Source: Bacillota bacterium (GTDB taxonomy: Bacteria; Bacillota; Clostridia; Christensenellales; CAG-138). From it: DNA of 64,000 nucleotides. The DNA lies in assembly GCA_023390655.1 (NCBI GenBank), contig JAEWCL010000020.1, forward strand, positions 3,275 through 67,274. The letters run 5' to 3'. Below are positions 1-64,000 of this stretch, in pieces. The translations under genes and the position numbers were made by a program. Under the pieces are notes generated by a model. The model was not told the DNA's origin. It did not search any database and worked only from the letters and a program-made list of their open reading frames with translations. Numbering within the stretch: the stretch's first letter is position 1; each line of letters starts with the position of its first letter.

Positions 1-2
1 AT

Positions 3-821
<819 letters not shown>

Positions 822-946
822 AACCGGGTATTTCCCGGGAAATTCGCCCTTTTTCGGCAAAGTGAGTTAACAGTTTATTTACTTTGTAGTTGCGGCGGAT
901 TGCGGTATCATGAAAAGGGAAAAACAATAAAGTGAAGGGGTTCACA

Positions 947-1891
947 ATGAAGAAGATTATTACGGTACTCTTGCTGCTGTCCTTCCTCGTAACGGCTGCA
1001 GCTTGTGCAAAACCAGCGGAAACAGATGCAATTGATATCGGATCGAATACGCCGGGCACGACGTTGGCGCCGGGTGAAACGCCCGACCCCAATGCGACGG
1101 TTGATCCGAACGCGACTTTTGACCCGAATGCACCGGTTGATCCCAGCGTATCGGTTGATCCGAACGCGACGATCGATCCCAACGCAACGCCCAACCCCAA
1201 TGCGACGCTTGCCCCGGGACAGACGCCCGGCGCATCCGCTTCCCCCGGCGCTTCGACTTCGCCTGCGCCCTCCGGCTCCGCGCCCAAGAGCTACAGCGAA
1301 GCAAAGAAGATCAACAGCGACACTGTCGGCTGGATCAAGGTGCCCGGCACGAATATCGACTACCCCATCATGTACGATAAGTCCGGCAAGTGGTTCTACA
1401 ACACCCATGATATTAACAAAAAGAGCACCGACGCGGGTTCCATTTACACTTACTATGGAGATGTGACGCGCAACATCATCATCTCCGGTCACAACATGCG
1501 CCAATCCGGCACTATGTTCCATGAACTCCATAAGGTGCAGAACAACAAGTCCTCCCTGACCACGAAGTCCAACCGTACCTTCAGCATTAAGCTGCCCGGC
1601 TTCAAGGCCTGGAATGAGGGCGCGCAGTCCAAGTGGGAAGTGTTCGCCCTCTATGAAACCAAAGACAGCGAACCCAAGAGCACGCTGAACTATAACATCC
1701 ATCCCCTTTCCAATAAGAGCAAGTCCGAGGTTGAGGAATGGATCGCTAAGCAGAAGAGCCGCTCCGAGGTCAAACTGGACGTCAGCGCAACGGCGGACGA
1801 TATTTTCATGACTCTTATTACCTGCGGCGACAACTACGATAACAGCACCGCGCAGTCCCGCCTGTACATCTTCCTCAAGGCGGTAGGCTGA
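947..1891 (+). CDS. Class B sortase-family transpeptidase with a lipoprotein-like signal peptide and a Pro/Asn-rich repeat linker
   Basis: SrtB-like motifs: TVGWIKVPGTNIDYPIMY, catalytic His in IISGHNM, catalytic Cys in LITCGD, and Arg in SRLYIF. Start moved from the ORF-track GTG at 932 to ATG 947, which lies 6 nt after GAAGGGG. Confidence 0.75.
   Translation: MKKIITVLLLLSFLVTAAACAKPAETDAIDIGSNTPGTTLAPGETPDPNATVDPNATFDPNAPVDPSVSVDPNATIDPNATPNPNATLAPGQTPGASASPGASTSPAPSGSAPKSYSEAKKINSDTVGWIKVPGTNIDYPIMYDKSGKWFYNTHDINKKSTDAGSIYTYYGDVTRNIIISGHNMRQSGTMFHELHKVQNNKSSLTTKSNRTFSIKLPGFKAWNEGAQSKWEVFALYETKDSEPKSTLNYNIHPLSNKSKSEVEEWIAKQKSRSEVKLDVSATADDIFMTLITCGDNYDNSTAQSRLYIFLKAVG
1085..1210 (+). repeat. 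Seven tandem 18-bp units inside the sortase gene, encoding DPNATx hexapeptides
   Basis: Units at 1085, 1103, 1121, 1139, 1157, 1175 and 1193. They encode DPNATV, DPNATF, DPNAPV, DPSVSV, DPNATI, DPNATP and NPNATL. Confidence 0.9.
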
Positions 1892-1915
1892 GTTCAAAGC
1901 AAAGAATAACAAGCA

Positions 1916-1947
1916 AAGGCCGGTCTTTTGACCGGCCTTGTTTTTTA
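1916..1947 (+). terminator. Rho-independent terminator after the sortase gene
   Basis: Stem AAGGCCGGTC / GACCGGCCTT with loop TTTT, followed by GTTTTTT. Confidence 0.85.
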
Positions 1948-2061
1948 TAACGCCTTTTTAGCAGCAATGGCGCTGGAAACGTCTTTTTTATAAGGTGAGG
2001 GCATATCCTCAAGCCTCCGTCCATATCTTTCTTGTACAATACAACCGATGGGGGAAGCAAA

Positions 2062-3051
2062 ATGTGCACTGCCATGACGCTGCAATCCATGGAGGGAAAG
2101 ACCTTTTTTGCACGGACGATGGATTTTTCTTATGAGATTGACCCTACCCTCTATGTTTTTCCAAGGAACTATATCTGGAACAATGTGCTGGGCACGCATA
2201 CCATCCGCAACCGGTATCAATTTATGGCGGTTGGGCAGCAGGTCGATGGCCTGATTGCTTTTTTCGACGGCGTGAACGAAACGGGCTTTGCTGCTGCGGC
2301 GCTGTATTTTGCGGGTTATGCGCAATACAACATGTATCTTCAGCACGCGGGGAAAGAACGGATCCCGTCTTTGGATGTACTACACTATATGCTTGGCAAC
2401 TGCGGCTCTGTACAGGAGCTTGTGGAACTGCTGCCCAATGTAACGATCGTGGGCTTTGAAGACCCGGTGACACAAACGGCAGCGCCGCTGCATTGGATTG
2501 CCACAGACCGCACGGGGGAATGCGTCGTCATTGAACAGACGGCCGAGGGATTGCGGGCATTTCAGAACGAAATCGGCGTTATGGCAAACAGCCCTGATTT
2601 CTTATGGCATATGACGAACTTAAGAAATTACGTGGGCGTATCCTCCCGGCAGGAGGAAGAAACGCGGTGGGGCGACGTCGTATTGCGGCCATTTGGCCAG
2701 GGGGCAGGAACCACGGGGCTTCCGGGCGGGTACACTTCGCCCGAGCGCTTTGTAAGGACTTCTTTTTTAAAAACGCATATGGTCACGCCCCAAAACGATA
2801 TGGATGCGGTAACAGCCTGCTTTCATATCATGGAGAGCGTCTCCATTCCTAAGGGTGTGGTCGTTACAAGCCGGGAAACCTTTGATTACACAAAGTACGT
2901 GATATTGATCAACACCGATACCTGCGAGTATTTCTTTAAGACGTATGATAATCCGCAGATCAGGATGGCAGGGCCGCTGGAAGAGTATCATTTTACTGCT
3001 CCTGTATGCCTTGGCGGCATCGGCGGCAACCCTTCGTATGAAAAAAGGTAA
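2062..3051 (+). CDS. Choloylglycine hydrolase family Ntn-hydrolase (bile-salt hydrolase / penicillin V acylase-like), no signal peptide
   Basis: N-terminal MCTAMTL places the nucleophile Cys directly after Met. Family-typical FFARTMDF is present. Start moved from 2032 to ATG 2062, behind GGGGGAAG. Confidence 0.85.
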   Translation: MCTAMTLQSMEGKTFFARTMDFSYEIDPTLYVFPRNYIWNNVLGTHTIRNRYQFMAVGQQVDGLIAFFDGVNETGFAAAALYFAGYAQYNMYLQHAGKERIPSLDVLHYMLGNCGSVQELVELLPNVTIVGFEDPVTQTAAPLHWIATDRTGECVVIEQTAEGLRAFQNEIGVMANSPDFLWHMTNLRNYVGVSSRQEEETRWGDVVLRPFGQGAGTTGLPGGYTSPERFVRTSFLKTHMVTPQNDMDAVTACFHIMESVSIPKGVVVTSRETFDYTKYVILINTDTCEYFFKTYDNPQIRMAGPLEEYHFTAPVCLGGIGGNPSYEKR

Positions 3052-3151
3052 GGCGGCAATTCCCCCTTGAGGGTGTGGCAGGGTTGTCCGATGCAATTCC
3101 AAGAGAATTCCCCAAGGATCTACTTTTTACGGCATTTCTTCCAATTCCATG

Positions 3152-3178
3152 TAAACTTCCTACACAAACATCCGATAA
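3152..3178 (+). promoter_or_regulatory. Sigma-D/FliA (sigma-28)-type promoter upstream of motAB
   Basis: TAAA (3152-3155), then N15, then TCCGATAA (3171-3178). The Bacillus SigD consensus is TAAA-N15-GCCGATAT. Confidence 0.6.
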
Positions 3179-3331
3179 ACAGTGTGTAAAGCGGAATTAG
3201 CCGCAAAATCCAGGATAAAATGATCAGCGGCATCTTATTGTGGGAGATAAGATCGGACGCGCAATCTTTTTATGCAGAAGTTGACGAAAAATCGTCTTGA
3301 TAAAGAAATCCGTGATAACGGAGGATTGGAT

Positions 3332-4183
3332 ATGTTTAAGGGTAGATCAGCGAAATCAACGCTGATTGGATTTTCGATCGGAATTTTATGCGTGGTATCC
3401 TCAATTATGATGTCGGGGAATTTCCGTTCCTTTCTGAACTGGCCCTCGGTATTTATCACAGTTGGCGGTACCCTGGGCGCCATGATCGTGGCGTTTCCTC
3501 CAAACAGGCTCAAGACGCTTGGCGCGGTCATGAAGAAGTCGTTTACCAAAGAAACGCTTGATTTGGACAAGGATATCCAGACCATTGTAACACTGAGCAA
3601 CACCGTCAGAAAGGATGGGGCCCTGAAGCTTGAGGATTCTGTAGACAGATATACGAAGGACGAATTTCTCAAAAAGGGTCTTATGCTTCTGGTAGACGGT
3701 GCGGACAGGGAATTTCTCAAATGCACCATGCAGCGCGAAATCTACCGTACCGCAAAAAGGCACCAAAAGGGCCAGCAGATGATCGAAATGATTGCGGCCA
3801 CGGCACCTTCACTGGGACTTTTGGGAACATACATCGGCCTGATCCCTATGCTTGAGCATCTGGAGGACCCAACAAAGCTGGGGCCGCTGATGGCGATCGA
3901 GCTGGTAACATCTTTCTACGGCGCGTTTATTGCCTACGTCGTTTTTTCGCCGATGGCAAAGCGCCTGCGCTCCATGAGCAGCGATGAAATGACGCGCAAG
4001 GAGCTTCTGCTTGAAGGACTGCTTGCCATTGAAGCAAAACAGAATCCAAGGATGATCATCGAAACGCTTACTGCTTATCTGACCAAGCAGGAGGCAAAGA
4101 GCATGCGCCGGAAGCAGCCGCCGCTGTCCGGTGTGGACGCGCAAAAGAAGGTGCTTACCTACAATACCAAAAGAGGGCAGTAG
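3332..4183 (+). CDS. motA: Flagellar motor stator protein MotA (MotA/TolQ/ExbB proton-channel family)
   Basis: Four-TM architecture with APSLGLLGTYIGLIPML and ELVTSFYGAFIAYVVFSPMA. Start moved to ATG 3332, behind GGAGGA. Confidence 0.88.
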   Translation: MFKGRSAKSTLIGFSIGILCVVSSIMMSGNFRSFLNWPSVFITVGGTLGAMIVAFPPNRLKTLGAVMKKSFTKETLDLDKDIQTIVTLSNTVRKDGALKLEDSVDRYTKDEFLKKGLMLLVDGADREFLKCTMQREIYRTAKRHQKGQQMIEMIAATAPSLGLLGTYIGLIPMLEHLEDPTKLGPLMAIELVTSFYGAFIAYVVFSPMAKRLRSMSSDEMTRKELLLEGLLAIEAKQNPRMIIETLTAYLTKQEAKSMRRKQPPLSGVDAQKKVLTYNTKRGQ

Positions 4184-4185
4184 CA

Positions 4186-4896
4186 ATGGATAACGATTTC
4201 CTGGATATGGAAGATGAAGCCATAGATGAAGAGGCGCCCGCATGGCTGACCAGTTACAGCGATATGATGACGGACTTGCTTGCCATTTTTGTCATCCTGT
4301 TTTCATTTGCGATGATGATGCAGGCAAGTACCGCCATGTCGGCGGCTGCCGCTGTGAAAAACGCCTCAAATACAGCTGTAATCAGTACGCAAGCACCCGT
4401 GATGGAAGCCGAACAGGCACTTGCTGACGGACAGGAACGGTTCAATAATTTCTACGAGGAGCTCAAAAGCTACATCGATGATAACGGCCTCTCCAAGCAG
4501 CTGAGCGTTGCCAAGGAAGGAAACGATGTGGTACTGCTGCGCATGGCCGATTCTGCCCTGTTTGACCCTGCGCAGGCAGAAATCAATCCTGGGGCGGATG
4601 AGGTGATGGAAAGCGTCTCCGACATCCTGACGGAATACGGGAGCATTATCCAGATGGTTCGCATCGAGGGGCATACGGACGACCGCCCAATCAACACCAA
4701 ACAATTCAATACCAATTGGGAGCTTTCTACCGCCAGGGCCGTCAATGTGCTCAAACGCCTGCTTGAGATTTCCACGCTGGGGTCTAAAAAATTCTCCGCC
4801 GTTGGCTACAGTGAATTTTATCCGATTGCGGATAACGCGACCCCGGAGGGAAGGGCCCAAAACAGGCGCGTGGATTTCATTATTGAGACGGAATGA
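4186..4896 (+). CDS. motB: Flagellar motor stator protein MotB (OmpA-like peptidoglycan-binding C-terminus)
   Basis: N-terminal PAWLTSYSDMMTDLLAIFVILF plug/TM segment containing Asp. C-terminal OmpA motifs: IEGHTDDRPI, NWELSTARA and NRRVDF. Confidence 0.9.
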   Translation: MDNDFLDMEDEAIDEEAPAWLTSYSDMMTDLLAIFVILFSFAMMMQASTAMSAAAAVKNASNTAVISTQAPVMEAEQALADGQERFNNFYEELKSYIDDNGLSKQLSVAKEGNDVVLLRMADSALFDPAQAEINPGADEVMESVSDILTEYGSIIQMVRIEGHTDDRPINTKQFNTNWELSTARAVNVLKRLLEISTLGSKKFSAVGYSEFYPIADNATPEGRAQNRRVDFIIETE

Positions 4897-4906
4897 AAAG
4901 GAAGAG

Positions 4907-4934
4907 AGAACCCCATAAATCCGGGGTTCTTTTG
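4907..4934 (+). terminator. Terminator after motB
   Basis: Stem AGAACCCC / GGGGTTCT followed by TTTTGCTGTTT. Confidence 0.7.
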
Positions 4935-5126
4935 CTGTTTACCGGAAGATGTACGCAATGAACAGAATAGGCTGCGCGTTGGGGGAACGGGTCTTATGTT
5001 TCCGTAAAGCGTGAAACGAGGGGTTGTAGCGGTTCAGGTGGAGCACATTTTTTGCTTTCAATAGTGAAAGCGTCTCTTTCCTCGCGTGATATGAGGATGA
5101 CGTCTCTCAAAACGTATAATTATCAC

Positions 5127-5155
5127 TTGACATGTAGGAGTATGAACGCTAGAAT
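5127..5155 (+). promoter_or_regulatory. Sigma-A-type promoter for the liv-like operon
   Basis: TTGACA (5127-5132), 17-bp spacer, TAGAAT (5150-5155). Confidence 0.6.
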
Positions 5156-5309
5156 TTAGAAAAGTCCTGAGCCGGCGTTTGCGTATGTGCATATTTTAAC
5201 CAAGGCGCTCGCTCGGGCCGTTTTGTATAATTATAAACCTGTGCACGTTTTCCGACAGGGAAACCGCCGGAAAAGTTTTATTTAGAAATCTATTGAAGGA
5301 GAATGTCAT

Positions 5310-6536
5310 ATGAAGAAGATACTCTGTACGGTACTTGCCCTCGTTTTCGTGCTCAGCCTCGTGGCAGGCTGCAGCAATGGGAACGCACCCGCAAACACGC
5401 CCGCTCCCGCAGAAACCTCGGGCGGTGCTGCCCCCGCTTCCCCCTCCGATGATGGGCAGGACACGCCCGCTGCCACGGCTGCTTACAAAATTGGCGGTAC
5501 CGGCCCCCTGACCGGCGGCGCTGCCATCTACGGCAACGCTGCAAAGAACGGCGCGCAGATCGCGGTTGACGAAATCAACGCTCTGGGCGGCATCCAGTTC
5601 GAACTCAAGTATGAGGATGACGAGCATGACGCCGAAAAGGCAGTCAATGCCTACAACACCCTCAAGGACTGGGGCATGCAGATTTCCCTTGGTTCCGTCA
5701 CCAGCACCCCCTGTGTTGCTACGAGCGCCGAAACCTTTGCAGACAGGATCTTTGCCCTCACGCCTTCCGCTTCCGCAACTGCGGTCATCGAAGGCAAGGA
5801 TAATATGTATCAGATGTGCTTTACCGATCCCAACCAGGGCTCCGCTTCCGCACAGTACATCTTTGACAAGCAGCTTGGCACAAAGATCGCCGTCATCTAC
5901 AAGAACGACGACGTTTACTCCAAGGGCATCTACAGCACGTTTGAAAGCAAAGCCAAGGAACTTGGCCTGACCATCGTTTCCACCACCACCTTCACCGAGG
6001 ACAGCCAGACCGACTTCTCCGTTCAGCTGACCGATGCGAAGAAGAACGGCGCGGACCTTGTGTTCCTGCCCATCTACTATACGCCCGCTTCCCTAATCTT
6101 CCAGCAGGCAAAGGCGATGGACTATGCGCCCAAATACTTCGGCGTGGACGGCATGGACGGCATCCTCACGCTCGAATCCTTTGATGCTTCCCTGGCGGAA
6201 GGCGTCATGCTGCTCACCCCATTCAATGCGGACTCCACCGATGCGCGCACCGCAGGCTTTGTGAGCAAGTATAAGGAAGCCTACGGCGAAACCCCCAACC
6301 AGTTCGCTGCGGATGGCTATGACTGTGTATACGCCTACAAGGCCGCGCTTGAGGCTGCCGGCTGCACGCCCGATATGAGCGCTGCCGATATCTGCGAAAA
6401 GCTGGTTGCGACATTCTCCACCATCACCTTTGACGGCCTGACCGGCGATGGCATGACCTGGGCCGCCACCGGAGAAGTCTCCAAGAGCCCCAAGGGCATG
6501 GTCATCCAGAGCGGCGCTTACGTCGGCATGGACTAA
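5310..6536 (+). CDS. Branched-chain/hydrophobic amino-acid ABC transporter substrate-binding lipoprotein (LivJ/LivK family)
   Basis: Lipobox LVAGCS. Periplasmic-binding-protein type I pattern. RBS GAAGGAG. Followed by livHMGF-type genes. Confidence 0.88.
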   Translation: MKKILCTVLALVFVLSLVAGCSNGNAPANTPAPAETSGGAAPASPSDDGQDTPAATAAYKIGGTGPLTGGAAIYGNAAKNGAQIAVDEINALGGIQFELKYEDDEHDAEKAVNAYNTLKDWGMQISLGSVTSTPCVATSAETFADRIFALTPSASATAVIEGKDNMYQMCFTDPNQGSASAQYIFDKQLGTKIAVIYKNDDVYSKGIYSTFESKAKELGLTIVSTTTFTEDSQTDFSVQLTDAKKNGADLVFLPIYYTPASLIFQQAKAMDYAPKYFGVDGMDGILTLESFDASLAEGVMLLTPFNADSTDARTAGFVSKYKEAYGETPNQFAADGYDCVYAYKAALEAAGCTPDMSAADICEKLVATFSTITFDGLTGDGMTWAATGEVSKSPKGMVIQSGAYVGMD

Positions 6537-6686
6537 GCCGCTATTCGCCCTTTCATTGTTTGAAAAGAAGAGAGGGCTGTCGAGCAAACTCGGCAGTCCT
6601 CTTCCTTCCATTTACGGGTTACAAAAGATGTGAACTTTGCGCTCCATTTTCGGGAATGCGTGAAGAGAAATGAGGGGATACCGGTT

Positions 6687-7568
6687 ATGACATTTCTCTC
6701 CTATCTGATCAGCGGTATAAGCCTGGGAAGCGTTTATGCAATCATCGCATTGGGCTATACGATGGTCTATGGCATTGCAAAAATGCTCAACTTTGCCCAT
6801 GGCGACGTCATCATGATCGGCGCTTATATCTGTTTCTTCGCCACCTCCCGCTGGGGGCTGCCCCCTCTTATCGGGGTAGTGCTGGCGATGATCGTGTGTA
6901 CGACGCTGGGCGTCGTCATAGAGCGCACGGCATATAAGCCGTTACGCTCGGCGCCCTCGCTCGCGGTGCTGATCACCGCGATCGGCATGAGCTATTTTTT
7001 GCAGAACTCCGCGCAATTGCTGTGGAGCTCCAACCCCAAGGTGTTTACGCCGGTCGTCTCCGAGGCGTCCCTCAAGCTGTTTCGGGGCGAGCTTTCCATA
7101 TCGTTTATTGCCATCGCTACGGTGGCCGCCTGCGTTGTGATCATGGCGGCGCTGACGTGGTTTACAAAGAATACAAAAATGGGCAAGGCAATGCGCGCCT
7201 GCTCCGAGGATAAGGGTGCTGCGCAGCTGATGGGGATCAATGTGAACCTGACCATCTCCGTCACCTTTGCGATCGGCTCAGCGCTTGCGGCAATCGCGGG
7301 CGTGCTTCTCTGCTCCGCTTACCCGACGCTGATGCCCACCACGGGCTCCATGCCCGGTATCAAGGCGTTTACCGCCGCCGTGTTCGGCGGCATCGGCTCC
7401 ATCCCCGGCGCGATGCTTGGCGGCATACTGCTCGGCATCATTGAGATATTCGGCAAGGGCTATGTGTCTACACAGCTTTCCGACGCGATCGTGTTCGCCG
7501 TCCTCATCATCATCCTGCTGGTCAAGCCCGCCGGGCTTCTGGGCAAGCAGGTCAGCGAGAAAGTTTGA
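6687..7568 (+). CDS. livH: Branched-chain amino-acid ABC transporter permease (LivH type)
   Basis: Multi-TM protein with GYTMVYGIAKMLNFAHGD. Start moved to ATG 6687, behind GAGGGGA. Confidence 0.88.
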   Translation: MTFLSYLISGISLGSVYAIIALGYTMVYGIAKMLNFAHGDVIMIGAYICFFATSRWGLPPLIGVVLAMIVCTTLGVVIERTAYKPLRSAPSLAVLITAIGMSYFLQNSAQLLWSSNPKVFTPVVSEASLKLFRGELSISFIAIATVAACVVIMAALTWFTKNTKMGKAMRACSEDKGAAQLMGINVNLTISVTFAIGSALAAIAGVLLCSAYPTLMPTTGSMPGIKAFTAAVFGGIGSIPGAMLGGILLGIIEIFGKGYVSTQLSDAIVFAVLIIILLVKPAGLLGKQVSEKV

Positions 7569-7577
7569 GGTAACGGT

Positions 7578-8645
7578 ATGAAAAAAATGAGCAAGGCCGC
7601 GCGCACCAACATTCTGACCTACGGCTTCGTCGCCGCCGCGTTTATCGCACTCCAGCTGCTCATCAGCAGCGGCAACATCACGTCCTCGCTGCAGGGGCAG
7701 CTCGTCCCGATCTGCGCGTATGTGGTGATGGCGGTATCGCTGAACCTGACGGTAGGGGTGCTCGGCGAACTTTCCCTGGGACATGCGGGATTTATGAGCA
7801 TCGGTGCGTTTGTGGGCGCCGTGACCTGTATCGGGTTACAGAACGCCATTCCTTTGGCGCCCGTGCGTCTGGGCATCTCGATGATCATCGGCGCCATCTG
7901 CGCGGGTGCTGCGGGCGTCCTGATCGGCATTCCCGTATTGCGCTTGCGGGGCGACTATCTGGCGATCGTTACGCTGGCGTTTGGCGAAATCATTAAAAAC
8001 ATCATCAACTGCCTCTATGTGGGCGTGGACAGCCGGGGGCTTCATATCAGCTTCCTCACGAGTGCCGATGCGCTCAACCTTCAGGAAGGCGGGCGGGTGA
8101 TTATCGACGGGCCCATGGGCATTTCCGGCATCACGAAGGCCTCCACCTTTACCACCGGATTTATTCTGATCCTCGTCACCCTGTTTGTCGTGCTCAACCT
8201 CATCAACAGCCGTTCCGGGCGGGCCATCATGGCGCTCAGGGACAACCGCATTGCTGCGGAGAGCGTGGGGATTCCTGTAACGAAGTATAAGATGATGGCG
8301 TTTGTCGTCTCGGCGGCGCTTGCCGGCGCTGCAGGCACGCTGTACGCCATGAACTACTCTACCATCGTTGCAAGCAAGTTTAACTTCAACACTTCGATAC
8401 TCGTGCTGGTATTTGTGGTATTGGGCGGGCTTGGCAATATCCTGGGCTCCGTCATTGCAGCCGCCGTACTGACCGTCCTTCCGGAGTTGTTGCGTGAATT
8501 CAACGACTACCGGATGCTGGTATACGCGATTGTGCTGATCCTGGTGATGCTTGCTACCAACAATGAGAACATCAAGACATTGATTGGCCGTATCAGGCGC
8601 AGCATACGTCCTGCGGCAAGCACGAAAGGAGGGAACGGCAAATGA
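7578..8645 (+). CDS. livM: Branched-chain amino-acid ABC transporter permease (LivM type)
   Basis: Multi-TM protein with GELSLGHAGFMSIGAF and RGDYLAIVTLAFGEII. Its end overlaps the livG start by 4 nt. Confidence 0.88.
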   Translation: MKKMSKAARTNILTYGFVAAAFIALQLLISSGNITSSLQGQLVPICAYVVMAVSLNLTVGVLGELSLGHAGFMSIGAFVGAVTCIGLQNAIPLAPVRLGISMIIGAICAGAAGVLIGIPVLRLRGDYLAIVTLAFGEIIKNIINCLYVGVDSRGLHISFLTSADALNLQEGGRVIIDGPMGISGITKASTFTTGFILILVTLFVVLNLINSRSGRAIMALRDNRIAAESVGIPVTKYKMMAFVVSAALAGAAGTLYAMNYSTIVASKFNFNTSILVLVFVVLGGLGNILGSVIAAAVLTVLPELLREFNDYRMLVYAIVLILVMLATNNENIKTLIGRIRRSIRPAASTKGGNGK

Positions 8646-9487
8646 GCAAGCGGCCCGAGACAAAGCTGGTCCCCGTACCCTCTACCAACATCATCCCGGA
8701 GCGCGACGTAGGCAAGCCGCCGATTCTTGAGGCGCGCCATCTGGGCATTGATTTCGGCGGGCTGACCGCTGTGGACGAATTTGACATGGCCATCGGCCGT
8801 ACGGAAATCGCCGGGCTCATCGGCCCCAACGGCGCGGGAAAGACGACGGTATTCAACCTGTTGACCAAGGTGTACCAGCCCACCCGCGGTACCATACTGC
8901 TCGATGGACGCGATACCTACAACATGAATACCGTCCAGGTCAACAGGTTCGGTATTGCCCGTACGTTCCAGAATATCCGGCTGTTTTCCAGCCTGACGGT
9001 GGAGGACAATGTCAAGCTGGGACTCCATAACCACATCAACTATGGTATGTGGCGCGGCATCTTCCGCCTTCCCGGTTACTGGAAGGGCGAAAAACAGGCG
9101 CATGAGCGGGCGTTGGAGCTGCTTTCCATATTCGATATGCAGGATATGGCCAAGTACCAGGCGGGATCGCTCCCCTATGGCGCGCAGCGCAGGCTTGAGA
9201 TCGTCCGGGCGCTTGCCACAAAACCCTCGCTGCTGCTGTTGGACGAGCCCGCGGCGGGCATGAACCCTTCGGAAACGGCGGAGCTGATGGAAAATATCGT
9301 TAAGGTGCGCGATACCTTTGAGATCGCCATTATGCTCATCGAGCATGATATGAACCTGGTGATGGGCATTTGCGAGGGCATCTGCGTACTCAACTTCGGC
9401 AAGGTCATCGCCAAGGGTACCCCCAGCGAGATCCAGAACAACCCCGAGGTCATCGAGGCGTATCTGGGCAAGAGGAGGGAGAACTGA
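8642..9487 (+). CDS. livG: Branched-chain amino-acid ABC transporter ATP-binding protein (LivG type)
   Basis: Walker A GPNGAGKTT, signature LPYGAQRRLEI, Walker B LLLLDEPAAG. Confidence 0.9.
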   Translation: MSKRPETKLVPVPSTNIIPERDVGKPPILEARHLGIDFGGLTAVDEFDMAIGRTEIAGLIGPNGAGKTTVFNLLTKVYQPTRGTILLDGRDTYNMNTVQVNRFGIARTFQNIRLFSSLTVEDNVKLGLHNHINYGMWRGIFRLPGYWKGEKQAHERALELLSIFDMQDMAKYQAGSLPYGAQRRLEIVRALATKPSLLLLDEPAAGMNPSETAELMENIVKVRDTFEIAIMLIEHDMNLVMGICEGICVLNFGKVIAKGTPSEIQNNPEVIEAYLGKRREN

Positions 9488-9491
9488 CGCC

Positions 9492-10190
9492 ATGCTGAAA
9501 ATTGACAACATCAACGTTTATTACGGCTCCATACATGCCATCAAGGACGTCTCTCTGGAGGTCAACCAGGGGGAGATCGTTACTCTCATCGGCGCAAACG
9601 GCGCAGGGAAGAGTACGGTGCTTAAAACCATCTCCGGCCTGCTGCGTACAAAGACGGGCGGCATCAGCTTTATGGGCGAGGGGATTTCGGCCCTTGCACC
9701 CCATAAGATTGTGGAGCGCGGGCTTGCGCAGGTGCCCGAGGGCAGGCGTATTTTCCTGCAGATGAGCGTGCACGACAATCTGGAAATGGGCGCTTATACG
9801 CGGACGGGCGCGATCGAAAGCGATCTTGAAGAGGTCTATGCCCGGTTCCCGCGGCTCCTTGAACGCCGCAGGCAGGTGGCGGGAACCCTTTCCGGCGGGG
9901 AACAGCAGATGCTGGCGATGGGCCGCGCGCTCATGAGCCGCCCCAAGCTTTTGATGCTCGACGAACCCAGTATGGGCCTTGCGCCCATATTGGTGGAGCA
10001 GATTTTTGAGATCATCAGCGAGCTGCACAAGGCAGGCACCACCATACTCCTGGTGGAGCAGAACGCGCAGATGGCGCTTTCCATTGCGGACAGGGCCTAT
10101 GTGCTTGAAACCGGCAGCATCGCCATCTCCGGCACCGGCAAGGAACTTTCTGAAAGCGACGAAATCCGAAAGGCGTATCTTGGCGGATGA
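9492..10190 (+). CDS. livF: Branched-chain amino-acid ABC transporter ATP-binding protein (LivF type)
   Basis: Walker A GANGAGKST, signature LSGGEQQMLA, Walker B LLMLDEPS. Confidence 0.9.
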   Translation: MLKIDNINVYYGSIHAIKDVSLEVNQGEIVTLIGANGAGKSTVLKTISGLLRTKTGGISFMGEGISALAPHKIVERGLAQVPEGRRIFLQMSVHDNLEMGAYTRTGAIESDLEEVYARFPRLLERRRQVAGTLSGGEQQMLAMGRALMSRPKLLMLDEPSMGLAPILVEQIFEIISELHKAGTTILLVEQNAQMALSIADRAYVLETGSIAISGTGKELSESDEIRKAYLGG

Positions 10191-10436
10191 AGAAAGCGCT
10201 GCTCCCACACGGTAATGGATGGGGACGGATACTATAATCATGATTGCAAAAGAGCTTTTGATGCGGATCGGGGGCTCTTTTTCTTTCCGCGGGATGCCGC
10301 GGCCAAATCGATGCGGCGGGACCGATCTTGTATGCATGCGATTTTCGCCTTAGGCGCGGATTATCCCATATCCGCTGCGCTTCTATGGTATAATATACGG
10401 CATAAGAGCCTAAAGCCCGTACATTGGAGACTGCTG

Positions 10437-11570
10437 ATGAGAAATGTGGAAATGATGAGCAAAACAATCGCCGATCTGGTCGATGACCATGTCCTGGTAT
10501 GCGATGCGGACGGGCGGATTGTGTTCTCCAACCGGTCGATGCAGTCTTATTTGGGGTACATGGAATCCGAGTTGGAGCAAAAACAAGTATCTGATCTCAT
10601 TGCGGAAGGGGACCGCGATAAGTTCCGGGATTTGCTCAACAACGCGTCGGAAGCGACCTCTGGCCCGGACGAGCTTATATGGAACGGGAAGCACGGCGTG
10701 CGGAAGCTGCACATGAAATGTGCCCGGCAAAACGGCCTATCTTATCTCTTTGGCAATGAGATTTACGCGGAGTACGAACGCATACAAAAAAGGCTGGATA
10801 TTGAGATTGCGAACGCCATCAAAATCCATAAGCGTTCGCTGCCGGAGCGCCTTCCCAAAACGGAAACGCTTTCTTTTGCTTCCCTCTATCTCCCGGCGGA
10901 GGAGCTGGGAGGGGACATCTTTGATATCTTCAAGGTGGACAATGGGCTGCTGAGCGACTATTTTGAACAATATGTATGCTTTGTGGCCGATGTATCGGGG
11001 CATGGATTGGACAGCGCCATGCTGGCGATCTTTGTAAAGGATACGATCAGAAGCTTCTTCCTGCTCAAGCACACGCCGGGGCAGGTGCTCTCCCCCAAGG
11101 AAATTATGTATTTTCTGATTGAACAGTATATCAAAGAAGGCTATCCGGAAGAGTATCTGGTCTGCCTGTTCATCGCCGTTTTTGATTTGAAAACAAACGA
11201 GCTGACGTACTGCAATGCAGGCTTGCATACGTGCCCGCTTCTAGCCGGCGGCGGCGGAGAAGTGACGGAACTCAGCCAAGTGGGCTTGCCGGTTTCGACC
11301 GGGCTGGATGCAGTCTTGCTCAAGTATACGGATACTTCATGCGGGCTGCTTCCGGGAATGACGCTGTTTATGATGTCCGACGGCCTGCCGGAACAACGGA
11401 CCAATGATGTGTTTTATGAAGAGCGGCTCAGGACGCTGATTGCAGAGCTTCACAGCATGGAGCCGGATACGATTGTCCGGAGCATTCATGCGGATGTCAT
11501 CGATTTTCTAGAGAACGGAAAGATCAGAGATGATATCACCTTGGTTGTAGCAAAGCTGGCGCAGCCATAA
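10437..11570 (+). CDS. PAS-domain PP2C/SpoIIE-family serine phosphatase (RsbU/RsbP-like)
   Basis: PAS-like N-terminus (LVCDADGRIVFSNRSMQSYLGY). SpoIIE motifs: LPAEELGGDIFDIF, ADVSGHGLDSAM, MSDGLPE and DDITLVV. Start moved from 10215 to ATG 10437, behind GGAGA. Confidence 0.8.
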   Translation: MRNVEMMSKTIADLVDDHVLVCDADGRIVFSNRSMQSYLGYMESELEQKQVSDLIAEGDRDKFRDLLNNASEATSGPDELIWNGKHGVRKLHMKCARQNGLSYLFGNEIYAEYERIQKRLDIEIANAIKIHKRSLPERLPKTETLSFASLYLPAEELGGDIFDIFKVDNGLLSDYFEQYVCFVADVSGHGLDSAMLAIFVKDTIRSFFLLKHTPGQVLSPKEIMYFLIEQYIKEGYPEEYLVCLFIAVFDLKTNELTYCNAGLHTCPLLAGGGGEVTELSQVGLPVSTGLDAVLLKYTDTSCGLLPGMTLFMMSDGLPEQRTNDVFYEERLRTLIAELHSMEPDTIVRSIHADVIDFLENGKIRDDITLVVAKLAQP

Positions 11571-11613
11571 CCCAGCGTGGTGGACTTCAATTTATAAGGC
11601 GGAGGAAGACGGT

Positions 11614-11823
11614 ATGCAGCAGATACTCGATGGCATTTTGGAAGCGATCGAAGATGAAATCAAAGCCCAGAAGCATTATGGGGCATTGAGCGAGAAGGTG
11701 GAGGATCCAAAATTGAAAAAGTTCTTCGAGCAATTGAAGATGGATGAAGTGAATCATGAGAGAATACTCCGCTCCCGCTATGAAGCCTTTGCAAAAGTGC
11801 TTGAGGTGAATAAAGGCAAATAA
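11614..11823 (+). CDS. Small (69 aa) ferritin-like/rubrerythrin-fold helical protein
   Basis: RBS GGAGGAAG upstream. ExxH-type half sites (EDEIKAQKHY and MDEVNHERIL). Followed by a strong terminator. Confidence 0.5.
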   Translation: MQQILDGILEAIEDEIKAQKHYGALSEKVEDPKLKKFFEQLKMDEVNHERILRSRYEAFAKVLEVNKGK

Positions 11824-11894
11824 GCCGTCCTGCAATGAGGCGTTGGGGAGAAGATTGCCGCCATGCTGGAAAGCTGTATAATATGACATCAACT

Positions 11895-11931
11895 AAAAAG
11901 GCCGCCGCTTTTTGAAAAGCGGCGGCCTTGT
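11895..11931. terminator. Bidirectional terminator between convergent genes
   Basis: Stem AAGGCCGCCGCTTTT / AAAAGCGGCGGCCTT, with A/T runs on both sides. Confidence 0.85.
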
Positions 11932-11943
11932 ACGTGGCCTGCA

Positions 11944-12738
11944 TCAGGAAAGCAGCATTTTGTCGTTTGCCTCGTCCGAACCGCTGACACGGCCAAACAT
12001 GTCCAGCAGCTTTTCCACCGTCAGCTTCTTCTTTTCCTCGCCTGCGATATCGATGACCACGCGTCCCTCATACAGCATAGCCAGACGGTTGCCGTGGGTG
12101 ATGGCGTCCTTCATGTTATGCGTAATCATCAGCGTGGTGAGCTGATCGCGCTCGATGATTTTCTTGGTGGTATCGAGCACCTTCGCGGCGGTCTTGGGAT
12201 CCAATGCGGCGGTGTGCTCATCGAGCAGCAGCAGCTTGGGCTTTTTGAGCGTGGCCATCAAAAGGGTAAGCGCCTGGCGCTGCCCGCCGGACAATAATCC
12301 AACCTTCGAGGTCAGGCGGTGCTCCAGCCCCAAATCCAGCGTTGCAAGCAGCTCACGGTAGCGCTCGCGCTCCTTGGCGGTAATGCCCCAGCGCAGGGTA
12401 CGGGGCTGGCCGCGGCGCAGGGCAAGCGCAAGATTTTCCTCAATACCCATGCTGGCGGCGGTGCCCATCATGGGGTCCTGGAATACCCGGCCGATCAGTG
12501 CGGCGCGCTTAAATTCCGGCAGGTAGGTAACATCCTGCCCGCCGATGAGGATTTGTCCGTCATCCACAGAGAACACGCCGGCTACGGCATTGAGCATGGT
12601 AGACTTGCCCGCGCCGTTGCCGCCGATAACGGCGACAAAATCGCCATCGTTGAGCGTGAGGGAAAGGCCGCTTAACGCAATCTTTTCATTGACGGTATTG
12701 GGGTTAAAGGTTTTGCTGATGCTTTTGATTTCAAGCAT
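11944..12738 (-). CDS. ABC transporter ATP-binding protein of the three-gene importer
   Basis: Walker A GGNGAGKST, signature LSGGQRQALTL, Walker B LLLLDEHTAALD. Overlaps the permease gene by 8 nt. Confidence 0.88.
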   Translation of the reverse strand: MLEIKSISKTFNPNTVNEKIALSGLSLTLNDGDFVAVIGGNGAGKSTMLNAVAGVFSVDDGQILIGGQDVTYLPEFKRAALIGRVFQDPMMGTAASMGIEENLALALRRGQPRTLRWGITAKERERYRELLATLDLGLEHRLTSKVGLLSGGQRQALTLLMATLKKPKLLLLDEHTAALDPKTAAKVLDTTKKIIERDQLTTLMITHNMKDAITHGNRLAMLYEGRVVIDIAGEEKKKLTVEKLLDMFGRVSGSDEANDKMLLS

Positions 12739-13681
12739 GGCCTGTCCCTCTTTTCTTACTGTGCTTAATTGGGAAGCCCTTGCTTTTCCAATACGGGAGG
12801 GCGAGGAAGACCGCTACCACAAGCGCAGAGAGCAGCTTGAGGTAGTTGGGGTCCAGGCGCAGCCAGAGGACGGCCTGCATGACCACATAGTAGATGATTG
12901 CGCCAATCACAACGGACAGCAGGCGCAGCGCAAAATTGCGGAAGATCTTTGCGAACAGCACCTGCCCGATGATGACGGCGGCGAGGCCGATCACGATCGC
13001 GCCGCGGCCCATGTTGATATCCGCAAAGCCGTTATACTGGGCAAGCAGCGCGCCGGAAAGCGCCACAATGCCGTTGGATAGCATCAACCCCAATACCTTG
13101 TTGAAGTTTGTGTTGATGCCCTGCGCCCGCGACATATTGAGGTTTGCGCCGGTCGCGCGGACAGAGCAGCCAAGCTCTGTGCCGAAAAACCAATACAGCA
13201 GCGCGATGATCACCACGACGAATGCGCCGCCCACCAGTATGGGCGACCAGAAGAAGGCGCGATCGCCCTTGATGACATCCTGCAGGTAGCGCAGCGAAAC
13301 AAGAAGCGAATAGTTGTTGACATTGATGGCCTGGTTGGCCTTGCCCATGATGGCAAGGTTGACCGACCATAGCCCCAGCTGTGTGAGAATGCCCGCGAGG
13401 ATGGCGGAGATACCGCAGACGGTATGAAAAAAGCCTGTCACCAACCCGGTCAGCATGCCGACCAAGAAGGCGCACAGCAACGCAAACGAAACGTCATATC
13501 CAGATAAAAGCATCATTACGCATACGGCGCCGCCGGTGCAGAAAGAACCGTCCACCGTAAGGTCGGCGATGTCGAGTATTTTGTACGTCAGGTACACGCC
13601 GATCGCCATGATGCCCCAAATCAGTCCCTGCGACACGGCGCCCGGCAATTGGCTGAACAGTTCCAGCGGATTGAGTGCCAA
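12731..13681 (-). CDS. ABC transporter permease (partner of the ABC_sub_bind-type binding protein)
   Basis: About 9 TM segments. TTG start at 13681, 5 nt after GGGGGGA. Confidence 0.8.
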   Translation of the reverse strand: MALNPLELFSQLPGAVSQGLIWGIMAIGVYLTYKILDIADLTVDGSFCTGGAVCVMMLLSGYDVSFALLCAFLVGMLTGLVTGFFHTVCGISAILAGILTQLGLWSVNLAIMGKANQAINVNNYSLLVSLRYLQDVIKGDRAFFWSPILVGGAFVVVIIALLYWFFGTELGCSVRATGANLNMSRAQGINTNFNKVLGLMLSNGIVALSGALLAQYNGFADINMGRGAIVIGLAAVIIGQVLFAKIFRNFALRLLSVVIGAIIYYVVMQAVLWLRLDPNYLKLLSALVVAVFLALPYWKSKGFPIKHSKKRGTGHA

Positions 13682-13933
13682 GTTGATCCCCCCATAACAA
13701 GAATATATTATATACTCGTACTACTATAACGCAAAACCTCGGAAAAGCAAACCCCTCTTGCCGGAGTCTGTCGAAAAAGCACCTGGAAGCTTCCATCCCT
13801 GCTGCCGGCAGTAGGCGCGGTGAGCAGTACCCCCGGCGCAAGGGCTTCCCGGCGGGAAACGCCGCCCCATAAGGGGTGCGGGCAGGTGCGCCCTGCCATC
13901 CTTAAAAAGTGCCCGCAGCACTTTTTTGACTAG

Positions 13934-13964
13934 AAAAACGGCAGGAAGAAAGACCTTCCTGCCG
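13934..13964 (-). terminator. Intra-operon terminator/attenuating hairpin after the binding-protein gene
   Basis: Minus strand reads CGGCAGGAAG-GTCTTT-CTTCCTGCCG followed by TTTTT. Confidence 0.75.
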
Positions 13965-13994
13965 CATGATCTCTGTAACTGGTTTCTAAAACGG

Positions 13995-14963
13995 TTATCC
14001 GATGGGCGCGTAGCCTGCGGGCGGGGTGATGCTAAGCGCCTCTGCGATTGCAGGATTGTAGAGCTTTTCAAATTTGGGCGCGTAGGCGACGGGCATGGTG
14101 GAGATGTCGCTTTCCCCGGTAAGGACTTTGTAGGCCATCTCGCCCGTTGCATAGCCAAGATCATAATAATCGATGGACAGCGTGGCGACACCGCAGCCTA
14201 CGCAGATGCCCTTTTCGCCGGCAATAATGGGTACGCCTGCGGGCTGGCAGATGCTGTCGATAATGCCGGTGTTGGAAGCGACCGTATTATCCGTAGGCAC
14301 ATAGATGACGTCACTGGCGTTGGCGGCGGTAGTCGCAACGGCAGCAAGATCATTGGTGTCCGCAAAGGGGTACATCGTGCAGGTGTAGCCCATTTCTTCA
14401 AGCATGACTTTTACCGTCTCCACCTGATAAAGCGAATTGGGCTCTGCCGAGCAGTACAATAGACCCACATTGGCTGCATCCGGGAAGAATTCCTTGATCA
14501 TGGCAGCCTGCTGGTCCAGCGGCGCCAAGTCGCTTGTGCCGGATATATTGCCGCCTACGGTACCGTTGAAATCTTTCAGGCCCAGCGCCACGCCATATTC
14601 CGTAATGGAGGTACCCAAAATGGGGATGTCGCCGGTGGCGGCGGCCGCCGCCTGCAGCGCGGGCGTCGCATTCGCCATAATCAAATCCACTTTCGCGGAG
14701 ACAAAGCCGTTTGCGATGGTGGCGGCGGTAGAGGAATCACCTTGGGCATTCTTCTCATCAAAGCGCACCTTGTCGCCGAGCTTCTCGGTCAATGCATCGC
14801 GAAAGCCCTTGGTGGCCGCGTCCAGAGCCTCATGCTGGACGAGCTGTGAAATACCTACAACATAGGTTTTATCGGCGGAAGCCCCGCCTTTTGCGCAGGA
14901 GGCCAGCATGAACACCATAGCACAGCAAACCGCCACTGCAATCCATTTACGAAATTTCCCCAT
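13995..14963 (-). CDS. ABC transporter substrate-binding lipoprotein (ABC_sub_bind / BMP-related family; TrpX-like class)
   Basis: Lipobox MLASCAKG. Pattern YVVGISQLVQHEALD ... PILGTSITEYG. Start moved to ATG 14963, 8 nt after GGAAAGGA. Confidence 0.8.
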   Translation of the reverse strand: MGKFRKWIAVAVCCAMVFMLASCAKGGASADKTYVVGISQLVQHEALDAATKGFRDALTEKLGDKVRFDEKNAQGDSSTAATIANGFVSAKVDLIMANATPALQAAAAATGDIPILGTSITEYGVALGLKDFNGTVGGNISGTSDLAPLDQQAAMIKEFFPDAANVGLLYCSAEPNSLYQVETVKVMLEEMGYTCTMYPFADTNDLAAVATTAANASDVIYVPTDNTVASNTGIIDSICQPAGVPIIAGEKGICVGCGVATLSIDYYDLGYATGEMAYKVLTGESDISTMPVAYAPKFEKLYNPAIAEALSITPPAGYAPIG

Positions 14964-15023
14964 ATCAATCATCCTTTCCGTTCTGCGGCACTTTATCACT
15001 GTTATGTGCTAAAGTGCGCTTGC

Positions 15024-15056
15024 ATTGTATTGTAAGTCATATACGGAAAAAGTCAA
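15024..15056 (-). promoter_or_regulatory. Sigma-A-type promoter for the three-gene ABC importer
   Basis: Minus strand: TTGACT (15056-15051), 16-bp spacer, TACAAT (15034-15029). Confidence 0.55.
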
Positions 15057-15250
15057 GAAAAAAATCCCCGGATAGCAAAATCGTTTATAAAAATACAGGT
15101 AAAAGTACAGGTGCATTTTTGCGTTTTCAAACACGCCCCAGTGAAAGCTGTTTATGTTTTTCATACTCCATGGCGCGCAAAACGTGGTATAGTAGCAAAA
15201 GAATCAAGCGGATGCTTGATGTGGAAACAAACGGCAAAAGGAAGTTATGT

Positions 15251-15937
15251 ATGATGCTGATGGGCGCAATGGTCAATGCGGTTCTGATTATCGCAGGCGG
15301 GCTAATGGGTATTCTGTTTCAAAAAGGGATTCCTGAAAAGGTAAACCGCACGCTGACGCAGGGCTTGGGGCTGTGCGTGCTGTATGTTGGCATCAGCGGT
15401 ACCCTGAAAGGGGAGAACATCATCGTTGTGATTTTATCTGTGGTGATCGGCGCGGTCATTGGGGAGCTATTGGATTTTGAAAAAAGGCTCCAGCGGATGG
15501 GGGATTGGCTGCAGGCCCGGATGAAATTCGGCGGTTCCAACAGTACTTTTGCGGAGGGATTTGTCACCTGCACGCTGATTTATTGCGTGGGCGCTATGGC
15601 GATTGTCGGCTCCCTCCAAAGCGGCCTAGCCGGGAACCATGAGACCCTCTACGCGAAATCCCTGCTTGACGGTGTGATGTCGCTTGTCATGGCTTCCACG
15701 CTGGGCGTTGGAGTCGCGTTCTCCGCCGTCCCGGTATTGCTGTATGAAGCGCTGCTGACCGTATCCGCACATGCAATCTCGGGCTTTCTTACGACGCCCG
15801 TCATCAATGAAATGACCTGTGTCGGCTCCCTGCTGATTGTGGCCATCGCCCTGAATCTGCTCAAACTGACCAATATCAAGGTCAGCAATTTTATCTTAGC
15901 GCCATTTCTGCCGATTGCTTTATTGTACCTGTTCTGA
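15251..15937 (+). CDS. DUF554-family integral membrane protein (paralog 1)
   Basis: MMLMGAMVNAVLIIAGGLMGILFQKGIPEKV..., with a second half containing ETLYAKSLLDGVMS. Start moved to ATG 15251, behind AAAAGGAAG. Confidence 0.8.
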   Translation: MMLMGAMVNAVLIIAGGLMGILFQKGIPEKVNRTLTQGLGLCVLYVGISGTLKGENIIVVILSVVIGAVIGELLDFEKRLQRMGDWLQARMKFGGSNSTFAEGFVTCTLIYCVGAMAIVGSLQSGLAGNHETLYAKSLLDGVMSLVMASTLGVGVAFSAVPVLLYEALLTVSAHAISGFLTTPVINEMTCVGSLLIVAIALNLLKLTNIKVSNFILAPFLPIALLYLF

Positions 15938-16042
15938 TGCGCCGCCCAATCATTGCCATCGTGCGCTTTTGGGAGGAAGGTATTTGTGGAAAGCGGTTTT
16001 ATAGTATAATGAATCTCGAATTCTAGGAATGCTGGTGCGTTT

Positions 16043-19000
16043 ATGTTTATTGCCGACTTTCATATCCACTCGAGCTATTCGAGAGCCACAAGCAGGGAAT
16101 GCGTGCCAGAGTCCCTCGATCTGTGGGCGCGCCGCAAAGGCCTTGGCCTGATTGGCACCGGAGATTTTACCCATCCCGCATGGCGCGCGGAACTACAGGA
16201 GAAACTGGCCCCTGCAGAAGAGGGGCTATATGTCCTAAAGGAGCCGTTCCGCAGGGAAGGCGCGGCGGAAAACGGGGATGTTACGCCCCGCTTCATACTT
16301 TCCGCCGAAATCAGCTCCATCTACAAAAAGAACGGAAAGGTGCGCAAGGTCCACAACCTGATTCTTCTGCCCAGCCTCGCGTATGCAGAGGGCCTGTCCC
16401 GCCGCCTGGAAGCCATCGGCAACCTACATTCCGACGGAAGGCCTATTTTGGGGCTGGACAGCAGGGACCTGCTGCAAATGACGCTTGACGTCTGCCCGGA
16501 GGCCATCTTTATCCCCGCTCACATCTGGACGCCCCATTTTTCCCTGTTTGGCGCATATTCGGGCTTTGACGATATTACGGAGTGTTTTGAGGAATTGACG
16601 GGCCATATCCATGCGCTTGAAACCGGGCTCTCCTCCGACCCGTCCATGAACTGGCGTCTTTCCATGCTGGACAAATTCAGCATGGTTTCAAATTCCGACG
16701 CCCATTCCCCGGCGAATCTTGCGCGGGAAGCCAACCTGTTTGATACCGAGCTTTCCTATGAGCATATTGCCCGGGCGCTAAAAAACCGGCATACCCAAGA
16801 ATTTTACGGCACGCTTGAGTTTTTTCCGGAGGAAGGCAAGTACCATTGTGACGGGCACCGGGCCTGCAAGGTCTGCATGCAGCCCATTGAAACAAAAGCG
16901 GTCTCCGGCGTGTGCCCCGTCTGCGGCGGCAGGCTCACCGTGGGCGTGTTGCACCGGGTGGAAGCGCTGGCCGACCGTGCGGAGGGCTTTGTGCCCCCGG
17001 ATGCGAAGCATTTTGAACGGCTTGTGCCGCTTCATGAGGTGGTCGCCGCTTCCATGGGGATGACGACCGCAAGCATAAAGGCAAAGGAACGGTACAAGCA
17101 TCTGCTTCGTACCATCGGGCCGGAGTTGTTCATCCTTCGCCAGGCGTCGCTTTCGGATATCAAGCAGGAAGGGGGCGCGCTCATCGCCGAAGGCATCTCG
17201 CGGTTGCGCTCCGGCAAGGTGGACATCCAGCCCGGATACGATGGGGAATACGGCAAAATCAAGCTTCTGGATAAAGCGGAGATCGAACTGATCTCCGGCC
17301 AGATGAGCCTTTTTGCCGGAGGAAGCGAGAAAAAAAGCCCCAAGCCCAAGGGCATGCGGGCACAGAAAGCGCCGGTACAGGAGAAGACCGCCCCGGCTCC
17401 GGAAGAAATCGCGCCGCACACAGCGGAAGCTGTGCGGCAAACGGATGCGCCTTATGGGCTGAACCGGGAGCAGTGGGAAGCGGTTTCTGCCAACGACCCC
17501 GCCATTGCCGTGATTGCCGGCCCCGGAACGGGCAAAACAAAAACGTTGGTCAGCCGCATCGCCTATTTGGTGGAGCAGTGCGGCGTGCCTCCCTGCGACA
17601 TTACCGCCGTTACCTTTACCAACAAGGCGGCGGGCGAAATGCGCGCCCGCCTCAGCGCGCATTTTGGAAGCAGGCAGGCCATAGACGGTGTCAATATTGG
17701 TACCTTCCACTCCATCTGCCTGCAGATATTGGCAAGGCAGCAGGGCAGAAAAGACATGCCCATCATCGATGAGGCGGATGCGCTCTCCGTCGTCAAGGAT
17801 ATCCTGCATACACTGAATCTAAAGAACGCACCCCGGGAGATTTTAAAGGGAATATCCTCCTTCAAGAACGGGCTGCAGGCAACGGAAGAGGGCACCCTTC
17901 CATCCGGCGTATTGGAACAATATCAGGCGCAGCTTATACAATATGGCGTTTTGGATTATGACGATATCCTTTTGGATACGCTTGCACTGTTTGAACGCGG
18001 GACGCAGGATGAACGTGAGGGCAAGCGCCTGTCTGCCCAATTTTCGCATATTCTGGTGGACGAGTTTCAGGATATTAACGCGCTCCAATACCGCCTGATT
18101 CGGGCGTGGAGCGCAGACAGCGCCGGGGTTTTCATCATCGGCGATCCGGATCAGGCCATCTATGGCTTCCGGGGCTCGGACCCCCGCTGCTTTAAGCGGT
18201 TTGTAGAAGATCATACCGGGCTCCGGCAGGTCATCCTGACGCAGAATTACCGCTCTACGCCTGAGATCATCCGTTGCGCGCAGGCGGTACTGCCGGAGAA
18301 GGATGGCATCCGGCATCCATTGGAGGCAAACAGGGAAAGCGGCAGGACTGTGCGCCTGCTGCATCTGGAGGATACGTTTTCCGAGGCGCTGTTCGTGGCG
18401 AAGGAGATCAACCGCATGGTCGGCGGGATGGATATGATCGACGTACACGGAGCGGTGAATGGGAACAAGAAAAACCCAACCGGGCAGCCAAAAGGGTTTT
18501 CCGATATCGCGGTATTGTACCGCACCAACCGCCAGGCCGATCTCTTGGAGCATTGCCTGCAAAAAGAGGGGATTCCCTATGTGGTCGCCGGGCGGGACGC
18601 GTTCCTGCTCGAGCCGGAGGTCCGTGAGGCAGCTGCATGCTTCCGGTTTTTGCTCAACCCGGAGGATATCGTTTCTTTGCGGAACTGCTTGAAGCATGCA
18701 GGCATCCGCGGCAGCGACCTTGTGCAGGTAATCGCGGGATATGCGGCGGCGGAAAAAAGCATATCCGCCCTGGAGGGCATCCTGAGCAGCATTTCCACGG
18801 AAAGCAGCCGCCCTTTTCAGGTACTGCTGGCGCGGTTCCGGACATTCGGCCCGCTTGTCCGCAGTGAAAAGCCGCAAAAGCTGATGGAGCGCTGGATGGA
18901 GGATGGGGGACTGTCTGCGTCCGGCTGCATGCAGATGCTGTTCAATACGTCCGTGATGTATGAGAATATGGCGTCGCTGCTGCATGCCCTCGTACTGGGG

Positions 19001-19342
19001 CGCGAAAGCGATCTCTTGAGAAGCGGCGGAAAAACATATACGCCGGACGCCGTGTCCCTTATGACGCTGCACGGGGCAAAGGGGCTGGAGTTTCCCGCCG
19101 TATTTCTGTGCGGCGTAACGGAGGAACTGATCCCGTTTACAAAGCGGGGGGCTTGCGACATTGCGGAAGAAAGGCGGCTTTTTTACGTAGGCATGACAAG
19201 GGCGAAGGAAGAACTGATTCTTTTATCTCCCCCAGCGCCCTCGCCGTTTCTTTTAAACCTTCCTGCTGAATCGCTTACTACAGGGCGCGTTCCTGCACAC
19301 AGGCAGGATACGTCCAGGCAGATCGGTTTTTTGAACAGTTGA
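16043..19342 (+). CDS. Fusion protein: Endonuclease Q-like PHP/Zn-finger nuclease domain (about aa 1-420) plus UvrD/PcrA superfamily-1 helicase (about aa 470-1099)
   Basis: N-terminal motifs: DFHIHSSYS, GTGDFTHPAW, SNSDAHSP, GKYHCDGH, CPVCGGRLTVGVLHRV and PGYDGEYGKI. Helicase motifs: AGPGTGKTKT (I), ILVDEFQDIN (II), QNYRSTPEI, TLHGAKGLEFPAVFL and RRLFYVGMTRAKEEL (VI). Confidence 0.85.
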   Translation: MFIADFHIHSSYSRATSRECVPESLDLWARRKGLGLIGTGDFTHPAWRAELQEKLAPAEEGLYVLKEPFRREGAAENGDVTPRFILSAEISSIYKKNGKVRKVHNLILLPSLAYAEGLSRRLEAIGNLHSDGRPILGLDSRDLLQMTLDVCPEAIFIPAHIWTPHFSLFGAYSGFDDITECFEELTGHIHALETGLSSDPSMNWRLSMLDKFSMVSNSDAHSPANLAREANLFDTELSYEHIARALKNRHTQEFYGTLEFFPEEGKYHCDGHRACKVCMQPIETKAVSGVCPVCGGRLTVGVLHRVEALADRAEGFVPPDAKHFERLVPLHEVVAASMGMTTASIKAKERYKHLLRTIGPELFILRQASLSDIKQEGGALIAEGISRLRSGKVDIQPGYDGEYGKIKLLDKAEIELISGQMSLFAGGSEKKSPKPKGMRAQKAPVQEKTAPAPEEIAPHTAEAVRQTDAPYGLNREQWEAVSANDPAIAVIAGPGTGKTKTLVSRIAYLVEQCGVPPCDITAVTFTNKAAGEMRARLSAHFGSRQAIDGVNIGTFHSICLQILARQQGRKDMPIIDEADALSVVKDILHTLNLKNAPREILKGISSFKNGLQATEEGTLPSGVLEQYQAQLIQYGVLDYDDILLDTLALFERGTQDEREGKRLSAQFSHILVDEFQDINALQYRLIRAWSADSAGVFIIGDPDQAIYGFRGSDPRCFKRFVEDHTGLRQVILTQNYRSTPEIIRCAQAVLPEKDGIRHPLEANRESGRTVRLLHLEDTFSEALFVAKEINRMVGGMDMIDVHGAVNGNKKNPTGQPKGFSDIAVLYRTNRQADLLEHCLQKEGIPYVVAGRDAFLLEPEVREAAACFRFLLNPEDIVSLRNCLKHAGIRGSDLVQVIAGYAAAEKSISALEGILSSISTESSRPFQVLLARFRTFGPLVRSEKPQKLMERWMEDGGLSASGCMQMLFNTSVMYENMASLLHALVLGRESDLLRSGGKTYTPDAVSLMTLHGAKGLEFPAVFLCGVTEELIPFTKRGACDIAEERRLFYVGMTRAKEELILLSPPAPSPFLLNLPAESLTTGRVPAHRQDTSRQIGFLNS

Positions 19343-19351
19343 CGTCAGCAA

Positions 19352-19383
19352 TAGGGGGCTGCCTCATCCGAGGCAGCCCCCTA
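19352..19383. terminator. Bidirectional terminator between the helicase fusion gene and the ABC exporter genes
   Basis: 14-bp stem TAGGGGGCTGCCTC / GAGGCAGCCCCCTA with loop ATCC. Confidence 0.8.
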
Positions 19384-19392
19384 TCAGTCGTG

Positions 19393-21282
19393 TTATTCAA
19401 GTTCAAATGCGCCGGTATAGAGCTGGTAATACTTGCCCTTCTCCCCGATCAGGTGCGCATGGCTGCCCCGTTCGATGATTCTGCCGTGTTCGAGCACCAT
19501 AATGACATCGGAATTTTGTACCGTGGAAAGGCGGTGCGCAATCACAAACACCGTGCGTCCCGCCATCAGCGCATCCATGCCGCGCTGCACGATGGCCTCG
19601 GTGCGCGTATCGATGGAGGAGGTCGCCTCGTCGAGGATCATTACCGGCGGGTCGGCAACCGCCGCGCGCGCGATGGCAATGAGCTGCCGCTGCCCCTGCG
19701 AAAGGTTGCTGCCGTTGCCCAAAAGCATGGTCTGATACCCATTGGGCAGCCTTGTGATGAAATCGTGCGCGCCCGCAAGCTCTGCCGCCGCCTCGCATTC
19801 CGCGTCCGTGGCGTCAAGCTTGCCGTAGCGGATATTGTCCATGACGGTGCCGGTAAACAGGTTCGTATCCTGGAGCACCATGCCGATGGCGCGGCGCAGG
19901 TCCGATTTGTGGATCTTGTTGATGTTGATGCCGTCGTAGCGTATCTTGCCGTCGGCAATGTCATAAAAGCGATTCAACAGGTTGGTGATGGTGGTCTTTC
20001 CCGCGCCTGTCGCGCCGACAAACGCCACCTTTTGCCCCGGCTCCGCGAACAGGGTGATGTTATGGAGTACCGGCTTATCCGCCTCGTAGCCGAAATCCAC
20101 CTCTTTGAGGCGCACGTCGCCCGCAAGCTTTGTGTAGCGCACCATGCCGTCGTCAAGCGGCTGCTTCCAGGCCCAAACACCTGTGCGCTCCGCACATTCT
20201 GTGAGCATGCCGTTCTCTTCGCTGACGTTAACAAGGGTCACAAAGCCATTGTCCTCCTCAGGCGCTTCATCGAGCACGGTGAAGATGCGGTCCGCACCCG
20301 CAAGGCCCATGATCACCGCGGTCACCTGCTGCGATACCTGGTTGATGTTGCCGGAGAACTGGCGCGTGATGTTCAAAAACGGCACAACGACGCTGATGCT
20401 GAAAACAAGCCCCGAAAGACTCAGGTTGTGCGCCTTTGTCAGAAGGAAGATTCCGCCCGCCATCGCGACCGTGACGTAGATCAGGTTGCCGATGTTCATG
20501 AGGATGGGGGGGAGGATGTTGGCAAATTTGTTAGCTTGCTCCGAATCGCGGAACAGCTCATCGTTGATGGCGTCAAAGCCCTCTTTGGCTTCTTCTTCGT
20601 GGCAAAACACCTTTACGACCTTCTGCCCGTTCATCATTTCCTGGACAAAACCCTCGGTCTTCCCCAGGGAGCGCTGCTGGCGCATAAAATACTTTGCGGA
20701 ATTGCCGCCCAGCTTTCTTACCACAGTCAGCATGAACGCCATGCCGCTCAACACGACGATGGTCATCCAGACGCTGAAATAGAGCATGATGCTCAAAAGC
20801 GTGAGCACCGTGACGGCCGAGACCAGAAGCTGCGGCATGCTCTGGGAAATCAGCTGCCGGAGCGTATCGATATCATTGGTATAGTGGCTCATGATGTCGC
20901 CGTGCGGATGGGTATCAAAAAAGCGGATGGGAAGGCCCTCCATCTTGTGGAACAGCCTTTCTCGCATCTTTTTGAGCGAGCCCTGCGTGATGACCGCCAT
21001 CGCGCGGTTGTAGGTGAACGACGACGCAAGCGAAACCACATACAGCCCTGCGAGTATGGAAACGAGACGCAGAATTTGCGGGCCGACATGCGCCCAGTCG
21101 CCTCCCTGGTTCTGTTCCAGCACCGCAATGACGTTCTGCATGAAAATGGAGGGGATGGAAGAAACCGCCGCCGTGAACACGATGCACAGGAGCACCAGCG
21201 GAAGCGCTGCGGGATAAAATTCAAACAGCATTTTCAAAAGCCGTTTCAAGGTTCCTTTTTTAAACATGGCGCCCTGCTTCAT
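19393..21282 (-). CDS. ABC exporter, fused permease/ATPase (heterodimer subunit 2, multidrug-type)
   Basis: Six-TM domain followed by Walker A GATGAGKTT, signature LSQGQRQL and Walker B VMILDEATS. 4-nt overlap with the upstream subunit gene. Confidence 0.88.
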   Translation of the reverse strand: MKQGAMFKKGTLKRLLKMLFEFYPAALPLVLLCIVFTAAVSSIPSIFMQNVIAVLEQNQGGDWAHVGPQILRLVSILAGLYVVSLASSFTYNRAMAVITQGSLKKMRERLFHKMEGLPIRFFDTHPHGDIMSHYTNDIDTLRQLISQSMPQLLVSAVTVLTLLSIMLYFSVWMTIVVLSGMAFMLTVVRKLGGNSAKYFMRQQRSLGKTEGFVQEMMNGQKVVKVFCHEEEAKEGFDAINDELFRDSEQANKFANILPPILMNIGNLIYVTVAMAGGIFLLTKAHNLSLSGLVFSISVVVPFLNITRQFSGNINQVSQQVTAVIMGLAGADRIFTVLDEAPEEDNGFVTLVNVSEENGMLTECAERTGVWAWKQPLDDGMVRYTKLAGDVRLKEVDFGYEADKPVLHNITLFAEPGQKVAFVGATGAGKTTITNLLNRFYDIADGKIRYDGININKIHKSDLRRAIGMVLQDTNLFTGTVMDNIRYGKLDATDAECEAAAELAGAHDFITRLPNGYQTMLLGNGSNLSQGQRQLIAIARAAVADPPVMILDEATSSIDTRTEAIVQRGMDALMAGRTVFVIAHRLSTVQNSDVIMVLEHGRIIERGSHAHLIGEKGKYYQLYTGAFELE

Positions 21283-23018
21283 TGCCGCCCACCTGCCTTG
21301 TTCTGAGAGTCGTATACTTCGCGGTAGATTTCGCTTGTTTTTAATAGCTCATCGTGCGTGCCCACAGCCACGATGCTCCCCTTATCCATCAGCACGATGC
21401 GGTCCGCGTCCTGCACGGAGGCGACGCGCTGCGCAATGATGATCTTGGTGGTTTCGGGGATATACTCGCGGAATGCCTTTCTTATATTCGCATCGGTCTG
21501 CGTATCGACGGCGCTGGTGGAATCGTCCAGTATGAGGATTTTCGGCTTTTTCAAAAGCGCGCGCGCGATGCACAGGCGCTGCTTCTGCCCGCCCGAAACA
21601 TTGGTGCCTCCCTGTTCGATGCGCGTATCGTAGCCGTCAGGGAACCGGCGGATGAAGTCGTCCGCCTGTGAAAGCCGGCAGGCTTCCTGCAGCTGCTCGT
21701 CGGTCGCCTGCGGGTTGCCCCAGCGCAGGTTTTCCTTGATGGTGCCAGAAAACAGGAGGTTATTCTGCAGCACCATCGAGACCTCGTTGCGCAGCGTCTC
21801 AATATCATAGGCGCGCACATCGAGCCCGCCTACCTTCACCACGCCCTCCGTTGCGTCATACAGGCGCGGAATCAACTGGACGAGAGAGGTCTTTGAAGAG
21901 CCCGTGCCCCCCAAAATGCCGATGGTTTCCCCGGAGCGGATGGCTAGGTCGATATTCTGGAGCGCCATCAGCTCCGCCCGCTCGGAATAGCGGAAGCTCA
22001 CGCCCGAAAACTCGATGGAGCCGTCCTTCACCTCGCGGACGGGGTGTTCGGGGTTCGTCAGCGTGCTCTTCTCATGCAGCACCTCCACGATGCGGTGCCC
22101 GGATTCGTCCGCGATGGTGATCAGCACGAACACCATGGAGAGCATCATCAGGCTCATCAGCGTTTGGAAGCTGTATACCATCAAAGAGGAAAGCTGGCCC
22201 ACGTTGAAGTTGAGCCCCTGCGTGGTGATGATGGTGTATGCGCCGAAGGTTAAAATGAACACCATGTTCACATACAGGCAAAACTGCATGATGGGGCTGT
22301 TGAACGCGAGGATTTTTTCGGCCCTTGTGAATTCCACGCGTACTTCTTCAGCGGCTTTTTCAAACTTCTGCTTTTCATAATCCTCACGCACGAAGGACTT
22401 CACCACGCGGATGCCCTGGATATTCTCCTGGATGGAGCTGTTGAGCGCATCGTATTTGCGGAACACCCTTCTAAAAATGGGGAATGCCTTGCGGATGATG
22501 AGGTAGAGCCCCACCGCGAGAACCGGTATCACCACCACGAAGATGAGCGCCAGCCTGCCGCCCATGATGAATGCCATGACGACGGCGAAAATAAGCATCA
22601 GCGGGCTTCTGATGGCCGTGCGGATGATCATCATGTACGCGTTCTGGACGTTGCTCACATCCGTCGTCAGCCTGGTGACGAGCGACGACGAGGAGAACCT
22701 GTCGATGTTCTCAAAGGAAAAGGACTGGATGCTGTAAAACATGTCCTTTCTCAGGTTGCGCGCAAAGCCGCTTGACGCAGTCGCGCACGCCGTGCCCGCA
22801 AGCCTGCCGAACACAAGTGAGACACTTGCCATCAGGAGAAGCAGCAGCCCGTATCGCAAAATGACGCCGATGCTGCAGCCCGCCTTGATCTGGTTGACGA
22901 GCTGGGCTGTGACGAATGGAATGATGCACTCGATCACAACCTCCATCGATACAAAAGCCGGCGCCAGAAGGGACGGCTTTTTATATTCCCGTATGCTTTT
23001 GATAAGTTCCTTCCACAT
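21279..23018 (-). CDS. ABC exporter, fused permease/ATPase (heterodimer subunit 1)
   Basis: TM domain followed by Walker A GGTGSSKTS, signature VSGGQKQRL and Walker B ILILDDSTSAVD. RBS AAAGAGGAG. Confidence 0.88.
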   Translation of the reverse strand: MWKELIKSIREYKKPSLLAPAFVSMEVVIECIIPFVTAQLVNQIKAGCSIGVILRYGLLLLLMASVSLVFGRLAGTACATASSGFARNLRKDMFYSIQSFSFENIDRFSSSSLVTRLTTDVSNVQNAYMMIIRTAIRSPLMLIFAVVMAFIMGGRLALIFVVVIPVLAVGLYLIIRKAFPIFRRVFRKYDALNSSIQENIQGIRVVKSFVREDYEKQKFEKAAEEVRVEFTRAEKILAFNSPIMQFCLYVNMVFILTFGAYTIITTQGLNFNVGQLSSLMVYSFQTLMSLMMLSMVFVLITIADESGHRIVEVLHEKSTLTNPEHPVREVKDGSIEFSGVSFRYSERAELMALQNIDLAIRSGETIGILGGTGSSKTSLVQLIPRLYDATEGVVKVGGLDVRAYDIETLRNEVSMVLQNNLLFSGTIKENLRWGNPQATDEQLQEACRLSQADDFIRRFPDGYDTRIEQGGTNVSGGQKQRLCIARALLKKPKILILDDSTSAVDTQTDANIRKAFREYIPETTKIIIAQRVASVQDADRIVLMDKGSIVAVGTHDELLKTSEIYREVYDSQNKAGGRQ

Positions 23019-23105
23019 TCCGTTAACGCTACTCCTCTTTCACGGCGGGGGCGATCCCGCCAAACTGAATCATTTTTTGCATCCGCAAGGCGTTGCTTTG
23101 CTGTT

Positions 23106-23576
23106 TTATCTTGGCGTTTCCCAACGCGCGTCGTCAGCAGCGCCTGTCTCAAAGAACGGATCGGCTTTGAGAAAATCCAGATGCGTAACAAGCCTTTCCA
23201 AGATTCCGCCAAGCTGCATCTTTTCCTGTTCACCCAAGCATTCAAACATCCGCTCGAGCGTGCGGAAGTAATGTGCCCTTACCTGGAGCGCCATAGCCTT
23301 TCCTTCGGGTGTGAGCGAAAGCTTCACCTGCCGCTTATCAGCTCTGCTCTTTTTGCGCTCCACCAGGGAGGCTTCCTCCATTTTCTGGAGGATTTCGCTC
23401 AAAGCGCCGGAGCTGATTTCAAGCACGTCCTGAAGCTCCTTTTGGGTAAGGCCTTCCTGCTTCAAAAGCGTCACAAGAATACGCCGCTGTCCCGCTTTTC
23501 CACCTGTTTGATAATAAAGAAAATGTCCACACGCCCTTAAGCGCGCCGCCAGCGCATGTTCCTGCTGCAGTTCCAA
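23106..23576 (-). CDS. MarR-family transcriptional regulator (first gene of the exporter operon)
   Basis: Winged HTH: LTQKELQDVLEISSGALSEILQKMEEASLVERKKSRADKRQVKLSLT. Start set to in-frame TTG 23576, 9 nt after AAGGAG, because the ORF-track ATG 23696 lies upstream of the predicted promoter. The start remains uncertain. Confidence 0.75.
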   Translation of the reverse strand: MELQQEHALAARLRACGHFLYYQTGGKAGQRRILVTLLKQEGLTQKELQDVLEISSGALSEILQKMEEASLVERKKSRADKRQVKLSLTPEGKAMALQVRAHYFRTLERMFECLGEQEKMQLGGILERLVTHLDFLKADPFFETGAADDARWETPR

Positions 23577-23644
23577 TATCGTCCACTCCTTTTGCGTCAC
23601 ACCTCTTTGTTTGCTTTGCACCAAGAAGTTAGGTACCAAGCGAT

Positions 23645-23673
23645 ATTTTACATCCAAAGCATTTGTTTCGCAA
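23645..23673 (-). promoter_or_regulatory. Sigma-A-type promoter of the marR-ABC exporter operon
   Basis: Minus strand: TTGCGA (23673-23668), 17-bp spacer, TAAAAT (23650-23645). Confidence 0.55.
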
Positions 23674-24012
23674 CGGGTTTTTTGCGCACGGTACACGCTT
23701 GAAAGGTAAACATGGACAATAACTGAAAGGCGAGGGTTGCCGGTCAGGATGACTTTTATCCACGATGCGAAACTCCACTACGGGACAGGTACTTGGGCAG
23801 GATGTGTGGCTTGAAATGAGCCAAACGAGGCGGTTTTTTCGAATGCCAAAATGCAGAGCGGTCATCGAAAGCGCGAAAATGAACCCACGGGGGAGGCGCC
23901 GCGGGTTGCTGATATAAATATTGGTTGGCGGAGATGCCCGTCTTGATTGCCATTCAGCGCACCGTTAGGCCGGCAGCCATCGCGATGGTCGCTCGTTCAA
24001 AAGGCAGAGACG

Positions 24013-25215
24013 TTATTGTCCAACGTCTTGCGTAGGGGGATGCTTGCGTCTGGCCCTACGGCGTTTCTTTTCGGAGAAGCGGGCAGCAAGCAGAACGGCG
24101 ACGGCGATCAACAGCACCGCAGCGCCGATGCATAACAAGTAAAATGCCGTTCGGCTAAGGGTGATTTCGTTCACCTGCTCCGGTATGGGGGTGGCCCCAG
24201 CCCGCTCCGGCACTGGGGTGATTGGTGCCTCGGGAGGCAGCGAAGGCTGCAGGGGGCGCGCTGGCATCACGGCGTAGCGCTGCAGGGATTCATCCCCGGC
24301 GTTGTATACATAGTAGCCGACTTCGCCGCCGGGATTGCGCGCATACAGCAGGTAAATTTCGCCCTGCGCGTCCTGGGATTTCCACGCCGCGTACTCTTTT
24401 TCGCCGATCGTCAGCGTCGCTTCCGAGAACCCTTCCGGCAGCGCCACACTGCCGTCCGGCACAAGCAGGATGTAGGATTTAGAAACGGAGGATATTGTCT
24501 GGTAAGGATACAAGGTATCCGCCGCCGCATCAAAGATATAGTAGCCGCCTGCATTGCCTACAGCATTTGAGAGATAAAGCAAGGTCGGCGCGTCGCTGTC
24601 CTCCACTTTGGCCATGGCCACCGTTTCCCCATGGTAGGTAAGCGTGGTTACGGAATAACCTGAGGGTACCGTCACGTTCTCAAGAGAGCGCCAGATATAC
24701 ATGCTTTCGGAAGCATTCTTCACGTTCTGCGCCAGGACGCCCTTGGCGGCATAGTTCAGCGGCGTGGGCGTGGGCGTAGGTGCGGGTGCAGATACCGAAA
24801 CGGACACGCTGGCTTTTGCGCCTTCTTGCTCTTTGCCGTCATAGCCGAGCACTTTCTCAATGGACGCTTCTATTTGTGTGCTGCCTGTGCCCGCTGCCGT
24901 GAAGCGTATGCGCGCGGTCAGGGTATCGGCGCCGCCCTTTTGGGCGGATACCATGTTCAAAAAACCGTCGGACGCGCCGCCCTCGCTTTCTGCGTAGGTC
25001 AGCACGGCAGAATCATAAGTGAAAAATCCTTCCGCGATCGCCATGCCCTTGCCGCTTACCGAGACGGTGACTTCCACGGTATCACCGGCTTGTACACTGG
25101 CAGCAGTTGCATTCGTGCTGATAGTTACCGATGCGGACGCCACAACCGGCAGCAGCAACAGCAGCAACGCGAGCACCAGTACAAAAATTCTTTTATCCCT
25201 GATGAAAGCTTCCAT
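24013..25215 (-). CDS. Membrane-anchored protein with an N-terminal cohesin-like domain, a central domain of unknown function, a C-terminal TM helix and a basic tail
   Basis: Signal peptide present. Cohesin-like segment: VQAGDTVEVTVSVSGKGMAIAEGFFTYDSAVLTYAE...IRFTAAGTGSTQIEA. PTPTPTP linker. TM helix AFYLLCIGAAVLLIAVAVLLAA followed by KKRRRARRK. Confidence 0.65.
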   Translation of the reverse strand: MEAFIRDKRIFVLVLALLLLLLPVVASASVTISTNATAASVQAGDTVEVTVSVSGKGMAIAEGFFTYDSAVLTYAESEGGASDGFLNMVSAQKGGADTLTARIRFTAAGTGSTQIEASIEKVLGYDGKEQEGAKASVSVSVSAPAPTPTPTPLNYAAKGVLAQNVKNASESMYIWRSLENVTVPSGYSVTTLTYHGETVAMAKVEDSDAPTLLYLSNAVGNAGGYYIFDAAADTLYPYQTISSVSKSYILLVPDGSVALPEGFSEATLTIGEKEYAAWKSQDAQGEIYLLYARNPGGEVGYYVYNAGDESLQRYAVMPARPLQPSLPPEAPITPVPERAGATPIPEQVNEITLSRTAFYLLCIGAAVLLIAVAVLLAARFSEKKRRRARRKHPPTQDVGQ

Positions 25216-25220
25216 CTTGT

Positions 25221-26981
25221 TTAGACCCCCTGCGACAGCTTTGCGTCGCCATTGATAAATTGAATGAGCAGGAAGAGATCCGAAACGCTCACCTTGCCGT
25301 CATGGTCAACATCCGCCGCGCGCAGACGCGCGCCGGTGAGCGGCGTTTCGTGCAGCAGATGGCTTTGCAGCGCAAAGACATCGCTTTCGCCTATTTCGCC
25401 GTTGCCGTCAAGGTCGCCGAACAATACGATGGGCAGGTCAAAAAACGCCGTGCCTCCGTCATAGGTAACGCGTACAAAGAAACCCGTACACACGTTTCCG
25501 GTTGCCTTAGCGCCTTTTAGGTTGACCACGCTGAGCTTCCCATCCGAGGAGAGATCTTGAAGCAAAGCGTCCGCCGATGTTCCAACAGGGATTCCGCTGA
25601 TGCCCGATTGTGTTATCTTGTAGGAATTGCTGCTGATTCTTGGCGCGCTCTCATACGTGCCGACGGTGATGAGCGTTGTATCCCGATAATAAAATGAAAG
25701 AATATCGGTATATGGCTGGCCTGCCCGCGCCCGCTCCTGCGCTCCGCGCTGTGAAAGGCCCACGCCGTGGCCATAGCGCCGCTCGGTCAAATACCAGCCG
25801 GCGTATTCCGTACCATAGGCGCGATAGGCCCCCCGCTCCGCGCCGCGCATCCTCAGAGAAGTCTTCTTTGCCCCGATACGGCCCAAGGTGTTTGTAAAGC
25901 TGCCGAATTTGAGTTCCCCAAGCGTGAGCGTTACGGTAAGCTGCCCGGTTTGCTGCTGTCCGGCTTCTTCATAGCCTACCATAAGCGTCACATCCGCCTC
26001 GGCATAGCAGCGGTTCGGCGCACTGTAAACAGGGGCTTTGGGCATGACCTCCACTGTGGAGAGCAGGGATACCTCCCGCCCCGCCGCATCATATGCCGCG
26101 CGTTCGAGCGCAAGCAGCACAAAAGGATCCATGAGCTTTACTGTGTTTTCGGTAAAGGTTTCGGGAATGAAGGATTTTTCCTCGAGGCTTGAGGCGTTGA
26201 GCAGGTCGAACGGATCGTCTGCATGGGCATAATAGGGCAGGTCGTTCTCCCATACGTTGCCCGTTTTTTCCGTCTGCCCGCCGTTTGAGGCGGAATAATA
26301 CGCCTCAATGATCTCCCCATTATAGGTGAGCACCTCGCCGCGCGTTGCGTCTACCGCGGCAATCGCCCGGGTATTTCTGCTGGCATAGCCCCGGTATACC
26401 TGATCCTGCGAGGTGTCCAGCAAATCATACGCGCGGCTTGCGTACCGGGAACACCTTGCCACGGCATACCCGCGCGCACAGACCGCCTGTGCCTTCAATG
26501 CGTCAATGGGAAAGAGGTTGCTCATTTCATGGGGAACGACGCCGTATAGATATTGCTCGATCGGAAGTGTGTTGATGGCGCGCACCGCACCCTCATATAC
26601 GTCGAATGTCATGTTGCCAAGGTAGGTGCAGGTACCGTACTCGGCATTTTTCAGGCGGATATAGTCCGTCCGCTCGCCATAGCTGCCGCTTAAAAGCGTA
26701 ATAGAGGCGGCGGTGATGGTTTTAGCGCCAATCCGCAGGGAAATTCGGCCGCCCGCGGCCGAGATCTGCAGCTCGTCATTGCCAACGGCAAGGCCGGGCT
26801 CTTCTTTTAAAGTAAATGTACCTACGGGCGTAAAGGAAACGGTCTGCTGTTTTCCAAGCGAGATGCGTACGCGCACATCCGTAGAAAACACCGCCGCCCG
26901 CGCGGGCGCTGCTGCGCACACAAGCAGCAGCGCAAGGCATAGAACCACGAGGTACCTGTTTTTATACATGTTTCGCCTCAT
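25221..26981 (-). CDS. Secreted SpoIID/LytB-domain protein with a C-terminal type-I dockerin
   Basis: SpoIID motifs: GVVPHEMSNLFPIDALKAQAVCARGYAV, YYSASNGGQTE and GHGVGLSQRGAQ. Dockerin duplicated EF-hand-like segments: GDLDGNGEIGESDVFALQSHL and ADVDHDGKVSVSDLFLLIQFI. Confidence 0.85.
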   Translation of the reverse strand: MRRNMYKNRYLVVLCLALLLVCAAAPARAAVFSTDVRVRISLGKQQTVSFTPVGTFTLKEEPGLAVGNDELQISAAGGRISLRIGAKTITAASITLLSGSYGERTDYIRLKNAEYGTCTYLGNMTFDVYEGAVRAINTLPIEQYLYGVVPHEMSNLFPIDALKAQAVCARGYAVARCSRYASRAYDLLDTSQDQVYRGYASRNTRAIAAVDATRGEVLTYNGEIIEAYYSASNGGQTEKTGNVWENDLPYYAHADDPFDLLNASSLEEKSFIPETFTENTVKLMDPFVLLALERAAYDAAGREVSLLSTVEVMPKAPVYSAPNRCYAEADVTLMVGYEEAGQQQTGQLTVTLTLGELKFGSFTNTLGRIGAKKTSLRMRGAERGAYRAYGTEYAGWYLTERRYGHGVGLSQRGAQERARAGQPYTDILSFYYRDTTLITVGTYESAPRISSNSYKITQSGISGIPVGTSADALLQDLSSDGKLSVVNLKGAKATGNVCTGFFVRVTYDGGTAFFDLPIVLFGDLDGNGEIGESDVFALQSHLLHETPLTGARLRAADVDHDGKVSVSDLFLLIQFINGDAKLSQGV

Positions 26982-27293
26982 TCAAAAATCGAGTCATTTC
27001 AACATAAATATATATATTTATGATAGCCCTTGCAAAAGAAGCGGTCAATTGGCAGCGCCTGCAAAACGGGCTTCAGAGCGCCGTGATTGTGTTAATATTC
27101 AGTGAATTTCATATGAACAGGCGGTTTTGTGCGTTATTCTTAGCTGGAGATGGGAAAAAGGCCATCCTGCATCGGCAACAGAGGAAAAATAAAGCCGGGT
27201 TACCGGCCCGTGTCACGTTTAAAATGAAATAAATGGTAAAATGCATTAATACGGTAAAAGAAGTCTCGTATCATCTCTCCGCTTGCATCAATT

Positions 27294-27497
27294 ATGATCA
27301 TTGTCTGCGTCTTTGTGGCGCCTATGAAGAACACATTCGGTTATGTAAAATTGGTGGTCGGGTATGTAAGTGTCGTTGTGGGCCAATTGCTATTTTTGGG
27401 CGGCCTCAATATCAGCATCCTGCCAATCGGAAAATTGGTGGGCGGTTCACTGATTAAGCTGAACCTGAATATCAAGGTTGTTTTCGCCGCACTTTAA
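27294..27497 (+). pseudogene. Possible N-terminal fragment of a DUF1538-type membrane protein
   Basis: VVGYVSVVVGQLLFLGGLNISILPIGKLVGGSL resembles the first conserved DUF1538 segment. The ORF stops after 67 aa. It lies in an AT-richer region. Confidence 0.3.
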
Positions 27498-27546
27498 AGC
27501 CGGCCCTAACGCCGCATTTCCGGTTCTTAACGGAGAAGGCGGGATA

Positions 27547-28020
27547 TTACCCGTCAAACTCCATCCTGAAGTATTCAATAATTCCCAATGCAGTGACTTT
27601 CTTGTGTTGAAATTTCAACCGATACCCTGATGAATTATAACAGGAAAATGCCCGTTTATTAAATGTTCTTACTTCTACATAAAGCTTGTGTTCGGGGAAT
27701 TTTTGATGGGCGTAATCAGTTATGATTTTTACAAATTCCTTTCCAAATCCTTGTCCACAAAGTTCCGGGTGCATACCCAAGCCAATTTCAATATCATTGT
27801 TATCGTCTTTTGTCATACGAAAAAAGCCAATCAATCTGTTGTTCTCATCAATTACGCCTCTGAATTGAATATTTCTTTTGGCTTCATCTGCAATAGACCA
27901 GTTTTGCTTCACAGCTTCGTCCCACGGCACATTGTATACGGAATATTCCCCATCATATCTCCATTCGTTACAGATTTCTTTTGCAAAATTCTCATGTAAT
28001 TCAACCATTTTAACGTTCAT
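27547..28020 (-). CDS. GNAT-family N-acetyltransferase
   Basis: Acetyl-CoA-binding motif: IEIGLGMHPELCGQGFGKEFVKII. Start moved to ATG 28020, behind GGGAGGAA. Confidence 0.8.
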   Translation of the reverse strand: MNVKMVELHENFAKEICNEWRYDGEYSVYNVPWDEAVKQNWSIADEAKRNIQFRGVIDENNRLIGFFRMTKDDNNDIEIGLGMHPELCGQGFGKEFVKIITDYAHQKFPEHKLYVEVRTFNKRAFSCYNSSGYRLKFQHKKVTALGIIEYFRMEFDG

Positions 28021-28168
28021 TTCATTCCTCCCGGAAATATTGCGTAGCAAGTTTTGTCTATTGTACCGGTGGCTTAGTCATACCCCTGGACAGCGCAATT
28101 TTGTTCAACACCATGCACACCCGCTGCCGGTCGGCTGTTTGCTTCAAGTGCTAGACATTCCCGGGTAA

Positions 28169-28531
28169 CTTCATCAGTTTAATGATAGCACGATTCCGGC
28201 ATATGTCATCGGGTTCATCGCGGGATTCTCCCTTTCCGGCGCGCAGGCCGTCAGCCGCACAATGGTGAGCCAGCTTGCCCCCGAAAACAAAGCCGCCGAG
28301 TTTTATGGGTTTCTTTCCGTCGCAGGAAGGACCTCCACCTTTGTGGGGCCGCTGGTTTTCAGTACCATCTCCTGCCGTATACACAACTGGTATACAAACC
28401 ATGGCGTTGAGACTACGCTCGCCGAGCAGTACGGGCTTCTATGGGCGATTGGCTCCATTGTTGCGTTTCTCGTCCTTGGAATGCTTCTTCTGCTCTTGGT
28501 AAAACGTATTTCCCTAAAAGACCTCCATTAG
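28169..28531 (+). pseudogene. 3' fragment of an MFS transporter gene (UMF1/Atg22-like)
   Basis: The reading frame is open from the stop at 28166. It encodes ...GFIAGFSLSGAQAVSRTMVSQLAPENKAAEFYGFLSVAGRTSTFVGPLVF plus the last TM helices. No N-terminal half is present. Confidence 0.6.
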
Positions 28532-28619
28532 ACGCATAATCGTAATCGCCTTATAGAAACGGCCAGATAAGATTGAACAGAACGAGCCGCGGCAAAGAGC
28601 CAAGGCTCGTTCTGTTTAG

Positions 28620-28922
28620 TTGTCGTTTATAATCTCCTTTCATCAGCACAGCAAAAGACCAACGCGTCTTTATGTGCTCCGATATGAATTAGAGTTGGAA
28701 GACTGCGGTAAACCAATAAGCGAATCTCGTCGAGGAGAGCAAGGCGACGAGTATTACGTCAAACTTAACGGTGTAGAATACGAACTTGAGCACCACATTG
28801 GTAAAGGGCGCGGTGGAATGAGCCCCTTATATACGTTGCACGTTTATACAGTGTGGGACTCCGAGAATAGTCGAGTTGTTAGTGCACGTCCAGGTCATTT
28901 AGACCTAAAAGCAAGCAACTAA
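28620..28922 (+). CDS. Hypothetical protein (100 aa), no recognisable family
   Basis: ORF only. TTG start, no clear RBS. A 10-bp-stem hairpin (ATATGCCCCG / CGGGGCATAT) lies downstream at 28935-28972. Confidence 0.25.
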   Translation: MSFIISFHQHSKRPTRLYVLRYELELEDCGKPISESRRGEQGDEYYVKLNGVEYELEHHIGKGRGGMSPLYTLHVYTVWDSENSRVVSARPGHLDLKASN

Positions 28923-28987
28923 CATTGTTCAAGCCATATGCCCCGTTATCCCTTGTGGATTTCGGGGCATATAACCAACCACTTCGC

Positions 28988-29044
28988 GAGCGCGCTGCGT
29001 TCGCAATGCAAAGGTCAGGGGTTCGCATCCCCTGTGCTCCACCA
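28988..29044 (+). pseudogene. tRNA 3' fragment (Ala-CGC-like anticodon arm, T-arm, acceptor 3' strand and CCA); the 5' acceptor strand and D-arm are missing
   Basis: GAGCGCG-CTGCG-TTCGCAA-TGCAA-AGGTC-AGGGG-TTCGCAT-CCCCT-GTGCTCC-A-CCA. No GGAGCAC 5' strand was found upstream. Confidence 0.5.
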
Positions 29045-29248
29045 TCTTTCCTGCCGAATACTTCGATTTGACGGCAAATCCCGATAGAGTGCTGGGATTC
29101 ATATCTATCTTCGTGACCGGGCCGGGAAAGAATAAATGTTTTCTCATATTTTTAAGTAACCCCTTATCTGGGTAAAGGTTGTCATAAGTTTACATATGGG
29201 ATGTTTGCGAGTAGCTAGAGTCATGCTAAAATTTGTGTAAAGAGAATA

Positions 29249-29290
29249 AATCGGTCGGAATGGTTGCCCATTCCGACCGATTTTATTATT
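29249..29290 (+). terminator. Strong hairpin/terminator upstream of the SLH protein gene
   Basis: Stem AATCGGTCGGAATGG / CCATTCCGACCGATT followed by TTTATTATT. Confidence 0.6.
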
Positions 29291-29343
29291 CTCAGACCTG
29301 TTGAAGCGGATGGAATTGTATGTAAGGAGAGTGAAAATCATTT

Positions 29344-32300
29344 ATGAGAACCGGAATAACAAATAAAATTCTGGCACTTGTTTTGGCCTGCGTTTTGGCG
29401 ATCTCGGGACTACCGGCATTGACAGTACAGGCCGCAGAGCTACAAATGGGTGAATCCACCGGATACGCCACACCCAGTTTTGCTGATTCGGCAGAGGATG
29501 TGGAGGAACCGGAAGAAGAGTTTACCGAGAATAATGACGGCGACTTTGAGGAAACGGCTGAAAAAGTTGTAATTAAAAAAGGGAAAGTATCAGACAAAGA
29601 AAATGACTTGACTGAAAATGCACCCCTCTTAAATACTCCGAAGAAGAATAGAGCAATCGCATTTGGCGGGGGTATGGGGATACAGTCCTCCGCAGTGGCG
29701 GGCGATGCCAACGACGGCATAGACTTTACGGCGCTTATGGCGGGGAATGTGTATTATGGAACATATCGACACGCAACCGCTTTTAGCAATACACAGTATG
29801 CCAGAAACCTCGATGATAACGATAATGATTTAGGAATCACCTATGACAGTGAAAAAAGACCTGTGCTCTGGCGTGTCATGGGCGAAGAAACCGCCGGAAC
29901 GATGACATTGTTAAGCGAGTACGCAGTGGATGGGTATTATTTCTGCCATGAAAAGGAGGCCCCTACAGCCAATCAGTGGGAGTATTCCGACTTGCGAAAA
30001 TGGCTGAACACACCTGCCTATGAAGGCAATTCCGGTGATGGAGATGATGGGGAGTACGGCTTTCTTCACAGCAGCAAAAGCGGCTTTACGGCTGCGGAGC
30101 TGGGGAATCCAATTATAACCGCATCTGTAAACACGACGACTTATGATTACAGGACAGAGGAGAAAGGCGCTACCCAAGCAACACAGGATCGATTCTATAT
30201 ACCCTGGGGAATGTACAGTAACAAGGAGCAGACAGCCAACGTGGGGAAGGTCTGGTGGGGGGCCGACGATGTACCGGAAAGTACATGCGGGATATCAGAT
30301 TCAGATAAGATTGCGAAACTAAAAGGAGGAACGCCTGTTCACTCCTGGCTGCGTTCGCTTGACACATATGACACCAACTACGCACTGATGATTGTCGTTG
30401 TCGACGGCGGAGACGAATACTCCCCCGGCGAAGTCATCAGCGGCTATGTGCGCGCCGCCTTCGGCGTCCGCCCCGCGTTTCAACTCAATCAGTCGTCAGT
30501 TCTCTTCGCCTCTAAAATCGCGGAGGATGCGAACACAGCCAACGGTGAAACGGAGAAGGCTGCCGGTTATTATTCAACCGGCGAAGACGGTCGCGAGAAG
30601 TACAAACTGACGATATTGAACACTGGTGTGAAATTGAACAGCCTGATGGGGCCGCTCGGCCCTTTGAACAGCGGCGTAACCCTGACCGTAGTCCCCGGCG
30701 GTACGCTGGATTTGGCCGGCGTGGTTAGCGGCGGCGCGGACAAGCTGGTGTATAAAATTGTGCAGGATGTCGATGGAACCAGAAGCATTGTCGGCTACGG
30801 CGCGGGGAACGCCACCAGCTTGACAGTAAACGGTAAGGCTAACGTAACAGACGATGCCAATCTGACCGTTGGCGGCGACTACACCTTGTATGTGTGGGCG
30901 CAGAAGGATAACGACCACAACTCCCACGAGGGCAGCGAGCCTATGTACTTTGAGCTGGAGGTGGGGACGCCTGCCGGCCCCCATACCGTCATCTTTGAAC
31001 TCGATGGCGGCACCCGAACAGGCGGCGGCGATCTGGAGCAGATCGTCCCGGACGGCGGCGCGGCGACAGCGCCCACCGTCACCCGCGACGGTTACACCTT
31101 CGACGGCTGGGACAAGAGCTTTAGCAACGTCACATCTGATCTGACCGTGACGGCCCAGTGGAGCAACAACACAACGCCAACCCCGTCCTCCACCAGCGAC
31201 AGGGACGGGAACAACGGCAATATATCCGTTTATGGCATCAATGTGCCTTACTCCATTCACAGCAGCAGTGGTGTCATGACCATCGAGCTTACCACAACTC
31301 TTTTGGATAAGATTGTGACAGCAGCCAATAAAAATAAGACCATTGCCATCAATGCAGGTAACCGCGTAGGACTGAAAGAACTGGTCGTCAGCTTCCCGCC
31401 ATTGTGGCTTGCAGAGCATACGGATATCACGATTCCGGTGCAGTCCGGTATCGGGGGCATCACACTCAGTCACAATCTTGCAAAGCAATTCCCCAATCAG
31501 GGAGCTACCGCAACTGTCTCTTTGAAAACAGGCAGCCTGATTTTCTCCGCAAGGCAAAGCGGCAAAACAGTAACATGGAATGATACCAATGCACTGGTGG
31601 CGATCTACATGCCGTATACGCCTCCTACGAATAGCAACACAAATGCCGTTGTCCTATATAACAAAACTACTGGTGTAGTGGTTGCCCACAGCTTTTATTC
31701 CGGCGGGAAGGTCTACGCGGCGGTCGGCGGCCCCGGCATCTACGATGCAAAAGTTGGTGCAGGTAACTTTACCGATACACAGGGGCATTGGGCGATAGGA
31801 GACATTATCTTCGCATCCAGCCATGGGCTCATTGCCGGCACCAGTGCCACGGCCTTTTCACCGGATGCGGCAATTACCCGCGCCGATTTTATTGTGGCGT
31901 TGGGTAAGCTCTCCAGCGCAGATGTAAGCAAGTACGAACAAAGCAGCTTTACCGATGTGGCAAACGACAGTCCCGCAATGCCCTATATCGAGTGGGCGGC
32001 GGCAAACAAAATCGTGCAGGGTATCGGCAATCACCGGTTCGGTCCCACTCAGGCAATTACCCGTGAGCAGATGGCGGTGATGTTGACATCCTATGCCAAC
32101 GCTACCGGCCAGACCTTGCCGAAGGTTCGCACGGCCAACACCTTCGCGGACGGCGGCAACATATCTGCGTGGGCGAAGGAGGCGGTCACAGCCGTTCAGC
32201 AGGCGGATATCATGACAGGCAAGACCGGCAATGTGTTCGCGCCCCAAGCCAGCGCCACCCGCGCCGAAGCCAGCGCCATCCTGCGCAGATTTGCGGAGTC

Positions 32301-32562
32301 CACTGTGAATGGTGAAAAAGCCTGGGTACAAACCGGCGAAGGCAAGTGGATGTACATCGGCAGCGATTATCTGCCCCGCAAGGGCTGGCTGGCAATTGCG
32401 AACTCCGATACAAAATATTACCTTGACACCAACGGCTTAATGGTAACCGGTAAATGGCTTCAACTCGACAGCAAATGGCATTACTTCTACGACAACGGTA
32501 AAATGGCGAAAAATACCGCTGTGGAAGGCTATGAAATCGATGAATACGGTGTAAGAAACTAA
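29344..32562 (+). CDS. Large secreted surface protein (1072 aa) with a Listeria-Bacteroides-type repeat, three SLH domains and C-terminal cell-wall-binding (choline-binding-like) repeats
   Basis: Signal peptide ending TVQAAE. GYTFDGWDKSFSNVTSDLTVTAQW. SLH repeats starting FTDTQGHWA, FTDVANDSPA and FADGGNISAWA. C-terminal GWLAIANSDTKYYLDTNGLMVTGKWLQLDSKWHYFYDNGKM. Confidence 0.85.
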   Translation: MRTGITNKILALVLACVLAISGLPALTVQAAELQMGESTGYATPSFADSAEDVEEPEEEFTENNDGDFEETAEKVVIKKGKVSDKENDLTENAPLLNTPKKNRAIAFGGGMGIQSSAVAGDANDGIDFTALMAGNVYYGTYRHATAFSNTQYARNLDDNDNDLGITYDSEKRPVLWRVMGEETAGTMTLLSEYAVDGYYFCHEKEAPTANQWEYSDLRKWLNTPAYEGNSGDGDDGEYGFLHSSKSGFTAAELGNPIITASVNTTTYDYRTEEKGATQATQDRFYIPWGMYSNKEQTANVGKVWWGADDVPESTCGISDSDKIAKLKGGTPVHSWLRSLDTYDTNYALMIVVVDGGDEYSPGEVISGYVRAAFGVRPAFQLNQSSVLFASKIAEDANTANGETEKAAGYYSTGEDGREKYKLTILNTGVKLNSLMGPLGPLNSGVTLTVVPGGTLDLAGVVSGGADKLVYKIVQDVDGTRSIVGYGAGNATSLTVNGKANVTDDANLTVGGDYTLYVWAQKDNDHNSHEGSEPMYFELEVGTPAGPHTVIFELDGGTRTGGGDLEQIVPDGGAATAPTVTRDGYTFDGWDKSFSNVTSDLTVTAQWSNNTTPTPSSTSDRDGNNGNISVYGINVPYSIHSSSGVMTIELTTTLLDKIVTAANKNKTIAINAGNRVGLKELVVSFPPLWLAEHTDITIPVQSGIGGITLSHNLAKQFPNQGATATVSLKTGSLIFSARQSGKTVTWNDTNALVAIYMPYTPPTNSNTNAVVLYNKTTGVVVAHSFYSGGKVYAAVGGPGIYDAKVGAGNFTDTQGHWAIGDIIFASSHGLIAGTSATAFSPDAAITRADFIVALGKLSSADVSKYEQSSFTDVANDSPAMPYIEWAAANKIVQGIGNHRFGPTQAITREQMAVMLTSYANATGQTLPKVRTANTFADGGNISAWAKEAVTAVQQADIMTGKTGNVFAPQASATRAEASAILRRFAESTVNGEKAWVQTGEGKWMYIGSDYLPRKGWLAIANSDTKYYLDTNGLMVTGKWLQLDSKWHYFYDNGKMAKNTAVEGYEIDEYGVRN

Positions 32563-32582
32563 GTGGCCATAGATATTGATAA

Positions 32583-32783
32583 AGCACAGAGGAAGAAAGC
32601 AGCGAAAGCAACGTGAAAATATGGATGGAACTGATTAAGGAGTGCGTTTCCCTTGACAGACTCGACCGGGCTACAGCGTTCCAGCTTATAGATAATGTGG
32701 CGGTACATGAACGGACGGACGGACGAGGCCGCAAGAGCCAGAGCATTCAGGTTAAATACAATTTTGTGGGATGCGTAAGCTAA
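32583..32783 (+). mobile_element. Remnant (C-terminal about 65 codons) of a large serine recombinase (DUF4368-type C-terminus)
   Basis: The frame is open from the stop at 32580. It encodes ...MELIKECVSLDRLDRATAFQLIDNVAVHERTDGRGRKSQSIQVKYNFVGCVS*, which is the typical tail of TndX/large serine recombinases. No catalytic domain is present upstream. Confidence 0.55.
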
Positions 32784-32802
32784 CCAATCCGCAATCCTTA
32801 CC

Positions 32803-32844
32803 CCAAAAAACATTATGAGCCACATAGAAATATGGCTCATAATG
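32803..32844 (-). terminator. Terminator of the tRNA-Ser transcription unit
   Basis: Minus strand: CATTATGAGCCA-loop-TGGCTCATAATG followed by TTTTTTGGGG. Confidence 0.8.
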
Positions 32845-32847
32845 CAA

Positions 32848-32939
32848 TGGCGGAGAAGGAGGGATTTGAACCCTCGCGCCAGTTACCCCAGCCTACTCCC
32901 TTAGCAGGGGAGCCCCTTGAGCCACTTGGGTACTTCTCC
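32848..32939 (-). tRNA. tRNA-Ser (anticodon GCT), with long variable arm and encoded CCA
   Basis: The reverse complement folds as a cloverleaf: acceptor GGAGAAG/CTTCTCC, anticodon stem CTCCC/GGGAG with loop CTGCTAA, and T-arm GAGGG-TTCAAAT-CCCTC. Confidence 0.93.
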
Positions 32940-32961
32940 AGGCCTATAAAATTGTGGCGAT

Positions 32962-33050
32962 TGGCGGAGAGAGAGGGATTCGAACCCCCGGTGCCTTGCG
33001 GCATCACTGGTTTTCAAGACCAGCTCCATAAACCACTCGGACATCTCTCC
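32962..33050 (-). tRNA. tRNA-Ser (anticodon TGA), with long variable arm and encoded CCA
   Basis: Reverse complement: acceptor GGAGAGA/TCTCTCC, anticodon stem CTGGT/ACCAG with loop CTTGAAA, and T-loop TTCGAAT. Confidence 0.93.
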
Positions 33051-33068
33051 CTGACGGGAACGCTACTG

Positions 33069-33097
33069 ATTATAGCAAAACAGCGGTCCGCTGTCAA
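33069..33097 (-). promoter_or_regulatory. Consensus sigma-A promoter driving the two tRNA-Ser genes
   Basis: Minus strand: TTGACA (33097-33092), 17-bp spacer, TATAAT (33074-33069). It lies about 19 nt upstream of the tRNA 5' end. Confidence 0.8.
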
Positions 33098-33219
33098 GCG
33101 ATGCCGCGATGTCTCTTAATGCAGAACATTCATAAACATACGGCGGATCATTTATAAGGAAGAGAACGTATCGGAGAGGCAAATCATAGAATGTTTACAG
33201 CATTGGAAGGGGGATTTCG

Positions 33220-33248
33220 TTGACTTGACACGTACGTTATGTTATACT
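33220..33248 (+). promoter_or_regulatory. Sigma-A promoter of asd
   Basis: TTGACT (33220-33225), 17-bp spacer, TATACT (33243-33248). Confidence 0.7.
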
Positions 33249-33316
33249 TTCCCCCAATCCGCATATGCGTAGAATAAATACGCTGCTTGCAAACGTTACA
33301 GGGAGGATCAACTTAC

Positions 33317-34327
33317 ATGAAGCAGTACAATGTCGCGGTTGTCGGTGCGACCGGCATGGTCGGCCGAAAATTCCTGCAGGTGCTTGAAGAGCGCAAATTG
33401 CCCGTAGCGAACTATTATCTGTTCGCAAGTAAACGCAGCGCTGGCACTACGTTGCCCTTTATGGGCAAAGAGTACACCGTGCGGGAACTGACCGAGACCT
33501 GCTTCGATGGGCTTAATATAGACATCGCGCTGTTTTCAGCTGGCGGCAGCACATCCGAACAGTTTGCTCCCGTTGCCGCGCGCGTGGGCGCAGTTGTGAT
33601 CGACAACTCCAGCGCCTGGCGTATGGATCCGGAGGTGCCCCTTGTGGTGCCGGAAGTGAACCCGGAGCATATTTCCATGTATAAAAATAAGGGCATCATT
33701 GCAAACCCCAACTGTTCCACCATCCAGGCGATGGTCGCATTAAAGCCGCTCGATAAGGCGTACGGCCTTAAGCGCGTTGTGTATTCCACCTATCAGGCGG
33801 TGTCCGGCGCGGGACAGCAGGGCTACTCGGATCTGGAAGAGGGCATTAAGGGCAACCCGCCCAAGAAGTTCCAGCATCCCATCGCGGGCAACTGCCTGCC
33901 GCATATCGACTCGTTCCTGGATACCGGGTATACCAAGGAAGAGCAGAAAATGATCAATGAGAGCCGCAAGATTCTCTCCCTGCCGGAGCTTCGGGCCACA
34001 GCCACCACGGTGCGCGTGCCTGTGTTCCATGGCCACAGCGAGAGCATCAATGTGGAATTTGAGCGTCCTTTTGAACTGGAGGAACTCGTAGAGGTGCTGC
34101 GTAATGCGCCCGGCCTTGTGGTGCAGGACGACCCGAAGAATTGTGTGTACCCCATGCCCATCAACGCCGCGGATACGGATCCCGTGTATGTGGGGCGCAT
34201 CCGCCGCGATTTCAGTGTGGAGAGCGGCATCAATTTCTGGTGTGTGGCGGATAACATCCGCAAGGGCGCTGCGACTAACGCGGTGCAGATCGCACAGGAA
34301 CTCATCCGCCAGTGGGAGAACGCATAA
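33317..34327 (+). CDS. asd: Aspartate-semialdehyde dehydrogenase
   Basis: VAVVGATGMVGRKF Rossmann motif. Active-site IANPNCSTI. Start at ATG 33317, behind GGGAGGA. Confidence 0.92.
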   Translation: MKQYNVAVVGATGMVGRKFLQVLEERKLPVANYYLFASKRSAGTTLPFMGKEYTVRELTETCFDGLNIDIALFSAGGSTSEQFAPVAARVGAVVIDNSSAWRMDPEVPLVVPEVNPEHISMYKNKGIIANPNCSTIQAMVALKPLDKAYGLKRVVYSTYQAVSGAGQQGYSDLEEGIKGNPPKKFQHPIAGNCLPHIDSFLDTGYTKEEQKMINESRKILSLPELRATATTVRVPVFHGHSESINVEFERPFELEELVEVLRNAPGLVVQDDPKNCVYPMPINAADTDPVYVGRIRRDFSVESGINFWCVADNIRKGAATNAVQIAQELIRQWENA

Positions 34328-34343
34328 GTTCGCTCTAATTTGC

Positions 34344-34373
34344 GGCGCAGAAGAAACTCTTCTGCGCCGTTTG
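34344..34373 (+). terminator. Terminator after asd
   Basis: 11-bp stem GGCGCAGAAGA / TCTTCTGCGCC with loop AAC, followed by a short GTTTG tract. Confidence 0.6.
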
Positions 34374-34573
34374 TGCAAGTGCCGATTCATACCAATTTCA
34401 AATAGCAATGCATCGGTGCGGCGGTTCTTTCGTTTGTGGCGGCGTCGACTTCCATTCAACATAGCCGCTGCTACGTTTTCCTCCGGCTTCTTACTCCGCA
34501 CCGAAAATTCCTCGCCACTTTGGATGAATTTTTATTTTCTGTTGGTATAATACAAAAAAAGGAGGGGACACCC

Positions 34574-35452
34574 ATGGCTATCTTTGAAGGCTCCGGCGTT
34601 GCCATCATTACCCCATTCCACGGGAATGGAATTGATTTTGGTGTATTTGAAAAATTGATTGAGCGTCAGATAAAAGGCAAAACGAATGCAATCATCGTTT
34701 GTGGGACCACGGGCGAGGCGTCCACTATGAGCGCGGAAGAGAAGCGCGCTGCGATCGAGTTTTGCGTCAAACAGGTCAACGGTCGCGTGCCGGTGATTGC
34801 GGGTACGGGCGGCAACAATACGGCAAACGTGGTGCGGGACAGTAAGGCCGCGGAAGAGCTTGGCGCGGACGGCCTCCTGATTGTAACGCCGTACTACAAC
34901 AAAACCACGCAGGCGGGGCTTGTCGCGCACTACGCGGCGGTTGCAGAAGCCGTCTCACTTCCTATTATTGTTTATAATGTGCCCGGCCGTACAGGCTTAA
35001 ATGTGCTGCCTGCGACGATGAAGCAGCTGATGGCATACAAGAACATCGTTGCCATTAAGGAGGCAAGCGGGAACATTGAGCAGATCGTAAACCTGGCCGC
35101 CCTATGTCCGGCGCTTGACATCTATTCCGGCAATGATGACCATGTGCTGCCGCTGCTCGCGCTTGGCGCAAAGGGCGTGATCTCCACCATCGCAAACGTC
35201 ATCCCGGAAGACATGCACGAGCTGTGCGCCGCGTTCTTCCGCGGGGATGTGGAAGCTTCGCGCGCGCTGCAGTTCAAGGTTCTTTCCATCTGGAAGGCGG
35301 CATTTTGCGAGGTGAACCCCATTCCCATAAAGACCATGTGCGCGATGCTTGGCTGGTGTGAGGGGACGTTACGGCTCCCGCTTTGCCCGCCCAGCGAGAC
35401 AAACCGCGCGGCAATGGAAACTGCGCTCAAAGAATACGGATTGCTTTCTTAA
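34574..35452 (+). CDS. dapA: 4-hydroxy-tetrahydrodipicolinate synthase
   Basis: GSGVAIITPF, VCGTTGEASTMS, TPYYNK and AIKEASGN (Schiff-base Lys). Start at ATG 34574, behind AAAGGAGGGG. Confidence 0.92.
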   Translation: MAIFEGSGVAIITPFHGNGIDFGVFEKLIERQIKGKTNAIIVCGTTGEASTMSAEEKRAAIEFCVKQVNGRVPVIAGTGGNNTANVVRDSKAAEELGADGLLIVTPYYNKTTQAGLVAHYAAVAEAVSLPIIVYNVPGRTGLNVLPATMKQLMAYKNIVAIKEASGNIEQIVNLAALCPALDIYSGNDDHVLPLLALGAKGVISTIANVIPEDMHELCAAFFRGDVEASRALQFKVLSIWKAAFCEVNPIPIKTMCAMLGWCEGTLRLPLCPPSETNRAAMETALKEYGLLS

Positions 35453-35486
35453 AGAATATCAGCGAAAGCAGGCAACAGGTGAAACT

Positions 35487-36710
35487 ATGATTAAGGTGAT
35501 CATCAACGGCGCATGCGGCCAAATGGGCCGCACCATCATGCGTCTTTGCAAGCAACATAACAACGATTTCCAGGTGGTTGCGGGGGTGGCGACCTATCAG
35601 TGCCCGGAGGCGGAGGGCGTCCCCATCGTCAACGATATTATGAAGGCGCCCGAAGGCGCCGATGTGGTGATCGATTTCTCACGCCCCGCAGCGCTTCCCA
35701 GGCTTGTGCAGTATTGCCAGACTAATAAAATGCGCCTGATTATCGGCACCACGGGCTTGAGCGAGAACGACAGGCTCTCCTTGGAGCGGGCGTCCGCGAA
35801 AATCCCCATATTCTTAAGCGGCAACATGTCGCTTGGCGTCAACCTGCAGATTGAGCTGATTAAAAAAGCCGCTGCGGCGCTTGGCGACGCATACGACATT
35901 GAAATTATCGAAAAGCATCATAACCTCAAGGTGGATGCGCCCAGCGGTACGGCCCTGATGCTGGCGGACGCTGTGAGCACGCAGTTCCCCTCCGGCAAGG
36001 AATATGTGTTTGGCCGCCATACGAAGGACGTCAGGCGCGCCAAAAAAGAAATCGGCCTGCATTCCATCCGCGGCGGTACGGTGGTAGGGGAGCATGAGGT
36101 GGAATTCCTCGGTCAGGATGAAATCGTCACCATTTCCCACAAGGCGTATTCCAAGCAAGTGTTTGGCATTGGCGCGCTGCGCGCTGCACAGTACCTCATG
36201 CACAAGCAGCCTGGCCTCTACGACATGCACGATATCGTGACCGAGAAGGACGTACTTTCCCACCTGTATACGGATGACGATCAGGCGGTGATTACCGTAA
36301 GTTCCCTTCCCAACGAGCCGGGCGTATTAAGCCATATTTTCGGCACCATTGCGCGCAGCAATGTATTTGTGGATATGATCAGCGTTACCGTGCCGGGTTC
36401 TGTCTCCGCCAGCGTCAGCTTTTCGTTGCCGAAATCCCAGCTGGCGACCGCCATCAATGCGCTTAAAACCCTGCGGCCGCTCTATATGGGGATGGATATC
36501 CACGCGCTCGACAACATCACGAAACTGACGGTAGAAGGCCCCGGCATGGCGGTGCGCCATGGCGTTGCAGGGCAGCTCTTCACAGTGCTTTCAGAAGCGA
36601 ATGTCAGCATTGAGCTTGTGACGACCAGTGAAACCAAGATCGCCTGCTGCATCCGGAACAGCGATGTTTCCACAGCGCTTGCGGTGATCGCAAAGCAGTT
36701 TGAGCTGTAA
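35487..36710 (+). CDS. dapB: 4-hydroxy-tetrahydrodipicolinate reductase fused to two C-terminal aspartokinase-type ACT domains (407 aa)
   Basis: DapB motifs: INGACGQMGR and EIIEKHHNLKVDAPSGTA. C-terminal about 140 aa: SSLPNEPGVLSHIFGTIARSNVFVDMIS ... VEGPGMAVRHGVAGQLFTVLSEANVSIELVTTSETKIACCI. Confidence 0.85.
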   Translation: MIKVIINGACGQMGRTIMRLCKQHNNDFQVVAGVATYQCPEAEGVPIVNDIMKAPEGADVVIDFSRPAALPRLVQYCQTNKMRLIIGTTGLSENDRLSLERASAKIPIFLSGNMSLGVNLQIELIKKAAAALGDAYDIEIIEKHHNLKVDAPSGTALMLADAVSTQFPSGKEYVFGRHTKDVRRAKKEIGLHSIRGGTVVGEHEVEFLGQDEIVTISHKAYSKQVFGIGALRAAQYLMHKQPGLYDMHDIVTEKDVLSHLYTDDDQAVITVSSLPNEPGVLSHIFGTIARSNVFVDMISVTVPGSVSASVSFSLPKSQLATAINALKTLRPLYMGMDIHALDNITKLTVEGPGMAVRHGVAGQLFTVLSEANVSIELVTTSETKIACCIRNSDVSTALAVIAKQFEL

Positions 36711-36727
36711 GCGCATTTAAGATCATA

Positions 36728-36767
36728 AAAAACGGCGGGGCTTCTGTATAAGCCCCGCCGTTTTTTG
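36728..36767 (+). terminator. Terminator after dapB
   Basis: Stem AACGGCGGGGCTT / AAGCCCCGCCGTT followed by TTTTTTG. Confidence 0.88.
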
Positions 36768-36836
36768 TTTGCGGTGCATAAGATATGCCGTTTAGCCTAA
36801 TATAATGAAAAATCAGAGTTCAAAGGAGCGCTCCAA

Positions 36837-36971
36837 GTGAAAAAGGAACCAACCGAAAAACTGCTTCCAGCTACACCGGATAACGCCAAGCACAAGTCGC
36901 GGCAGGGAAAAAAGAAAAACGGGGATACCTCCAAGGCTGACGCTCCAGGCAAATGGAGCGTAAAGCCTTAG
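36837..36971 (+). CDS. Possible small basic protein (44 aa)
   Basis: GTG start 8 nt after AAAGGAG. Sequence VKKEPTEKLLPATPDNAKHKSRQGKKKNGDTSKADAPGKWSVKP. TATAAT at 36801-36806. Terminator follows at 37000. Confidence 0.3.
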   Translation: MKKEPTEKLLPATPDNAKHKSRQGKKKNGDTSKADAPGKWSVKP

Positions 36972-36999
36972 ATTTCATGAGCCATGAATCCTATATTGC

Positions 37000-37036
37000 A
37001 AGGCCTTGAAGCTATCCGGCTTCAAGGCCTTTTTAT
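37000..37036 (+). terminator. Terminator between the small ORF and the convergent ABC-F gene
   Basis: 13-bp stem AAGGCCTTGAAGC / GCTTCAAGGCCTT followed by TTTTTAT. Confidence 0.8.
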
Positions 37037-37095
37037 AAGCTTCAATATGCAAATTGATGGTTCTGATAAGCGGGTACAGGTGAAGCCCACAATGT

Positions 37096-38562
37096 CTAAA
37101 GCTCCACGATTTCAGTCGCCACCGCGTCGAGAAACGCGTGGTCATGCTCTACAAACAGCATGGTCGGCGTATAGTCCTTGAGCAGATTTTCAATCTGCAT
37201 ACGGGAAAGCACATCGATATAATTGAGCGGCTCATCCCAGAGGTAGAGATGCGCCTGCTCGCACAGGCTATGCGCCAGCAGCACTTTCTTCCGCTGCCCG
37301 GCGGAGAAGGCGCGCATATCCTTTTCAAACTGTACGCGGGGAAAATCAAGCTTTCGCAGCAGCGTTAAAAAAAGGCTCAGGTCAACACCGCAGCTTTTTG
37401 CATAGGCCATCACATCCCCTTCTAAAAAGGACGTATCCTGCGGCACATAGGAAATCACGAGATTGCTCGCAAGCCGTAGCGTGCCGGAGTGGGGAATATC
37501 CTGCCCTGCGATCAGCTTGAGAATGCTGGATTTCCCGCTGCCGTTCTTGCCTGCAAGCGCCACGCGCGCGCCCTTTTTGATATCGAGCGTCAGACCGGAG
37601 AGGATGGGGCGTTCTCCATATTGGATGGAAAGCTCTTTTGCTTCCACAAGCGCTTTTGCATGATGGGGGAGGGGACGCAGCAGGAGCGCGCTCGCGTACT
37701 CGATATTCTTGAGCAGGCTTTCTTTTTGCTCCAGTACAGCCTCCCGCCGCTTCTCTATGGCGGTGGCGCGTTTCATCATCTTTGCGGCCTTGTGGCCGAC
37801 AGCCCCCCGGTCCCCCACATGCTCGCCAATCTTCGTCGCTTCCACACGGTCAGACCAGTTGGCGGTTCTCGCCGCCGCATCGGAAAGCCGTCTGATTTCC
37901 CCTTTGAGCTTTTCATTCTCCGCAAGCTCAAAGGCGTCCCGCTGCTCTTTATTGGCGAACCAGGTGGAGAAATTGCCCTTTACCACCTGCATGCTGTCTT
38001 TGTTGATGGCTAAGATGTGGTCCACACAGCCATCTAAGAATGTGCGGTCATGGGAAACCAGTAAAAACCCACGTTTGGCCTTTAGATACGCGGCGACAAG
38101 CGCCCTTGCGTTGAGATCGAGATGGTTGGTCGGCTCGTCAATGAGCAGGAACCGTTCGGGGTTGACAAACAGCGCCGCAAGCAGCGCCTTTGTCTGTTCC
38201 CCACCGCTGAGTGTGGAAAACGGGCGGTACAGCGCGTCTTCGCCCACCTGAAGTAATAAAAGCTCCTTCAATAGCTGCCATTCCAAAGCATCGGGCGCTA
38301 CTGCGCGCAGTACGTCCATGGTCAGGTTGTCTGTATCCGGGACCTCATATGGAAAATAGGAAAACGCTACCGGGGAGGAAATGATGCCCGAATACGCGTA
38401 TTGCCCCAATAACAGACGCAACAATGTGGTTTTCCCCCTCCCGTTGCGGCCGACGAAGCCAAGCTTCCAATCCGTGTCAAAGCTTACCGTTAAATTTTCA
38501 AACACATTGTCATGGCTGCCGTCGTACCCGAATGTCAGCGATTTGATGGATATCTGTGACAT
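37096..38562 (-). CDS. ABC-F ribosomal-protection protein, Lsa family (predicted lincosamide/streptogramin A/pleuromutilin-type resistance)
   Basis: No TM domains. Two ATPase cassettes (GRNGRGKTTLLRLL and GKNGSGKSS) with signatures LSGGEQTK and FSAGQRKK. N-terminal LTFGYDGS...FDTDWKLGFVGRNGRGKTT and the linker RDAFELAENEKLKGEIRRL are Lsa-like. Confidence 0.85.
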   Translation of the reverse strand: MSQISIKSLTFGYDGSHDNVFENLTVSFDTDWKLGFVGRNGRGKTTLLRLLLGQYAYSGIISSPVAFSYFPYEVPDTDNLTMDVLRAVAPDALEWQLLKELLLLQVGEDALYRPFSTLSGGEQTKALLAALFVNPERFLLIDEPTNHLDLNARALVAAYLKAKRGFLLVSHDRTFLDGCVDHILAINKDSMQVVKGNFSTWFANKEQRDAFELAENEKLKGEIRRLSDAAARTANWSDRVEATKIGEHVGDRGAVGHKAAKMMKRATAIEKRREAVLEQKESLLKNIEYASALLLRPLPHHAKALVEAKELSIQYGERPILSGLTLDIKKGARVALAGKNGSGKSSILKLIAGQDIPHSGTLRLASNLVISYVPQDTSFLEGDVMAYAKSCGVDLSLFLTLLRKLDFPRVQFEKDMRAFSAGQRKKVLLAHSLCEQAHLYLWDEPLNYIDVLSRMQIENLLKDYTPTMLFVEHDHAFLDAVATEIVEL

Positions 38563-38584
38563 AACCTTTGCCCTCCTGAAGCAT

Positions 38585-38618
38585 ACAAAAAAGCGGCGGG
38601 AAAGCGTTCCCGCCGCTT
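38585..38618 (-). terminator. Attenuator terminator in the ABC-F leader
   Basis: Minus strand: 12-bp stem AAGCGGCGGGAA-CGCT-TTCCCGCCGCTT followed by TTTTTTG. It ends about 20 nt before the ABC-F RBS. Confidence 0.85.
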
Positions 38619-38727
38619 ATGCGCAAATAAGAGCAGCAAAAGTGGCTGTTGTGGGATTTAAAGGTGCTTTCACTTTCCCGCAATGGCAGCCCTGCGTAAA
38701 CACACCGGCGCCATGCAAACAAATTGT

Positions 38728-38748
38728 TTAGCGGGAAAAAATGCGCAT
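38728..38748 (-). CDS. Leader peptide MRIFSR (6 codons) of the ABC-F attenuator
   Basis: Minus strand: GGAGG, 9 nt, then ATG CGC ATT TTT TCC CGC TAA. Codons 4-6 (TTTTCCCGC) are complementary to GCGGGAAAG (38681-38673), which in turn can pair with CTTTCCCGC of the terminator 3' arm. Confidence 0.6.
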   Translation of the reverse strand: MRIFSR

Positions 38749-38777
38749 CCCTTCAAACCTCCATCGTTGTTATGCCC

Positions 38778-38807
38778 AGTATAAGGGTAAGGGCAGCCTT
38801 CTGTCAA
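38778..38807 (-). promoter_or_regulatory. Sigma-A promoter of the ABC-F leader transcript
   Basis: Minus strand: TTGACA (38807-38802), 18-bp spacer, TATACT (38783-38778). Confidence 0.65.
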
Positions 38808-38831
38808 GTGAGTGCCCTTCCAATTTCTGCC

Positions 38832-39848
38832 TTAGCGCACCGGATGCGCCAGCTTGAAGTTGCCGAGTTCCCCAAACAGGGAGAGTTCCACATACATGCG
38901 GCCATTTTTCACGATGGGCGCTGTGGTGTAGCGTTCCTCACCCTGATAAGTGAAGGTGTCCTTACCCTCGGAAATCACAGCTACGACCTTGCCGGATTTT
39001 TTGAGCGTGAGAGTCTTGGCCTTAGCTTGATAGCTCGTGGAGAAGCCAAGCTTCTTTGCGACTTCCTGCGCGGGGAGCCATACCATACCGTTTTCCAGCA
39101 ACGCTTTATAGCGGATGCTTGCGCCGTTGACGCGAATGGCGGTATCAATGACGGAAACATAGCCGTCATATTCATCCGCAAACGCAATCACCTGGTCGCT
39201 GCCGGCCTGGGCGGGATAGCTGAGTGCTGCAACAGCATACCAGACAACGAGCTTGGTGCCGGGCTTGATGGCGGAAAGCTTGATGGTCTTATTCGTGTTG
39301 AACAGGGCGATCTTGGTGTTCTTCGGAATGGTGAAGTAGAGGTCCTGCTCCGCATTCAACAGGGTGACGCTGCCGTCCTTGTTTTTTGTGACCTTTTCCA
39401 CTTCAAGGAACTGGCCGGCAGGAACATCCTGCGGTACGTTTACAACAAGCGCTTCCGCATTGGCAATGGCTGGGAGGCTGCGGGTGGTGAAGGGGCTATG
39501 CCACGCGTATACCGTGCTGCCGATCATCAGATCCTTGGGCTCTACAGCGGTACGCTTAACGGAATCTACAATCTTTGTGGTATCGGAGATGTTGAGGATG
39601 ATGCTCTCCTGATTGTCCCCTTTTACCACTTCCACATGGATGACGCCGTCTGTGATGGTGACATTTTTAATGGTTCCCCATATGGTGATATAAGGGCTTT
39701 TGACTTCACTCATCACAGGGGCTTCTTCCACAGTGCCGGGCAGGGTGGTAATGGTGCTGCCGATGGCTGCAAATGCGGTCTGGCCAATCAGCACGCTCAG
39801 CAACAGCGCAACAAGCAGTAAACTTCCAAGTCTTTGTTTGAGGTTCAT
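38832..39848 (-). CDS. Secreted protein with C-terminal copper-amine-oxidase-N-terminal-like ('stalk') domains
   Basis: Signal peptide ending TAFAA. IRVNGASIRYKALLENGMVWLPAQEVAKKLGF and APIVKNGRMYVELSLFGELG. RBS AAAAGGAGA. Confidence 0.6.
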   Translation of the reverse strand: MNLKQRLGSLLLVALLLSVLIGQTAFAAIGSTITTLPGTVEEAPVMSEVKSPYITIWGTIKNVTITDGVIHVEVVKGDNQESIILNISDTTKIVDSVKRTAVEPKDLMIGSTVYAWHSPFTTRSLPAIANAEALVVNVPQDVPAGQFLEVEKVTKNKDGSVTLLNAEQDLYFTIPKNTKIALFNTNKTIKLSAIKPGTKLVVWYAVAALSYPAQAGSDQVIAFADEYDGYVSVIDTAIRVNGASIRYKALLENGMVWLPAQEVAKKLGFSTSYQAKAKTLTLKKSGKVVAVISEGKDTFTYQGEERYTTAPIVKNGRMYVELSLFGELGNFKLAHPVR

Positions 39849-39940
39849 TTCGATTCTCCTTTTGTTTTTCCCTTTGCCCTAATAACGGGTGAGCGGGCAG
39901 AAAGGTTCCATCAAAAACATGGAATAGGGTAGCAAATGCC

Positions 39941-40357
39941 TCAATCGCTGCAACATTTGCCGCGGGCATAACGCACCAGCCGGTCATTGAGATTGCCGGT
40001 GTGCAGCTCAAAAAGGTGATTGTCATAATCATAAAAATACAGGGAACTGCCTTCGCCGTCTATCCGGGGACGGTCCTGCCGGATGGTTAACCCGAGCCGG
40101 TGGATTTTTTCGCGGTATGCGTCCAGCTGTTCGGGCTGAATTTGAAAGGCAATGTGGTTATAGGTTTCTATGGGTAACGGCGGGCCTTCCATAATGCAGA
40201 ACCATATGCCGCAGATCAGAAAAAACTTTTCGCGGCTGATAGAAAATGGTACATCACCGCTTGCGTAGACCTCCTGCGCCCCAAACAGGTCTTCGTATAG
40301 CGCACCGGTACGGTCAATATCCTTGACGATGCGCGTGATATGGCTAAGTCCCAGCAT
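39941..40357 (-). CDS. fosX: Fosfomycin resistance protein, FosX-type (VOC/glyoxalase-fold metalloenzyme)
   Basis: Near full-length pattern match to FosX as recalled: LSHITRIVKDI, SREKFFLICGIWFCIMEG, TYNHIAFQI, RPRIDGEGSSLYFYDYDNHLFELHTG and LNDRL. Confidence 0.8.
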   Translation of the reverse strand: MLGLSHITRIVKDIDRTGALYEDLFGAQEVYASGDVPFSISREKFFLICGIWFCIMEGPPLPIETYNHIAFQIQPEQLDAYREKIHRLGLTIRQDRPRIDGEGSSLYFYDYDNHLFELHTGNLNDRLVRYARGKCCSD

Positions 40358-40420
40358 AACGCCCCTCCTTTTTTATTGAGTATAGCATGGCGATGCGCCT
40401 GTGGCTGTAAACAATCGGCC

Positions 40421-40456
40421 ACAAAAAAGGCAGCTGCCGGAGCAGCTGCCCTTTTA
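40421..40456. terminator. Bidirectional terminator ending the UbiD/UbiX operon
   Basis: 9-bp stem GGCAGCTGC / GCAGCTGCC with a 4-nt loop. The minus strand is followed by TTTTTTGT. Confidence 0.8.
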
Positions 40457-40469
40457 TCATGGATTACAA

Positions 40470-41339
40470 TCAGTTGCGGGAAGAAAGGTACAACAGCACC
40501 TGCGGCAATGCCTGCAACAGCCAATAGGTATAGCGTTCCGGGTGCTGTCTTACGTCCTGCATCAGGGCTTCGGGTTCCACCCAGCGGATCTCCTCCACTT
40601 CCTCCGGGCAGAACGTGACCGGGCCGTCATACCTGCCGATCATCACGTGATCAAGCTCGTTTTCCGTCAACCCGTTTTCAAACGCTTTTTCATACCGGAA
40701 GTGAAAGAGTTCCTCAATCGGCGCATGAAACCCCATTTCTTCCATCAGCCTGCGGGAGGCCGCATCGGCAAGCTGTTCGCCCCATGCGGGATGACTGCAG
40801 CAGGTATTGCTCCATAGGCCGCCCGAATGGTACTTTTCCGCATGCCGCTTTTGCAGCAGCAACCTGCCTTGGCTGTTGAATATGAATATGGAGAACGCGC
40901 GGTGCAGCCTGCCCTCCTGATGGGCCTGCAGCTTTAAAATGGGACGTATAGCTTGATCCGCCTCATCCACTTCCACGATGTACGCTTGCAGCAGATGCGT
41001 TACATGCGCGCCGACAAGTTCCCGTACCGCTTCGATTTCCTCAGGCGTGATGCGGTCCACATGAATGCCCGCGGCGACGGACACATGCTTTTGCAGCCGT
41101 TCGCACAACACATTTGATACATATTCCGCCACATCGCTGTCCTTATGCCCGGTTCGGTTGAAGGTGGAGGTCGTGGCGCGCGGGCTCTCGCCGTCCAGAA
41201 GGCTGGGGCGGGGAACGCTGAACGTTACGCAGCCGATGTGCGCATCGCCGCCCGAAAGCGAGACTATAAGATCTTCTCCCATTGGGATGGCGATCAAACG
41301 GATATGGATGCGCCCGCGCGAAAGCGTCTGTTCGTACAC
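40470..41339 (-). CDS. Fusion protein: LpdD-like (UbiD-decarboxylase accessory / prenylated-flavin chaperone family) N-terminal domain plus type-1 isopentenyl-diphosphate delta-isomerase (Nudix fold)
   Basis: GTG start 8 nt after AAAGGAG. N-terminal motifs: SGGDAHIGCVT, TGHKDSDV and AAGIHVDRIT. C-terminal motifs: LHRAFSIFIFNSQGRLLLQKR, WSNTCCSHP (catalytic Cys) and LTENELDHV (catalytic Glu). Confidence 0.75.
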   Translation of the reverse strand: MYEQTLSRGRIHIRLIAIPMGEDLIVSLSGGDAHIGCVTFSVPRPSLLDGESPRATTSTFNRTGHKDSDVAEYVSNVLCERLQKHVSVAAGIHVDRITPEEIEAVRELVGAHVTHLLQAYIVEVDEADQAIRPILKLQAHQEGRLHRAFSIFIFNSQGRLLLQKRHAEKYHSGGLWSNTCCSHPAWGEQLADAASRRLMEEMGFHAPIEELFHFRYEKAFENGLTENELDHVMIGRYDGPVTFCPEEVEEIRWVEPEALMQDVRQHPERYTYWLLQALPQVLLYLSSRN

Positions 41340-41370
41340 GTTCCCAGCTCCTTTCTTATGGCGAGGGTGA

Positions 41371-41973
41371 TTATGGCGTAGGCTCCATCCAGCGCTTCAA
41401 GCCTTGGTAAGAAACGCCGAATTGATCGAGTATTTTGCCTACCAGGTGCGCATTGAGCTCCTCAAGCGTCTTTGGCCTGTGGTAATAGGATACCATGGGC
41501 GGCAGAATCATTGCACCCATTTCGCTCAGCGAGAGCATATTGCGCAGGTGGATGGTGCTAAGCGGCGTTTCCCTTGCAACCAGCACAAGCTTGCGGCGCT
41601 CTTTTAAAATGACGTCAGCCGCCCGCAGGATCAGATTGTCCGAATAGCCGCATGCAATGCCCGCGACGGTTTTCATGCTGCAGGGAACGATGAGCATGCC
41701 TTCCGTACGGAAGGTGCCGCTTGCGATGCTCGCACCGATGTTCGAAAGCGCGTGCACCTGATCGGCAAGGGCATATACCTGCTCGGGCGTGTAGTCCGTC
41801 TCCTGCGCGATGGTCAGCTCCGCGCCCTTTGAAATGACAAGGTGCGTTTCAAATGCGCCGGTCTCCTTGAGCGCCTTTAGCACCTCAATCCCAAGCAAAG
41901 CGCCGCTGGAGCCTGTCATGGCGACAATCAGCCGTTTGCGGAACGTATCGGCAACATGGGGCATATCCTTCAT
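41371..41973 (-). CDS. ubiX: Flavin prenyltransferase UbiX (prFMN synthase)
   Basis: RLIVAMTGSSGALLGIEVLKAL, LIVPCSMKTVAGIACGYSDNLILRAADV and KERRKLVLVARETPL. Start set to ATG 41973, 8 nt after GAGGA. ATG 41982 and ATG 41964 are alternatives. Confidence 0.88.
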   Translation of the reverse strand: MKDMPHVADTFRKRLIVAMTGSSGALLGIEVLKALKETGAFETHLVISKGAELTIAQETDYTPEQVYALADQVHALSNIGASIASGTFRTEGMLIVPCSMKTVAGIACGYSDNLILRAADVILKERRKLVLVARETPLSTIHLRNMLSLSEMGAMILPPMVSYYHRPKTLEELNAHLVGKILDQFGVSYQGLKRWMEPTP

Positions 41974-41984
41974 TCCTTCCATCC

Positions 41985-42704
41985 TCAGCTGATGTAGGTG
42001 ACCCACAGATAGGAAATCGGCATCACAATCACCAACGCCGGCAGCATATTTGCAATCGCAAACGATTTGATACCGCTGATGCGGAGGCCCGTTGCCAGCA
42101 TGATCATGCCGCCGCAAGCGGTAAAGTCCGCGATCATGGCTTCGTTTGTCAACGGCAGGATGAATGTGGCGCTGAAGAACAGTGCCAGCAGCACCACAAC
42201 CTGGGGCACGCAGATGGCCATGACGAGATACCCAAGGGATGCCGCAAATATGGCGGAAGTGAAGAAGTCCAGTATGGATTTTGTCAGCAGTACGGAATGA
42301 TCCCCGGTCATCCCTTCCTTGAGCGCGCCGAAGATACCCGTGCCGCTGGCGCAGAACAGGATCAGGATGCCTACGAACTTCTCCATGAACTCCGCCTGGC
42401 TCTGATTGCTGCTGCCGCCGGAAAAGAGCTTTTCTACCGGGCCTTTTGCCTTAATGGCGACGGTTTCAATGCCTTTTTCCAGGCGGATGAGCTCACCAAT
42501 CGCCGTACCGACGATGAGAGAGAGCACCACTGCGGGCAGCGTGTGCATCTTGACGATGTAGTTGATGCCCATGGACATGGAAGCGGCGCCAAACACAAGG
42601 GGCAGGGAGGTGCGTAAGCGTTCAGGAATCTTTTTTCCCAGCAGCGCCCCCAAAAGTCCTCCAAACAGAACAGCAAGGCTGTTTACGATAACGCCAATCG
42701 GCAT
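41985..42704 (-). CDS. DUF554-family integral membrane protein (paralog 2), embedded in the UbiD/UbiX operon
   Basis: MPIGVIVNSLAVLFGGLLGALLGKKIPERL... with the same architecture as 15251-15937. RBS AGAGGGGG. 20-nt gap after ubiD. Confidence 0.8.
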   Translation of the reverse strand: MPIGVIVNSLAVLFGGLLGALLGKKIPERLRTSLPLVFGAASMSMGINYIVKMHTLPAVVLSLIVGTAIGELIRLEKGIETVAIKAKGPVEKLFSGGSSNQSQAEFMEKFVGILILFCASGTGIFGALKEGMTGDHSVLLTKSILDFFTSAIFAASLGYLVMAICVPQVVVLLALFFSATFILPLTNEAMIADFTACGGMIMLATGLRISGIKSFAIANMLPALVIVMPISYLWVTYIS

Positions 42705-42724
42705 AACAAGATACCCCCTCTTCT

Positions 42725-44206
42725 TTAGTTGAACAGCTCAGGTGCAAAACGGGCGGGATCAAGCTCCATAAACTTGGAGCGCTGGAATTTTTCCTTGAGC
42801 GCATATGGCACGGTGCAGTCGAAAATCACCTTGCAGGAAATGCCGCGGTCCCGGATCATGGGATTATAGGCGGTGTTCTCCGAAGGATCGAGCGGATGGC
42901 ACCTGACGCCGGGAATGAATATGGTATCGATATCCCCCTGGTAACGGGTGTTGAGCGCCCACATGACGTCGTTGCTGTCAAACGGGTCCACGTCCTCATC
43001 GACGAGGATGACATGCTTGAGCTCTGAAAACGCGGAGAACGCAAGCAACGCTGCCTGCCTCTGGCGGCCTTCGTCGCTGGGCTGGCTCTTTTTAAACTGC
43101 AGCACGGCCATATATTTGCCGCCGCCCGAAGCGTGCGCATAGACGTTTACCAGCCTGCCGGGCATGGCCTTTTCCACCATCTGCAGAATGCTCGCTTCCG
43201 TGGGAATGCCCGCCATGTTGACATGTTCCTCGCTGGGCCCGATGCACGTCTGCAAAATGGGATTCTTGCGGTGGGTGACCGCCTTTACCTTGATGATAGG
43301 CAGCTCGGGATATGCGCCGCCGGTATAGCCGGGGAATTCCGGCATGGCCTTGCCGGTGTTGGTGTTGATATCCTCGCGGATGCGCTTGTTGGGCAACAGC
43401 TCGCCTTCAATGACATATTCCGCGTTGGCGATTGCCTTTTCCCCAACGGTGATGCAATTGACAAGTTCCACGGGCGCTTTTCTGATTGCACCCGCGATGC
43501 TCAGCTCGTTATAGCCAAGCGGCGTTGTCGGGGGTTCAAAGCATGCGCCGATCTCGATAGCGGGGTCCACGCCGATGCTGATGGAAATGGGCAGCGGCTT
43601 GCCGGCGGCCTCCGCCTTTGCGCGGAATACTTCAAGATGCCGCGCGCCGGGGACGAAGTACATGGAGATTTCATCCTTGCTCTGCAGGCAGAGACGGTGG
43701 ATGGTGATATCGGATTCGCCCGTCTCCGGGTCGGAAGCGTAGCACATGCCCATCGTGATGTAGGGGCCTGCGTCCTCTTCCGTATTGGTGGGTGCGGGAA
43801 CAAGCTTTCTTACATCAAAGCCCGGTTCATCCGCACGGTATACAACTTCCTGGCAGGCGGCTTTTTCATTGGAGACCACCACGGGCGCAACGGGGCTTTT
43901 GACAGCTTCGTTGAGCAGGAACCCAAGCTTTTCCGGCTCTGCGCCAAGCATCAGCGCAACGCGCTTGCGGCTGGCGAGAAGGCCGATGATGACTTTTGCG
44001 TCCGGATGCCCTTTGACGTTGTTGAAGAGCATTGCGGGACCAATGCGCGTGGGACGCTTAACCGTGCCGCCGGCACCGACATACCGGTAAACGCCGGAGA
44101 TTTCCGCATGGGGATCCGCAGGTTCGTTCGTCTCGTACAGCTCTCCGGGGATGCTTCTGAGAAGCTCCAACGCGGAACGCAAGCTGTCGATTTTCTGTTC
44201 TGACAT
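42725..44206 (-). CDS. UbiD-family prFMN-dependent (de)carboxylase, AroY/LpdC-like (phenolic-acid decarboxylase subgroup)
   Basis: ISGVYRYVGAGGTVKRPTRIGPAMLFNNVKG, DAGPYITMGM, GKAMPEFPGYTG, IGPSEEHVNMAGIPTEASI and ILVDEDVDPFD. RBS AGGAGGAA. Confidence 0.88.
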   Translation of the reverse strand: MSEQKIDSLRSALELLRSIPGELYETNEPADPHAEISGVYRYVGAGGTVKRPTRIGPAMLFNNVKGHPDAKVIIGLLASRKRVALMLGAEPEKLGFLLNEAVKSPVAPVVVSNEKAACQEVVYRADEPGFDVRKLVPAPTNTEEDAGPYITMGMCYASDPETGESDITIHRLCLQSKDEISMYFVPGARHLEVFRAKAEAAGKPLPISISIGVDPAIEIGACFEPPTTPLGYNELSIAGAIRKAPVELVNCITVGEKAIANAEYVIEGELLPNKRIREDINTNTGKAMPEFPGYTGGAYPELPIIKVKAVTHRKNPILQTCIGPSEEHVNMAGIPTEASILQMVEKAMPGRLVNVYAHASGGGKYMAVLQFKKSQPSDEGRQRQAALLAFSAFSELKHVILVDEDVDPFDSNDVMWALNTRYQGDIDTIFIPGVRCHPLDPSENTAYNPMIRDRGISCKVIFDCTVPYALKEKFQRSKFMELDPARFAPELFN

Positions 44207-44263
44207 ACTGATTTCCTCCTATACAGATTTGTACGCGCCACAGTGCGCCTTGCTATGGCATGT

Positions 44264-44294
44264 AGTGTAAGATGTATAGTAGAAATACAGTCAA
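44264..44294 (-). promoter_or_regulatory. MerR-type promoter (19-bp spacer with internal dyad) upstream of ubiD
   Basis: Minus strand: TTGACT (44294-44289), 19-bp spacer GTATTTCTACTATACATCT containing the dyad TGTAT-N7-ATACA, then TACACT (44269-44264). Confidence 0.6.
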
Positions 44295-44367
44295 GCATTT
44301 TTCTGAAAAAAAGGAGATGCATAAAAAAAGCCTGTCATTACGGCGGGCAGTCAGAGGTTTTTTGCGG

Positions 44368-45195
44368 CTATTCCCTTGATACAGGCACCTGTATCCGGCA
44401 AAAATCCGCGTTAACCGCTGGGGTGTGAAATGTTGTGTCCAAGATGCATTCATCCAGTATGGGGCCGGTTACCGTATACTGGTTGTCCCTGATCCAACAA
44501 AGTAGGTCGCGTAAAATCTGTGTGGAATACGGCATGGCGTATTTATAAAGGCAGATATAATCCCCACCCTTTAAAAACACCGTGTTCTCGGATTTAAACG
44601 CATCCTCTTCCGGGATAAACATAAAGATGCCGGCGTCATGGAGCATACGCTCCGCCTCTTCATCATAACTGCGGATAAACGTGCCAAAGCCCGCAGCGGG
44701 GAGCAGGTTATGGCTGTTCAGGATATTCCACGCCTGCATCATCGTCAGGTGCAGCCTGGGCCGGTCTACTGTGCCTCCAAACGGCACAAATACCGCGTGG
44801 CGGTCCGGAAATCTCTGCAAGAAGGGCTTGTTTGTTTCATCCCGGTAGGTCTCGGCGTTTTCATAATTGGTCAGGCGGCGCTCGATGTACTTTTTTTGTT
44901 TGGTCAGCGCGCGGATTTGCGCATCGATTTGCACATGGTGGTATTTGAGAAGCTCCGTGGTGGACGGCAGGTTCCGGTCCTTAAGGTTTGCTTTGATACG
45001 TTCAAGGTCCACGCCGATGGATTTTAAAAAGCAGATTTCCCGCAGATATGGAATTTGGTATACGCTGTAGTACCGGTAGCCGTTCTCATCAATATGGTGC
45101 GGCTTAAACAAACCGATCTTGTCATAGTAGATCAGTGTTTGCCTGCTGATATTATGGATGCTTGCCATTACGCTGATTTGCAGATATTCATTCAT
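44368..45195 (-). CDS. MerR-family transcriptional regulator with a C-terminal GyrI-like effector-binding domain (BmrR-like architecture)
   Basis: N-terminal HTH: ISVMASIHNISRQTLIYYDKIGLFKPHHIDENGYRYYSVYQI. Coiled-coil segment, then a C-terminal about 150-aa ligand-binding-type domain. Start moved to ATG 45195. Confidence 0.82.
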   Translation of the reverse strand: MNEYLQISVMASIHNISRQTLIYYDKIGLFKPHHIDENGYRYYSVYQIPYLREICFLKSIGVDLERIKANLKDRNLPSTTELLKYHHVQIDAQIRALTKQKKYIERRLTNYENAETYRDETNKPFLQRFPDRHAVFVPFGGTVDRPRLHLTMMQAWNILNSHNLLPAAGFGTFIRSYDEEAERMLHDAGIFMFIPEEDAFKSENTVFLKGGDYICLYKYAMPYSTQILRDLLCWIRDNQYTVTGPILDECILDTTFHTPAVNADFCRIQVPVSRE

Positions 45196-45365
45196 AGCAA
45201 TTCCGGCTTTCCTGTGATGGTAAGAACGGCGGATGATAGATTGTTCAGTATCGTAACACAGGGCCTGATAAAATTCAACTGCGGGTATTGCAAAAAAAGA
45301 CAAGTATCGCGAAAAGGCAATGCAGAGGATTGTTAGAATGGCATGGAAACGGTAGTTCGGATATC

Positions 45366-45397
45366 AAAAAGCGGCGGAACGAGTTCCGCCGCTTTTT
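45366..45397. terminator. Bidirectional terminator after cysS
   Basis: AAAAAGCGGCGGAA-CGAG-TTCCGCCGCTTTTT. Confidence 0.85.
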
Positions 45398-45403
45398 GTA
45401 AAC

Positions 45404-46792
45404 TTAAAGTTTTTTCAGCTTGGGGCCTTGCTTGGTATCCTCCACCGCATAGCCCATGGCCTTTAAGGTATCGCGGATTGCGTCCGAGCGCGCCCAGTCC
45501 TTGGCGGCGCGGGCGGCCTGGCGCTGCTCAAGTAGCGTAAGCGTTTCTTCCGGGAATTCTTCTTCTTTCTTCTGTGTCAGGAGCCCCAGCACGCCGGTAA
45601 GCTCGATCAACTGCTTTCTTGCCGTTTCCACCGCGTCCTTGCCGCGGGGTTCCGTCACAAACGTGTTGCAGGCGCGTACCATCTCAAAGAGTACGCCAAG
45701 CGCGTCGGCGGTGTTGAGATCGTCGTCCATCGCGGCGCAGAATGCGTCCTTATAGCCCGCAAGCTCTTTGAGGAAGGCCGCGTCTTCAGCGGTTTCCGGG
45801 CCAAACTGCGCCTCTTCAAGCCGTTCCTTTGCGGTCCTTAGGCGCGTGAGCGCCGCGGTCGCCTGCTCGATCAATTCACGGGAGAAGTTGACGGGCGTGC
45901 GGTACTGGGCGCTGAGCATAAACAGGCGCACCGCCTCCAGGTCAAACTCTTGAGAAATATCGCGCACGGTAAAGAAGTTGTTGAGGCTCTTGGACATCTT
46001 CTGGTTGTTGACGTTGATGTAGCCGTTGTGCATCCAGAAGTTTGCAAAGGGCTTGCCCGTTGCGGCCTCGCTCTGTGCGATCTCGTTTTCGTGGTGCGGG
46101 AACACAAGATCCTGCCCGCCGCCATGGATATCAAACGTCTCGCCGAGGATGGTCATGCTCATGGCGGAGCACTCAATATGCCAGCCGGGGCGGCCCATAC
46201 CCCACGGGCTTTCCCACGCGGGCTCATTCGGCTTCTGCGCTTTCCAGAGCGCAAAATCCAAAGGATCGCGCTTCTGCTCGGTGGGGTCGATGCGCGCGCC
46301 GCTTTCAAGATCGTCGACGCTCTGGCCGGAAAGCTTGCCGTATTCCGGGTAGCTGCGGACGCTGAAGTAAACGTCGCCCTCTTCGGTTGCGTAGGCGTGA
46401 CCCTTTTTGATAAGCGTTTCCACCAGTTTGATGATTTCCGCAATGTGCTCGGTCGCGCGGGGGTTGACGTCCGCCCGACCAATACCAAGCGCGTCCGCGT
46501 CCTGATAATATTCCTTGATGAACCGTTCGGCCAGTTCCTTGACGGTGATGCCCTCCTCGTTGGCGCGGCGGATCATTTTATCATCGATATCCGTAAAGTT
46601 TTGTACAAACGTCACCTGATAGCCGCTGTACTTTAAATACCTGCGCAGCGTATCGAATACGATAAACGGGCGCGCGTTGCCGATGTGGAAAAAGTTATAC
46701 ACCGTAGGCCCGCATGCATACATGCTGATGCGCCCGGGGATTACCGGCACAAGCTCTTCTTTTTTACGGGTCATGGTGTTGTAAATCTGCAT
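45404..46792 (-). CDS. cysS: Cysteinyl-tRNA synthetase
   Basis: [20 protein letters not shown] (HIGH motif), KMSKSLNNF (KMSKS motif) and Zn-ligand context [19 protein letters not shown]. Confidence 0.93.
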
Positions 46793-46917
46793 GATTGCCT
46801 CCTTCTAAACCGCCCGCGTCTATGCGGGTGCGATACGCAAAAAAGACACTGCCCCTCCACCCCAGGGCGCACACCCTGTCTGGAGCGGCCTTGCCTCTCA
46901 TTTCCAACTTACTTCCT

Positions 46918-46947
46918 ATAGTAGAGTATGGCGCGCGCGCTTGTCAA
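46918..46947 (-). promoter_or_regulatory. Sigma-A promoter of cysS
   Basis: Minus strand: TTGACA (46947-46942), 18-bp spacer, TACTAT (46923-46918). Confidence 0.55.
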
Positions 46948-46959
46948 GTGCGGCAAGGG

Positions 46960-47904
46960 TTACGGCATGCGCCGGATGTTTTCATCCGTAAACCCCCAGC
47001 TCATGATCTGAATCTTTCCCCAAAGCTCGTTCAAGAACATCCATGGCTGGTCCGTATACGGCGGACGGAGGATGTGGACCTGCTGTGCGGGCATATTGCT
47101 TTGCGCGAGCAGTAAGGCCTTTTCTCCAAGCCCGTTTTCGCACACATCGATCACAATAATGCAGTGCCCCGGGCTGCCGGAATAAATCAGAATATCGCCC
47201 GGCTGTATATCCTGCCGGGGAATGACGGTACTTTCCGGATACAGCGAGCGGGTGCTGGCGTAGTTGAAGAGCTTCTGCATATAGGCGTAGAATGCTTCAT
47301 AGCTTTCATCCGGCTGCGCCTTCTTTACCATGCGCGTGGTGTTGCCGTCTACTTCCAGCCGGTAGCCTTCCCGCCACTTGCTGTACGGGAATTCATCCCC
47401 GTTGGTCAGGTGGTAATTGATCTTTTCATACTCCCCGATGGAATAGAGATATTCGCACCGCAAACGCAGTGCCGCATCCGCGCACTGCTGCAAATCCCTG
47501 TCTCCAACGCTTAAAGAAAGCACTGCCGCGTGCCAGCCTTGAATGAAGGCTTTCTCGCCATTGTACAATAGAACCGGGCTGCCGTCGGGCAGTAACTTCT
47601 GATCGCGCAGGAATTCCCCGTAGCCATCGGCCTGCTTGCGTTCATACCCCTGCGGCGGACGGAACCGCGTGCGTATCGTATCCCCCTCGGCATCGAGAAC
47701 GGTGTACGGGGTGGAGGTGGGCGTTGCGGGAACGGGGGAAGGAGAAGGCGATGCTTCTTCCGTGGGTGCGCCTGACGTGGAACTGGGGGGCGTGCTGTTT
47801 GGCATGCAGCCGGATAATAACACAAAAAAGAGCGCGGCAGATACCAATGCGTAGTTGCCGCGCCGATATAAGGCGGTATTTGCTTTTTCAGTGTGCTTGC
47901 ACAT
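46960..47904 (-). CDS. Putative lipoprotein of unknown function (possibly DUF4846-like)
   Basis: Signal sequence and lipobox LLSGCMP. Ser/Pro/Thr-rich linker. Globular C-terminal domain. The family assignment is from memory only. Confidence 0.55.
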   Translation of the reverse strand: MCKHTEKANTALYRRGNYALVSAALFFVLLSGCMPNSTPPSSTSGAPTEEASPSPSPVPATPTSTPYTVLDAEGDTIRTRFRPPQGYERKQADGYGEFLRDQKLLPDGSPVLLYNGEKAFIQGWHAAVLSLSVGDRDLQQCADAALRLRCEYLYSIGEYEKINYHLTNGDEFPYSKWREGYRLEVDGNTTRMVKKAQPDESYEAFYAYMQKLFNYASTRSLYPESTVIPRQDIQPGDILIYSGSPGHCIIVIDVCENGLGEKALLLAQSNMPAQQVHILRPPYTDQPWMFLNELWGKIQIMSWGFTDENIRRMP

Positions 47905-47987
47905 TGCTCGTTAAGCCTGTCCCCCGTGAAATGCAGGTGTATTTGCTAATCATCATATCACGGGGAAGGATGAATAAACTGGAAATT

Positions 47988-48629
47988 TTATGTGGGCTGT
48001 ATCCGGCGTACAGGGTGCCGCAGCACGGTCATCAGATTCTCCGGCCTGGTCTTCAATGGATCCTTCAAGTAAATTTCATGATGACGGCGCGTTTCATTGG
48101 TATCATCCAAATAGCCGTTTTCCTCCATGAAGCGCTGCATGCGTGAAAGCGTCCCCGGCTCTTCATCGTAGGGGCCGATATGCATGCACTGCACGCACAG
48201 CCCTTCTTCAAATGGCACGAGTCTTGCTTTTGCGGTATCGATGCCCTTTTTGCGCGCCACCTCCCCGCATGCCCAGCGGAAAATTTCCTGCGTAATAAAC
48301 TCCGGCTGCCGCAGCATGGAACAGAAGCAAAGCTTGTCTTTCTTGAGAACATCGTATGTTCCGCCGTCGGAGAACCACCACAACCCTTCTAGCGGCGGTA
48401 CGGTATATGCAAAATACCCGTCCACCTCGCTTCCGGCCTTGCTCATTTTAATGGTATAGGCAAGCGAATACAGCAGCCCCACGCTTTTTTCATATTCCCC
48501 GCCCGGCGTGTTCGGGTTGCCGCAGCCTTCCACCATCAAAAACTGCATGGGCGGCACCTCAATTGCTGCAGGCTCCGCCTTGGGTAAATACAAATCTTTG
48601 TACGCCTTTTTGTAATCCAGTTTTTCCAT
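47988..48629 (-). CDS. GyrI-like small-molecule-binding domain protein (213 aa)
   Basis: MEKLDYKKAYKDLYLPKAEPAAIEVPPMQFLMVEGCGNPN ... VPPLEGLWW. Start moved to ATG 48629, behind AAGGAGG. Confidence 0.78.
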   Translation of the reverse strand: MEKLDYKKAYKDLYLPKAEPAAIEVPPMQFLMVEGCGNPNTPGGEYEKSVGLLYSLAYTIKMSKAGSEVDGYFAYTVPPLEGLWWFSDGGTYDVLKKDKLCFCSMLRQPEFITQEIFRWACGEVARKKGIDTAKARLVPFEEGLCVQCMHIGPYDEEPGTLSRMQRFMEENGYLDDTNETRRHHEIYLKDPLKTRPENLMTVLRHPVRRIQPT

Positions 48630-48640
48630 CCCTGCCTCCT

Positions 48641-49096
48641 TTAGCGCAATGCAATATAGATATGGATTTCGCGCGGTTCCCCCTCGGGTGCGGGAAAATA
48701 CTCTTCGAAATCGCCCGTATAGGCCCGGTCGAGCGGCATGTTCCAGATTTCTCCCCATAGCTTGCCCACGGTATCCACATCATCCCCAATGGCGGTGAAT
48801 TGCGCATAGCGCCCTGCCGGGATCATGGCCGCAACCATGTCCTGCGGCAGGAGTGAAGCTTCCCCCACCTCGCAGCCGACGGTGACGTCATACTCCGTGC
48901 CGTCCGGGGAATAGCCGGAGTACAGGCCGATGGAATGGTCGTTTGTTTTTCCGGGGATGCGCGAAAACATGCCCCCCGAGAATAACGTCTGCCACAGTCC
49001 GCCGATGATGTGCTGCATCTGCGGGTCCAGATTGGAGGTTCTTGCCTGAACGCCGAAGATGGTCTTCCTTTGCAATGTTACGATTTCATACTGCAT
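48641..49096 (-). CDS. GyrI-like / AraC-effector-binding-domain protein (151 aa)
   Basis: MQYEIVTLQRKTIFGVQARTSN ... IPAGRYAQFTAIGD ... GDFEEY. Start moved to ATG 49096, behind AAGAGG. Confidence 0.72.
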   Translation of the reverse strand: MQYEIVTLQRKTIFGVQARTSNLDPQMQHIIGGLWQTLFSGGMFSRIPGKTNDHSIGLYSGYSPDGTEYDVTVGCEVGEASLLPQDMVAAMIPAGRYAQFTAIGDDVDTVGKLWGEIWNMPLDRAYTGDFEEYFPAPEGEPREIHIYIALR

Positions 49097-49163
49097 ACCG
49101 GTATGCCTCTTTTCATCATATTTGGTATGCAAATCATAGCATGGGAATGTGGACAACAGCGTG

Positions 49164-50069
49164 TCATATTTGATACAGGCTGAGTGCATTTTTTAGCGCC
49201 GCAATCACTTCTTCCCGGATGTTCTCGGGGGAGAGCACCTCAAGATGCGCGCCGTAGGTCATCAGATATTCACTCAGCCACGCGTTGTGCGGCATGGAGA
49301 AGCGGACAAGGAAGCTGCCGTCTTCAAGCTGCTCGCACTGTTCGGGCGGGAATTCTTCCCGCACCCGGTATTCCATGCTCTTTGCAACGCGCGCCGTCAC
49401 CTCCACCATAGGGGCGGCGTAGTTGGCTGTGTTTGCCTCCAGGTCTGGAAGGGGCCTTCTTGTGAATGCTTCGGGCAGCAGGCTGACATCGCGCATGCGC
49501 AGCAGCTTGAAAAAGCGGAACTCCTCCCTTTTCCGGCAAAATGCTAAGAGGTACCAATCCCGCCCGCGGAAGATAAGCTTCATGGGTTCCACACTGCGCA
49601 TGGTCGCATCTCCGCGCATGCCGCTGTAATGAAAGCGGATGACGCGCTGCGTGAATATGGCGTTTTTGAGCTGGGAAAAGAGCGCGCTGACTTCCGTTTG
49701 GCCGCCCCACAGGGAAAAGTCCACTTCGATCCAGTCAAGCCCGTCTAAGCCAAACAGCGCCGAAAGCCTGTCGAGCACCGGCTTTGCAACCTCCGGCTGT
49801 ACGGCTTCCATGCCGCGCAAAGAGGAAAGCAGATTTTCCTGTTCCTCCGTATTGAGATAAGAGCGGTTGAACACAAAATTTTCCGTCAGGCGGATACCGC
49901 CGGATTGTCCCTTGATGGCGAATATGGGGATGCCCGCCTGTGCGAGCGTCTCCACATCCCGGTAAATGGTACGCTGTGAAACCTCAAAATGCGCGGCAAG
50001 CTCTTTTGCCGTCATGCTTTTGCGGTTGAGCAGCAGGTAGACAATTTCAAACAAGCGGTTGATTTGCAT
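49164..50069 (-). CDS. YafY-family transcriptional regulator (HTH plus WYL domain)
   Basis: MTAKELAAHFEVSQRTIYRDVETLAQAGIPIFAIKGQSGGIRL. The central segment RFHYSG...PMKLIFRGRDWYLLAFC contains the WYL motif. Confidence 0.85.
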   Translation of the reverse strand: MQINRLFEIVYLLLNRKSMTAKELAAHFEVSQRTIYRDVETLAQAGIPIFAIKGQSGGIRLTENFVFNRSYLNTEEQENLLSSLRGMEAVQPEVAKPVLDRLSALFGLDGLDWIEVDFSLWGGQTEVSALFSQLKNAIFTQRVIRFHYSGMRGDATMRSVEPMKLIFRGRDWYLLAFCRKREEFRFFKLLRMRDVSLLPEAFTRRPLPDLEANTANYAAPMVEVTARVAKSMEYRVREEFPPEQCEQLEDGSFLVRFSMPHNAWLSEYLMTYGAHLEVLSPENIREEVIAALKNALSLYQI

Positions 50070-50246
50070 GGCAGTTTCCCTCTTTCCCCCTGAGTATACT
50101 GTAAACCCGGGAAAATACCCAGAAAAAAGAAAAACTTTGCTGCAGTGATGCTTGCCGGCCGGGCGGGAATCATAGATAATAAGATATCACTCACATAAAC
50201 AACGTGTTTTGAGCCGCTGATATCTTTCATAAAGGAGGAAGACGGT

Positions 50247-51314
50247 ATGAGGCGGATGCTGCTTCCCTTGCTTTTTTGCATCACCATGCTTGCGCTTTAC
50301 CCTGCCCGGGCGCACGCCTGCACAAGCTTTGCCGTATACCGGGAGGACACACTTTATGGCATGGATTTTGACTACAGCGATGTCCCCATCCGGTATGTGA
50401 TCAGCCAGAATGGGGGTACAGCGGTATTCCATGTGGATTTTGAAGCGTATGGACGCTATGTACCGATTGCGGGCATGAACGAGCACGGGCTGTTTCTTGC
50501 CGTGCAAATGCTCTACCCGGAGGCGCTCAAAACGCCCGGCCAAGATGAGGAAGAGCTTCATGCATTTGCGCAGGAAGCGCTTTTCAATATGCGGAGCGTG
50601 GAGGAAGCGCTGCGCGCATTGGAACATAAGCGCGTGGTCAATTCCTTTTTGATGCTCCACTGCATGCTGGCGGACAAAAACGGCACGGCCATTGTGCTGG
50701 AGCCGGGGGACGGCGAAAACCGCATCACACAAAATCCGGGCGATTATCTGGTGATGACCAATTTCTTCAATGCGGATTTCTATCATCCGGACACACAGCG
50801 AATGGAGAATGTAGACTGTACGCGTTATCTTGCCGCGGAAAACTGCATTCTCCAAGGGGGAGACGCGTTTTCTGTAGCGGACGGCATGGAGACGCTAAAA
50901 AGCGCCATGCAAAAGGAGGGAGACTACCCTACGCAGAATTCCATTGTCTGTGACCCCGTAAACGGGGAACTCTATATTGCCATCCGCGGAGATTTTGAAA
51001 CAGTCTGGAAGGTATCCCTTAAAGAAAAGACGATAGAGAGCTTCCGGGGCATTGCAAAGCCGATCAAGCTGGAGCTGGGAGAGGAAGGCATCAGTGCGCA
51101 GACGCTTGTGGATTTAAAAAACGAGGCGAAGCTGGAGCCGCCGTCACAACAGGCTGCGGCAGCCAATCCGTCTCCACAGCCACCTGCAGATGCGCCTGCG
51201 CCCGACAAGACAGGGCTGGCGGGGGTTGATGCGCTATTGCTCTGCCTTGGTATTTTGTGCGTGGTGATTGCGTGGCGGCTCTTTAGAAAAAGGAAAGGGC
51301 GTCCCTTAGAATAA
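50247..51314 (+). CDS. Secreted, C-terminally membrane-tethered choloylglycine-hydrolase-family (linear amide C-N hydrolase, Ntn) enzyme
   Basis: The signal peptide ends ARAHA|CTSFAV, so cleavage would expose the nucleophile Cys. Pro/Ala-rich linker. C-terminal TM LLLCLGILCVVIAWRLF followed by RKRKG. RBS AAAGGAGGAA. Confidence 0.8.
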   Translation: MRRMLLPLLFCITMLALYPARAHACTSFAVYREDTLYGMDFDYSDVPIRYVISQNGGTAVFHVDFEAYGRYVPIAGMNEHGLFLAVQMLYPEALKTPGQDEEELHAFAQEALFNMRSVEEALRALEHKRVVNSFLMLHCMLADKNGTAIVLEPGDGENRITQNPGDYLVMTNFFNADFYHPDTQRMENVDCTRYLAAENCILQGGDAFSVADGMETLKSAMQKEGDYPTQNSIVCDPVNGELYIAIRGDFETVWKVSLKEKTIESFRGIAKPIKLELGEEGISAQTLVDLKNEAKLEPPSQQAAAANPSPQPPADAPAPDKTGLAGVDALLLCLGILCVVIAWRLFRKRKGRPLE

Positions 51315-52520
51315 GCGGGTTTTGCCGTCCATTTCCCACGGCGTAAGCCCCAGAAGATCTGCGGCGAGCGGGCAGATATCCACAACACAGCCGCCTGAAA
51401 GCGTACGTCCCGCCGCAATATTGGGGCCTGCCGCAAGGTAGAAGGGATGGTATCCCGTTTCGCGCAGAGCATAGCCGTGCTGCCCAAGATGGAACTTGCC
51501 AAAGCAATAGCCGTCCGCGGCTTCTACGCCAAAGGCGAACTCCTTCGAAAATCCGCCAATGTCCATTTCCTCTTTTGTCAGCAGCCGGGAAACATAGGGT
51601 TCTTGTTGCAGGGAAGCGAGCGCTTTTCGTACCGCTTCCTGCTTTTCGTTTTGGTACATCTTCAAAAATGCCGTGCCGCCCGCATTATGAAAGAACGCAT
51701 CGAAATCCTCCGGCGATTTGGCCGGTTCCCGGATGAGGCCATGCCGCTTTAAGGTGCCGTTGGGGTCGATTGCTGTGTGTACGGGCAGGCAGCCGTGGTC
51801 GCTGAATATGATTAGCGCATAGTCCTCCGGCCGGAATAGGCTTTGAAGCGCCGCCGAAAGCTTTACCAAACGTTCGTCATGGCGGGCGACCGCTTCCTTT
51901 GCCTCCTTGCTGCCGGGGCCATAGTCATGCTTGTTGACGTCCACATCCAGCAGGTGCAGCAGCAGCAGATTGGGCTTTTTGCGGCGCAGCATATCGATGG
52001 CGCAGGCCGTGGTCAAATCGTCAAGGCCAGCGACGCCGCTGCGCTTTTTGTATTTGAGGTTTCTTAGCACGCAACCGATTAAATACCCCCAATTTGCCCC
52101 AAGGATACGTTTTGCGCGCTTTACAAGCGGCATATGCCCGGGAATTTCCGGCACATTGACGCACATGTCCGCCCCTTCCGTGACGGGATAGAGGATGGAG
52201 CAAACGGTTTTCCCTGCCGCCGCCGCCTTTTGGTAGAGTGTGGGCGCGCGAAGGAGAGCTGCCTGCGTGTTCCAGTCAGGGTGCTCTTTTCCCGGCTGTG
52301 TCTTCAGATTCTCGATAAGGCCGTGCTTGTGCGGATGTACGCCCGTGATGATGGAGCTGTGGATGGGGTAGGTGTTTGTGATAAACGTAGGGGAGACGTG
52401 CTCCACAAGCGTTCCGCGGTTAACCAGCGCGCGGAAGCCCGGCAGCGTTTTTAAATACGCGACGTCCGCATTGTCCACCGCGTCCAAAGAGACCATGATA
52501 AGATGTTTGACCTGCTGCAT
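51306..52520 (-). CDS. Alkaline-phosphatase-superfamily nucleotide pyrophosphatase/phosphodiesterase
   Basis: MVSLDAVDNAD and FITNTYPIHSSIITGVHPHKHG (nucleophile Thr context), IIFSDHG. Start moved to ATG 52520, behind GAGGGGA. Confidence 0.8.
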   Translation of the reverse strand: MQQVKHLIMVSLDAVDNADVAYLKTLPGFRALVNRGTLVEHVSPTFITNTYPIHSSIITGVHPHKHGLIENLKTQPGKEHPDWNTQAALLRAPTLYQKAAAAGKTVCSILYPVTEGADMCVNVPEIPGHMPLVKRAKRILGANWGYLIGCVLRNLKYKKRSGVAGLDDLTTACAIDMLRRKKPNLLLLHLLDVDVNKHDYGPGSKEAKEAVARHDERLVKLSAALQSLFRPEDYALIIFSDHGCLPVHTAIDPNGTLKRHGLIREPAKSPEDFDAFFHNAGGTAFLKMYQNEKQEAVRKALASLQQEPYVSRLLTKEEMDIGGFSKEFAFGVEAADGYCFGKFHLGQHGYALRETGYHPFYLAAGPNIAAGRTLSGGCVVDICPLAADLLGLTPWEMDGKTRLF

Positions 52521-52671
52521 TGCGCTGTTCCCCTCTGCTGGAATGTGTGGAATACGTTGTATACGGTCTACGCCCATTATATGAAAATACGCTGCTGCAA
52601 GCAAATTATGTTTCTACTGTGATGCACGAATATGAAGTGATAAAAATGTTTAAATTCCGCGAAAAACATCA

Positions 52672-52700
52672 TTGAAAGGGTGCTCAACGCGCTGTATGAT
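52672..52700 (+). promoter_or_regulatory. Sigma-A promoter of the GLUG surface-protein gene
   Basis: TTGAAA (52672-52677), 17-bp spacer, TATGAT (52695-52700). Confidence 0.55.
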
Positions 52701-52779
52701 GAATTGTACAGACTTGTATATACTTCCAGATCTCAACCAGAACCTCAAATAAATACGTTAGGAAAGAAAGGGATATAGG

Positions 52780-55524
52780 ATGTTCCTCTATGTGCCCCAA
52801 AAAAGAACACTGGCTTTGTTTCTCGCGATTTTGATGGTGACGTTGGCTTTTCCAGCTGTAGCATTAGCGGCAGGAGGGCCTGGCCAAGATTGGTATTACT
52901 CCCCAGGCAGTGCGGACGGATCTGCCGATCATCCTTATATCATCAGCGGTGCAGATGATCTTGCAGGCCTTGCCGGACTTGTAAATGGCGGTAACAGCTT
53001 TGAAGGAAAGCATATCACAATTGCTACCGCGACAAGCATTGATATGGCGGCCTACCCCAATTGGACGCCGATCGGAACCTTGACGGCGCCTTTTAAGGGT
53101 AGACTTGATGGCAACGGCGTAACGCTTCTAAATCTGACAATTAGTGATACGCGTGCGTTTTCTTCCGTACAGAGTTTTGGCGTCGGACTTTTTGGCCTGA
53201 TTGGCCCAGGTGGCAGCGTAAAGAATCTCTCGCTCTCTTCGGCAAGTATCCGCGCAAATTACTCTCTTGCGTTTAGCGGAGATTTAAACAGCTTTATCGG
53301 CGGCATTGCAGGTATGAACGAAGGCATAATTTCCAATTGCAATGTGTCGGGCGAGTTTGATATTACAGGCGTCGTTGTCAAAGCGGGAGGCATTGCAGGC
53401 AGTAATGGCAGTGATTCCGGTTCCTTTGCCAATACGGCCGGAACCATTACAGACTGCAATACGGATTGTAATATTAGCGTAGTATGCAGCTATCAGTTGC
53501 TGCATGCTGGTGGAATTGCAGGGAGTTCTACAAGGGGAACCGGCTCAATTTCAGGATGCAGCAGCGAAGGTGCGATTACTGTGGGCGGGGTACTCGCTCC
53601 AGACAGCACTTATAAATGCTCGCCGAACGTGGGCGGATTAATTGGATATGCGGATAAAGTCAATGTATCCAACTGCGAGAGTTCTGTTGCGGTGACGGTG
53701 ACCGGAGGGGTAAGGAGTAGCTATTCCGGAGGCCTGATTGGGTTTGCGCTTAACAGTATCATCGACAGCTGCAGCAGCACAGGAGATGTGGCAGCTTATG
53801 GGGATTCCAGTTTCAGTTATGATGATACAGCGGCAGGCGGCCTGATTGGCCGGTTGTCCTATGCAAGCGCTGCGACGAAGGTTCAAAACTCCTTCAGTAC
53901 AGGGGATGCGCAGGCAACCGTGAAATCCATTGGAAAGGTCGGTTATTCTTTAGCCGGCGGCTTTGTCGGCTATGTGAAATATTTTGGGCCGGATAAGGCG
54001 GAAATCGTTTCCTGCTATGCAACGGGCAGTGCAAATGCAGCAGCGCTGGACAACGGGTATGCGTTTGCGGGTGGATTTGCGGGTTATCTGTACACGGGCT
54101 TGATTGATAAATGCTTTAGTGCTGGTGACGTGCAGGCAAACGCTGCATTGGGTGGTTACGCTTCTGCTGGTGGCTTGGCAGGGTATGCCAGTTCTTATGG
54201 TGTGACAACAGCTTCCATATCAAATGCATACTGCGTGGGAAACGCCTTGGCAAATTGTGAGACGAAAGAGCGCGCCGGCGGATTTGTGGGAGCCGTAGGG
54301 GCAACGAGTGAGTTTACGGACTGCTATAGCGCAGGCGAGCCGCAAATCACCCACAGCGGCGCAACCTTTGCAGTGGGTGGGCTTATTGGCGCGGCTGCGG
54401 GCACTTATACATTCACCGATTTATATTATGACAATACCGTAAATCCCTCCATACCTGCTATGGGAGTGGGCAGCGGGACAGTAGCCGCGCTTTCTACCGA
54501 CAGCATGGTGGCGGACGATACGCTCACCTTAGGGATGAGCGGCCTTACTGCAAGCGGCGCATGGACAAAGAGGCCCAATATTGGTACGGAAAGCTATTAT
54601 CCGGAATTGACGATATTTGCAGGTGCAGGCGGCGTGAAAGGGATGGCCTCCAGGAACAGCGTAACGATAGCAGCGGCAACCTATACACTTATGGTGATAA
54701 ACGGGAACGGCAGTGGAAATTATGCAGCAGGGCAAGCAGTACCCATATCGGCGGATGCTCCTGCTTCCGGCCAACAGTTTTATAGGTGGACAAGCAGTAC
54801 GGGCGGTTCCTTTGCGAATGAGACAAGCGCCACCACCGTGTTTACCATGCCTGCAAACGCTGTAACGGTGTCGGCGACCTATCAGCCGGTCTCGCAAGCA
54901 GGTTCGGATAGTGGCGATACCGGAAGTGCGCCGGTAAAGACGATCACGGTGGTGGAAGCTCCCAGGGGGATTGATAATCCCAGGCAGATTACCGTTACGC
55001 CTGTTGGCGACGCATTTGATCAATCCATTGAGGTGCGGTTAAAAGATGATACTATGGCGGAGAGCCAAATACGTGCGGCATTGGAACAGAGTGCCCTTAA
55101 ACATGATATGAAGGAAGCGCTGGTGTATCCGCTTGATATCAGCATGTACATTAAGGGAACCAATACCAAAGTTCAACCCAAGGAAGGCAGCTCAGTTGAG
55201 ATTACCTGCCCAATCCCCAAAGAATTGCTGGCGCAAAAGGAAAAACTGGTTGTGGTGTGCCTGATTGACGGAAAACTTACGGTGCTTCAGACGAGGGTTG
55301 TTTCAAAGGGCGGTGGATATTATGTGCAGTTCACTGCAAGCCATTTTTCCCCATATGCGTTTGTGGTGGATGAAAACGGCAAGTTGGGCGGCCTTGCCAA
55401 CGTTACCCCTATTGATCCTCTGGGCATCCCCAAGACTGGCGGTGTGGGATTGGAGTATGTAGGCGCAGGGCTTATATTTGCTGCAATGGGCCTGCGGAGA
55501 ATTCTTGGAAAAAAGAAACAGTAA
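52780..55524 (+). CDS. Cell-wall-anchored GLUG-motif repeat protein (914 aa) with an IPKTG sorting signal
   Basis: Signal peptide ending VALAA. More than 7 GLUG-type repeats (GGIAG, GGLIGYA, GGLIGFA, GGFVGYV, GGFAGYL, GGLAGYA, GGLIGAA). Bacterial repeat YTLMVINGNGSG...FYRWTSS. C-terminal LGIPKTGG plus hydrophobic helix plus RRILGKKKQ. Confidence 0.85.
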   Translation: MFLYVPQKRTLALFLAILMVTLAFPAVALAAGGPGQDWYYSPGSADGSADHPYIISGADDLAGLAGLVNGGNSFEGKHITIATATSIDMAAYPNWTPIGTLTAPFKGRLDGNGVTLLNLTISDTRAFSSVQSFGVGLFGLIGPGGSVKNLSLSSASIRANYSLAFSGDLNSFIGGIAGMNEGIISNCNVSGEFDITGVVVKAGGIAGSNGSDSGSFANTAGTITDCNTDCNISVVCSYQLLHAGGIAGSSTRGTGSISGCSSEGAITVGGVLAPDSTYKCSPNVGGLIGYADKVNVSNCESSVAVTVTGGVRSSYSGGLIGFALNSIIDSCSSTGDVAAYGDSSFSYDDTAAGGLIGRLSYASAATKVQNSFSTGDAQATVKSIGKVGYSLAGGFVGYVKYFGPDKAEIVSCYATGSANAAALDNGYAFAGGFAGYLYTGLIDKCFSAGDVQANAALGGYASAGGLAGYASSYGVTTASISNAYCVGNALANCETKERAGGFVGAVGATSEFTDCYSAGEPQITHSGATFAVGGLIGAAAGTYTFTDLYYDNTVNPSIPAMGVGSGTVAALSTDSMVADDTLTLGMSGLTASGAWTKRPNIGTESYYPELTIFAGAGGVKGMASRNSVTIAAATYTLMVINGNGSGNYAAGQAVPISADAPASGQQFYRWTSSTGGSFANETSATTVFTMPANAVTVSATYQPVSQAGSDSGDTGSAPVKTITVVEAPRGIDNPRQITVTPVGDAFDQSIEVRLKDDTMAESQIRAALEQSALKHDMKEALVYPLDISMYIKGTNTKVQPKEGSSVEITCPIPKELLAQKEKLVVVCLIDGKLTVLQTRVVSKGGGYYVQFTASHFSPYAFVVDENGKLGGLANVTPIDPLGIPKTGGVGLEYVGAGLIFAAMGLRRILGKKKQ

Positions 55525-55540
55525 ACGATAAAACCATGAC

Positions 55541-55575
55541 AGAAAGGCCGGGATTTTCCCGGCCTTTCTGCTTGA
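55541..55575 (+). terminator. Terminator after the GLUG protein gene
   Basis: 12-bp stem AGAAAGGCCGGG / CCCGGCCTTTCT with loop ATTTT. Confidence 0.75.
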
Positions 55576-55631
55576 TTCGATAAAATGCAATACGGTAAAG
55601 ACGAAATTCACGAACAATTTATATTCGCCTT

Positions 55632-55667
55632 TTTTCGTCAATGTTATAACAATAACATTGACGAAAA
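55632..55667. promoter_or_regulatory. Perfect 16-bp-arm palindrome (candidate operator) overlapping the -35 element of the FMN-lipoprotein promoter
   Basis: TTTTCGTCAATGTTAT-AACA-ATAACATTGACGAAAA. Confidence 0.6.
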
Positions 55668-55686
55668 CCTAGCATTATGCTATGAT
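55658..55686 (+). promoter_or_regulatory. Sigma-A promoter of the FMN-binding lipoprotein gene
   Basis: TTGACG (55658-55663, inside the right palindrome arm), 17-bp spacer, TATGAT (55681-55686). Confidence 0.6.
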
Positions 55687-55798
55687 ACGTACGTTAATAA
55701 ATTGACACATTTCCGCCATGTTTGATTGTCCGTTTGCCCATATTTTCGGTTTGTTGCGCGATAGCGCTGCAAATATATTTATTTTTGGAGGTAACTCA

Positions 55799-57511
55799 AT
55801 GCGTAAACTGATTGCCCTGACGCTGATTGCCCTGATGCTGATTGGCACCGCTGCATGCAGCGCCCCGGCACAGACCCCGGCCGAAACGCCTGCCGCCCAA
55901 ACGAAGACGCTTACCGGCACCGGTAAAGGTTTTGGCGGTGAAGTCACCGTTACCGTCACCATGGATGGCGACAAAATCGTGGATGTGAAGGCTGCCGGCG
56001 ACAAGGAAACCAAGAACATCGGCACAAAAGCCATTGACGAGCTTCCCGCCAAGATCGTGGAAGCCGGCTCCACAACTGTGGATATCATTTCCGGCGCGAC
56101 CGTGACCAGCGAAGCGATTATTTATGCGGTAAACAACGCCCTGGACCCTGCCGCCTATCCCGCTCCCGTGGCGGAAGCGCCCGTTGAAGAAGGCCCGGCA
56201 TCCATCGCGGCTGCGGAAGTCTACATGGGCTTTGGCCTCAACAACACGCCGCGCGTCGGCCCCGGCAAGGATGATACGGGAGTATCCGTGTACAGCATCA
56301 ACCAGGTGTTTGCCAACGTCCTCTTCGACGGTGAAGGCAAAATCCTGAACTTGTTCGTCGACCAGCTCGAATACGCCACTCCCAACTATGACGGCGAAAG
56401 CATGCCGCACTTTAGCGGGTTCCCCGGCCAGGGCGGCTACAACAATGACGCCAACCATGATGAAAAGGTGGACGGCAAGACCCCGGACACCGAAGAAAAC
56501 TATGTTGCGGAAGTCAACTCCTGGGCCACCAAGCGTGACCGCGGCGAAGGCTACGTGATGGGTACTGGCACCTGGAGCAAGCAGATGGACGCCTATCAGA
56601 AGCTGTTCGTCGGCAAGACCGTGGAAGAAGTGGAAGCATGGTTCAATAAATTCTGTTCCGACCTCAACGGCAGGCCGTTAAAGGCGGAGTCCGACAAGCC
56701 GGAAGACCAATCTAAGTACGGCGCGCTCACCGAAGATGAGAAGAAGGAACTTGCGGATGTTGTTTCTAGCGCTACCATGAGCCTGAACGACAGCCACGGC
56801 AATATCCTTGCCGCCATCAAGGAAGCTTATGAAAACAGGGTTCCCCTTGCAATCACCTCTGCGGCCGCTGTCGGCTTCGGCCTCAATAACACGCCGCGCA
56901 TCGGGCCTGGCAAGGATGATCAGGAAGTGCCTGTCTACAGCATCAACCAGGTGTTTGCAAATACCCTCTTTGATACGGACGGCAAGATTCTCGCGATCTA
57001 TATCGACCAGCTCGAATATGCGACCCCGAACTATGACGGCGAGAGCATGCCGCACTTTAGCGGTTTTCCCGGCCAGGGCGGCTACAACAATGACGCCGAC
57101 CATGATGAAAAGGTGGACGGCAAGACCCCGGACACCGAAGAAAACTATATTGCGGAAGTCAACTCCTGGGTCACCAAGCGTGACCGCGGCGAAGGCTACG
57201 TGATGGGTACCGGTACCTGGAGCAAGCAGATGGACGCGTTCGAGAAGCTGTTTGTCGGCAAGACCGTGGAAGAAGTGGAAGCCTGGTTCGCGAAATACTG
57301 CTCCGACCTCAACGGCAGGCCCTTAAAGGCCGACTCCGATAAGCCGGAGGACCAATCTAAGTACGGCGCGCTGACCGAAGGCGAGAAGAAGGAACTTGCG
57401 GATGTCGTTTCCAGCGCTACCATGAGCCTGAACGACAGCCACGGCAACATCCTTGCCGCCATTAAGGCTTCCTTTGACAAGCGCCAGCAGATTGAACTTT
57501 CCGTTGGCTAA
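55799..57511 (+). CDS. Extracytoplasmic FMN-binding-domain lipoprotein with two tandem 215-aa modules of unknown function
   Basis: Lipobox LIGTAACS. FMN_bind domain GKGFGGEVTVTVTMDGDKIVDV...VDIISGATVTSEAI (flavinylation-type motif). Followed by two roughly 88%-identical (by eye) modules. Start at ATG 55799, behind GGAGGT. Confidence 0.82.
   Translation: MRKLIALTLIALMLIGTAACSAPAQTPAETPAAQTKTLTGTGKGFGGEVTVTVTMDGDKIVDVKAAGDKETKNIGTKAIDELPAKIVEAGSTTVDIISGATVTSEAIIYAVNNALDPAAYPAPVAEAPVEEGPASIAAAEVYMGFGLNNTPRVGPGKDDTGVSVYSINQVFANVLFDGEGKILNLFVDQLEYATPNYDGESMPHFSGFPGQGGYNNDANHDEKVDGKTPDTEENYVAEVNSWATKRDRGEGYVMGTGTWSKQMDAYQKLFVGKTVEEVEAWFNKFCSDLNGRPLKAESDKPEDQSKYGALTEDEKKELADVVSSATMSLNDSHGNILAAIKEAYENRVPLAITSAAAVGFGLNNTPRIGPGKDDQEVPVYSINQVFANTLFDTDGKILAIYIDQLEYATPNYDGESMPHFSGFPGQGGYNNDADHDEKVDGKTPDTEENYIAEVNSWVTKRDRGEGYVMGTGTWSKQMDAFEKLFVGKTVEEVEAWFAKYCSDLNGRPLKADSDKPEDQSKYGALTEGEKKELADVVSSATMSLNDSHGNILAAIKASFDKRQQIELSVG
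56228..57467 (+). repeat. Internal tandem duplication, two units of 645 nt (215 codons), inside the FMN-lipoprotein gene
   Basis: GGCTTTGGCCTCAACAACACGCCGCGC at 56228 matches GGCTTCGGCCTCAATAACACGCCGCGC at 56873. The similarity continues to GCCGCCATCAAG and GCCGCCATTAAG respectively. Confidence 0.9.
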
Positions 57512-57528
57512 GACTGTATCGTGGTATA

Positions 57529-57562
57529 GGAGGGTGGGGCTTTGGCTCCGCCCTCTTTTTCG
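57529..57562 (+). terminator. Terminator after the FMN-lipoprotein gene
   Basis: Stem GGAGGGTGGGGC / GCTCCGCCCTCT (three G-U pairs) with loop TTTG, followed by TTTTTCGTTT. Confidence 0.7.
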
Positions 57563-57679
57563 TTTCCTGACGTCTTGCGCGGTTTTCTCGGGCTGGTGTA
57601 CAATGGATGGCGGTAAGCCCATGTACCGTATAAAAGAGGGCGGCATATCCTTGCGGTATGCCTGCGGACAAGGAATGAA

Positions 57680-58387
57680 ATGACCATGAACATGCCGTTG
57701 GCACTAACGTATTTGAATGAGGACGCTTTGCTGCATATCGATATGCTTGAGGCGGTCCGGCGGGAAAAGGGTGAGCTCCTGTTTGCTGCAAAGGAGGGGG
57801 TGCTGCTCCGGCATGCGGCGGCGGATGCCTATATGATGAGCGCAAAGGATGAATATACAGCGCGCAGCATGCTCAACCTGATCCCCCGCGCGGACCTGTT
57901 TGTGGCGCACCAGACGTTCACCATTCCGCTGGTTGAAGAAGCACTTCACCTGCACGCCTCCCTTGCATGCGTGCAGGCGGTATACCTTGGGCGGGAACCC
58001 GTTGCGGTACAACGGCAGCACCTTGCAATAGAGATGCTCGATCATACGCATCTTCCGTTTGTGGCGCAGTGGTACTCCCATCAGCTGGACCCGGAATATC
58101 TGCTCGAACAGATCAATGCGGGCGTGATGTACGGCGCTTATGTGGAAGGGGCGCTTGCGGGCTTTATCGGCGAGCATGCGGAAGGATCCATCGGCATGCT
58201 CGAAGTGCTGCCGCAGTTTCAGAGGTGCGGGATCGGGGAAGCGCTCGAAGCGTTTCAGACAAACAGGCATTTGGCAGAAGGCTATGTGCCGTTCGGGCAG
58301 GTTGTGGAAGGGAATACGGCTTCCCTGAAGCTGCAGGAAAAGCTTGGCTACACCCTTTCAGAGGGACGTATTTACTGGATGAAATAA
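57680..58387 (+). CDS. GNAT-family acetyltransferase (two-domain, FR47-like C-terminus)
   Basis: C-terminal GMLEVLPQFQRCGIGEALEAF ... VVEGNTASLKLQEKLGY. The start is ambiguous among ATG 57680, 57686 and 57692. Confidence 0.7.
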   Translation: MTMNMPLALTYLNEDALLHIDMLEAVRREKGELLFAAKEGVLLRHAAADAYMMSAKDEYTARSMLNLIPRADLFVAHQTFTIPLVEEALHLHASLACVQAVYLGREPVAVQRQHLAIEMLDHTHLPFVAQWYSHQLDPEYLLEQINAGVMYGAYVEGALAGFIGEHAEGSIGMLEVLPQFQRCGIGEALEAFQTNRHLAEGYVPFGQVVEGNTASLKLQEKLGYTLSEGRIYWMK

Positions 58388-58666
58388 ACAGCAAAGAGAA
58401 GCCTTATTCAGGGCAGTTCAGACCATCAACAAACCCAACCTATATGAGCAAGAAATGCATGCAGCTTGAGGCTTTCAGTCCGTCATTTTGTGGCGACATG
58501 CGCGGCACAAAATGACATCTTAAAGGGCTTTTTGCATTGACAGTTCTTGCAGTCTGCAAGAACCGAGCGACAAAAATGCCCGGTGATCTCAGCAAAGTGT
58601 CCGAGGGACACTTTGTTGATGACTAGAGCCGCCCAGATAGGGCGGCTCTTATGTATATGGCATTGA

Positions 58667-59053
58667 TCAGATGCTGCAACAGGTATTGCGGGTAGAGATA
58701 TAGGGCGCATAGCCAAAGAGCAAAAAATCCACATATGCGTTGCCCGTGCCGGAAGCGGCCTCCGCAAGTACCTTGAGTGATACGCCGGGAACGTCATACG
58801 CCAAAGAGTAATTTCCGCCCGGCAGCAGGGTAAACTGATCCAAGTAGGAGACGCGTTCGTCGCCTGCCATCACCAGCAGCCGCAGCGTTACGGAGACATC
58901 GGAGGAATTGCGGCTGTCGCACGCCATGCGGACGGAGGGGTAAGCCGAGACACACACGCCCCTGGGGAAGCGTTCGGTCAAATCGACAATGGTTCCGGCG
59001 GGAATCGTCACGGAGCCCGGCGGGGTTCTAAAAATCAATCTTGTTCCTTGCAT
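58667..59053 (-). CDS. Hypothetical protein (128 aa), predicted beta-rich, no recognisable family
   Basis: RBS GGAAGGA lies 10 nt upstream of the ATG. No signal peptide. C-terminus ...STRNTCCSI. Confidence 0.45.
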   Translation of the reverse strand: MQGTRLIFRTPPGSVTIPAGTIVDLTERFPRGVCVSAYPSVRMACDSRNSSDVSVTLRLLVMAGDERVSYLDQFTLLPGGNYSLAYDVPGVSLKVLAEAASGTGNAYVDFLLFGYAPYISTRNTCCSI

Positions 59054-59128
59054 ATATACGAGATCCTTCCATATGGGTTTTGGTATATACTATGCGTCAT
59101 ACAAGGAACCGGTGAATGTCATGTACGC

Positions 59129-60745
59129 TTAACGTATGGCGGATAACACGGTGCCCGCGCCTGCAAAACGGGCGTGGTTCGTTTTACCGTTTATAAGCAC
59201 ATGCCTGCCATTGACGAATACATGCGCGATGCCTTCCGGCTGTTGGGGAAGATCGCCCTTTGCGGCGATGCGGTCAAAATCAAACACCGTTACGTCCGCC
59301 GCAAGCCCTTCCCTTAAATAACCGCGGTCTGTTATGCCAAAGCGGTCCGCTGTGGCGCCCGTCATTTTGCGGATGGTCTGTTCCACGGTAAGGCCGCTTG
59401 TTCCTTCTTTGGCCCACTGCAGGAATTTCACAAAAGAAGAGTAGGCCGCGGCATTCTGTACGCCCTTTTCCTCGATCCATGCGTCCGTCATAAACAGCGA
59501 GGGTTCATGCTGCATCAGCCGGTAAATGATAGGCGTGCTGTAGTAGCGGTACATGTTTACGCGGCCTTTTCCGTTGCTCATATCCACAAGGCGCAGGTAG
59601 GCCTCCAATTCCGGGACATTCCAGAGCTTTGCGATTTCGGTTACGCGTTTGCCGCAGAGCGCCTCGTGGCCTTCCCCCAGCCAGGCGATCTGCATATCCG
59701 AAAAGCCAAAGCCCAGTATGCGCGTGGTGAGGCCGATCTCAAACGCCAGGCGTGCGCGGACGGATGGCGCGCGCTTCCTGCTTTCCGGCAGGGAAAGGTA
59801 CCAGCTTGGAAGCACCACCGTGATGACGGAAACGCCAAACGTCATAGCATAGAGGTCGTATTGCACATCCACGCCGTCCGTACGCGCGCGGTCAATGAGC
59901 GCAAGGCTTTCGTCTACCGTTTTCCAAGAGGATTGGCCCACGAAGATCAGATGGGAATATTGCAGCTTTACGCCGGTTTCCCGCGCAAGCAGCAGCATTT
60001 CATCGAGCGCTCTGAGGTTATGCGCCCTGCCGCCAAACGGCGGGCTGTAAGAGGTGGAGGCGGCGGAGCATGCCCGGGCGTGCACTGTTAAAATCTTATT
60101 GTGTTTGGCGGTGAGGCGTGCGCCGGAAGAAAGCTCATCTATAGAGGCGTACCGGTCCGGCTCATACATCAGCCCGTAGGAAAGGCCGAATGCGCCCTGC
60201 TCCATCGATTCCTCCAGCTTATCGTCGCGCAGCTTCAGCTCCTCCGGCGTAAGGGGGCGGCTTTCATACCCGCTCAGGCCGATGCGGACGGAGCCGTGCC
60301 CCTGTAACGGAACAAGGTTGAGCGGCGTGCGCTTTTGTGCCTCCTCCCGCCAGCCGGAAAACGTATGGAAGGAAGCGTCCGGCGCATCGCCCACCTCAAA
60401 GAGGCCGCTGCCCAAAAGGGAGCGATGCGGCGTACCTTCCCGATATCCAAAAGGAGAGAACCCGCAGTTCCCGGTCACCTGTGTGGTGATACCCTGCTCC
60501 ACAAACGGTACAAAATAGGGGATAGGATTATAACGCGCGGCGTACCAGTCGTTATGGGAATGGGCATCGATGAATCCGGGCGCGATGGTAAGGCCGGTAC
60601 AATCGATTACGGTTCCGTCAAAACCTTCAGGCGCCTGGCCCGGCAGCACGGAGAGGATCGTCTCTCCTTCCAGCACAAGGCTTCCGGGATATGCGGCTTT
60701 TAAGCTGCCGTCAACGATGGTTCCGTTTTTAAGCAATGTCTGCAT
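59129..60745 (-). CDS. N-acyl-D-amino-acid deacylase (D-aminoacylase) family amidohydrolase
   Basis: LLKNGTIVDGS...VIDCTGLTIAPGFIDAHSHNDW metal-binding HxH context. 538 aa. RBS GGGGGAA. Confidence 0.8.
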   Translation of the reverse strand: MQTLLKNGTIVDGSLKAAYPGSLVLEGETILSVLPGQAPEGFDGTVIDCTGLTIAPGFIDAHSHNDWYAARYNPIPYFVPFVEQGITTQVTGNCGFSPFGYREGTPHRSLLGSGLFEVGDAPDASFHTFSGWREEAQKRTPLNLVPLQGHGSVRIGLSGYESRPLTPEELKLRDDKLEESMEQGAFGLSYGLMYEPDRYASIDELSSGARLTAKHNKILTVHARACSAASTSYSPPFGGRAHNLRALDEMLLLARETGVKLQYSHLIFVGQSSWKTVDESLALIDRARTDGVDVQYDLYAMTFGVSVITVVLPSWYLSLPESRKRAPSVRARLAFEIGLTTRILGFGFSDMQIAWLGEGHEALCGKRVTEIAKLWNVPELEAYLRLVDMSNGKGRVNMYRYYSTPIIYRLMQHEPSLFMTDAWIEEKGVQNAAAYSSFVKFLQWAKEGTSGLTVEQTIRKMTGATADRFGITDRGYLREGLAADVTVFDFDRIAAKGDLPQQPEGIAHVFVNGRHVLINGKTNHARFAGAGTVLSAIR

Positions 60746-60881
60746 ATGCGTTCCCCCATTCGGTTTTCTTTACTTGGAACCGGTTTGTTCGATAAGATGG
60801 ATGTATACTTGGAACGGCTTTTATTACAACCCATTTTATCACAGGATGTACACGCAACAAACAAGGGAACGCGTGGGATAC

Positions 60882-60917
60882 AAAAAAAGCAGGCCTGCGG
60901 GCTATGCCGCAGGCTGC
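60882..60917 (-). terminator. Terminator after the sortase gene
   Basis: Minus strand: GCAGCCTGCGGC-ATAGC-CCGCAGGCCTGC followed by TTTTTTT. Confidence 0.8.
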
Positions 60918-61002
60918 ACTTATAATATCAAACTTATTTCTTACGCAGGAATCAGTAATGATATATATGCACAACGTCAAGGCCTGTATAAAGTATCACA
61001 GG

Positions 61003-61668
61003 CTACGCGTTGTCCGCCAACTCGCAGATGACGACAACACGGGATTTGGAGTAGCCGGTAAAATCGTAGTCGCCAAGGCAGGTAATCAGCGTCATCCGCG
61101 GATCGCCTTCATTTGTCACCTGCATCACATCATCCGGAAACTCCGTGGCAAGATAGGTATTGATATCCGTTACCTTGAAATGACTGAATACACCATCGGC
61201 ATGCTCAATAATCACTTCGTCGCCCAGTTCAAGCTTTTTAAGAACGGAAAAAATGCCTTTGACGCCCCTGAACGAATCATGACCGTCAAGTATGGCATTG
61301 CCCGGCTCACCGGGAACAACGCTGAATTTGAGCCAACCGCCAATACCGGGATCATCGGGCGCTTCCATGACGTTATTCTTGTCGATGCCAACCGGCACAA
61401 TATCTGTGGAAATTTTCTGACTCGAAAAATAGATTTTTACCGGCACATCCAGCGGAGCCTTGGGCGTAGGCGTAGGTTCCGGCGTGTGCAGGGAGGATAC
61501 GGTACTCGCGGGCTGCGGAGGAGTTAAAATCGGGGCTGCTGTTATTTGCGGGGGTTCGACATACGTTTTGGGAAACAATATGGTGCTGCGGATTACCAGA
61601 TAGACGCCCCAGGCAAATACCAGTGCAATGACGGCATATATCAGCGTTCGCACATACTTGTTTTTCAC
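61003..61668 (-). CDS. Sortase-family transpeptidase, class F-like, with N-terminal TM anchor
   Basis: TM LIYAVIALVFAWGVYLVI. Pro/Thr linker. GWLKFSVVPGEPGNAILDGHDS (catalytic His), TLITCLG (catalytic Cys) and SRVVV (Arg). GTG start behind GGAGG. Confidence 0.75.
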   Translation of the reverse strand: MKNKYVRTLIYAVIALVFAWGVYLVIRSTILFPKTYVEPPQITAAPILTPPQPASTVSSLHTPEPTPTPKAPLDVPVKIYFSSQKISTDIVPVGIDKNNVMEAPDDPGIGGWLKFSVVPGEPGNAILDGHDSFRGVKGIFSVLKKLELGDEVIIEHADGVFSHFKVTDINTYLATEFPDDVMQVTNEGDPRMTLITCLGDYDFTGYSKSRVVVICELADNA

Positions 61669-61735
61669 AAATTGCCTCCGGATTCATTCATACAGCCTTT
61701 ATTGTACCGCCCATAGTATTGGCTTGCAAGATGCT

Positions 61736-61771
61736 GGAAAAGCAACAGGCCTGCGGCATGCCGCAGGCCTG
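61736..61771 (-). terminator. Terminator after the transketolase genes
   Basis: 11-bp stem CAGGCCTGCGG / CCGCAGGCCTG with loop CATG. The minus strand is followed by TTGCTTTTCC. Confidence 0.7.
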
Positions 61772-61784
61772 TGATGTAGGTTGC

Positions 61785-62747
61785 TTAGTTCTTGCGCGCG
61801 AGAACGGCTTTGACCTTGCGGATGACGTTCTCCTTGGTGAGGTCATAGGCCTGCTGGAGGTAATCCTGCGGGCCGACCTGGCCGTAGGTGTCCTCCACCG
61901 CCACGTATTCCACGGGCGTGGGGAGCTTGCGGGCAAGCACTTCGCTCACAGCGCTGAACAGCCCGCCGATCTTGTTGTGGTTTTCGGCCGTGACGACAGC
62001 GCCGGTTTCTTTTGCATACTTGATGATGCAGTCTTCGTCGATCGGCTTGATGGTGAACAGGTCGACCACCGTGATTTCGATGCCTTCCTTAGAGAGCACT
62101 TCTGCCGCCTGCAGCGCTTCATGGATCATGATGCCTGCCGCAAACAGAACGGCGTCCTTGCCCTCGCGCAGCGTGATGCCCTTGCCGATGGGGAACTTGC
62201 TGCCGTCTTCATACACCTTGGCGTTGTTCTTGCGGCCAACGCGGATGTATTTGACGCCCGGCAGGTCCTTTGCCTGGGTGAGCACATCAAGAAGCTGTGC
62301 GGTATCGGCGATATCGAATACCGTCGCGGTGGGGAGGGCGCGGTAGAGCGCAACGTCTTCAAACGGCATATGTGTGCCGCCGTTGTAAGCCGCGCAGACG
62401 CCGGGGTCGGTACCGAGCACGGTAATATCGTTCCTGGCGTAACCCGCGGAAAGGAATACCTGATCATACACACGGCGGGAAGCGAAGGGGCCAAACGTGT
62501 GGGCGATGGGCTTGAAGCCGGCGGCCGCAAGGCCGCAGGCAACGCCGATCATGTTCGCTTCGGAAATACCGCAGTTGATGGCCTTGTCCGGGTTGGCCTG
62601 GGAAAACTTCATCGTGCCGATGCAGCTCATCAGGTCCGCGTCAAGGTAAATGACGTCCGGATCGTTTTCGATAATCTTGGGGATATTTTCGCCTAAGAGA
62701 TCCTTGAAAGCAACAGGATCCATGGTGCCGTTATAAACGATTTTCAT
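61785..62747 (-). CDS. Transketolase, C-terminal (pyrimidine-binding) subunit of a split enzyme
   Basis: DADLMSCIGT, GISEANMIGVACGLA, FGPFASRRVYDQV and GGTHMPFEDVA. RBS AAGGAGGAAAG. Confidence 0.9.
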   Translation of the reverse strand: MKIVYNGTMDPVAFKDLLGENIPKIIENDPDVIYLDADLMSCIGTMKFSQANPDKAINCGISEANMIGVACGLAAAGFKPIAHTFGPFASRRVYDQVFLSAGYARNDITVLGTDPGVCAAYNGGTHMPFEDVALYRALPTATVFDIADTAQLLDVLTQAKDLPGVKYIRVGRKNNAKVYEDGSKFPIGKGITLREGKDAVLFAAGIMIHEALQAAEVLSKEGIEITVVDLFTIKPIDEDCIIKYAKETGAVVTAENHNKIGGLFSAVSEVLARKLPTPVEYVAVEDTYGQVGPQDYLQQAYDLTKENVIRKVKAVLARKN

Positions 62748-62759
62748 ATGCTTTCCTCC

Positions 62760-63605
62760 TTACTCAGCGCGAAGCGCCGCAAGGTCTGCCTTGACGCCTT
62801 CAATCCAACTGTCAAACACATCCGCCTTCACAGCCATGGAGTGGTTGTTGAGCGTTTCCTCTATTGCCTTGACGCCTGCACCCTTGATGGTGTCAAGCAC
62901 GATGGCATGGGGCTTGTCGGTAACGGCGGCGGTGCGCTCGATCGCTTCATAGATCGCTTCGATGTCGTTGCCTGGGATGTGCTGCGTGTCAAAGCCAAAA
63001 GCTTCAAACTTCGCGGCAATATCGCCCTGGGGCAGGATCACGTCCGTGGGGCCGTCAAGCTGCTTCTTGTTATCGTCGATAAACCAGATGAGGTTACTGA
63101 CCTTGCGCGCTGCAGCAAACGTGGCCGCTTCCCACACCTGGCCTTCGTTCAGTTCGCCGTCCCCCGTGATGAGGAACACGCGGTTGCCGCGGCCTTTGAG
63201 TTGATCGCCCAATGCAAGGCCAACCGCAAGGGAAGTGCCTTGGCCAAGAGAGCCGGTTGTCATATCAACGCCGGGGGTCTTGTTCCGGTCACAGTGGCTG
63301 GGGAGCGACGTGCCGGGCTTGTTGAGTGTAGAGAGCATATCCTGCGGGAAATACCCCTTGAGCGCCAGGGTGGCGTATACCGCCGGGCCCGCGTGGCCTT
63401 TGGAGCAGACGAGCTTGTCGCGCTCGGGCCACGAGGGGTTTTTCGGGTCAATCTTCATAACAGAGCCATAAAGAACCGCCAGAACGTCCGTAATGCTTAA
63501 CGAGCCGCCCACATGGCCAAAGCCCAGGGACTTAAGCTCTTCAAGGCAGGCGATGCGGATCTGGAGTGCGAAATCCTTCAGCTCCCGCTTGAGTTCGGGT
63601 TTCAT
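62760..63605 (-). CDS. Transketolase, N-terminal (thiamine-diphosphate-binding) subunit of a split enzyme
   Basis: GHVGGSLSITDVLAVLY, SKGHAGPAVYA, GSLGQGTSLAVGLA and ITGDGELNEGQVWEA. Start taken as ATG 63605, 11 nt after GGAGG. The ORF-track ATG 63623 is the alternative. Confidence 0.88.
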   Translation of the reverse strand: MKPELKRELKDFALQIRIACLEELKSLGFGHVGGSLSITDVLAVLYGSVMKIDPKNPSWPERDKLVCSKGHAGPAVYATLALKGYFPQDMLSTLNKPGTSLPSHCDRNKTPGVDMTTGSLGQGTSLAVGLALGDQLKGRGNRVFLITGDGELNEGQVWEAATFAAARKVSNLIWFIDDNKKQLDGPTDVILPQGDIAAKFEAFGFDTQHIPGNDIEAIYEAIERTAAVTDKPHAIVLDTIKGAGVKAIEETLNNHSMAVKADVFDSWIEGVKADLAALRAE

Positions 63606-63780
63606 CTGAACATGTACCTCCATATTGATTCTTCTTATTACAGGATAGCAAACTGCGGGGGGTATTACAAGTTCCCGGCACGTTTTTTCGCGCTGTTTTC
63701 AAATATAATCCGTAAAAAACAAGAAGCAGGCTGCTATCGGTATATGTTATACTTCTGCTATGGAAATGCGAAAAAGTGAC

Positions 63781-64000
63781 ATGCTTTCAGAGCAAGAAAA
63801 ATGGCTGGCGTTCGCCCGGTCGGACGCGGCATATGACGGGCGCTTTTTTGCCGCCGTCAGGTCCACGGGCATTTTTTGCCGCCCTTCCTGCACGGCGCGC
63901 ACGCCGCTACGAAAGAACGTCACATTTTATGATACGGCGGAGGAAGCGCTAACAAACGGATACCGTCCCTGCAAGCGCTGCAGACCCGATTTGCTGCAAT
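63781..64000 (+). CDS. Ada-type regulatory protein, N-terminal Zn-binding methylphosphotriester-repair domain; the 3' end lies outside the window
   Basis: MLSEQEKWLAFARSDAAYDGRFFAAVRSTGIFCRPSCTARTPLRKNVTFYDTAEEALTNGYRPCKRCRP shows the Cys4 pattern of the Ada N-terminal domain. This ORF is not in the ORF track because it runs off the window. Confidence 0.75.
   Translation, partial: MLSEQEKWLAFARSDAAYDGRFFAAVRSTGIFCRPSCTARTPLRKNVTFYDTAEEALTNGYRPCKRCRPDLLQ

Follow-up and report, generated by a model that had tools for sequence, protein, structure and literature searches.

An Endonuclease Q–UvrD-type helicase fusion with predicted sliding-clamp-binding motifs on the chromosome of a Bacillota bacterium, a candidate initiator of excision repair

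Organization of the Locus

The window analyzed in this study is a 64,000-nucleotide stretch of DNA from a Bacillota bacterium (GCA_023390655.1, JAEWCL010000020.1:3275-67274). Translation of the window demonstrated a complete gene on the forward strand (16043..19342), which runs from an ATG start to its stop codon without interruption across 3300 nt and encodes a 1099-aa protein composed of an Endonuclease Q (EndoQ) module and a UvrD/PcrA-type helicase. The gene is bordered by a DUF554 gene and by ABC exporter genes, and the wider surroundings are those of a core chromosome, with asd, dapB, cysS, tRNA-Ser, sporulation genes, and ABC transporters. A TATAAT hexamer (16005..16010, forward strand) lies 33 nt 5′ of the ATG, within the 105-bp interval that follows the DUF554 gene; identified by direct reading of the sequence, it is weak evidence for a possible promoter of the gene's own, and the promoter scan made no call at this position. 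Between the fusion gene and the convergent ABC exporter gene sits a 13-bp GC-rich hairpin, AGGGGGCTGCCTC-atcc-GAGGCAGCCCCCT (19354..19383), also read directly, which is likely a transcription stop. No T-run follows the hairpin, which is why the consensus terminator scan passed over it.

The N-Terminal Module

[quoted passage not shown] A profile search covered TIGR00375 from end to end (2–374 of 374; E value, 1.7e-48) with 165.9 bits, which does not reach the curated NCBIfam cutoff of 326.6. The EndoQ of P. furiosus (PfuEndoQ; 5zb8/7k30) was matched by window residues 4–411 (E value, 9e-45), up to PfuEndoQ residue 385 of 400, and the predicted structure of the module matched 5zb8 with a TM (target) of 0.76 in Foldseek. 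Fragments covering the N-terminal part of close relatives are named “endonuclease Q family protein” by NCBI, and the module shares 29% identity with a homologue from Brevibacillus that carries the annotation EndoQ family protein.

Conservation was assessed in 125 diverse family members, each representing a cluster at 50% identity. The metal ligands of PfuEndoQ are listed as His8, His10, Glu76, His84, His139, and Asp193 (and His195) (PMC5961232), and by alignment they correspond to H7, H9, E89, H104, H160, D219, and H221 of the window protein. These residues are invariant in the family, barring one gapped row at H7 and H9. The deaminated-base pocket of PfuEndoQ (His139, Thr142, Glu167, Gly169, Leu170, Ser171, Asn191, and Asp193) is matched throughout by H160, T163, E193, G195, L196, S197, N217, and D219, all of them invariant except N217, which is kept in 114 members. 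The sole difference in the pocket is at Leu168 of PfuEndoQ, a main-chain contact only, which is Thr194 in the window protein. At the position of Trp144, the proposed wedge residue of PfuEndoQ, the window protein has His165; 93 of the 125 members have Trp there.

The putative zinc knuckle, H272-x2-C275 … C291-x2-C294 (16856..16924, forward strand), was assigned by alignment to C249/C252/C268/C271 of PfuEndoQ. The original prediction had read a zinc finger in the string CPVCGGRLTVGVLHRV, which is indeed present at residues 291–306; the predicted ligands are corrected here to H272, C275, C291, and C294, an HCCC set rather than the archaeal C4. C275, C291, and C294 are each found in all 125 members and H272 in 123, with C278 variable, so that a family-wide HCCC site in place of C4 is plausible.

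The remaining EndoQ strings that had been predicted were all found in the translation: DFHIHSSYS (5–13), GTGDFTHPAW (38–47), SNSDAHSP (216–223), GKYHCDGH (265–272), and PGYDGEYGKI (397–406). With the EndoQ-specific residues present and both TIGR00375 and PfuEndoQ matched end to end, it is fully supported that the N-terminal domain is a genuine EndoQ rather than a generic PHP phosphoesterase. From the conservation of the pocket and active site, the module would be expected to cleave 5′ of dU, dI, dX, or AP sites. It shares the three-domain fold, the metal ligands, and the lesion-pocket residues with the known EndoQs (P. furiosus, T. kodakarensis, M. acetivorans, and the B. pumilus/B. subtilis homologues), but it differs from PfuEndoQ in overall sequence (about 30% identity), in the putative zinc site, and at the wedge position. 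Moreover, where the archaeal protein ends, the window protein continues through a linker into about 630 helicase residues.

The Helicase Module and Linker

The low-complexity linker expected after the nuclease was located in the translation as a Lys/Pro/Ala-rich stretch at about residues 430–455, within a segment modelled as disordered (residues 425–468; 17315..17446, forward strand; AlphaFold2 pLDDT <50). Across the family, the spacing from the EndoQ module to the helicase Q motif is 31–125 aa (median, 64) and is rich in A/P/E/S/G/K.

A complete SF1A helicase core of the UvrD/PcrA type follows in the same ORF, as had been predicted (residues 473–1062; 17459..19228, forward strand). Pfam analysis identified UvrD-helicase (PF00580; 220 bits) and UvrD_C (PF13361; 157 bits), both above cutoffs, and PcrA 1pjr was matched across its residues 12–649 (E value, 3.7e-80). 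Domains 1A, 1B, 2A, and 2B and motifs Q, I, Ia, II, III, IV, V, and VI are all present, including the predicted strings GPGTGKT (493–499), DEFQD (673–677), and VGMTRAKEEL (1049–1058). Q477, K498, D673, and R737 are kept in all 125 members, E674 and R1053 in 123, and R710 in 122; the least conserved part of the family is the 2B region (about 851–1000). Structure prediction, one of the checks proposed at the outset, gave TM (target) values of 0.69–0.70 for the core against PcrA and UvrD. The model as a whole is of moderate confidence (pLDDT, 70; pTM, 0.50), and the docking of the domains cannot be read reliably from it.

The core therefore resembles PcrA, UvrD, and Rep (1pjr, 3pjr, and 2is6) in its motifs and its four subdomains but shares only about 30% identity with them, and the NCBIfam equivalog cutoffs were missed for PcrA (354.7 vs. 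911.2 bits), Rep (311.7 vs. 951), and UvrD (292–298 vs. 965–1144). Judged by sequence, the helicase half is a subfamily distinct from the PcrA, UvrD, and Rep orthologues. The Tudor-like RNA polymerase–interaction domain of PcrA/UvrD is absent, the alignment ending at PcrA residue 649 of 724; after motif VI, the window protein has only 41 residues, ending in a clamp motif. Instead of the Tudor-like domain, it has the N-terminal nuclease and clamp motifs. Because the helicase has no RNA polymerase–binding domain, it is plausible that the EndoQ module and the clamp motifs direct it to its targets.

Clamp-Binding-Type Motifs

Two motifs of the β-clamp-binding type were identified, Q420-M-S-L-F424 at the end of the EndoQ module (17300..17314, forward strand) and Q1093-I-G-F-L1097 at the C terminus (19319..19333, forward strand). 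In the clamp consensus Q-phi-x-L-F, positions 1, 4, and 5 weigh most for binding (bioRxiv 10.64898/2026.05.27.728225), and the motifs of the family fit this consensus. The internal motif stands out amid an otherwise unconserved linker, with Q420 in 109, L/F423 in 117, and F/L424 in 108 of the 125 members, and its pattern occurs in 97 of them against a background of 3% per 25-residue segment. The pattern Qxx[LFMI][FLWYM] was counted within the last 25 residues of 113 members, in 75 of which it lies at the very C terminus. QLSLF is the commonest C-terminal form and QIGFL a degenerate one; the closest relatives have QISFL, making QI[GS]FL a clade-specific variant. Both motifs occur together in 88 members, and the 3% background applies to the C-terminal pattern as well.

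Binding to and stimulation by PCNA through a C-terminal PIP box have been demonstrated experimentally for archaeal EndoQ, and bacterial EndoQ homologs carry QL[SD]LF where archaea have the PIP box (PMC4858679 and Suppl. Fig. S1). The internal motif corresponds in position to the clamp motif found at the C terminus of the short bacterial EndoQs in the same figure. QMSLF and QIGFL are thus predicted to be sliding-clamp-binding motifs, which are typical of replication and repair proteins. Relatives that have lost the helicase are also without clamp motifs, and the EndoQ module is therefore evidently able to work without either.

Distribution and Stability of the Fusion

The proposed survey of the combined EndoQ and UvrD architecture revealed a widespread chromosomal fusion. 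Among the nearest relatives of the window EndoQ module, most of which are Clostridia, it is more common than any other form, and it also occurs in Negativicutes. In-frame orthologues of 1030–1234 aa were found in about 60 of the 80 closest species-level genomes. The PF27218 (MJ0043_C) + PF00580 + PF13361 architecture was found in more than 120 clusters that are 57–80% identical to the window protein, the nearest at 80%, and 124 of the best 150 representatives of clusters at 50% identity are 1000–1260 aa long. Isolate genomes with the fusion include those of Anaerotruncus massiliensis, Neglectibacter timonensis, Mediterraneibacter hominis, Neomoorella stamsii, and Methylomusa anaerophila. The identical 1099-aa protein was read on five contigs.

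Separation of the halves was also observed. They are adjacent in different frames in four further genomes of the 80. The loci with adjacent out-of-frame or split halves are L019, L032, L057, L085, and P0080, as well as P0041, after which comes the gene for a separate 472-aa helicase. Within the clade, loss of the helicase has occurred repeatedly. Pairwise identities of the EndoQ and helicase halves are correlated (r = 0.60 over 7750 pairs). On these sequence comparisons, EndoQ–UvrD is an old and stable fusion whose halves are co-inherited.

The rarity implied by the original prediction did not hold. Bacterial “EndoQ homologs” of ~950–1250 aa with C-terminal clamp motifs were tabulated by Shiraishi et al. 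(2016, Sci Rep; PMC4858679 Suppl. Fig. S1), and fusion-length EndoQ homologs are listed in many other phyla in the literature. The window protein shares their length class and the QLSLF-type C-terminal motif, shows no difference in kind, and is a member of this already catalogued long family. It is named “UvrD-helicase domain-containing protein” by NCBI and [quoted passage not shown] in one source. In the literature searched, no biochemical characterisation or measured activity of any fused member was found.

Genomic Context

No conserved neighbour gene was found across 80 loci, where the biggest neighbour cluster occurs in six. Among the genes directly beside orthologues, those seen most often include YaaA (three), Ogt (two), and an HhH-GPD glycosylase (two); a WYL regulator lies on one side of a standalone relative and an HhH-GPD glycosylase on the other. 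In the survey of these loci, neither a flap nuclease nor a polymerase was linked to the fusion gene as a partner, and no defence-island context was found around it in the window or at the 80 loci. Matches to the gene numbered zero in 50,697 phage records and one in 72,556 plasmids. In the PADLOC analysis of 105 immediate neighbours, no single model was matched by more than two proteins, and helicase-type models (BrxH, DpdF, and DrmD) account for several of the hits. The EndoQ half matched no PADLOC model, and the helicase half matched GajB models at 249 bits.

Alternative Explanations

Since the halves are split or lie adjacent in different frames in a few genomes, the ORF could be regarded as neighbouring endoQ and uvrD-like genes merged by misassembly, sequencing error, or ORF calling. 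The uninterrupted 3300-nt frame, the identical protein on five contigs, the in-frame fusion in about 60 independent species genomes, isolates included, and the conservation of the linker and both clamp motifs as features of the fusion leave this artefact with a negligible probability; it was rejected, and the single real ORF that had been predicted stands. UvrD-family helicase–nuclease fusions are mostly end-resection enzymes, and the helicase half shows a weaker resemblance to AddA and RecB, as would suit a helicase-nuclease that processes ends for double-strand-break repair with the PHP/EndoQ-like domain as a general nuclease. Such an enzyme is very unlikely, given that the lesion pocket (H160, T163, E193, G195, L196, and S197) is invariant, the top matches are PcrA, UvrD, and Rep rather than AddA or RecB, and no AddB/RecC-like subunit adjoins the gene. 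A less remote alternative, though still an unlikely one, is a repair enzyme whose helicase half excises no strand and instead serves as an ATP-driven translocase, stripping the tightly bound EndoQ module or other proteins from the nicked product for turnover or delivering the nuclease from the clamp. Published reports describe UvrD-family monomers that translocate processively on ssDNA but must be activated before they unwind (PMC13238157; PMC13365976) and, for mycobacterial UvrD1 in nucleotide excision repair, a requirement for ATP hydrolysis and not for unwinding (PMC11975281); the 2B regulatory domain is also the least conserved part of the family. On the other side, every helicase motif is conserved, including those coupling ATP hydrolysis to DNA, and the fold match to DNA-bound PcrA and UvrD spans the whole core, and no sequence feature tells a translocase from a helicase.

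The original prediction had also offered an anti-phage or anti-plasmid effector, by analogy with nuclease-helicase immunity proteins. In such a scheme, EndoQ would nick invading DNA with uracil, hypoxanthine, or other non-canonical bases (e.g., that of PBS1/PBS2-type dU phages) and the helicase would unwind and destroy it. This proposal is consistent with the GajB matches, although these are expected of UvrD-like helicases, with the repeated loss of the helicase, and with CBASS-type genes within a few kb of two homologues (TIR-SAVED, L002; SMODS, L006); according to a review, the authors of the B. pumilus EndoQ study suggested a possible antiviral role for bacterial EndoQ (PMC8307549). Like Gabija GajB and the nuclease-helicase immunity proteins, the fusion has a UvrD-like core, but it lacks an adjacent GajA (OLD/TOPRIM), its nuclease half matches no defence model, its score for PcrA (354.7 bits) exceeds that for GajB, and none of the 80 loci has a GajA-like or other conserved partner. 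Its absence from the 50,697 phage records, its single relative among 72,556 plasmids, the sparse PADLOC matches among immediate neighbours, the lack of a defence island, the core housekeeping context in the window, the co-inheritance of the two halves, and clamp motifs typical of replication and repair proteins all argue in the same direction, making an effector very unlikely. A dual-use enzyme, whose real advantage would be the restriction of invading uracil- or hypoxanthine-containing DNA (dU-DNA phages or DNA deaminated by interbacterial toxins), is just as unlikely, and context and distribution bear against it indirectly. If it were true, the clamp motifs would target replicating foreign DNA and the protein would be a single-protein, base-composition-sensing immune nuclease-helicase.

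Proposed Role in Excision Repair

Repair is the best-supported reading because the active sites are conserved family-wide, clamp motifs are present, the context is that of the core chromosome, and repair genes are occasional neighbours. Several observations count against it: the characterised EndoQs, that of P. furiosus included, are only distant relatives of the window module; the TIGR00375 score is below cutoff; the wedge position holds His165; QIGFL is degenerate; some relatives lack the helicase and the motifs; no flap nuclease or polymerase is linked; and the AlphaFold confidence is moderate. The original prediction of a nick-and-unwind enzyme is retained as an inferred function, but its description as a one-protein pathway was overstated, because a flap nuclease or 5′ exonuclease, a polymerase, and a ligase would still be required.

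The original EndoQ paper put forward a branch of the pathway with removal of the incised segment by a helicase (PMC4357722). A comparable covalent union of a repair helicase with an enzyme module recognising uracil in DNA is found in E. coli Lhr (PMC10953399), which has no sequence relationship to the fusion; Lhr joins an SF2 helicase to a C-terminal base-removing glycosylase, whereas the fusion joins an N-terminal backbone-cutting endonuclease to an SF1A helicase.

For the fusion enzyme, we infer the following scheme with regard to its lesion specificity, its clamp binding, the strand onto which the helicase loads, and the steps that come afterwards. The two motifs would recruit the enzyme to β-sliding clamps on DNA, mirroring the archaeal EndoQ that is recruited and stimulated by PCNA through its PIP box. 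The EndoQ module would flip a deaminated base (uracil, hypoxanthine, or xanthine) or an abasic site into its pocket and incise, and the 3′→5′ SF1A helicase, held on its flexible linker, would load at the nick, most plausibly tracking along the undamaged strand. The lesion-bearing 5′ end would be peeled off, perhaps with displacement of the nuclease from its product, and a 5′ flap nuclease or exonuclease, polymerase, and ligase would complete the patch.

In both nucleotide excision repair and mismatch repair, UvrD strips away the incised strand once the nick has been made. The EndoQ–UvrD protein would, in our assessment, probably serve its hosts as a chromosomally inherited housekeeping enzyme, a clamp-tethered incise-and-unwind initiator of an alternative excision repair of deaminated and abasic bases.

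The fusion gene and its surroundings

Translation of the fusion gene (16043..19342, +) gave one open frame of 1099 codons without interruption, beginning at an ATG. All 10 motif strings listed in the original prediction were found in the translation at the expected places. The start codon is well placed, because the N-terminus, MFIADFHIHS, coincides with those of the homologues to which it was compared. A gap of 105 bp separates the gene from the preceding DUF554 membrane-protein gene, and a TATAAT hexamer was read from the sequence 33 nt upstream of the ATG. Downstream, a 13-bp GC-rich hairpin (19354-19383) lies ahead of a convergent ABC-exporter gene pair. A 655-aa ORF with a TTG start (19339..21306, +) has a 4-nt overlap with the fusion gene at its stop codon and might be taken for a co-transcribed gene. 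It was rejected, being without a Pfam match and an antisense shadow of the ABC exporter gene at 19393-21282 (-), which carries ABC_membrane and ABC_tran domains (Pfam).

The 64 kb of the window are ordinary chromosomal DNA from a spore-forming Bacillota bacterium, with SpoIIE and SpoIID domains, asd, dapB, cysS, SLH and dockerin proteins, and ABC transporters. No second UvrD-like gene was found within it. The sole RNA genes detected by Rfam and tRNA scans were two tRNA-Ser genes far from the fusion locus, which form a tandem pair at 32848-33050 (-) with anticodons GCT and TGA. Several other products of the window were also recorded. A 586-aa protein (25221-26981, -) carries both a SpoIID domain (stage II sporulation, lytic transglycosylase-type) and, at its C-terminus, a type I dockerin; an enzyme of the sporulation cell wall is thus unusually combined with a module for cellulosome anchoring. 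In a 453-aa product (35349-36710, +), the dihydrodipicolinate reductase domains DapB_N and DapB_C (residues 48-296) precede two ACT domains (315-451); this may reflect either fusion to a regulatory domain or a crude ORF call that joined two genes. Two large surface proteins were also present, one of 1072 aa (29344-32562, +) with three SLH domains and Listeria-Bacteroides and choline-binding-type repeats, and one of 914 aa (52780-55524, +) with GLUG and InlB-B-repeat domains.

Reality and distribution of the fusion

The identical protein was present on five contigs, the longest of 740 kb. Together with in-frame fusions in the genomes of other species, this excluded misassembly or a gene-call artefact as the origin of the fusion. 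When the full protein was searched against a collection of 5.8 billion proteins, the same architecture was observed in all 120 clusters listed (1069-1181 aa, 57-80% identity), the nearest at 80% identity. These clusters came from Clostridia, Peptococcaceae, Pelotomaculum, Syntrophomonas, Oscillospiraceae, and Negativicutes (Acetonema, Methylomusa, Lucifera, and Sporomusaceae). The database name for most of them was "UvrD-helicase domain-containing protein," and one was named [quoted passage not shown]

Relatives of the EndoQ module were found in at least 592 stretches when one genome per GTDB species was searched, and the best 80 of these were surveyed as loci. In approximately 60 of the 80, the helicase followed EndoQ in frame, giving proteins of 1030-1234 aa; these loci included a Treponema and a Gemmatimonadetes MAG. 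The other loci comprised four with the halves adjacent and out of frame, three cut by contig ends, and 11 encoding standalone EndoQs of 406-424 aa. An HMMER scan of 1.84 billion cluster representatives with the EndoQ module retrieved 1063 clusters at E ≤ 1e-30, and 124 of the best 150 were 1000-1260 aa long. These 124 representatives and the window protein constitute the 125 family members compared below.

The nearest relatives of the standalone EndoQs among the best 80 loci were mostly fused proteins, with 67-81% identity. On the basis of these sequence relationships, this placement indicates that the helicase was lost secondarily and repeatedly in this neighborhood. Over 7750 pairs, the pairwise identities of the two halves were correlated (r = 0.60), in line with an old fusion whose parts are inherited together. 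The window locus is an ordinary member of a large and phylogenetically broad family.

Adjacent halves that were split or out of frame were observed at loci L019, L032, L057, and L085, at L003 (5001-8110), and at L006/L007 (5001-7022). Among these cases, a separate UvrD-like gene of 472 aa comes after the homologue P0041 (459 aa, linker included), and two independent assemblies agree on the stop codon in P0080. Some of these cases may be sequencing errors (L006 has other broken genes), and others may be real gene fission or decay.

EndoQ module

Residues 4-406 covered the TIGR00375 profile end to end (E value, 1.7e-48), and the module matched residues 5-385 of the 400 residues of crystallized Pyrococcus furiosus EndoQ (PfuEndoQ; E value, 9e-45). 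An AlphaFold2 model of the window protein, built with 61 homologues (mean pLDDT, 70), superposed on the PfuEndoQ structure (PDB 5zb8) with a TM score of 0.76. Catalytic and lesion-discriminating residues were mapped from Miyazono et al. (2018; PMC5961232) and a review (PMC8307549). All seven metal-site residues (H7, H9, E89, H104, H160, D219, and H221) and all side-chain pocket residues (T163, E193, G195, L196, S197, and N217) were retained in the window protein. Apart from one gapped row at H7/H9, these residues were invariant in the 125 members, save N217 (114/125).

The putative zinc site (16856-16924; residues 272-294) is of the H-C-C-C type, with H272 in 123 and C275, C291, and C294 in all 125 members, whereas PfuEndoQ has a C4 site in which a Cys occupies the position of His272. 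The proposed wedge residue of PfuEndoQ, Trp144, is replaced by His165 in the window protein, but is Trp in 93 of the 125 relatives. A generic PHP esterase without EndoQ-specific residues, the alternative against which the original prediction set its assignment, was ruled out by the presence of the pocket residues together with the zinc and helical domains.

Helicase half and linker

The complete UvrD-type helicase recognized in the original prediction was supported by three comparisons. Residues 473-1062 matched Pfam PF00580 (220 bits) and PF13361 (157 bits), aligned with PcrA (1pjr) across its residues 12-649 (E value, 3.7e-80), and, in the AlphaFold2 model, resembled DNA-bound PcrA and UvrD with Foldseek TM scores of 0.69-0.70. 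This region is a complete SF1A UvrD-family helicase. It failed the equivalog cutoffs for PcrA, UvrD, and Rep, and it lacks the C-terminal RNA-polymerase-binding domain of PcrA/UvrD; it therefore belongs to a separate subfamily and is not the PcrA of the cell.

The Q-motif Gln, Walker-A Lys, motif II Asp, and motif IV Arg were conserved in all 125 members, the motif II Glu and motif VI Arg in 123 each, and the motif III Arg in 122. The variable parts of the family were the helicase 2B domain and the linker. The conservation of both active sites points to purifying selection on both predicted enzymatic activities. Linker residues 425-468 were disordered in the AlphaFold2 prediction, and the distance from the EndoQ module to the helicase varied from 31 to 125 aa among the 125 members. 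The model confirmed both folds, at moderate confidence (pTM 0.50) and with no usable information on inter-domain docking.

Clamp-binding-type motifs

Directly after the EndoQ module, the otherwise unconserved linker contains the motif G-Q-M-S-L-F (residues 419-424), in which Q was found in 109, L/F in 117, and F/L in 108 of the 125 members. A second motif is located at the extreme C-terminus, as QIGFL-NS in the window protein (QIGFL, 1093-1097); its closest relatives have QISFL, and QLSLF is the most frequent form across the family. This motif was present in 113 of the 125 members and formed the last residues in 75 of these. Both motifs occurred together in 88 members, and the background of the pattern elsewhere in these proteins was 3% per 25-residue window. 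The bacterial β-clamp-binding motif is Q-φ-x-L-F (QL[SD]LF). Its most important positions are 1, 4, and 5, and Bacillus subtilis examples occur in PolC (QLSLF), DnaE (QMGLF), and MutS (QLSFF) (bioRxiv 10.64898/2026.05.27.728225). By their sequences, the motifs of the fusion family fit this pattern and are putative clamp-binding peptides.

Archaeal EndoQ binds and is stimulated by PCNA via a C-terminal PIP box, and a clamp-binding consensus in bacterial EndoQ homologues was remarked in the same study (Shiraishi et al., 2016; PMC4858679), so this consensus is not new. In its Supplementary Figure S1, the motif is placed at approximately 401-464 in short and 941-1244 in long bacterial homologues, the latter from Deltaproteobacteria, Bacteroidetes, Cloacimonetes, Chloroflexi, Actinobacteria, Verrucomicrobia, Myxococcales, Alphaproteobacteria, Spirochaetes, and one Clostridiales bacterium. 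The position of the C-terminal motif in the short EndoQs corresponds to that of the internal motif in the fusion; as far as we saw, that long forms keep both motifs is apparently not stated there. The short EndoQs of other phyla listed in the literature end in such a motif. In contrast, the Clostridial EndoQs that were shortened secondarily and whose relatives are fused (L046, L055, L064-L067, L078, L080, L081, L086, and L087) have lost both motifs along with the helicase.

Genomic context and proposed function

All-against-all clustering of neighbor proteins from the 80 species loci revealed no conserved operon partner, the largest cluster covering only 6 loci, and such a partner was thereby ruled out. 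The 105 immediate neighbors of fused genes represented 99 Pfam families, the commonest being the peroxide-stress protein YaaA (3), O6-methylguanine methyltransferase (2), HhH-GPD glycosylase (2), and DEAD-box helicase (2). A standalone 421-aa EndoQ (P0096, 117 member sequences; L004/L005, 4015-6970) is directly flanked by genes for a WYL/PafC-type transcription regulator and an HhH-GPD DNA glycosylase; the three share one strand and look like a small base-damage repair cluster. CBASS-type genes were noted within a few kb of two fusion or EndoQ homologues, a TIR-SAVED effector (L002, 1-446) and an SMODS/AGS_C cyclase (L006, 7530-8867); no recurrence of such proximity was found in the 80-locus survey.

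UvrD-family enzymes translocate 3'→5' on single-stranded DNA, and starting from a nick they clear away the incised strand during nucleotide excision repair and mismatch repair. EndoQ cuts 5' of dU, dI, dX, and AP sites, leaving 3'-OH and 5'-phosphate ends (PMC4357722). In the window protein, the active site and lesion pocket of EndoQ and the SF1A motor are all intact, a flexible tether connects the two modules, and two peptides of the clamp-binding type are present. We propose that the clamp would concentrate the enzyme on DNA, the EndoQ module would nick 5' of the lesion, and the tethered motor would load at the nick. Because nicking would leave the lesion on the 5' end of the downstream fragment, its removal would require the motor to track 3'→5' on the intact strand, displacing the damaged strand as a 5' flap, and a 5' nuclease, polymerase, and ligase could then complete the patch. 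The motor may also free the nuclease from its product. In essence, this mechanism would hard-wire into one polypeptide the helicase branch that the original EndoQ paper (PMC4357722) had sketched for the pathway. It is not the complete one-protein repair pathway of the original prediction, since a 5' nuclease, a polymerase, and a ligase would still be needed.

A motor acting as a translocase only is inseparable by sequence from one with a true helicase role. An end-resection role like that of AddA/RecB does not fit a protein with an invariant lesion pocket and no partner subunit. The anti-phage or anti-plasmid effector offered as the alternative in the original prediction draws generic support only, from GajB-model matches, which are expected anyway for UvrD-like helicases, and from published speculation on bacterial EndoQ and phages. 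The genomic context and distribution of the fusion and its clamp motifs count against this reading. Pfam and PADLOC scans of the 105 immediate neighbors showed no defense-island enrichment, the PADLOC matches being sparse and mostly to generic helicases, which ruled out a defense-island context. Carriage by mobile elements was likewise ruled out, since tblastn with the EndoQ module found nothing in 50,697 phage records and, among 72,556 plasmids, matched a single 733-kb Brevibacillus replicon.

Significance of the fusion family

The family is present in public databases, and the group that discovered EndoQ had already listed its long members in 2016 (PMC4858679). It was probably formalized in the classification of Shiraishi et al. 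(2017; Biosci Biotechnol Biochem, doi 10.1080/09168451.2016.1277946), as PMC5961232 quotes an EndoQ "family 3" defined "by domain organization." No paper describing or testing the EndoQ-UvrD fusion as such was found in the searchable literature. The existence of the fusion would not surprise a specialist.

The naming of the full-length proteins only as "UvrD-helicase domain-containing protein" hides a lesion-specific nuclease, and surveys of base-damage repair in Clostridia and other anaerobes may undercount the fusion for this reason. The steps after EndoQ nicking are unsettled even in archaea, for which strand displacement with Fen1 or helicase removal of the incised segment has been proposed. 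The permanent joining of a nickase to a UvrD-type helicase and clamp-binding peptides across a large bacterial family is natural genetic evidence that a clamp-coupled route leads from the nick to unwinding, and it offers a convenient single-polypeptide system in which to reconstitute this route.

Follow-up and report, generated by a model that had tools for sequence, protein, structure and literature searches.

An aromatic acid decarboxylase cassette with its own regulator and a chaperone fused to a prenyl-donor enzyme

Sequence analysis supports the bundling, in one locus, of a regulator, a prFMN-dependent decarboxylase, a membrane protein, a cofactor synthase, a chaperone and a prenyl-donor enzyme. 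The new part is the fusion of an LpdD chaperone domain to a type-1 isopentenyl-diphosphate isomerase (IDI), while the core of decarboxylase (C), membrane protein, UbiX (B) and LpdD (D) follows that of the LpdBCD/SgdCBD gallate decarboxylases, a known type. Neither the five-gene layout nor the LpdD::IDI fusion was found described in the literature searched. Hence, an earlier note's remark that the arrangement is undescribed holds for the IDI fusion but not for the C-B-D core.

The locus and its transcription units

The window, the whole 64,000-nucleotide stretch analysed, comes from an uncultured gut-type Bacillota bacterium. Its ORF check found five ORFs in 40470-45195 on the minus strand, just where the earlier note had placed five co-directional genes, and profile searches assigned their families. 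They are in order a MerR regulator, an AroY/LpdC-type UbiD, a DUF554 membrane protein, UbiX and the LpdD::IDI fusion. The gaps between ubiD, the DUF554 gene, ubiX and lpdD::idi measure 20, 11 (with the ubiX ATG at 41973) and 31 nt, in agreement with the short gaps first read. This spacing suggests that the four genes are co-transcribed.

The MerR-family regulator (44368..45195, minus strand, 275 aa; PF00376 E 1.8e-11, PF13411 E 2.7e-10) consists of an N-terminal HTH with a coiled coil, followed by an effector domain of 165 aa at the C-terminal end. Its C-terminus, aa 112-275, has no Pfam match even at E<=10, GyrI-like models included, and its family profile is co-linear with BmrR (residues 3-248 vs 4-253). 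The MerR half of the proposed MerR/GyrI-like identity is thus supported by PF00376, but the GyrI-like half, which the earlier note listed as seen directly, is only weakly supported. A full-length homologue, 40% identical, precedes an AroY-like operon in Actinomyces glycerinitolerans (L032).

As read from the sequence, merR forms a transcription unit of its own, and the operon of four genes lies downstream of it. A sigma-70-like promoter (45250..45278, minus strand; TTGAAT, 17 nt, TACGAT, with TGT upstream), assigned by eye and absent from the consensus promoter scan listing, lies downstream of the cysS terminator (45366-45397). On the 3′ side of merR is a hairpin with a T7 run (44323..44357, minus strand; -6 kcal/mol, z 0.25), here a leaky terminator at best; L001 and L002 have GC-rich, strong hairpins with T-runs at the matching position. 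Since merR has its own promoter-like site and a hairpin with a T-run behind it, the operon proper comprises four genes.

The operon promoter (44264..44294, minus strand) has TTGACT and TACACT at a 19-nt spacer, inside which is the inverted repeat TGTAT-N7-ATACA (44273-44289, minus strand), the presumed operator of the four-gene operon. This block is invariant in the window, L001 and L002 save one central base in L001, while the proteins of these lineages are only 71-95% identical. The MerR-type promoter claimed upstream of ubiD is thereby borne out. Compared with the BmrR-type activators, the MerR HTH, the length (278 vs 275 aa here) and the 19-nt-spacer promoter with a dyad are alike. The differences are the C-terminus with no Pfam GyrI-like match and the probable target, here a decarboxylase operon instead of efflux-pump genes.

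A conserved 5′ leader (44204..44248, minus strand) carries GCGCAnnGTGGCGCG and then ACAAATCTGTATAGGAGG as the ribosome-binding site, and ends at the ubiD start codon. Its conservation was read from alignment columns across lineages, and no Rfam family was at or near gathering score for it. The operon closes with an intrinsic terminator (40423..40455, minus strand) of a 14-bp GC-rich stem and T6, practically the strong terminator seen before at 40421-40456. It folds at -24.6 kcal/mol with z -4.56, and 0/200 shuffles fold equally well.

A neighbourhood comparison, suggested in the earlier note for UbiD-DUF554-UbiX-LpdD::IDI, finds this order, preceded by MerR, kept in four or five lineages (L001-L005) with differing flanks. 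Each of the six segments shows purifying selection. The layout and the selection uphold the bundling in one unit as it had been proposed, except that merR falls outside the operon as its own unit.

The fusion protein and its prenyl donor

The last gene encodes the fusion protein of 289 aa (40470-41339, minus strand). Its LpdD domain, aa 1-119 with a GTG start (40983..41339, minus strand), matches PF21758 at aa 8-119 with E 9.3e-31. This family is PAC_bac, called LpdD_chaperone in newer Pfam releases. The profile of this half matches Lactiplantibacillus plantarum LpdD (8p4w) with E 4.4e-12, and its H34, H65 and D67, all conserved, are LpdD's H35, H61 and D63. Its AF2 model has a pLDDT of 95.6 and a Foldseek match to 8p4w with TMt 0.74 and E 1.2e-6.

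LpdD is a prFMNH2 chaperone with a His/His/Asp metal and cofactor site (PMC10865409). The window domain shares the Pfam family, this site and the predicted fold with the characterised LpdD (8p4w, 8pzh, 8po5; Gahloth et al. 2024, PMC10865409), so by profile, conserved site and predicted fold the N-terminal half is a genuine LpdD chaperone, as the earlier note had suspected. The characterised LpdD, however, stands alone with about 124-140 aa, whereas the window LpdD bears a C-terminal 170-aa IDI. The LpdD paper does not speak of a fusion, of an isomerase or of a Nudix domain (PMC10865409).

The earlier note had equated LpdD with the small D subunit of the EcdBCD/ShdBCD/VdcBCD systems, and this does not hold. 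LpdD is PF21758 of about 130 aa, VdcD/EcdD/BsdD is PF26358/NF041205 of about 70 aa, and the two are unrelated and occur together in L043, L045 and L048.

The C-terminal half, aa 120-289 (40470..40982, minus strand), has the Nudix fold and exceeds the cut-offs of NCBIfam PRK03759 (152.8 bits vs 127, at aa 120-277) and TIGR02150 (112.8 vs 105.8). Foldseek superposes it on E. coli IDI (1hx3/1nfs) with TMt 0.82 and rmsd 1.6-1.9 A. It retains K136, H140, H146, R165, K169, C181, H183, R197, E201, Y216, E226, E228 and W273, matching E. coli K21, H25, H32, R51, K55, C67, H69, R83, E87, Y104, E114, E116 and W161. Its sequence is that of an intact type-1 isopentenyl-diphosphate isomerase: no catalytic residue is lost, and the metal residues are kept as well. 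The domain differs from E. coli Idi (1hx3, 1nfs) in the N-terminal LpdD domain and in residing in a decarboxylase operon, not an isoprenoid context.

In the fusion model (pTM 0.87), helix 99-119 passes straight into strand 120-124. The two domains are thus predicted to be joined without a flexible linker and with a tight, confidently modelled interface.

UbiX (200 aa; 41371..41973, minus strand; ATG 41973, alternative ATG 41964) scores 256 bits with NCBIfam PRK06029 against a cut-off of 188 and 263 bits with VdcB, and its top hits in the PDB are E. coli O157 UbiX 1sbz and A. niger PAD1 6qlg. Its His176 aligns with O157 H164, AnUbiX Q203 and PaUbiX F181, the position that gates the beta-phosphate (PMC6541611) and thereby decides between DMAP and DMAPP; His here is a mark of DMAPP-capable enzymes. 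The O157 enzyme uses both DMAP and DMAPP with a higher yield on DMAPP, and the A. niger enzyme is DMAPP-specific (PMC6541611). Nearly every UbiX linked to LpdD has this His, whether an IDI is present or not, so the residue is compatible with DMAPP use but is no specific evidence for it.

The IDI domain might no longer isomerize IPP and DMAPP but act on IP to give DMAP, hydrolyse DMAPP or present the donor to UbiX. This is unlikely. The Nudix fold would suit such a change, in E. coli Nudix hydrolases or ThiM reportedly supply UbiX with DMAP (PMC12359138), and Ala at the Cys67 position of the fusions P0248, P0290 and P0291, with Cys one residue earlier, hints at changed chemistry in that clade. 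The window protein, however, keeps Cys67, Glu116, Tyr104, Trp161 and the diphosphate-binding Lys/Arg set, passes two IDI equivalog models at their curated cut-offs, and lacks, by eye, the canonical 23-residue Nudix box. Moreover, with a UbiX of a DMAPP-capable type, DMAP is not obviously needed. For the DMAPP-to-DMAP hydrolysis, the E. coli Nudix enzymes NudJ/NudF are the model.

The fusion is rare: of about 1,700 LpdD protein clusters, only a handful contain it. One such protein, P0292, carries the NCBI name isopentenyl-diphosphate Delta-isomerase only. P0248, P0290 and P0291 are an independent recurrence, deeply diverged and only 28-33% identical to the window's, and their gene is the last one, after ubiX, in VdcC-VdcD-DASS permease-UbiX operons (L043, L045, L048). 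In a third clade, formed by Fusibacter bizertensis and its relatives, neither UbiD nor UbiX lies in the available flanking DNA of up to 8 kb. Because the unfused LpdD loci examined have no IDI gene within 10 kb, the link of LpdD to IDI comes from the fusion alone.

These unfused loci, the Fusibacter-type fusion away from UbiD and UbiX and the simple isomerase name of P0292 would fit an incidental event, in which a housekeeping IDI was joined to an adjacent lpdD by stop-codon loss and is uncoupled from prFMN synthesis. We find this very unlikely. The fusion persists over clades 28-43% identical to the window's, in both AroY-type and VdcCD-type operons, always in the order LpdD-IDI and directly after ubiX in both operon backgrounds. 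In addition, both halves are under purifying selection and the linker-free junction is tight and confidently modelled.

The decarboxylase and its relatives

The UbiD (42725..44206, minus strand; 493 aa; Pfam UbiD_N, UbiD and UbiD_C) belongs to the AroY/LpdC/SgdC subfamily. Its best PDB match is Enterobacter cloacae AroY 5ny5 (705 bits, 62% identity over 490 columns, E 3.7e-211), and it is 64-67% identical to UbiDs encoded immediately behind subtype-B tannase genes (L033, L035). By contrast with these, it shares just 32% identity with a VdcC-type enzyme and misses the cut-off of the VdcC model (485 vs 650 bits). The AroY identity together with the tannase-linked relatives places it as the protocatechuate/gallate decarboxylase type, and sequence does not separate protocatechuate from gallate since it is equidistant from both groups.

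The AroY of E. cloacae and Klebsiella pneumoniae (5ny5, 5o3n, 5o3m) has the three-domain UbiD architecture of the window enzyme and is 62% identical to it over the full length. Enterobacterial AroY is usually assisted by EcdB/KpdB (UbiX) and a small EcdD/KpdD protein. To our knowledge, no LpdD, IDI or DUF554 partner has been described for it.

LpdBCD of L. plantarum and SgdCBD of Streptococcus gallolyticus have the same parts, an AroY-like UbiD, UbiX and PF21758 LpdD, and the S. gallolyticus gene order C-B-D is the window's. The close relatives behind tannase genes match the known organisation of sgdCBD near tanB (PMC4218992). The window differs in the LpdD fused to type-1 IDI, the DUF554 gene between C and B, the MerR-family regulator and no tannase nearby. 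The L. plantarum lpdC and lpdBD are >1 Mb apart (PMC4218992). The VdcBCD/BsdBCD/EcdBCD/ShdBCD systems likewise have a prFMN-dependent UbiD and UbiX in one operon, and the second LpdD::IDI clade resides in VdcBCD-type operons, but their VdcD-type 70-aa Zn-ribbon subunit is absent from the window.

The DUF554 protein (41985..42704, minus strand; 239 aa; PF04474 E 1.1e-65) is a polytopic membrane protein with six to seven hydrophobic segments. Across lineages it keeps 94-97% amino-acid identity, against 60-71% at third codon positions. Pseudobutyrivibrio ruminis (L033) has a DUF554 protein, 50% identical, in the same operon slot. DASS permeases fill this slot in the homologous operons of L032, L043, L045 and L048, so the DUF554 protein is a probable substrate or product carrier, and the transport role thought possible at the outset gains a suggestive parallel.

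The operon might serve another job, detoxifying a different hydroxy- or hetero-aromatic acid or carboxylating, in which case DUF554 would be no substrate carrier but, for example, a protein of efflux or stress response. UbiD catalysis is reversible and broad in scope (PMC10865409), the regulator shows similarity to BmrR, a multidrug sensor, and no characterised DUF554 member was found in the literature searched. Neither a tannase nor downstream catechol/pyrogallol pathway genes are near the cassette in the window; however, such missing downstream genes are expected because the pathway ends at pyrogallol or catechol in lactic acid bacteria and S. gallolyticus (PMC4218992). Against another job also stand the identities to a protocatechuate decarboxylase of known structure and to the tannase-linked enzymes, and we regard it as quite unlikely.

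Proposed mechanism and meaning

The cassette is probably a substrate-inducible module that decarboxylates the plant phenolic acids protocatechuate and/or gallate non-oxidatively, yielding catechol or pyrogallol, and that has its own prFMN supply line. The MerR-family protein would bind the dyad in the over-long spacer, and a phenolic effector on it would realign the -35 and -10 elements as with the MerR/BmrR-type activators. DUF554 may import the aromatic acid or export the phenol product. The IDI domain would convert IPP, the main IspH product, to DMAPP, and UbiX would combine DMAPP or DMAP with FMNH2 into prFMNH2. The LpdD domain, rigidly fused to IDI, would capture the oxygen-labile prFMNH2 and deliver it to apo-UbiD. 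There it would mature to the active iminium form for the AroY/LpdC-type UbiD to decarboxylate the substrate.

The PhdABC operon for phenazine-1-carboxylate decarboxylation shares the design idea of UbiD, UbiX and a third cofactor-activation protein, but PhdC is a flavin-reductase-fold oxidative prFMN maturase unrelated to LpdD, and PhdABC has no prenyl-donor enzyme (PMC13040415). The DMAPP demand should be small because prFMN is a cofactor and not a consumed substrate, which counts against the need for a dedicated IDI. The fusion would guarantee 1:1 co-expression of the donor supply and the cofactor hand-over, and may also keep both beside UbiX.

Layout and control of the cassette

Five minus-strand genes run head to tail at 40470–45195 and can all be assigned to families, as the earlier note described. 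They encode a MerR-family regulator (44368–45195, 275 aa), a UbiD-family decarboxylase (42725–44206, 493 aa), a DUF554 membrane protein (41985–42704, 239 aa), UbiX (41371–41973) and the two-domain LpdD::IDI (40470–41339, 289 aa), which joins a chaperone for reduced prenylated FMN (prFMNH2) to a type-1 isopentenyl-diphosphate isomerase. The gaps 3′ of ubiD measure 20, 11 and 31 nt, the short spacings expected from the note. An intrinsic terminator at 40423–40455 on the minus strand (−24.6 kcal/mol, z −4.6) closes the unit and is as strong as had been claimed.

The merR and ubiD genes are 161 nt apart, and this spacing holds a hairpin with a T-run and then a promoter. The hairpin 3′ of merR is weak in the window and strong at the equivalent site in two related loci. 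The promoter, TTGACT-19 nt-TACACT at 44264–44294 (minus), has a TGTAT-N7-ATACA dyad within its spacer. Promoters activated by MerR-type proteins are typified by a 19-nt spacer that encloses a dyad. Three lineages share the identical promoter block despite protein differences of 5–29%, and such invariance is good evidence of a genuine regulatory site. The MerR-type promoter proposed upstream of ubiD is thus borne out; its spacer is within the over-long 19–20 nt of MerR-type target promoters, and the dyad in it is a candidate operator. A consensus promoter scan with spacers of 16–18 nt yielded nothing useful because that limit leaves out the MerR-type promoters.

Between this promoter and the ribosome-binding site, the ubiD leader carries a conserved GCGCAnnGTGGCGCG element at 44234–44248 (minus). 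An Rfam search of the conserved leader for riboswitches or known RNAs gave no match near the gathering score. The merR gene comes after the cysS terminator, and a promoter-like site of its own lies at 45250–45278 (minus). We read the cassette as a four-gene operon behind the MerR-type promoter with merR as a separate unit immediately upstream, and the four genes are probably co-transcribed.

In the earlier assignment of a MerR/GyrI-like regulator, the first half holds and the second is tentative. The N-terminus is a MerR winged HTH (PF00376, 44.1 bits vs 28.2; PF13411, 40.7 vs 21.6). A Pfam search of the C-terminal 165 aa found no family even at E≤10, and hhalign with the GyrI-like protein encoded in the window returned a probability of 2%, although the profile of the regulator family can be aligned with BmrR, co-linearly, as far as residue 248. 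This alignment is the one positive sign for a GyrI-like domain, which stays a tentative assignment. A single-sequence AlphaFold2 model of the regulator (pLDDT 38) was too low in confidence for use.

Beyond the terminator and immediately downstream is a FosX-like gene of the VOC/glyoxalase family (39941–40357, minus; FosX 184 bits vs 170, NCBIfam) with its own promoter-like site at 40379–40411. Its homologues of 67–69% identity also come after the cassette in three comparison loci (L002 5229–5636, L004 11005–11400 and L005 1430–1825). In L003, the closest relative, it is absent and an ABC-F gene is directly next. The FosX-like gene may be a sixth gene with loose linkage to the cassette, or its position may be simple synteny. 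Upstream at 46960–50069 (minus) are genes for a DUF4846 protein (46960–47904), a stand-alone GyrI-like small-molecule-binding protein (47988–48758) and a WYL/HTH regulator (49164–50069), and homologues of part of this stretch also occur close to the cassette in L003 and L004. Elsewhere in the window, an adjacent tRNA-Ser pair with anticodons GCT and TGA lies at 32848–33050 (minus). After asd and dapA, a single ORF at 35349–36710 (plus) has the unusual architecture of DapB N and C domains (dihydrodipicolinate reductase) followed by two C-terminal ACT domains.

The decarboxylase and the DUF554 membrane protein

The decarboxylase has all three UbiD domains over its full length (UbiD_N PF20695, E 6.8e-16; UbiD PF01977, E 6.8e-53; UbiD_C PF20696, E 1.4e-31). 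Its closest solved structure is the Enterobacter cloacae protocatechuate decarboxylase AroY (5ny5; 705 bits, 62% identity over 490 columns). It is 64–67% identical to tannase-linked homologues but only 32% to VdcC of the other hydroxyarylic acid decarboxylase type, and so falls by sequence in the AroY/LpdC/SgdC subfamily. A VdcC/VdcD-type enzyme is ruled out by its score of 485.3 bits, under the cut-off of 650, with the VdcC model NF041204 and by the missing VdcD; the operon's gaps of 20, 11 and 31 nt are too short for the 70-aa ORF of that small subunit. The UbiDs of L043 and L045 score 722 and 677 bits against the same cut-off, with VdcD present at both. As to the substrate, AroY (62%) and the tannase-linked enzymes (61–67%) lie at roughly the same distance from the window enzyme, so protocatechuate and gallate are both plausible predicted substrates between which the sequence does not decide.

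The same core is found with unfused LpdD. In L033 of Pseudobutyrivibrio ruminis, tannase B is accompanied by UbiD (64%), DUF554 (50%), UbiX and LpdD, and in L035 of an uncultured rumen actinobacterium by UbiD (67%), UbiX and LpdD. In L032 of Actinomyces glycerinitolerans, UbiD (61%), a DASS permease, UbiX and LpdD are joined by a MerR regulator that is homologous to the window's over its full length (40%). Hence, the DUF554 and the MerR-family regulator of the window cassette each recur in a single related locus, L033 and L032, respectively. The core layout of these three loci is the organisation of tannase with the sgdCBD/lpdBCD gallate decarboxylase genes that is already published (PMC4218992).

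The unfused neighbourhoods were sampled as 38 LpdD loci from species-representative genomes with a 7-sequence alignment and a single peptide pattern, which makes a partial census. Among the loci sampled, no separate IDI gene was found within 10 kb of an unfused LpdD operon, so the idea that such operons keep a nearby separate idi was rejected. The earlier note knew of no description of the whole arrangement, and likewise neither an LpdD–IDI fusion nor such a gene layout was found in the literature searched, which included the LpdD and PhdC papers and few subscription journals. One fusion member is annotated by NCBI as IDI only. We rate the cassette as a known gallate/protocatechuate decarboxylase operon type with a previously undescribed chaperone–isomerase fusion.

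The DUF554 protein (PF04474, 221.7 bits vs 25.1, E 1e-65) has six to seven hydrophobic segments, and the literature searched on DUF554, YqgA and YdfK held no functional study. It is constrained like UbiD, with 94–97% amino acid identity while the third codon positions are 60–71% identical. In L032, L043, L045 and L048, an unrelated DASS permease takes its place between the decarboxylase and ubiX. Mainly this replacement at a fixed operon position, together with the polytopic and constrained character, points to a carrier, and by analogy the DUF554 protein may carry the aromatic acid or the phenol product.

The LpdD–IDI fusion and its relatives

The last gene is, by profile, site and predicted fold of both halves, a true LpdD::IDI fusion. 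Its N-terminal domain matches PF21758 at aa 8–119 (106.3 bits vs the gathering score of 27, E 9.3e-31), the family named PAC_bac in the Pfam copy used and LpdD_chaperone in newer Pfam, and the domain profile matches Lactiplantibacillus plantarum LpdD (8p4w) in the PDB with E 4.4e-12. The metal and cofactor site of the L. plantarum protein consists of H35, H61 and D63 (Gahloth et al., PMC10865409). These correspond to H34, H65 and D67 of the window fusion, and in an 18-sequence alignment the two histidines are invariant and the third position is Asp or Glu.

The IDI domain at aa 120–277 exceeds two equivalog cut-offs (NF002995, 152.8 bits vs 127; TIGR02150, 112.8 vs 105.8). In E. coli Idi numbering, it keeps the catalytic Cys67, Glu116 and Tyr104, the metal ligands His25, His32, His69, Glu114 and Glu116, the diphosphate-binding Lys21, Arg51, Lys55 and Arg83, and also Glu87 and Trp161. 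Only in the distant clade of protein clusters P0248, P0290 and P0291 does Ala stand in for Cys67, and there position 66 is Cys.

The AlphaFold2 model of the whole protein (pLDDT 95.6, pTM 0.87) predicts that the final LpdD helix, 99–119, leads directly into the first IDI strand without a flexible linker. By Foldseek, its LpdD half, a predicted Pba3/4-like beta-sandwich as in LpdD, matches 8p4w (TMt 0.74, rmsd 2.9 Å over 119 columns, E 1.2e-6), and its IDI half matches the E. coli and human IDIs (TMt 0.82). The relationship of the N-terminal domain to LpdD, on which the earlier note staked its reading, is thus substantiated. What failed is the equation of LpdD with the small subunit D of the Ecd/Shd/Vdc/Bsd enzymes, a protein of the 70-aa VdcD family that co-occurs with LpdD::IDI in one clade. 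The fusion is not an assembly artefact since the same ORF recurs at 71–97% identity in independent assemblies.

Among 5.8 billion clustered proteins, the window fusion is confined to three 90%-identity clusters, which have 7, 4 and 1 members. A word-indexed search by the LpdD domain alone gave 3 matches, and an exhaustive profile search used instead found LpdD in 1,734 clusters defined at 50% identity. Of the 150 best, almost every one is LpdD by itself, about 130 aa long. Set apart from these are UbiX::LpdD fusions (P0132 of 346 aa and, found later, P0363 of 313 aa) and a second LpdD::IDI, P0248, which as query retrieved five further fusion clusters 33–40% identical to it. The LpdD::IDI family accordingly has at least three clades.

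Clade A comprises the window and L001–L005, all from uncultured Bacillota MAGs. The order of MerR, AroY-type UbiD, DUF554, UbiX and LpdD::IDI is kept in L001–L004, and L005 ends inside ubiX. The flanks are unlike one another among L001, L002 and the window. Clade B (P0248, P0290 and P0291) has VdcC over the curated cut-off, VdcD, a DASS permease, UbiX and LpdD::IDI, with a divergent LysR gene in L043. In clade C of Fusibacter bizertensis and relatives, the fusion comes after genes for a solute-binding protein and a dCache-GGDEF protein in three assemblies (L041 8001–8870, L042 and L047), and no UbiD or UbiX adjoins it in flanks of up to 8 kb. The fusion is thus the terminal gene, immediately 3′ of ubiX, in two unrelated decarboxylase backgrounds, which argues more strongly than any other observation for a functional LpdD–IDI join.

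Two further features were seen in the P0248 lineage. A 153-aa YhbP-family protein is encoded between ubiX and lpdD::idi (L045 7543–8004 and L046 2187–2648); it scores 138.9 bits, under the 176-bit cut-off, and may be another cofactor-handling accessory. A 652-aa ORF at L045 5425–7383 joins the DASS permease and UbiX, which may be a gene-calling merge.

Within clade A, constraint is uneven. Between the window and L001, L002 and L004, the protein identities are 93–97% for UbiD and DUF554, the most conserved proteins, 83–86% for UbiX, 75–82% for MerR, 72–79% for the LpdD domain and 71–74% for the IDI domain, while the third-position identities are similar across the cassette segments at 44–71%. 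Recent transfer was considered for the high UbiD and DUF554 identities in these three loci and rejected; their third positions are only 60–71% identical, so the identities reflect constraint. The L003 comparison alone differs. There, the block of cysS and the cassette (window 40419–46956, L003 4399–10917) is 92.4% identical in DNA vs 77–84% in the flanks, and ubiD is 97% identical with third positions at 92%, a pattern suggesting that two related species have recently exchanged the block by recombination or transfer.

Prenyl donor and proposed cofactor supply

The window UbiX passes two curated cut-offs (NF004685, 256 bits vs 188; TIGR00421, 240.5 vs 108.9). Among characterised enzymes, that of Pseudomonas aeruginosa is DMAP-specific with F181 blocking the beta-phosphate, those of Aspergillus niger (Q203) and E. 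coli K12 require DMAPP, and that of E. coli O157 (H164) accepts both with a higher yield from DMAPP; His or Gln in place of Phe at PaUbiX position 181 marks the DMAPP-capable subtype (PMC6541611). His176 of the window UbiX aligns with O157 H164 and A. niger Q203 at this position, and the O157 and A. niger enzymes are its nearest. It could thus plausibly use DMAPP, the product of IDI, directly. The gate His is not peculiar to the IDI-containing cassettes, as was considered, since His or Gln occupies this position in nearly all UbiX enzymes linked to LpdD, whether IDI is present or absent. The gate residue is therefore permissive and non-specific evidence for DMAPP use.

In the proposed supply chain, the IDI domain would convert IPP to DMAPP, UbiX would produce prFMNH2, and the LpdD domain would take it and load apo-UbiD, the latter two steps following the published biochemistry of homologues. 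The fusion would couple the UbiX and LpdD steps. Little prenyl donor is required for a cofactor, so the advantage of a dedicated IDI is not obvious. Local donor supply or a complex with UbiX is an attractive candidate benefit.

A more daring possibility, which we consider rather unlikely, is that LpdD::IDI serves as a scaffold, a putative prFMN factory, on UbiX. The rigid fusion would dock on UbiX so that IPP is isomerised beside the prenyltransferase and DMAPP is used in situ, and the oxygen-labile prFMNH2 would go straight to the LpdD site and then to apo-UbiD. In a bolder variant, the proton-transfer chemistry of IDI would act also on the prenyl-derived ring of the cofactor. If the factory were real, prenyl-donor supply besides chaperoning would limit cellular UbiD activation, and this one gene could activate the UbiDs resistant to heterologous activation.

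UbiD/prFMN enzymes are wanted for reversible (de)carboxylation and CO2 fixation, and many are inactive outside their native hosts. Their helper proteins are recent additions, with LpdD in 2024 (PMC10865409) and PhdC in 2025 (PMC13040415). The fusion is a Rosetta stone link that argues for in vivo coupling of donor supply and cofactor hand-over, and it points to DMAPP over DMAP as the relevant donor of this UbiX class. The compact four-gene cassette may serve as a portable kit for UbiD activation. The DUF554 family gains a concrete candidate function, namely carrying aromatic acids or phenols. Finally, for gut Bacillota the cassette supplies a candidate phenolic-acid sensor of the MerR type together with its promoter, which bears on tannin and polyphenol metabolism.

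What the first reader, a model, noticed from the sequence alone, without database searches (positions are those of the whole stretch)
40470..41339. LpdD-like accessory domain fused to isopentenyl-diphosphate isomerase
**N-terminal domain (seen).** A single 289-aa ORF starts at GTG with a good RBS. Its N-terminal roughly 120 aa carry GGDAHIGCVT, GHKDSDV and AGIHVDRIT. These are the motifs I recall from the LpdD / 'prenylated flavin chaperone' family.

**C-terminal domain (seen).** The C-terminal roughly 160 aa are a type-1 IDI (Nudix fold). The catalytic Cys (NTCCSHP) and Glu (ENELDHV) are intact.

**Inference.** The fusion physically couples DMAPP production (IPP to DMAPP) to the prFMN hand-over step. 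Alternatively, the Nudix-fold domain could have drifted towards DMAPP-to-DMAP hydrolysis to feed a DMAP-specific UbiX. Either would be a new link between isoprenoid metabolism and prFMN maturation.
Basis: partly seen in the sequence, partly recalled or inferred. Interest (0 to 1): 0.75.

Follow-up and report, generated by a model that had tools for sequence, protein, structure and literature searches.

The report
LpdD chaperone fused to IPP isomerase
The last gene of a phenolic-acid decarboxylase operon really does join a carrier protein for the prenylated-flavin cofactor to the enzyme that makes the cofactor's prenyl donor; this fusion has arisen several times in gut anaerobes, sits unremarked in databases as "IPP isomerase", and has never been studied.

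Summary
Window 40470-41339 (minus strand) is one 289-aa ORF. Residues 1-120 are an LpdD-family domain (Pfam PF21758, E 9e-31) with all three LpdD metal ligands. Residues 121-289 are a type-1 IPP isomerase that scores above both NCBIfam equivalog cut-offs and keeps every E. coli IDI catalytic, metal and diphosphate residue. It is not a frameshift artefact: homologues at 71-75% identity keep the fusion inside the same cassette, MerR / AroY-type UbiD / DUF554 / UbiX / LpdD::IDI.

The architecture is not unique. About 80 further protein clusters, mainly Collinsella, Coriobacterium and Enorma, carry LpdD+IDI. They are auto-annotated as "IPP isomerase" or "NUDIX hydrolase". Domain trees suggest at least three independent fusions. 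Clostridium thailandense and Faecalicatena contorta have lpdD and idi adjacent but unfused.

The best reading is that IDI tops up DMAPP for a UbiX of the DMAPP-accepting type, and that LpdD takes the prFMNH2 product to the decarboxylase. No paper I could search describes this link.

Verdict: a new variant of known parts, of moderate interest.

The parts
40470..41339 (-). lpdD::idi fusion gene, 289 aa, GTG start; last gene of the operon
   Evidence: ORF; both domains; identical gene call on the ENA contig.
40980..41339 (-). LpdD (prFMNH2-binding chaperone family) domain, aa 1-120. H34, H65 and D67 correspond to LpdD H35, H61 and D63.
   Evidence: Pfam PF21758 E 9e-31. PDB LpdD E 2e-4 with an alignment showing the ligands. 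H34, H65 and D67 are invariant in 56 fusions. Foldseek match to 8p4w, TM 0.68.
40470..40979 (-). Type-1 isopentenyl-diphosphate isomerase domain, aa 121-289 plus stop. Functional residues: K136, H140, H146, R165, K169, C181, H183, R197, E201, Y216, E226, E228, W273.
   Evidence: NCBIfam equivalogs above cut-off. PDB IDI 1e-19. Residue table against E. coli IDI. Foldseek match to 1nfs, TM 0.82.
41348..41354 (-). Ribosome-binding site AAAGGAG, 8 nt before the GTG
   Evidence: Read from the sequence (reverse complement of 41340-41360 is CATAAGAAAGGAGCTGGGAAC).
40421..40450 (-). Intrinsic terminator: 13-bp GC-rich hairpin followed by UUUUUU, 20 nt after the fusion's stop codon. The palindrome also reads as a terminator on the + strand.
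   Evidence: Fold: -29.3 kcal/mol, z -5.05, 0 of 200 shuffles as stable. The stem at 40429-40450 is listed.
41371..41973 (-). ubiX / lpdB flavin prenyltransferase, 200 aa. It has His at the PaUbiX-F181 / O157-UbiX-H164 position.
   Evidence: Pfam Flavoprotein and NCBIfam UbiX. PDB 1sbz 2e-62 and 6qlg 2e-60 with alignments. 200-aa gene call.
41985..42704 (-). DUF554 membrane protein, 239 aa; a conserved cassette member and a candidate substrate or product transporter (inference)
   Evidence: Pfam DUF554 E 1e-65. Found in the same position in L001, L002, L009, L028 and L050.
42725..44206 (-). UbiD-family decarboxylase of the AroY / protocatechuate decarboxylase type, 493 aa
   Evidence: Pfam UbiD_N, UbiD and UbiD_C. 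PDB AroY 5ny5, 5o3n and 5o3m, E about 1e-211, 705 bits.
44368..45195 (-). MerR-family regulator (275 aa by homologues' gene calls), first gene of the cassette
   Evidence: Pfam MerR and MerR_1. 275-aa calls in L001 and L002.

Best explanation
**What it is.** The gene encodes a genuine bifunctional protein. It closes a five-gene, probably phenolic-acid-inducible operon:
- a MerR regulator
- an AroY-type prFMN-dependent protocatechuate/gallate-class decarboxylase
- a DUF554 membrane protein
- the UbiX flavin prenyltransferase
- LpdD::IDI

**Proposed mechanism.**
1. The C-terminal IDI domain isomerises IPP to DMAPP. This raises the supply of the dimethylallyl donor exactly when the operon is switched on.
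2. The UbiX, which resembles DMAPP-accepting UbiX enzymes, uses that donor with FMNH2 to make prFMNH2.
3. The N-terminal LpdD domain binds prFMNH2 and delivers it to the apo-decarboxylase.

The fusion therefore brackets UbiX: it supplies the substrate on one side and takes up the product on the other.

**Shown versus inferred.**
- Shown: domain identities, residue conservation, operon context, recurrence of the fusion and of unfused lpdD-idi adjacency.
- Inferred: enzymatic activities, DMAPP as the actual donor, and any physical docking on UbiX or channelling.
For: **Domains.** Pfam and NCBIfam hits are above the curated cut-offs. PDB sequence hits go to LpdD and IDI. The AF2 model is confident, and Foldseek matches it to 1nfs (IDI) and 8p4w (LpdD).

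**Residues.**
- All 13 E. coli IDI functional residues are kept.
- The LpdD metal ligands H34, H65 and D67 are invariant across 56 fusions. Their role is described in PMC10865409.

**Context.**
- The operon is tightly spaced. A strong terminator follows directly after the fusion gene.
- The same cassette is present in P0002 and P0003 loci with different flanks.
- Coriobacterium glomerans PW2 has the same five gene families in another order.

**Rosetta-stone evidence.**
- About 80 LpdD+IDI clusters exist.
- In NJ trees the window lineage is sister to stand-alone Clostridium LpdDs and to a stand-alone IDI. It never groups exclusively with other fusion lineages: 0 of 40 LpdD and 0 of 25 IDI bootstrap replicates for every pairing except one, window lineage plus P0362, which grouped in 1 of 25 IDI replicates.
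- C. thailandense and F. contorta carry ubiX-lpdD-idi as separate adjacent genes.

**Prenyl donor.**
- The window UbiX is closest to O157 UbiX (uses both DMAP and DMAPP) and to A. niger PAD1 (DMAPP-specific).
- It carries His at the beta-phosphate-contacting position. So do 33 of the 39 UbiX ORFs from the collected loci, mostly LpdD-adjacent; 4 more carry Gln (PMC6541611).

**Origin of the IDI domain.** The closest stand-alone IDI sits in an unrelated housekeeping context. The domain was therefore recruited from an ordinary IDI clade.
Against: - No activity has been measured for any LpdD::IDI protein.
[quoted passage not shown] The donor therefore remains an inference.
- Only 3 of the 42 LpdD loci found in named genomes have an IDI fused or adjacent. 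IDI is an optional add-on, not a core part of the system.
- Fusion of adjacent genes can be selectively near-neutral, so recurrence alone does not prove channelling.
- I could not establish whether the organism has another IDI, or which isoprenoid pathway it uses. Only 64 kb is visible, and it holds no second IDI.
- The largest fusion lineage (Coriobacteriia) has Ala at the catalytic Cys67 position, with a Cys one residue earlier. Its chemistry may differ from that of the window protein.
Confidence: 0.6

Rival explanations
1. The Nudix-fold domain is really a DMAPP (or IPP) pyrophosphohydrolase. It makes DMAP for a DMAP-dependent UbiX, as E. coli NudB, NudF, NudI and NudJ do.
For: - The domain has a Nudix fold.
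- It matches the Nudix box at more positions than E. coli IDI does: E188-x7-R196 R197 L M E200 E201 M G203 F.
- E. coli Nudix hydrolases are a documented DMAP source (PMC12359138).
- An archaeal LpdD locus (L039) has a non-IDI Nudix gene 2.3 kb away.
Against: - The domain scores above the cut-offs of two IDI equivalog models. It scores far below those of the Nudix-hydrolase models: YfcD 40 against 152, Nud_hyd_Meth 43 against 300.
- Every IDI-specific residue is present: C67, E116, Y104, W161 and the His3Glu2 metal site.
- The extra Glu in the box is shared by the whole clade of stand-alone proteins annotated as IDI.
- The best structural matches are IDIs.
- The UbiX has the polar residue that accommodates the DMAPP beta-phosphate.
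Confidence: 0.1
2. The fusion has no mechanistic meaning beyond co-expression. A stop codon was lost between adjacent lpdD and idi genes, the two domains act independently, and IDI simply balances the general IPP/DMAPP pool.
For: - Unfused adjacent lpdD-idi pairs exist in C. thailandense and F. contorta.
- Most LpdD loci lack any IDI.
- IDI-1 and LpdD have no known interaction.
Against: - The fusion arose independently several times and persists in abundant lineages.
- In the window lineage the junction has no linker. The LpdD C-terminal helix runs straight into the first IDI strand, and pTM 0.87 indicates a fixed mutual orientation.
- Even under this reading, the operon-level link between IDI and UbiX/LpdD still stands.
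Confidence: 0.22
3. The IDI-like domain acts on a prenylated flavin species rather than on IPP. For example, it could catalyse an acid-base isomerisation or a maturation step on prFMN held by the LpdD domain.
For: - IDI chemistry (Cys/Glu protonation-deprotonation at an allylic carbon) resembles steps proposed for prFMN formation and maturation (PMC6541611; PMC13040415).
- The domain is rigidly attached to a prFMNH2-binding domain.
- The Coriobacteriia lineage shows an altered catalytic Cys position.
Against: - All diphosphate-binding residues (K136, R165, K169, R197, E201) are kept in the window protein, whereas prFMN has a single phosphate.
- The domain is 55-60% identical to ordinary stand-alone IDIs.
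Confidence: 0.04
4. The fusion is a sequencing or assembly artefact that joined two genes.
For: None found.
Against: - The identical protein occurs on 5 independent contigs.
- The fusion is conserved at 97%, 75% and 71% identity, with an in-frame junction.
- Dozens of further fusion clusters exist, including one in the complete genome of Coriobacterium glomerans PW2.
Confidence: 0.01

Closest known systems
LpdD of Lactiplantibacillus plantarum (lp_0272; PDB 8p4w, 8pzh, 8po5), the prFMNH2-binding chaperone (PMC10865409)
   Same: - Same Pfam family.
- Same fold (Foldseek TM 0.68).
- Same H/H/D metal-ligand triad.
- Encoded next to the UbiX homologue and serving an AroY/LpdC-class decarboxylase.
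   Different: - Only about 26% identical over the Foldseek structural alignment to 8p4w.
- L. plantarum LpdD is a stand-alone protein of about 130 aa. Here its C-terminal helix continues directly into an IDI domain.
Type-1 isopentenyl-diphosphate isomerase (E. coli Idi, PDB 1nfs, 1hx3; human IDI1)
   Same: - All catalytic, metal and diphosphate residues are kept.
- The NTCCSHP motif is the same as in eukaryotic IDI1.
- TM 0.82 and rmsd 1.9 A to 1nfs.
- Scores above the equivalog HMM cut-offs.
   Different: - It is a C-terminal domain of a larger protein inside a prFMN operon, not a housekeeping isoprenoid gene.
- About 30% identical to E. coli Idi and 55-60% identical to uncharacterised stand-alone IDIs.
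Unfused ubiX-lpdD-idi gene strings in Clostridium thailandense PL3 (L016) and Faecalicatena contorta (L023)
   Same: - Same three functions in the same order.
- The C. thailandense LpdD is about 50% identical to the window's LpdD domain, and its IDI about 53% identical to the window's IDI domain.
- C. thailandense LpdD lies in the sister clade of the window's LpdD domain.
   Different: The two genes are separate, with gaps of roughly 45-200 nt. These strings probably show the pre-fusion state.
Coriobacteriia LpdD::IDI proteins (Collinsella spp., Coriobacterium glomerans PW2, Enorma sp.), auto-annotated as IPP isomerase or NUDIX hydrolase
   Same: - Same two-domain order.
- Same association with UbiX and UbiD. 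C. glomerans even has the same five gene families.
   Different: - Only 27-32% identical.
- They have a 15-25-aa linker.
- The catalytic Cys67 position is Ala, with a Cys one residue upstream, and K21 is Arg.
- They are a separate origin in the domain trees.
E. coli Nudix hydrolases NudB, NudF, NudI and NudJ, and ThiM, as DMAP suppliers for UbiX (Wang et al. 2018, as cited in PMC12359138)
   Same: These are accessory enzymes that provision the prenyl donor for prFMN synthesis. They share the Nudix superfamily fold.
   Different: They hydrolyse DMAPP to DMAP and are unlinked housekeeping genes. The window domain has isomerase signatures, not hydrolase signatures, and is operon-encoded and fused.
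PhdC / YclD prFMN maturases (PMC13040415)
   Same: They are another class of small accessory proteins encoded with UbiX and UbiD that help to activate the decarboxylase.
   Different: They have an unrelated fold (flavin-reductase-like) and act on the oxidation state of prFMN, not on precursor supply.

Membership tests
LpdD / Pfam PF21758 (LpdD_chaperone, formerly PAC_bac) | Significant match to the family HMM above the gathering score | tested here: met
   106.3 bits against a cut-off of 27, E 9.3e-31, aa 8-119 covering profile positions 2-113 of 115.
LpdD / Pfam PF21758 | Conserved metal-binding triad His35-His61-Asp63 (L. plantarum numbering; PMC10865409) | tested here: met
   H34, H65 and D67 align to them and are invariant in 56 fusion proteins.
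LpdD / Pfam PF21758 | Pba3/4-like beta-sandwich fold | tested here: met
   The AF2 model (pLDDT 94) matches 8p4w: Foldseek E 3e-7, TM (target) 0.68 over 125 columns.
LpdD / Pfam PF21758 | Encoded with UbiX and a UbiD-family decarboxylase | tested here: met
   UbiX is 31 nt upstream and the AroY-type UbiD is two genes upstream. Most LpdD loci show the same arrangement.
LpdD / Pfam PF21758 | Selective binding of reduced prFMNH2 and activation of apo-UbiD | not testable with these tools
   This needs anaerobic biochemistry.
Type-1 isopentenyl-diphosphate isomerase (EC 5.3.3.2) | Score above the curated equivalog cut-offs | tested here: met
   NF002995 scores 152.8 against 127; TIGR02150 scores 112.8 against 105.8.
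Type-1 isopentenyl-diphosphate isomerase | Catalytic Cys67 and Glu116, plus Tyr104 and Trp161 (E. coli numbering) | tested here: met
   C181, E228, Y216 and W273.
Type-1 isopentenyl-diphosphate isomerase | Metal site His25, His32, His69, Glu114, Glu116, and diphosphate/Mg site Lys21, Arg51, Lys55, Arg83, Glu87 | tested here: met
   H140, H146, H183, E226, E228 for the metal site; K136, R165, K169, R197, E201 for the diphosphate/Mg site.
Type-1 isopentenyl-diphosphate isomerase | IDI-type Nudix fold | tested here: met
   Foldseek top hits are 1nfs, 1hx3 and 2i6k, E about 1e-15, TM (target) 0.82, rmsd 1.9 A.
Type-1 isopentenyl-diphosphate isomerase | IPP to DMAPP isomerase activity | not testable with these tools
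   This needs an enzyme assay.
Canonical Nudix pyrophosphohydrolase (DMAPP to DMAP) | Complete Nudix box GX5EX7REUXEEXGU and a match to a hydrolase family model | tested here: not met
   The box reads S182-x5-E188-x7-R196 R197 L M E E M G F, so the Gly and the first Glu of the 'RE' pair are missing. Hydrolase models score far below their cut-offs: YfcD 40 against 152, Nud_hyd_Meth 43 against 300.
AroY / LpdC-class UbiD decarboxylase (neighbouring gene) | Full-length high-scoring similarity to characterised protocatechuate decarboxylases | tested here: met
   5ny5 and 5o3n at E about 4e-211 and 705 bits over aa 4-493; 5o3m at E 2.5e-208 and 696 bits. The substrate itself was not tested.

The most novel reading that the evidence does not exclude
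The rigid LpdD::IDI protein docks on the UbiX oligomer to form a small 'prFMN synthase' assembly. IPP enters this assembly. DMAPP is made and consumed locally. The oxygen-labile prFMNH2 is captured at once by the LpdD domain and passed to the AroY-type decarboxylase. That would mean channelling on both sides of UbiX. It would also establish DMAPP, not DMAP, as the physiological prenyl donor in these anaerobes.
Probability: 0.25. Interest if true: 0.7.

Novelty: new variant of a known kind. Interest (0 to 1): 0.5.

Why it matters
**Open questions in prFMN biology.** Three things remain unsettled:
- what the physiological prenyl donor is (DMAP or DMAPP)
- where that donor comes from
- what LpdD actually interacts with

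**What the fusion contributes.** LpdD is joined to the DMAPP-making enzyme. The fusion is found repeatedly in UbiX/UbiD operons and is very abundant in gut Coriobacteriia. This is natural Rosetta-stone evidence that precursor supply is co-selected with cofactor hand-over.

**Practical value.**
- It provides a ready-made reagent for testing donor identity and possible UbiX-chaperone complexes.
- It suggests adding idi (or the fusion) when AroY, LpdC or other UbiD enzymes are expressed for muconate or other bioproduction, where prFMN supply is limiting.
- It flags dozens of database entries named simply 'IPP isomerase' or 'NUDIX hydrolase' whose N-terminal half is a prFMN chaperone.

Tried and rejected
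**Searches that led nowhere or had to be repeated.**
- An N-terminal-domain-only word-indexed search returned just 3 hits because the prefilter was too coarse. I replaced it with a full HMMER scan, which found 1,734 family representatives.
- The genome scan with the 21-sequence LpdD alignment failed because no stretch was conserved enough. I re-ran it with a 4-sequence alignment.
Its taxonomy stays 'uncultured, Clostridia-like'. The basis is that the closest cassette homologues are Clostridium and Lachnospiraceae.
- The first tree script timed out. The second produced NaN distances for the LpdD domain. I fixed this by capping distances.

**Literature.** Seven searches found no paper describing an LpdD-IDI fusion or an IDI in a UbiX/UbiD cluster. 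The terms covered LpdD, prFMN, UbiX with IDI, Nudix, DMAP and DUF554.

**Ideas rejected.**
- Frameshift artefact. It is refuted by the conserved homologues.
- Recent horizontal transfer of the cassette. GC is 0.549 for the cassette against 0.541 for the window.
- The closest stand-alone IDI being itself UbiX-linked. It is not.
Full report
**1.

The ORF lies at 40470-41339 on the minus strand. It is 289 aa long and starts at GTG. An AAAGGAG ribosome-binding site ends 8 nt upstream (sequence).

Evidence for the N-terminal domain:
- Pfam places aa 8-119 in PF21758 at E 9.3e-31. My local copy names this family PAC_bac. The precomputed annotations name it LpdD_chaperone.
- A plain sequence search of the PDB returns only L. 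plantarum LpdD (8p4w, 8pzh, 8po5) at E 2e-4.
- That alignment puts H34, H65 and D67 opposite LpdD H35, H61 and D63. These three residues form the Mn2+ site, and mutating them impairs prFMNH2 binding or activity (PMC10865409).

Evidence for the C-terminal domain:
- Pfam places aa 145-270 in NUDIX.
- NCBIfam places aa 120-277 in the type-1 IDI equivalogs above their cut-offs: NF002995 at 152.8 against 127, and TIGR02150 at 112.8 against 105.8.
- The PDB search returns E. coli, Salmonella and human IDI.

Evidence from structure:
- An AlphaFold2 model built on 56 fusion homologues is confident, with pLDDT 94.4 and pTM 0.87.
- Foldseek matches its C-terminal half to E. coli IDI 1nfs (TM 0.82, rmsd 1.9 A). 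It matches its N-terminal half to LpdD 8p4w (TM 0.68).

**2. It is not an artefact**

- The identical protein is on five independent contigs in NCBI, Logan and ENA, the longest 739,967 bp.
- Three further clusters at 97%, 75% and 71% identity keep the uninterrupted fusion.
- In this lineage there is no linker. The LpdD C-terminal helix (aa 99-119) runs directly into the first IDI strand (aa 120-124).

**3. Context**

The gene is the last of a tightly spaced minus-strand operon:

| Gene | Coordinates |
|---|---|
| MerR regulator | 44368-45195 |
| UbiD-family decarboxylase | 42725-44206 |
| DUF554 membrane protein | 41985-42704 |
| UbiX | 41371-41973 |
| LpdD::IDI | 40470-41339 |

- The gaps between the last four genes are 20, 11 and 31 nt.
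- A strong hairpin plus U-tract follows 20 nt after the stop codon. It folds at -29.3 kcal/mol with z -5.05.
- The downstream FosX-like gene is therefore a separate transcription unit.
- The UbiD is of the AroY type. It matches protocatechuate decarboxylases 5ny5, 5o3n and 5o3m at E about 1e-211.
- The loci of P0003 and P0002 carry the same five-gene cassette with unrelated flanks.

**4. How common is the fusion?**

- A full HMMER scan of 1.84 billion representatives with an LpdD-domain profile found 1,734 family members.
- Nearly all of the top 150 are stand-alone proteins of 105-190 aa.
- The two-domain exceptions confirmed by Pfam were the window's own cluster, a second LpdD::IDI protein (P0253) and a UbiX::LpdD fusion (P0131). 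Two other long hits, P0179 and P0217, matched no second Pfam domain.
- A profile of five fusions, searched against 5.8 billion proteins, then listed about 80 clusters at 90% identity with both Pfam domains. These proteins are 258-366 aa long, mostly 300-366 aa, and 26-40% identical to the window protein.
- Named examples are Collinsella stercoripullorum, Collinsella sp. An2, Collinsella sp. AGMB00827 and Coriobacterium glomerans PW2.
- Their source annotations read 'isopentenyl-diphosphate Delta-isomerase', 'NUDIX hydrolase' or 'NUDIX domain-containing protein'.
- One cluster has 10,574 member sequences.
- The architecture is therefore common in gut Coriobacteriia and already sits in databases, but no function is attached to the fusion.
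- C. glomerans PW2 carries LpdD::IDI, UbiD, DUF554, UbiX and MerR. These are the same five families in another order.
- An Enorma MAG has UbiX, UbiD and LpdD::IDI.
- The P0253 locus has UbiD, an EcdD/BsdD subunit, a transporter::UbiX fusion and LpdD::IDI.

**5. Independent origins and a pre-fusion state**

Nearest relatives of the window's two domains:

| Window domain | Stand-alone relatives | Any other fusion lineage |
|---|---|---|
| LpdD | Clostridium LpdDs, 49-55% identity | at most 41% |
| IDI | stand-alone IDIs, 55-60% identity | at most 49% |

NJ tree results:
- The window lineage is sister to the stand-alone Clostridium and Bacillota LpdD clade and to a stand-alone IDI.
- It grouped exclusively with another fusion lineage in only one bootstrap replicate. 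That was window lineage plus P0362, in 1 of 25 IDI replicates. All other pairings scored 0 of 40 (LpdD) and 0 of 25 (IDI).
- A third lineage (P0377, P0378) is sister to stand-alone Coriobacteriaceae LpdDs.
- I therefore count at least three independent fusions.
- The caveats are that these are distance trees on short domains and that the Coriobacteriia lineage evolves fast.

Among 42 LpdD loci from named genomes:
- Clostridium thailandense PL3 and Faecalicatena contorta carry ubiX-lpdD-idi as separate adjacent genes. This is the likely ancestral arrangement.
- Close relatives of the cassette lack IDI altogether. Examples are Clostridium sp. SHJSY1, C. ljungdahlii, C. carboxidivorans and a Lachnospiraceae MAG.
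- IDI is thus an optional, repeatedly recruited add-on.
- The closest stand-alone IDI (P0004) sits in an unrelated housekeeping context.

**6. What the C-terminal domain most likely does**

- Aligned with E. coli IDI, the window protein keeps every functional residue: K136, H140, H146, R165, K169, C181, H183, R197, E201, Y216, E226, E228 and W273. These correspond to E. coli K21, H25, H32, R51, K55, C67, H69, R83, E87, Y104, E114, E116 and W161.
- The Nudix box is incomplete, and hydrolase family models score far below their cut-offs.
The sequence does not favour it here.
- A DMAP supply may also be unnecessary. PMC6541611 shows that A. niger and E. coli K-12 UbiX are DMAPP-specific, that O157 UbiX uses both donors, and that P. 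aeruginosa UbiX uses DMAP.
- In that paper a polar residue at PaUbiX-F181 (Gln203 in A. niger, His164 in O157) contacts the beta-phosphate.
- The window UbiX is closest to O157 UbiX (2e-62) and A. niger PAD1 (2e-60), and it has His at that position.
- So do 33 of the 39 UbiX ORFs from the collected loci, most of them adjacent to LpdD. Four more have Gln.

**7. Mechanism proposed**

1. A phenolic acid induces the operon through the MerR regulator.
2. The IDI domain converts IPP to DMAPP.
3. UbiX prenylates FMNH2.
4. The LpdD domain binds the labile prFMNH2 and delivers it to the AroY-type decarboxylase.
5. DUF554 may move substrate or product across the membrane.

The domain identities, residue conservation, operon structure and recurrence are shown. 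The activities, the donor, the DUF554 role and any physical docking on UbiX are inferred. The rigid, linker-less junction and the high pTM make a defined two-domain unit plausible, but they do not prove channelling.

**8. Comparison with what is known, and novelty**

- Both domains pass every membership test I could run for LpdD and for type-1 IDI.
- What is new is their combination and the operon-level link between isoprenoid precursor supply and prFMN maturation.
- Seven literature searches found no description of it. Reading the LpdD, PhdC and UbiX papers found none either.
- The architecture is widespread and auto-annotated, and each half is a known kind. I therefore rate this a new variant of a known kind, with interest 0.5.
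- It is a useful, testable lead on the DMAP-versus-DMAPP question, on LpdD's partners and on UbiD enzyme engineering. It is not a categorically new system.

Noticed in passing
L003 7425-9383 (also L004 and L005 3-2027): A 652-674-aa protein fuses a Na_sulph_symp/CitMHS-type transporter to a C-terminal UbiX domain. It sits in the Coriobacteriia-type locus that also holds UbiD, an EcdD/BsdD subunit and LpdD::IDI. It is a membrane-anchored flavin prenyltransferase.
   Followed up: no
P0131 (346 aa; metagenomic protein, no locus fetched): A UbiX::LpdD fusion: Flavoprotein domain at aa 1-172 and LpdD at aa 227-337, joined by a Gly/Pro-rich linker. This gives independent support for a direct UbiX-LpdD partnership.
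   Followed up: partly
P0253, P0351, P0372; L047 9905-10873 (Coriobacteriia LpdD::IDI lineage): The IDI domain of this abundant lineage has Ala at the catalytic Cys67 position, a Cys one residue earlier (DTCAGHP) and Arg for Lys21. All other IDI residues are kept. P0253 passes NF002995 but not TIGR02150. The chemistry may be altered.
   Followed up: partly
L039 12637-13245 (Aenigmatarchaeota MAG): A Nudix protein that is not an IDI (Ser for Cys67, Met for Glu116) lies 2.3 kb downstream of a UbiX-UbiD-LpdD string. It could be a DMAPP hydrolase, the alternative route to a prenyl donor.
   Followed up: no
window 41985-42704 (-) and 14921-15934 (+): DUF554 membrane proteins of unknown function. 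One is a conserved member of the UbiD/UbiX/LpdD cassette in Clostridia, Lachnospiraceae and Coriobacterium. A paralogue (E 2e-25) lies elsewhere in the window. No informative literature was found.
   Followed up: partly
window 39941-40357 (-): A FosX/FosE/FosI-family fosfomycin-resistance hydrolase homologue (NCBIfam NF000222, 184 bits against a cut-off of 170) lies immediately downstream of the operon. The terminator separates it from the operon.
   Followed up: no
window 40429-40450: The perfect palindrome GGCAGCTGC-CGGA-GCAGCTGCC has a T-rich tail on the + strand and a U-tract on the minus strand. It can therefore act as a bidirectional terminator.
   Followed up: partly
window 41371-42117 (-): The mechanical ORF for UbiX (248 aa, TTG) overlaps DUF554. 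The real start is almost certainly the ATG at 41973 (200 aa), as called on the ENA contig and in homologues.
   Followed up: yes
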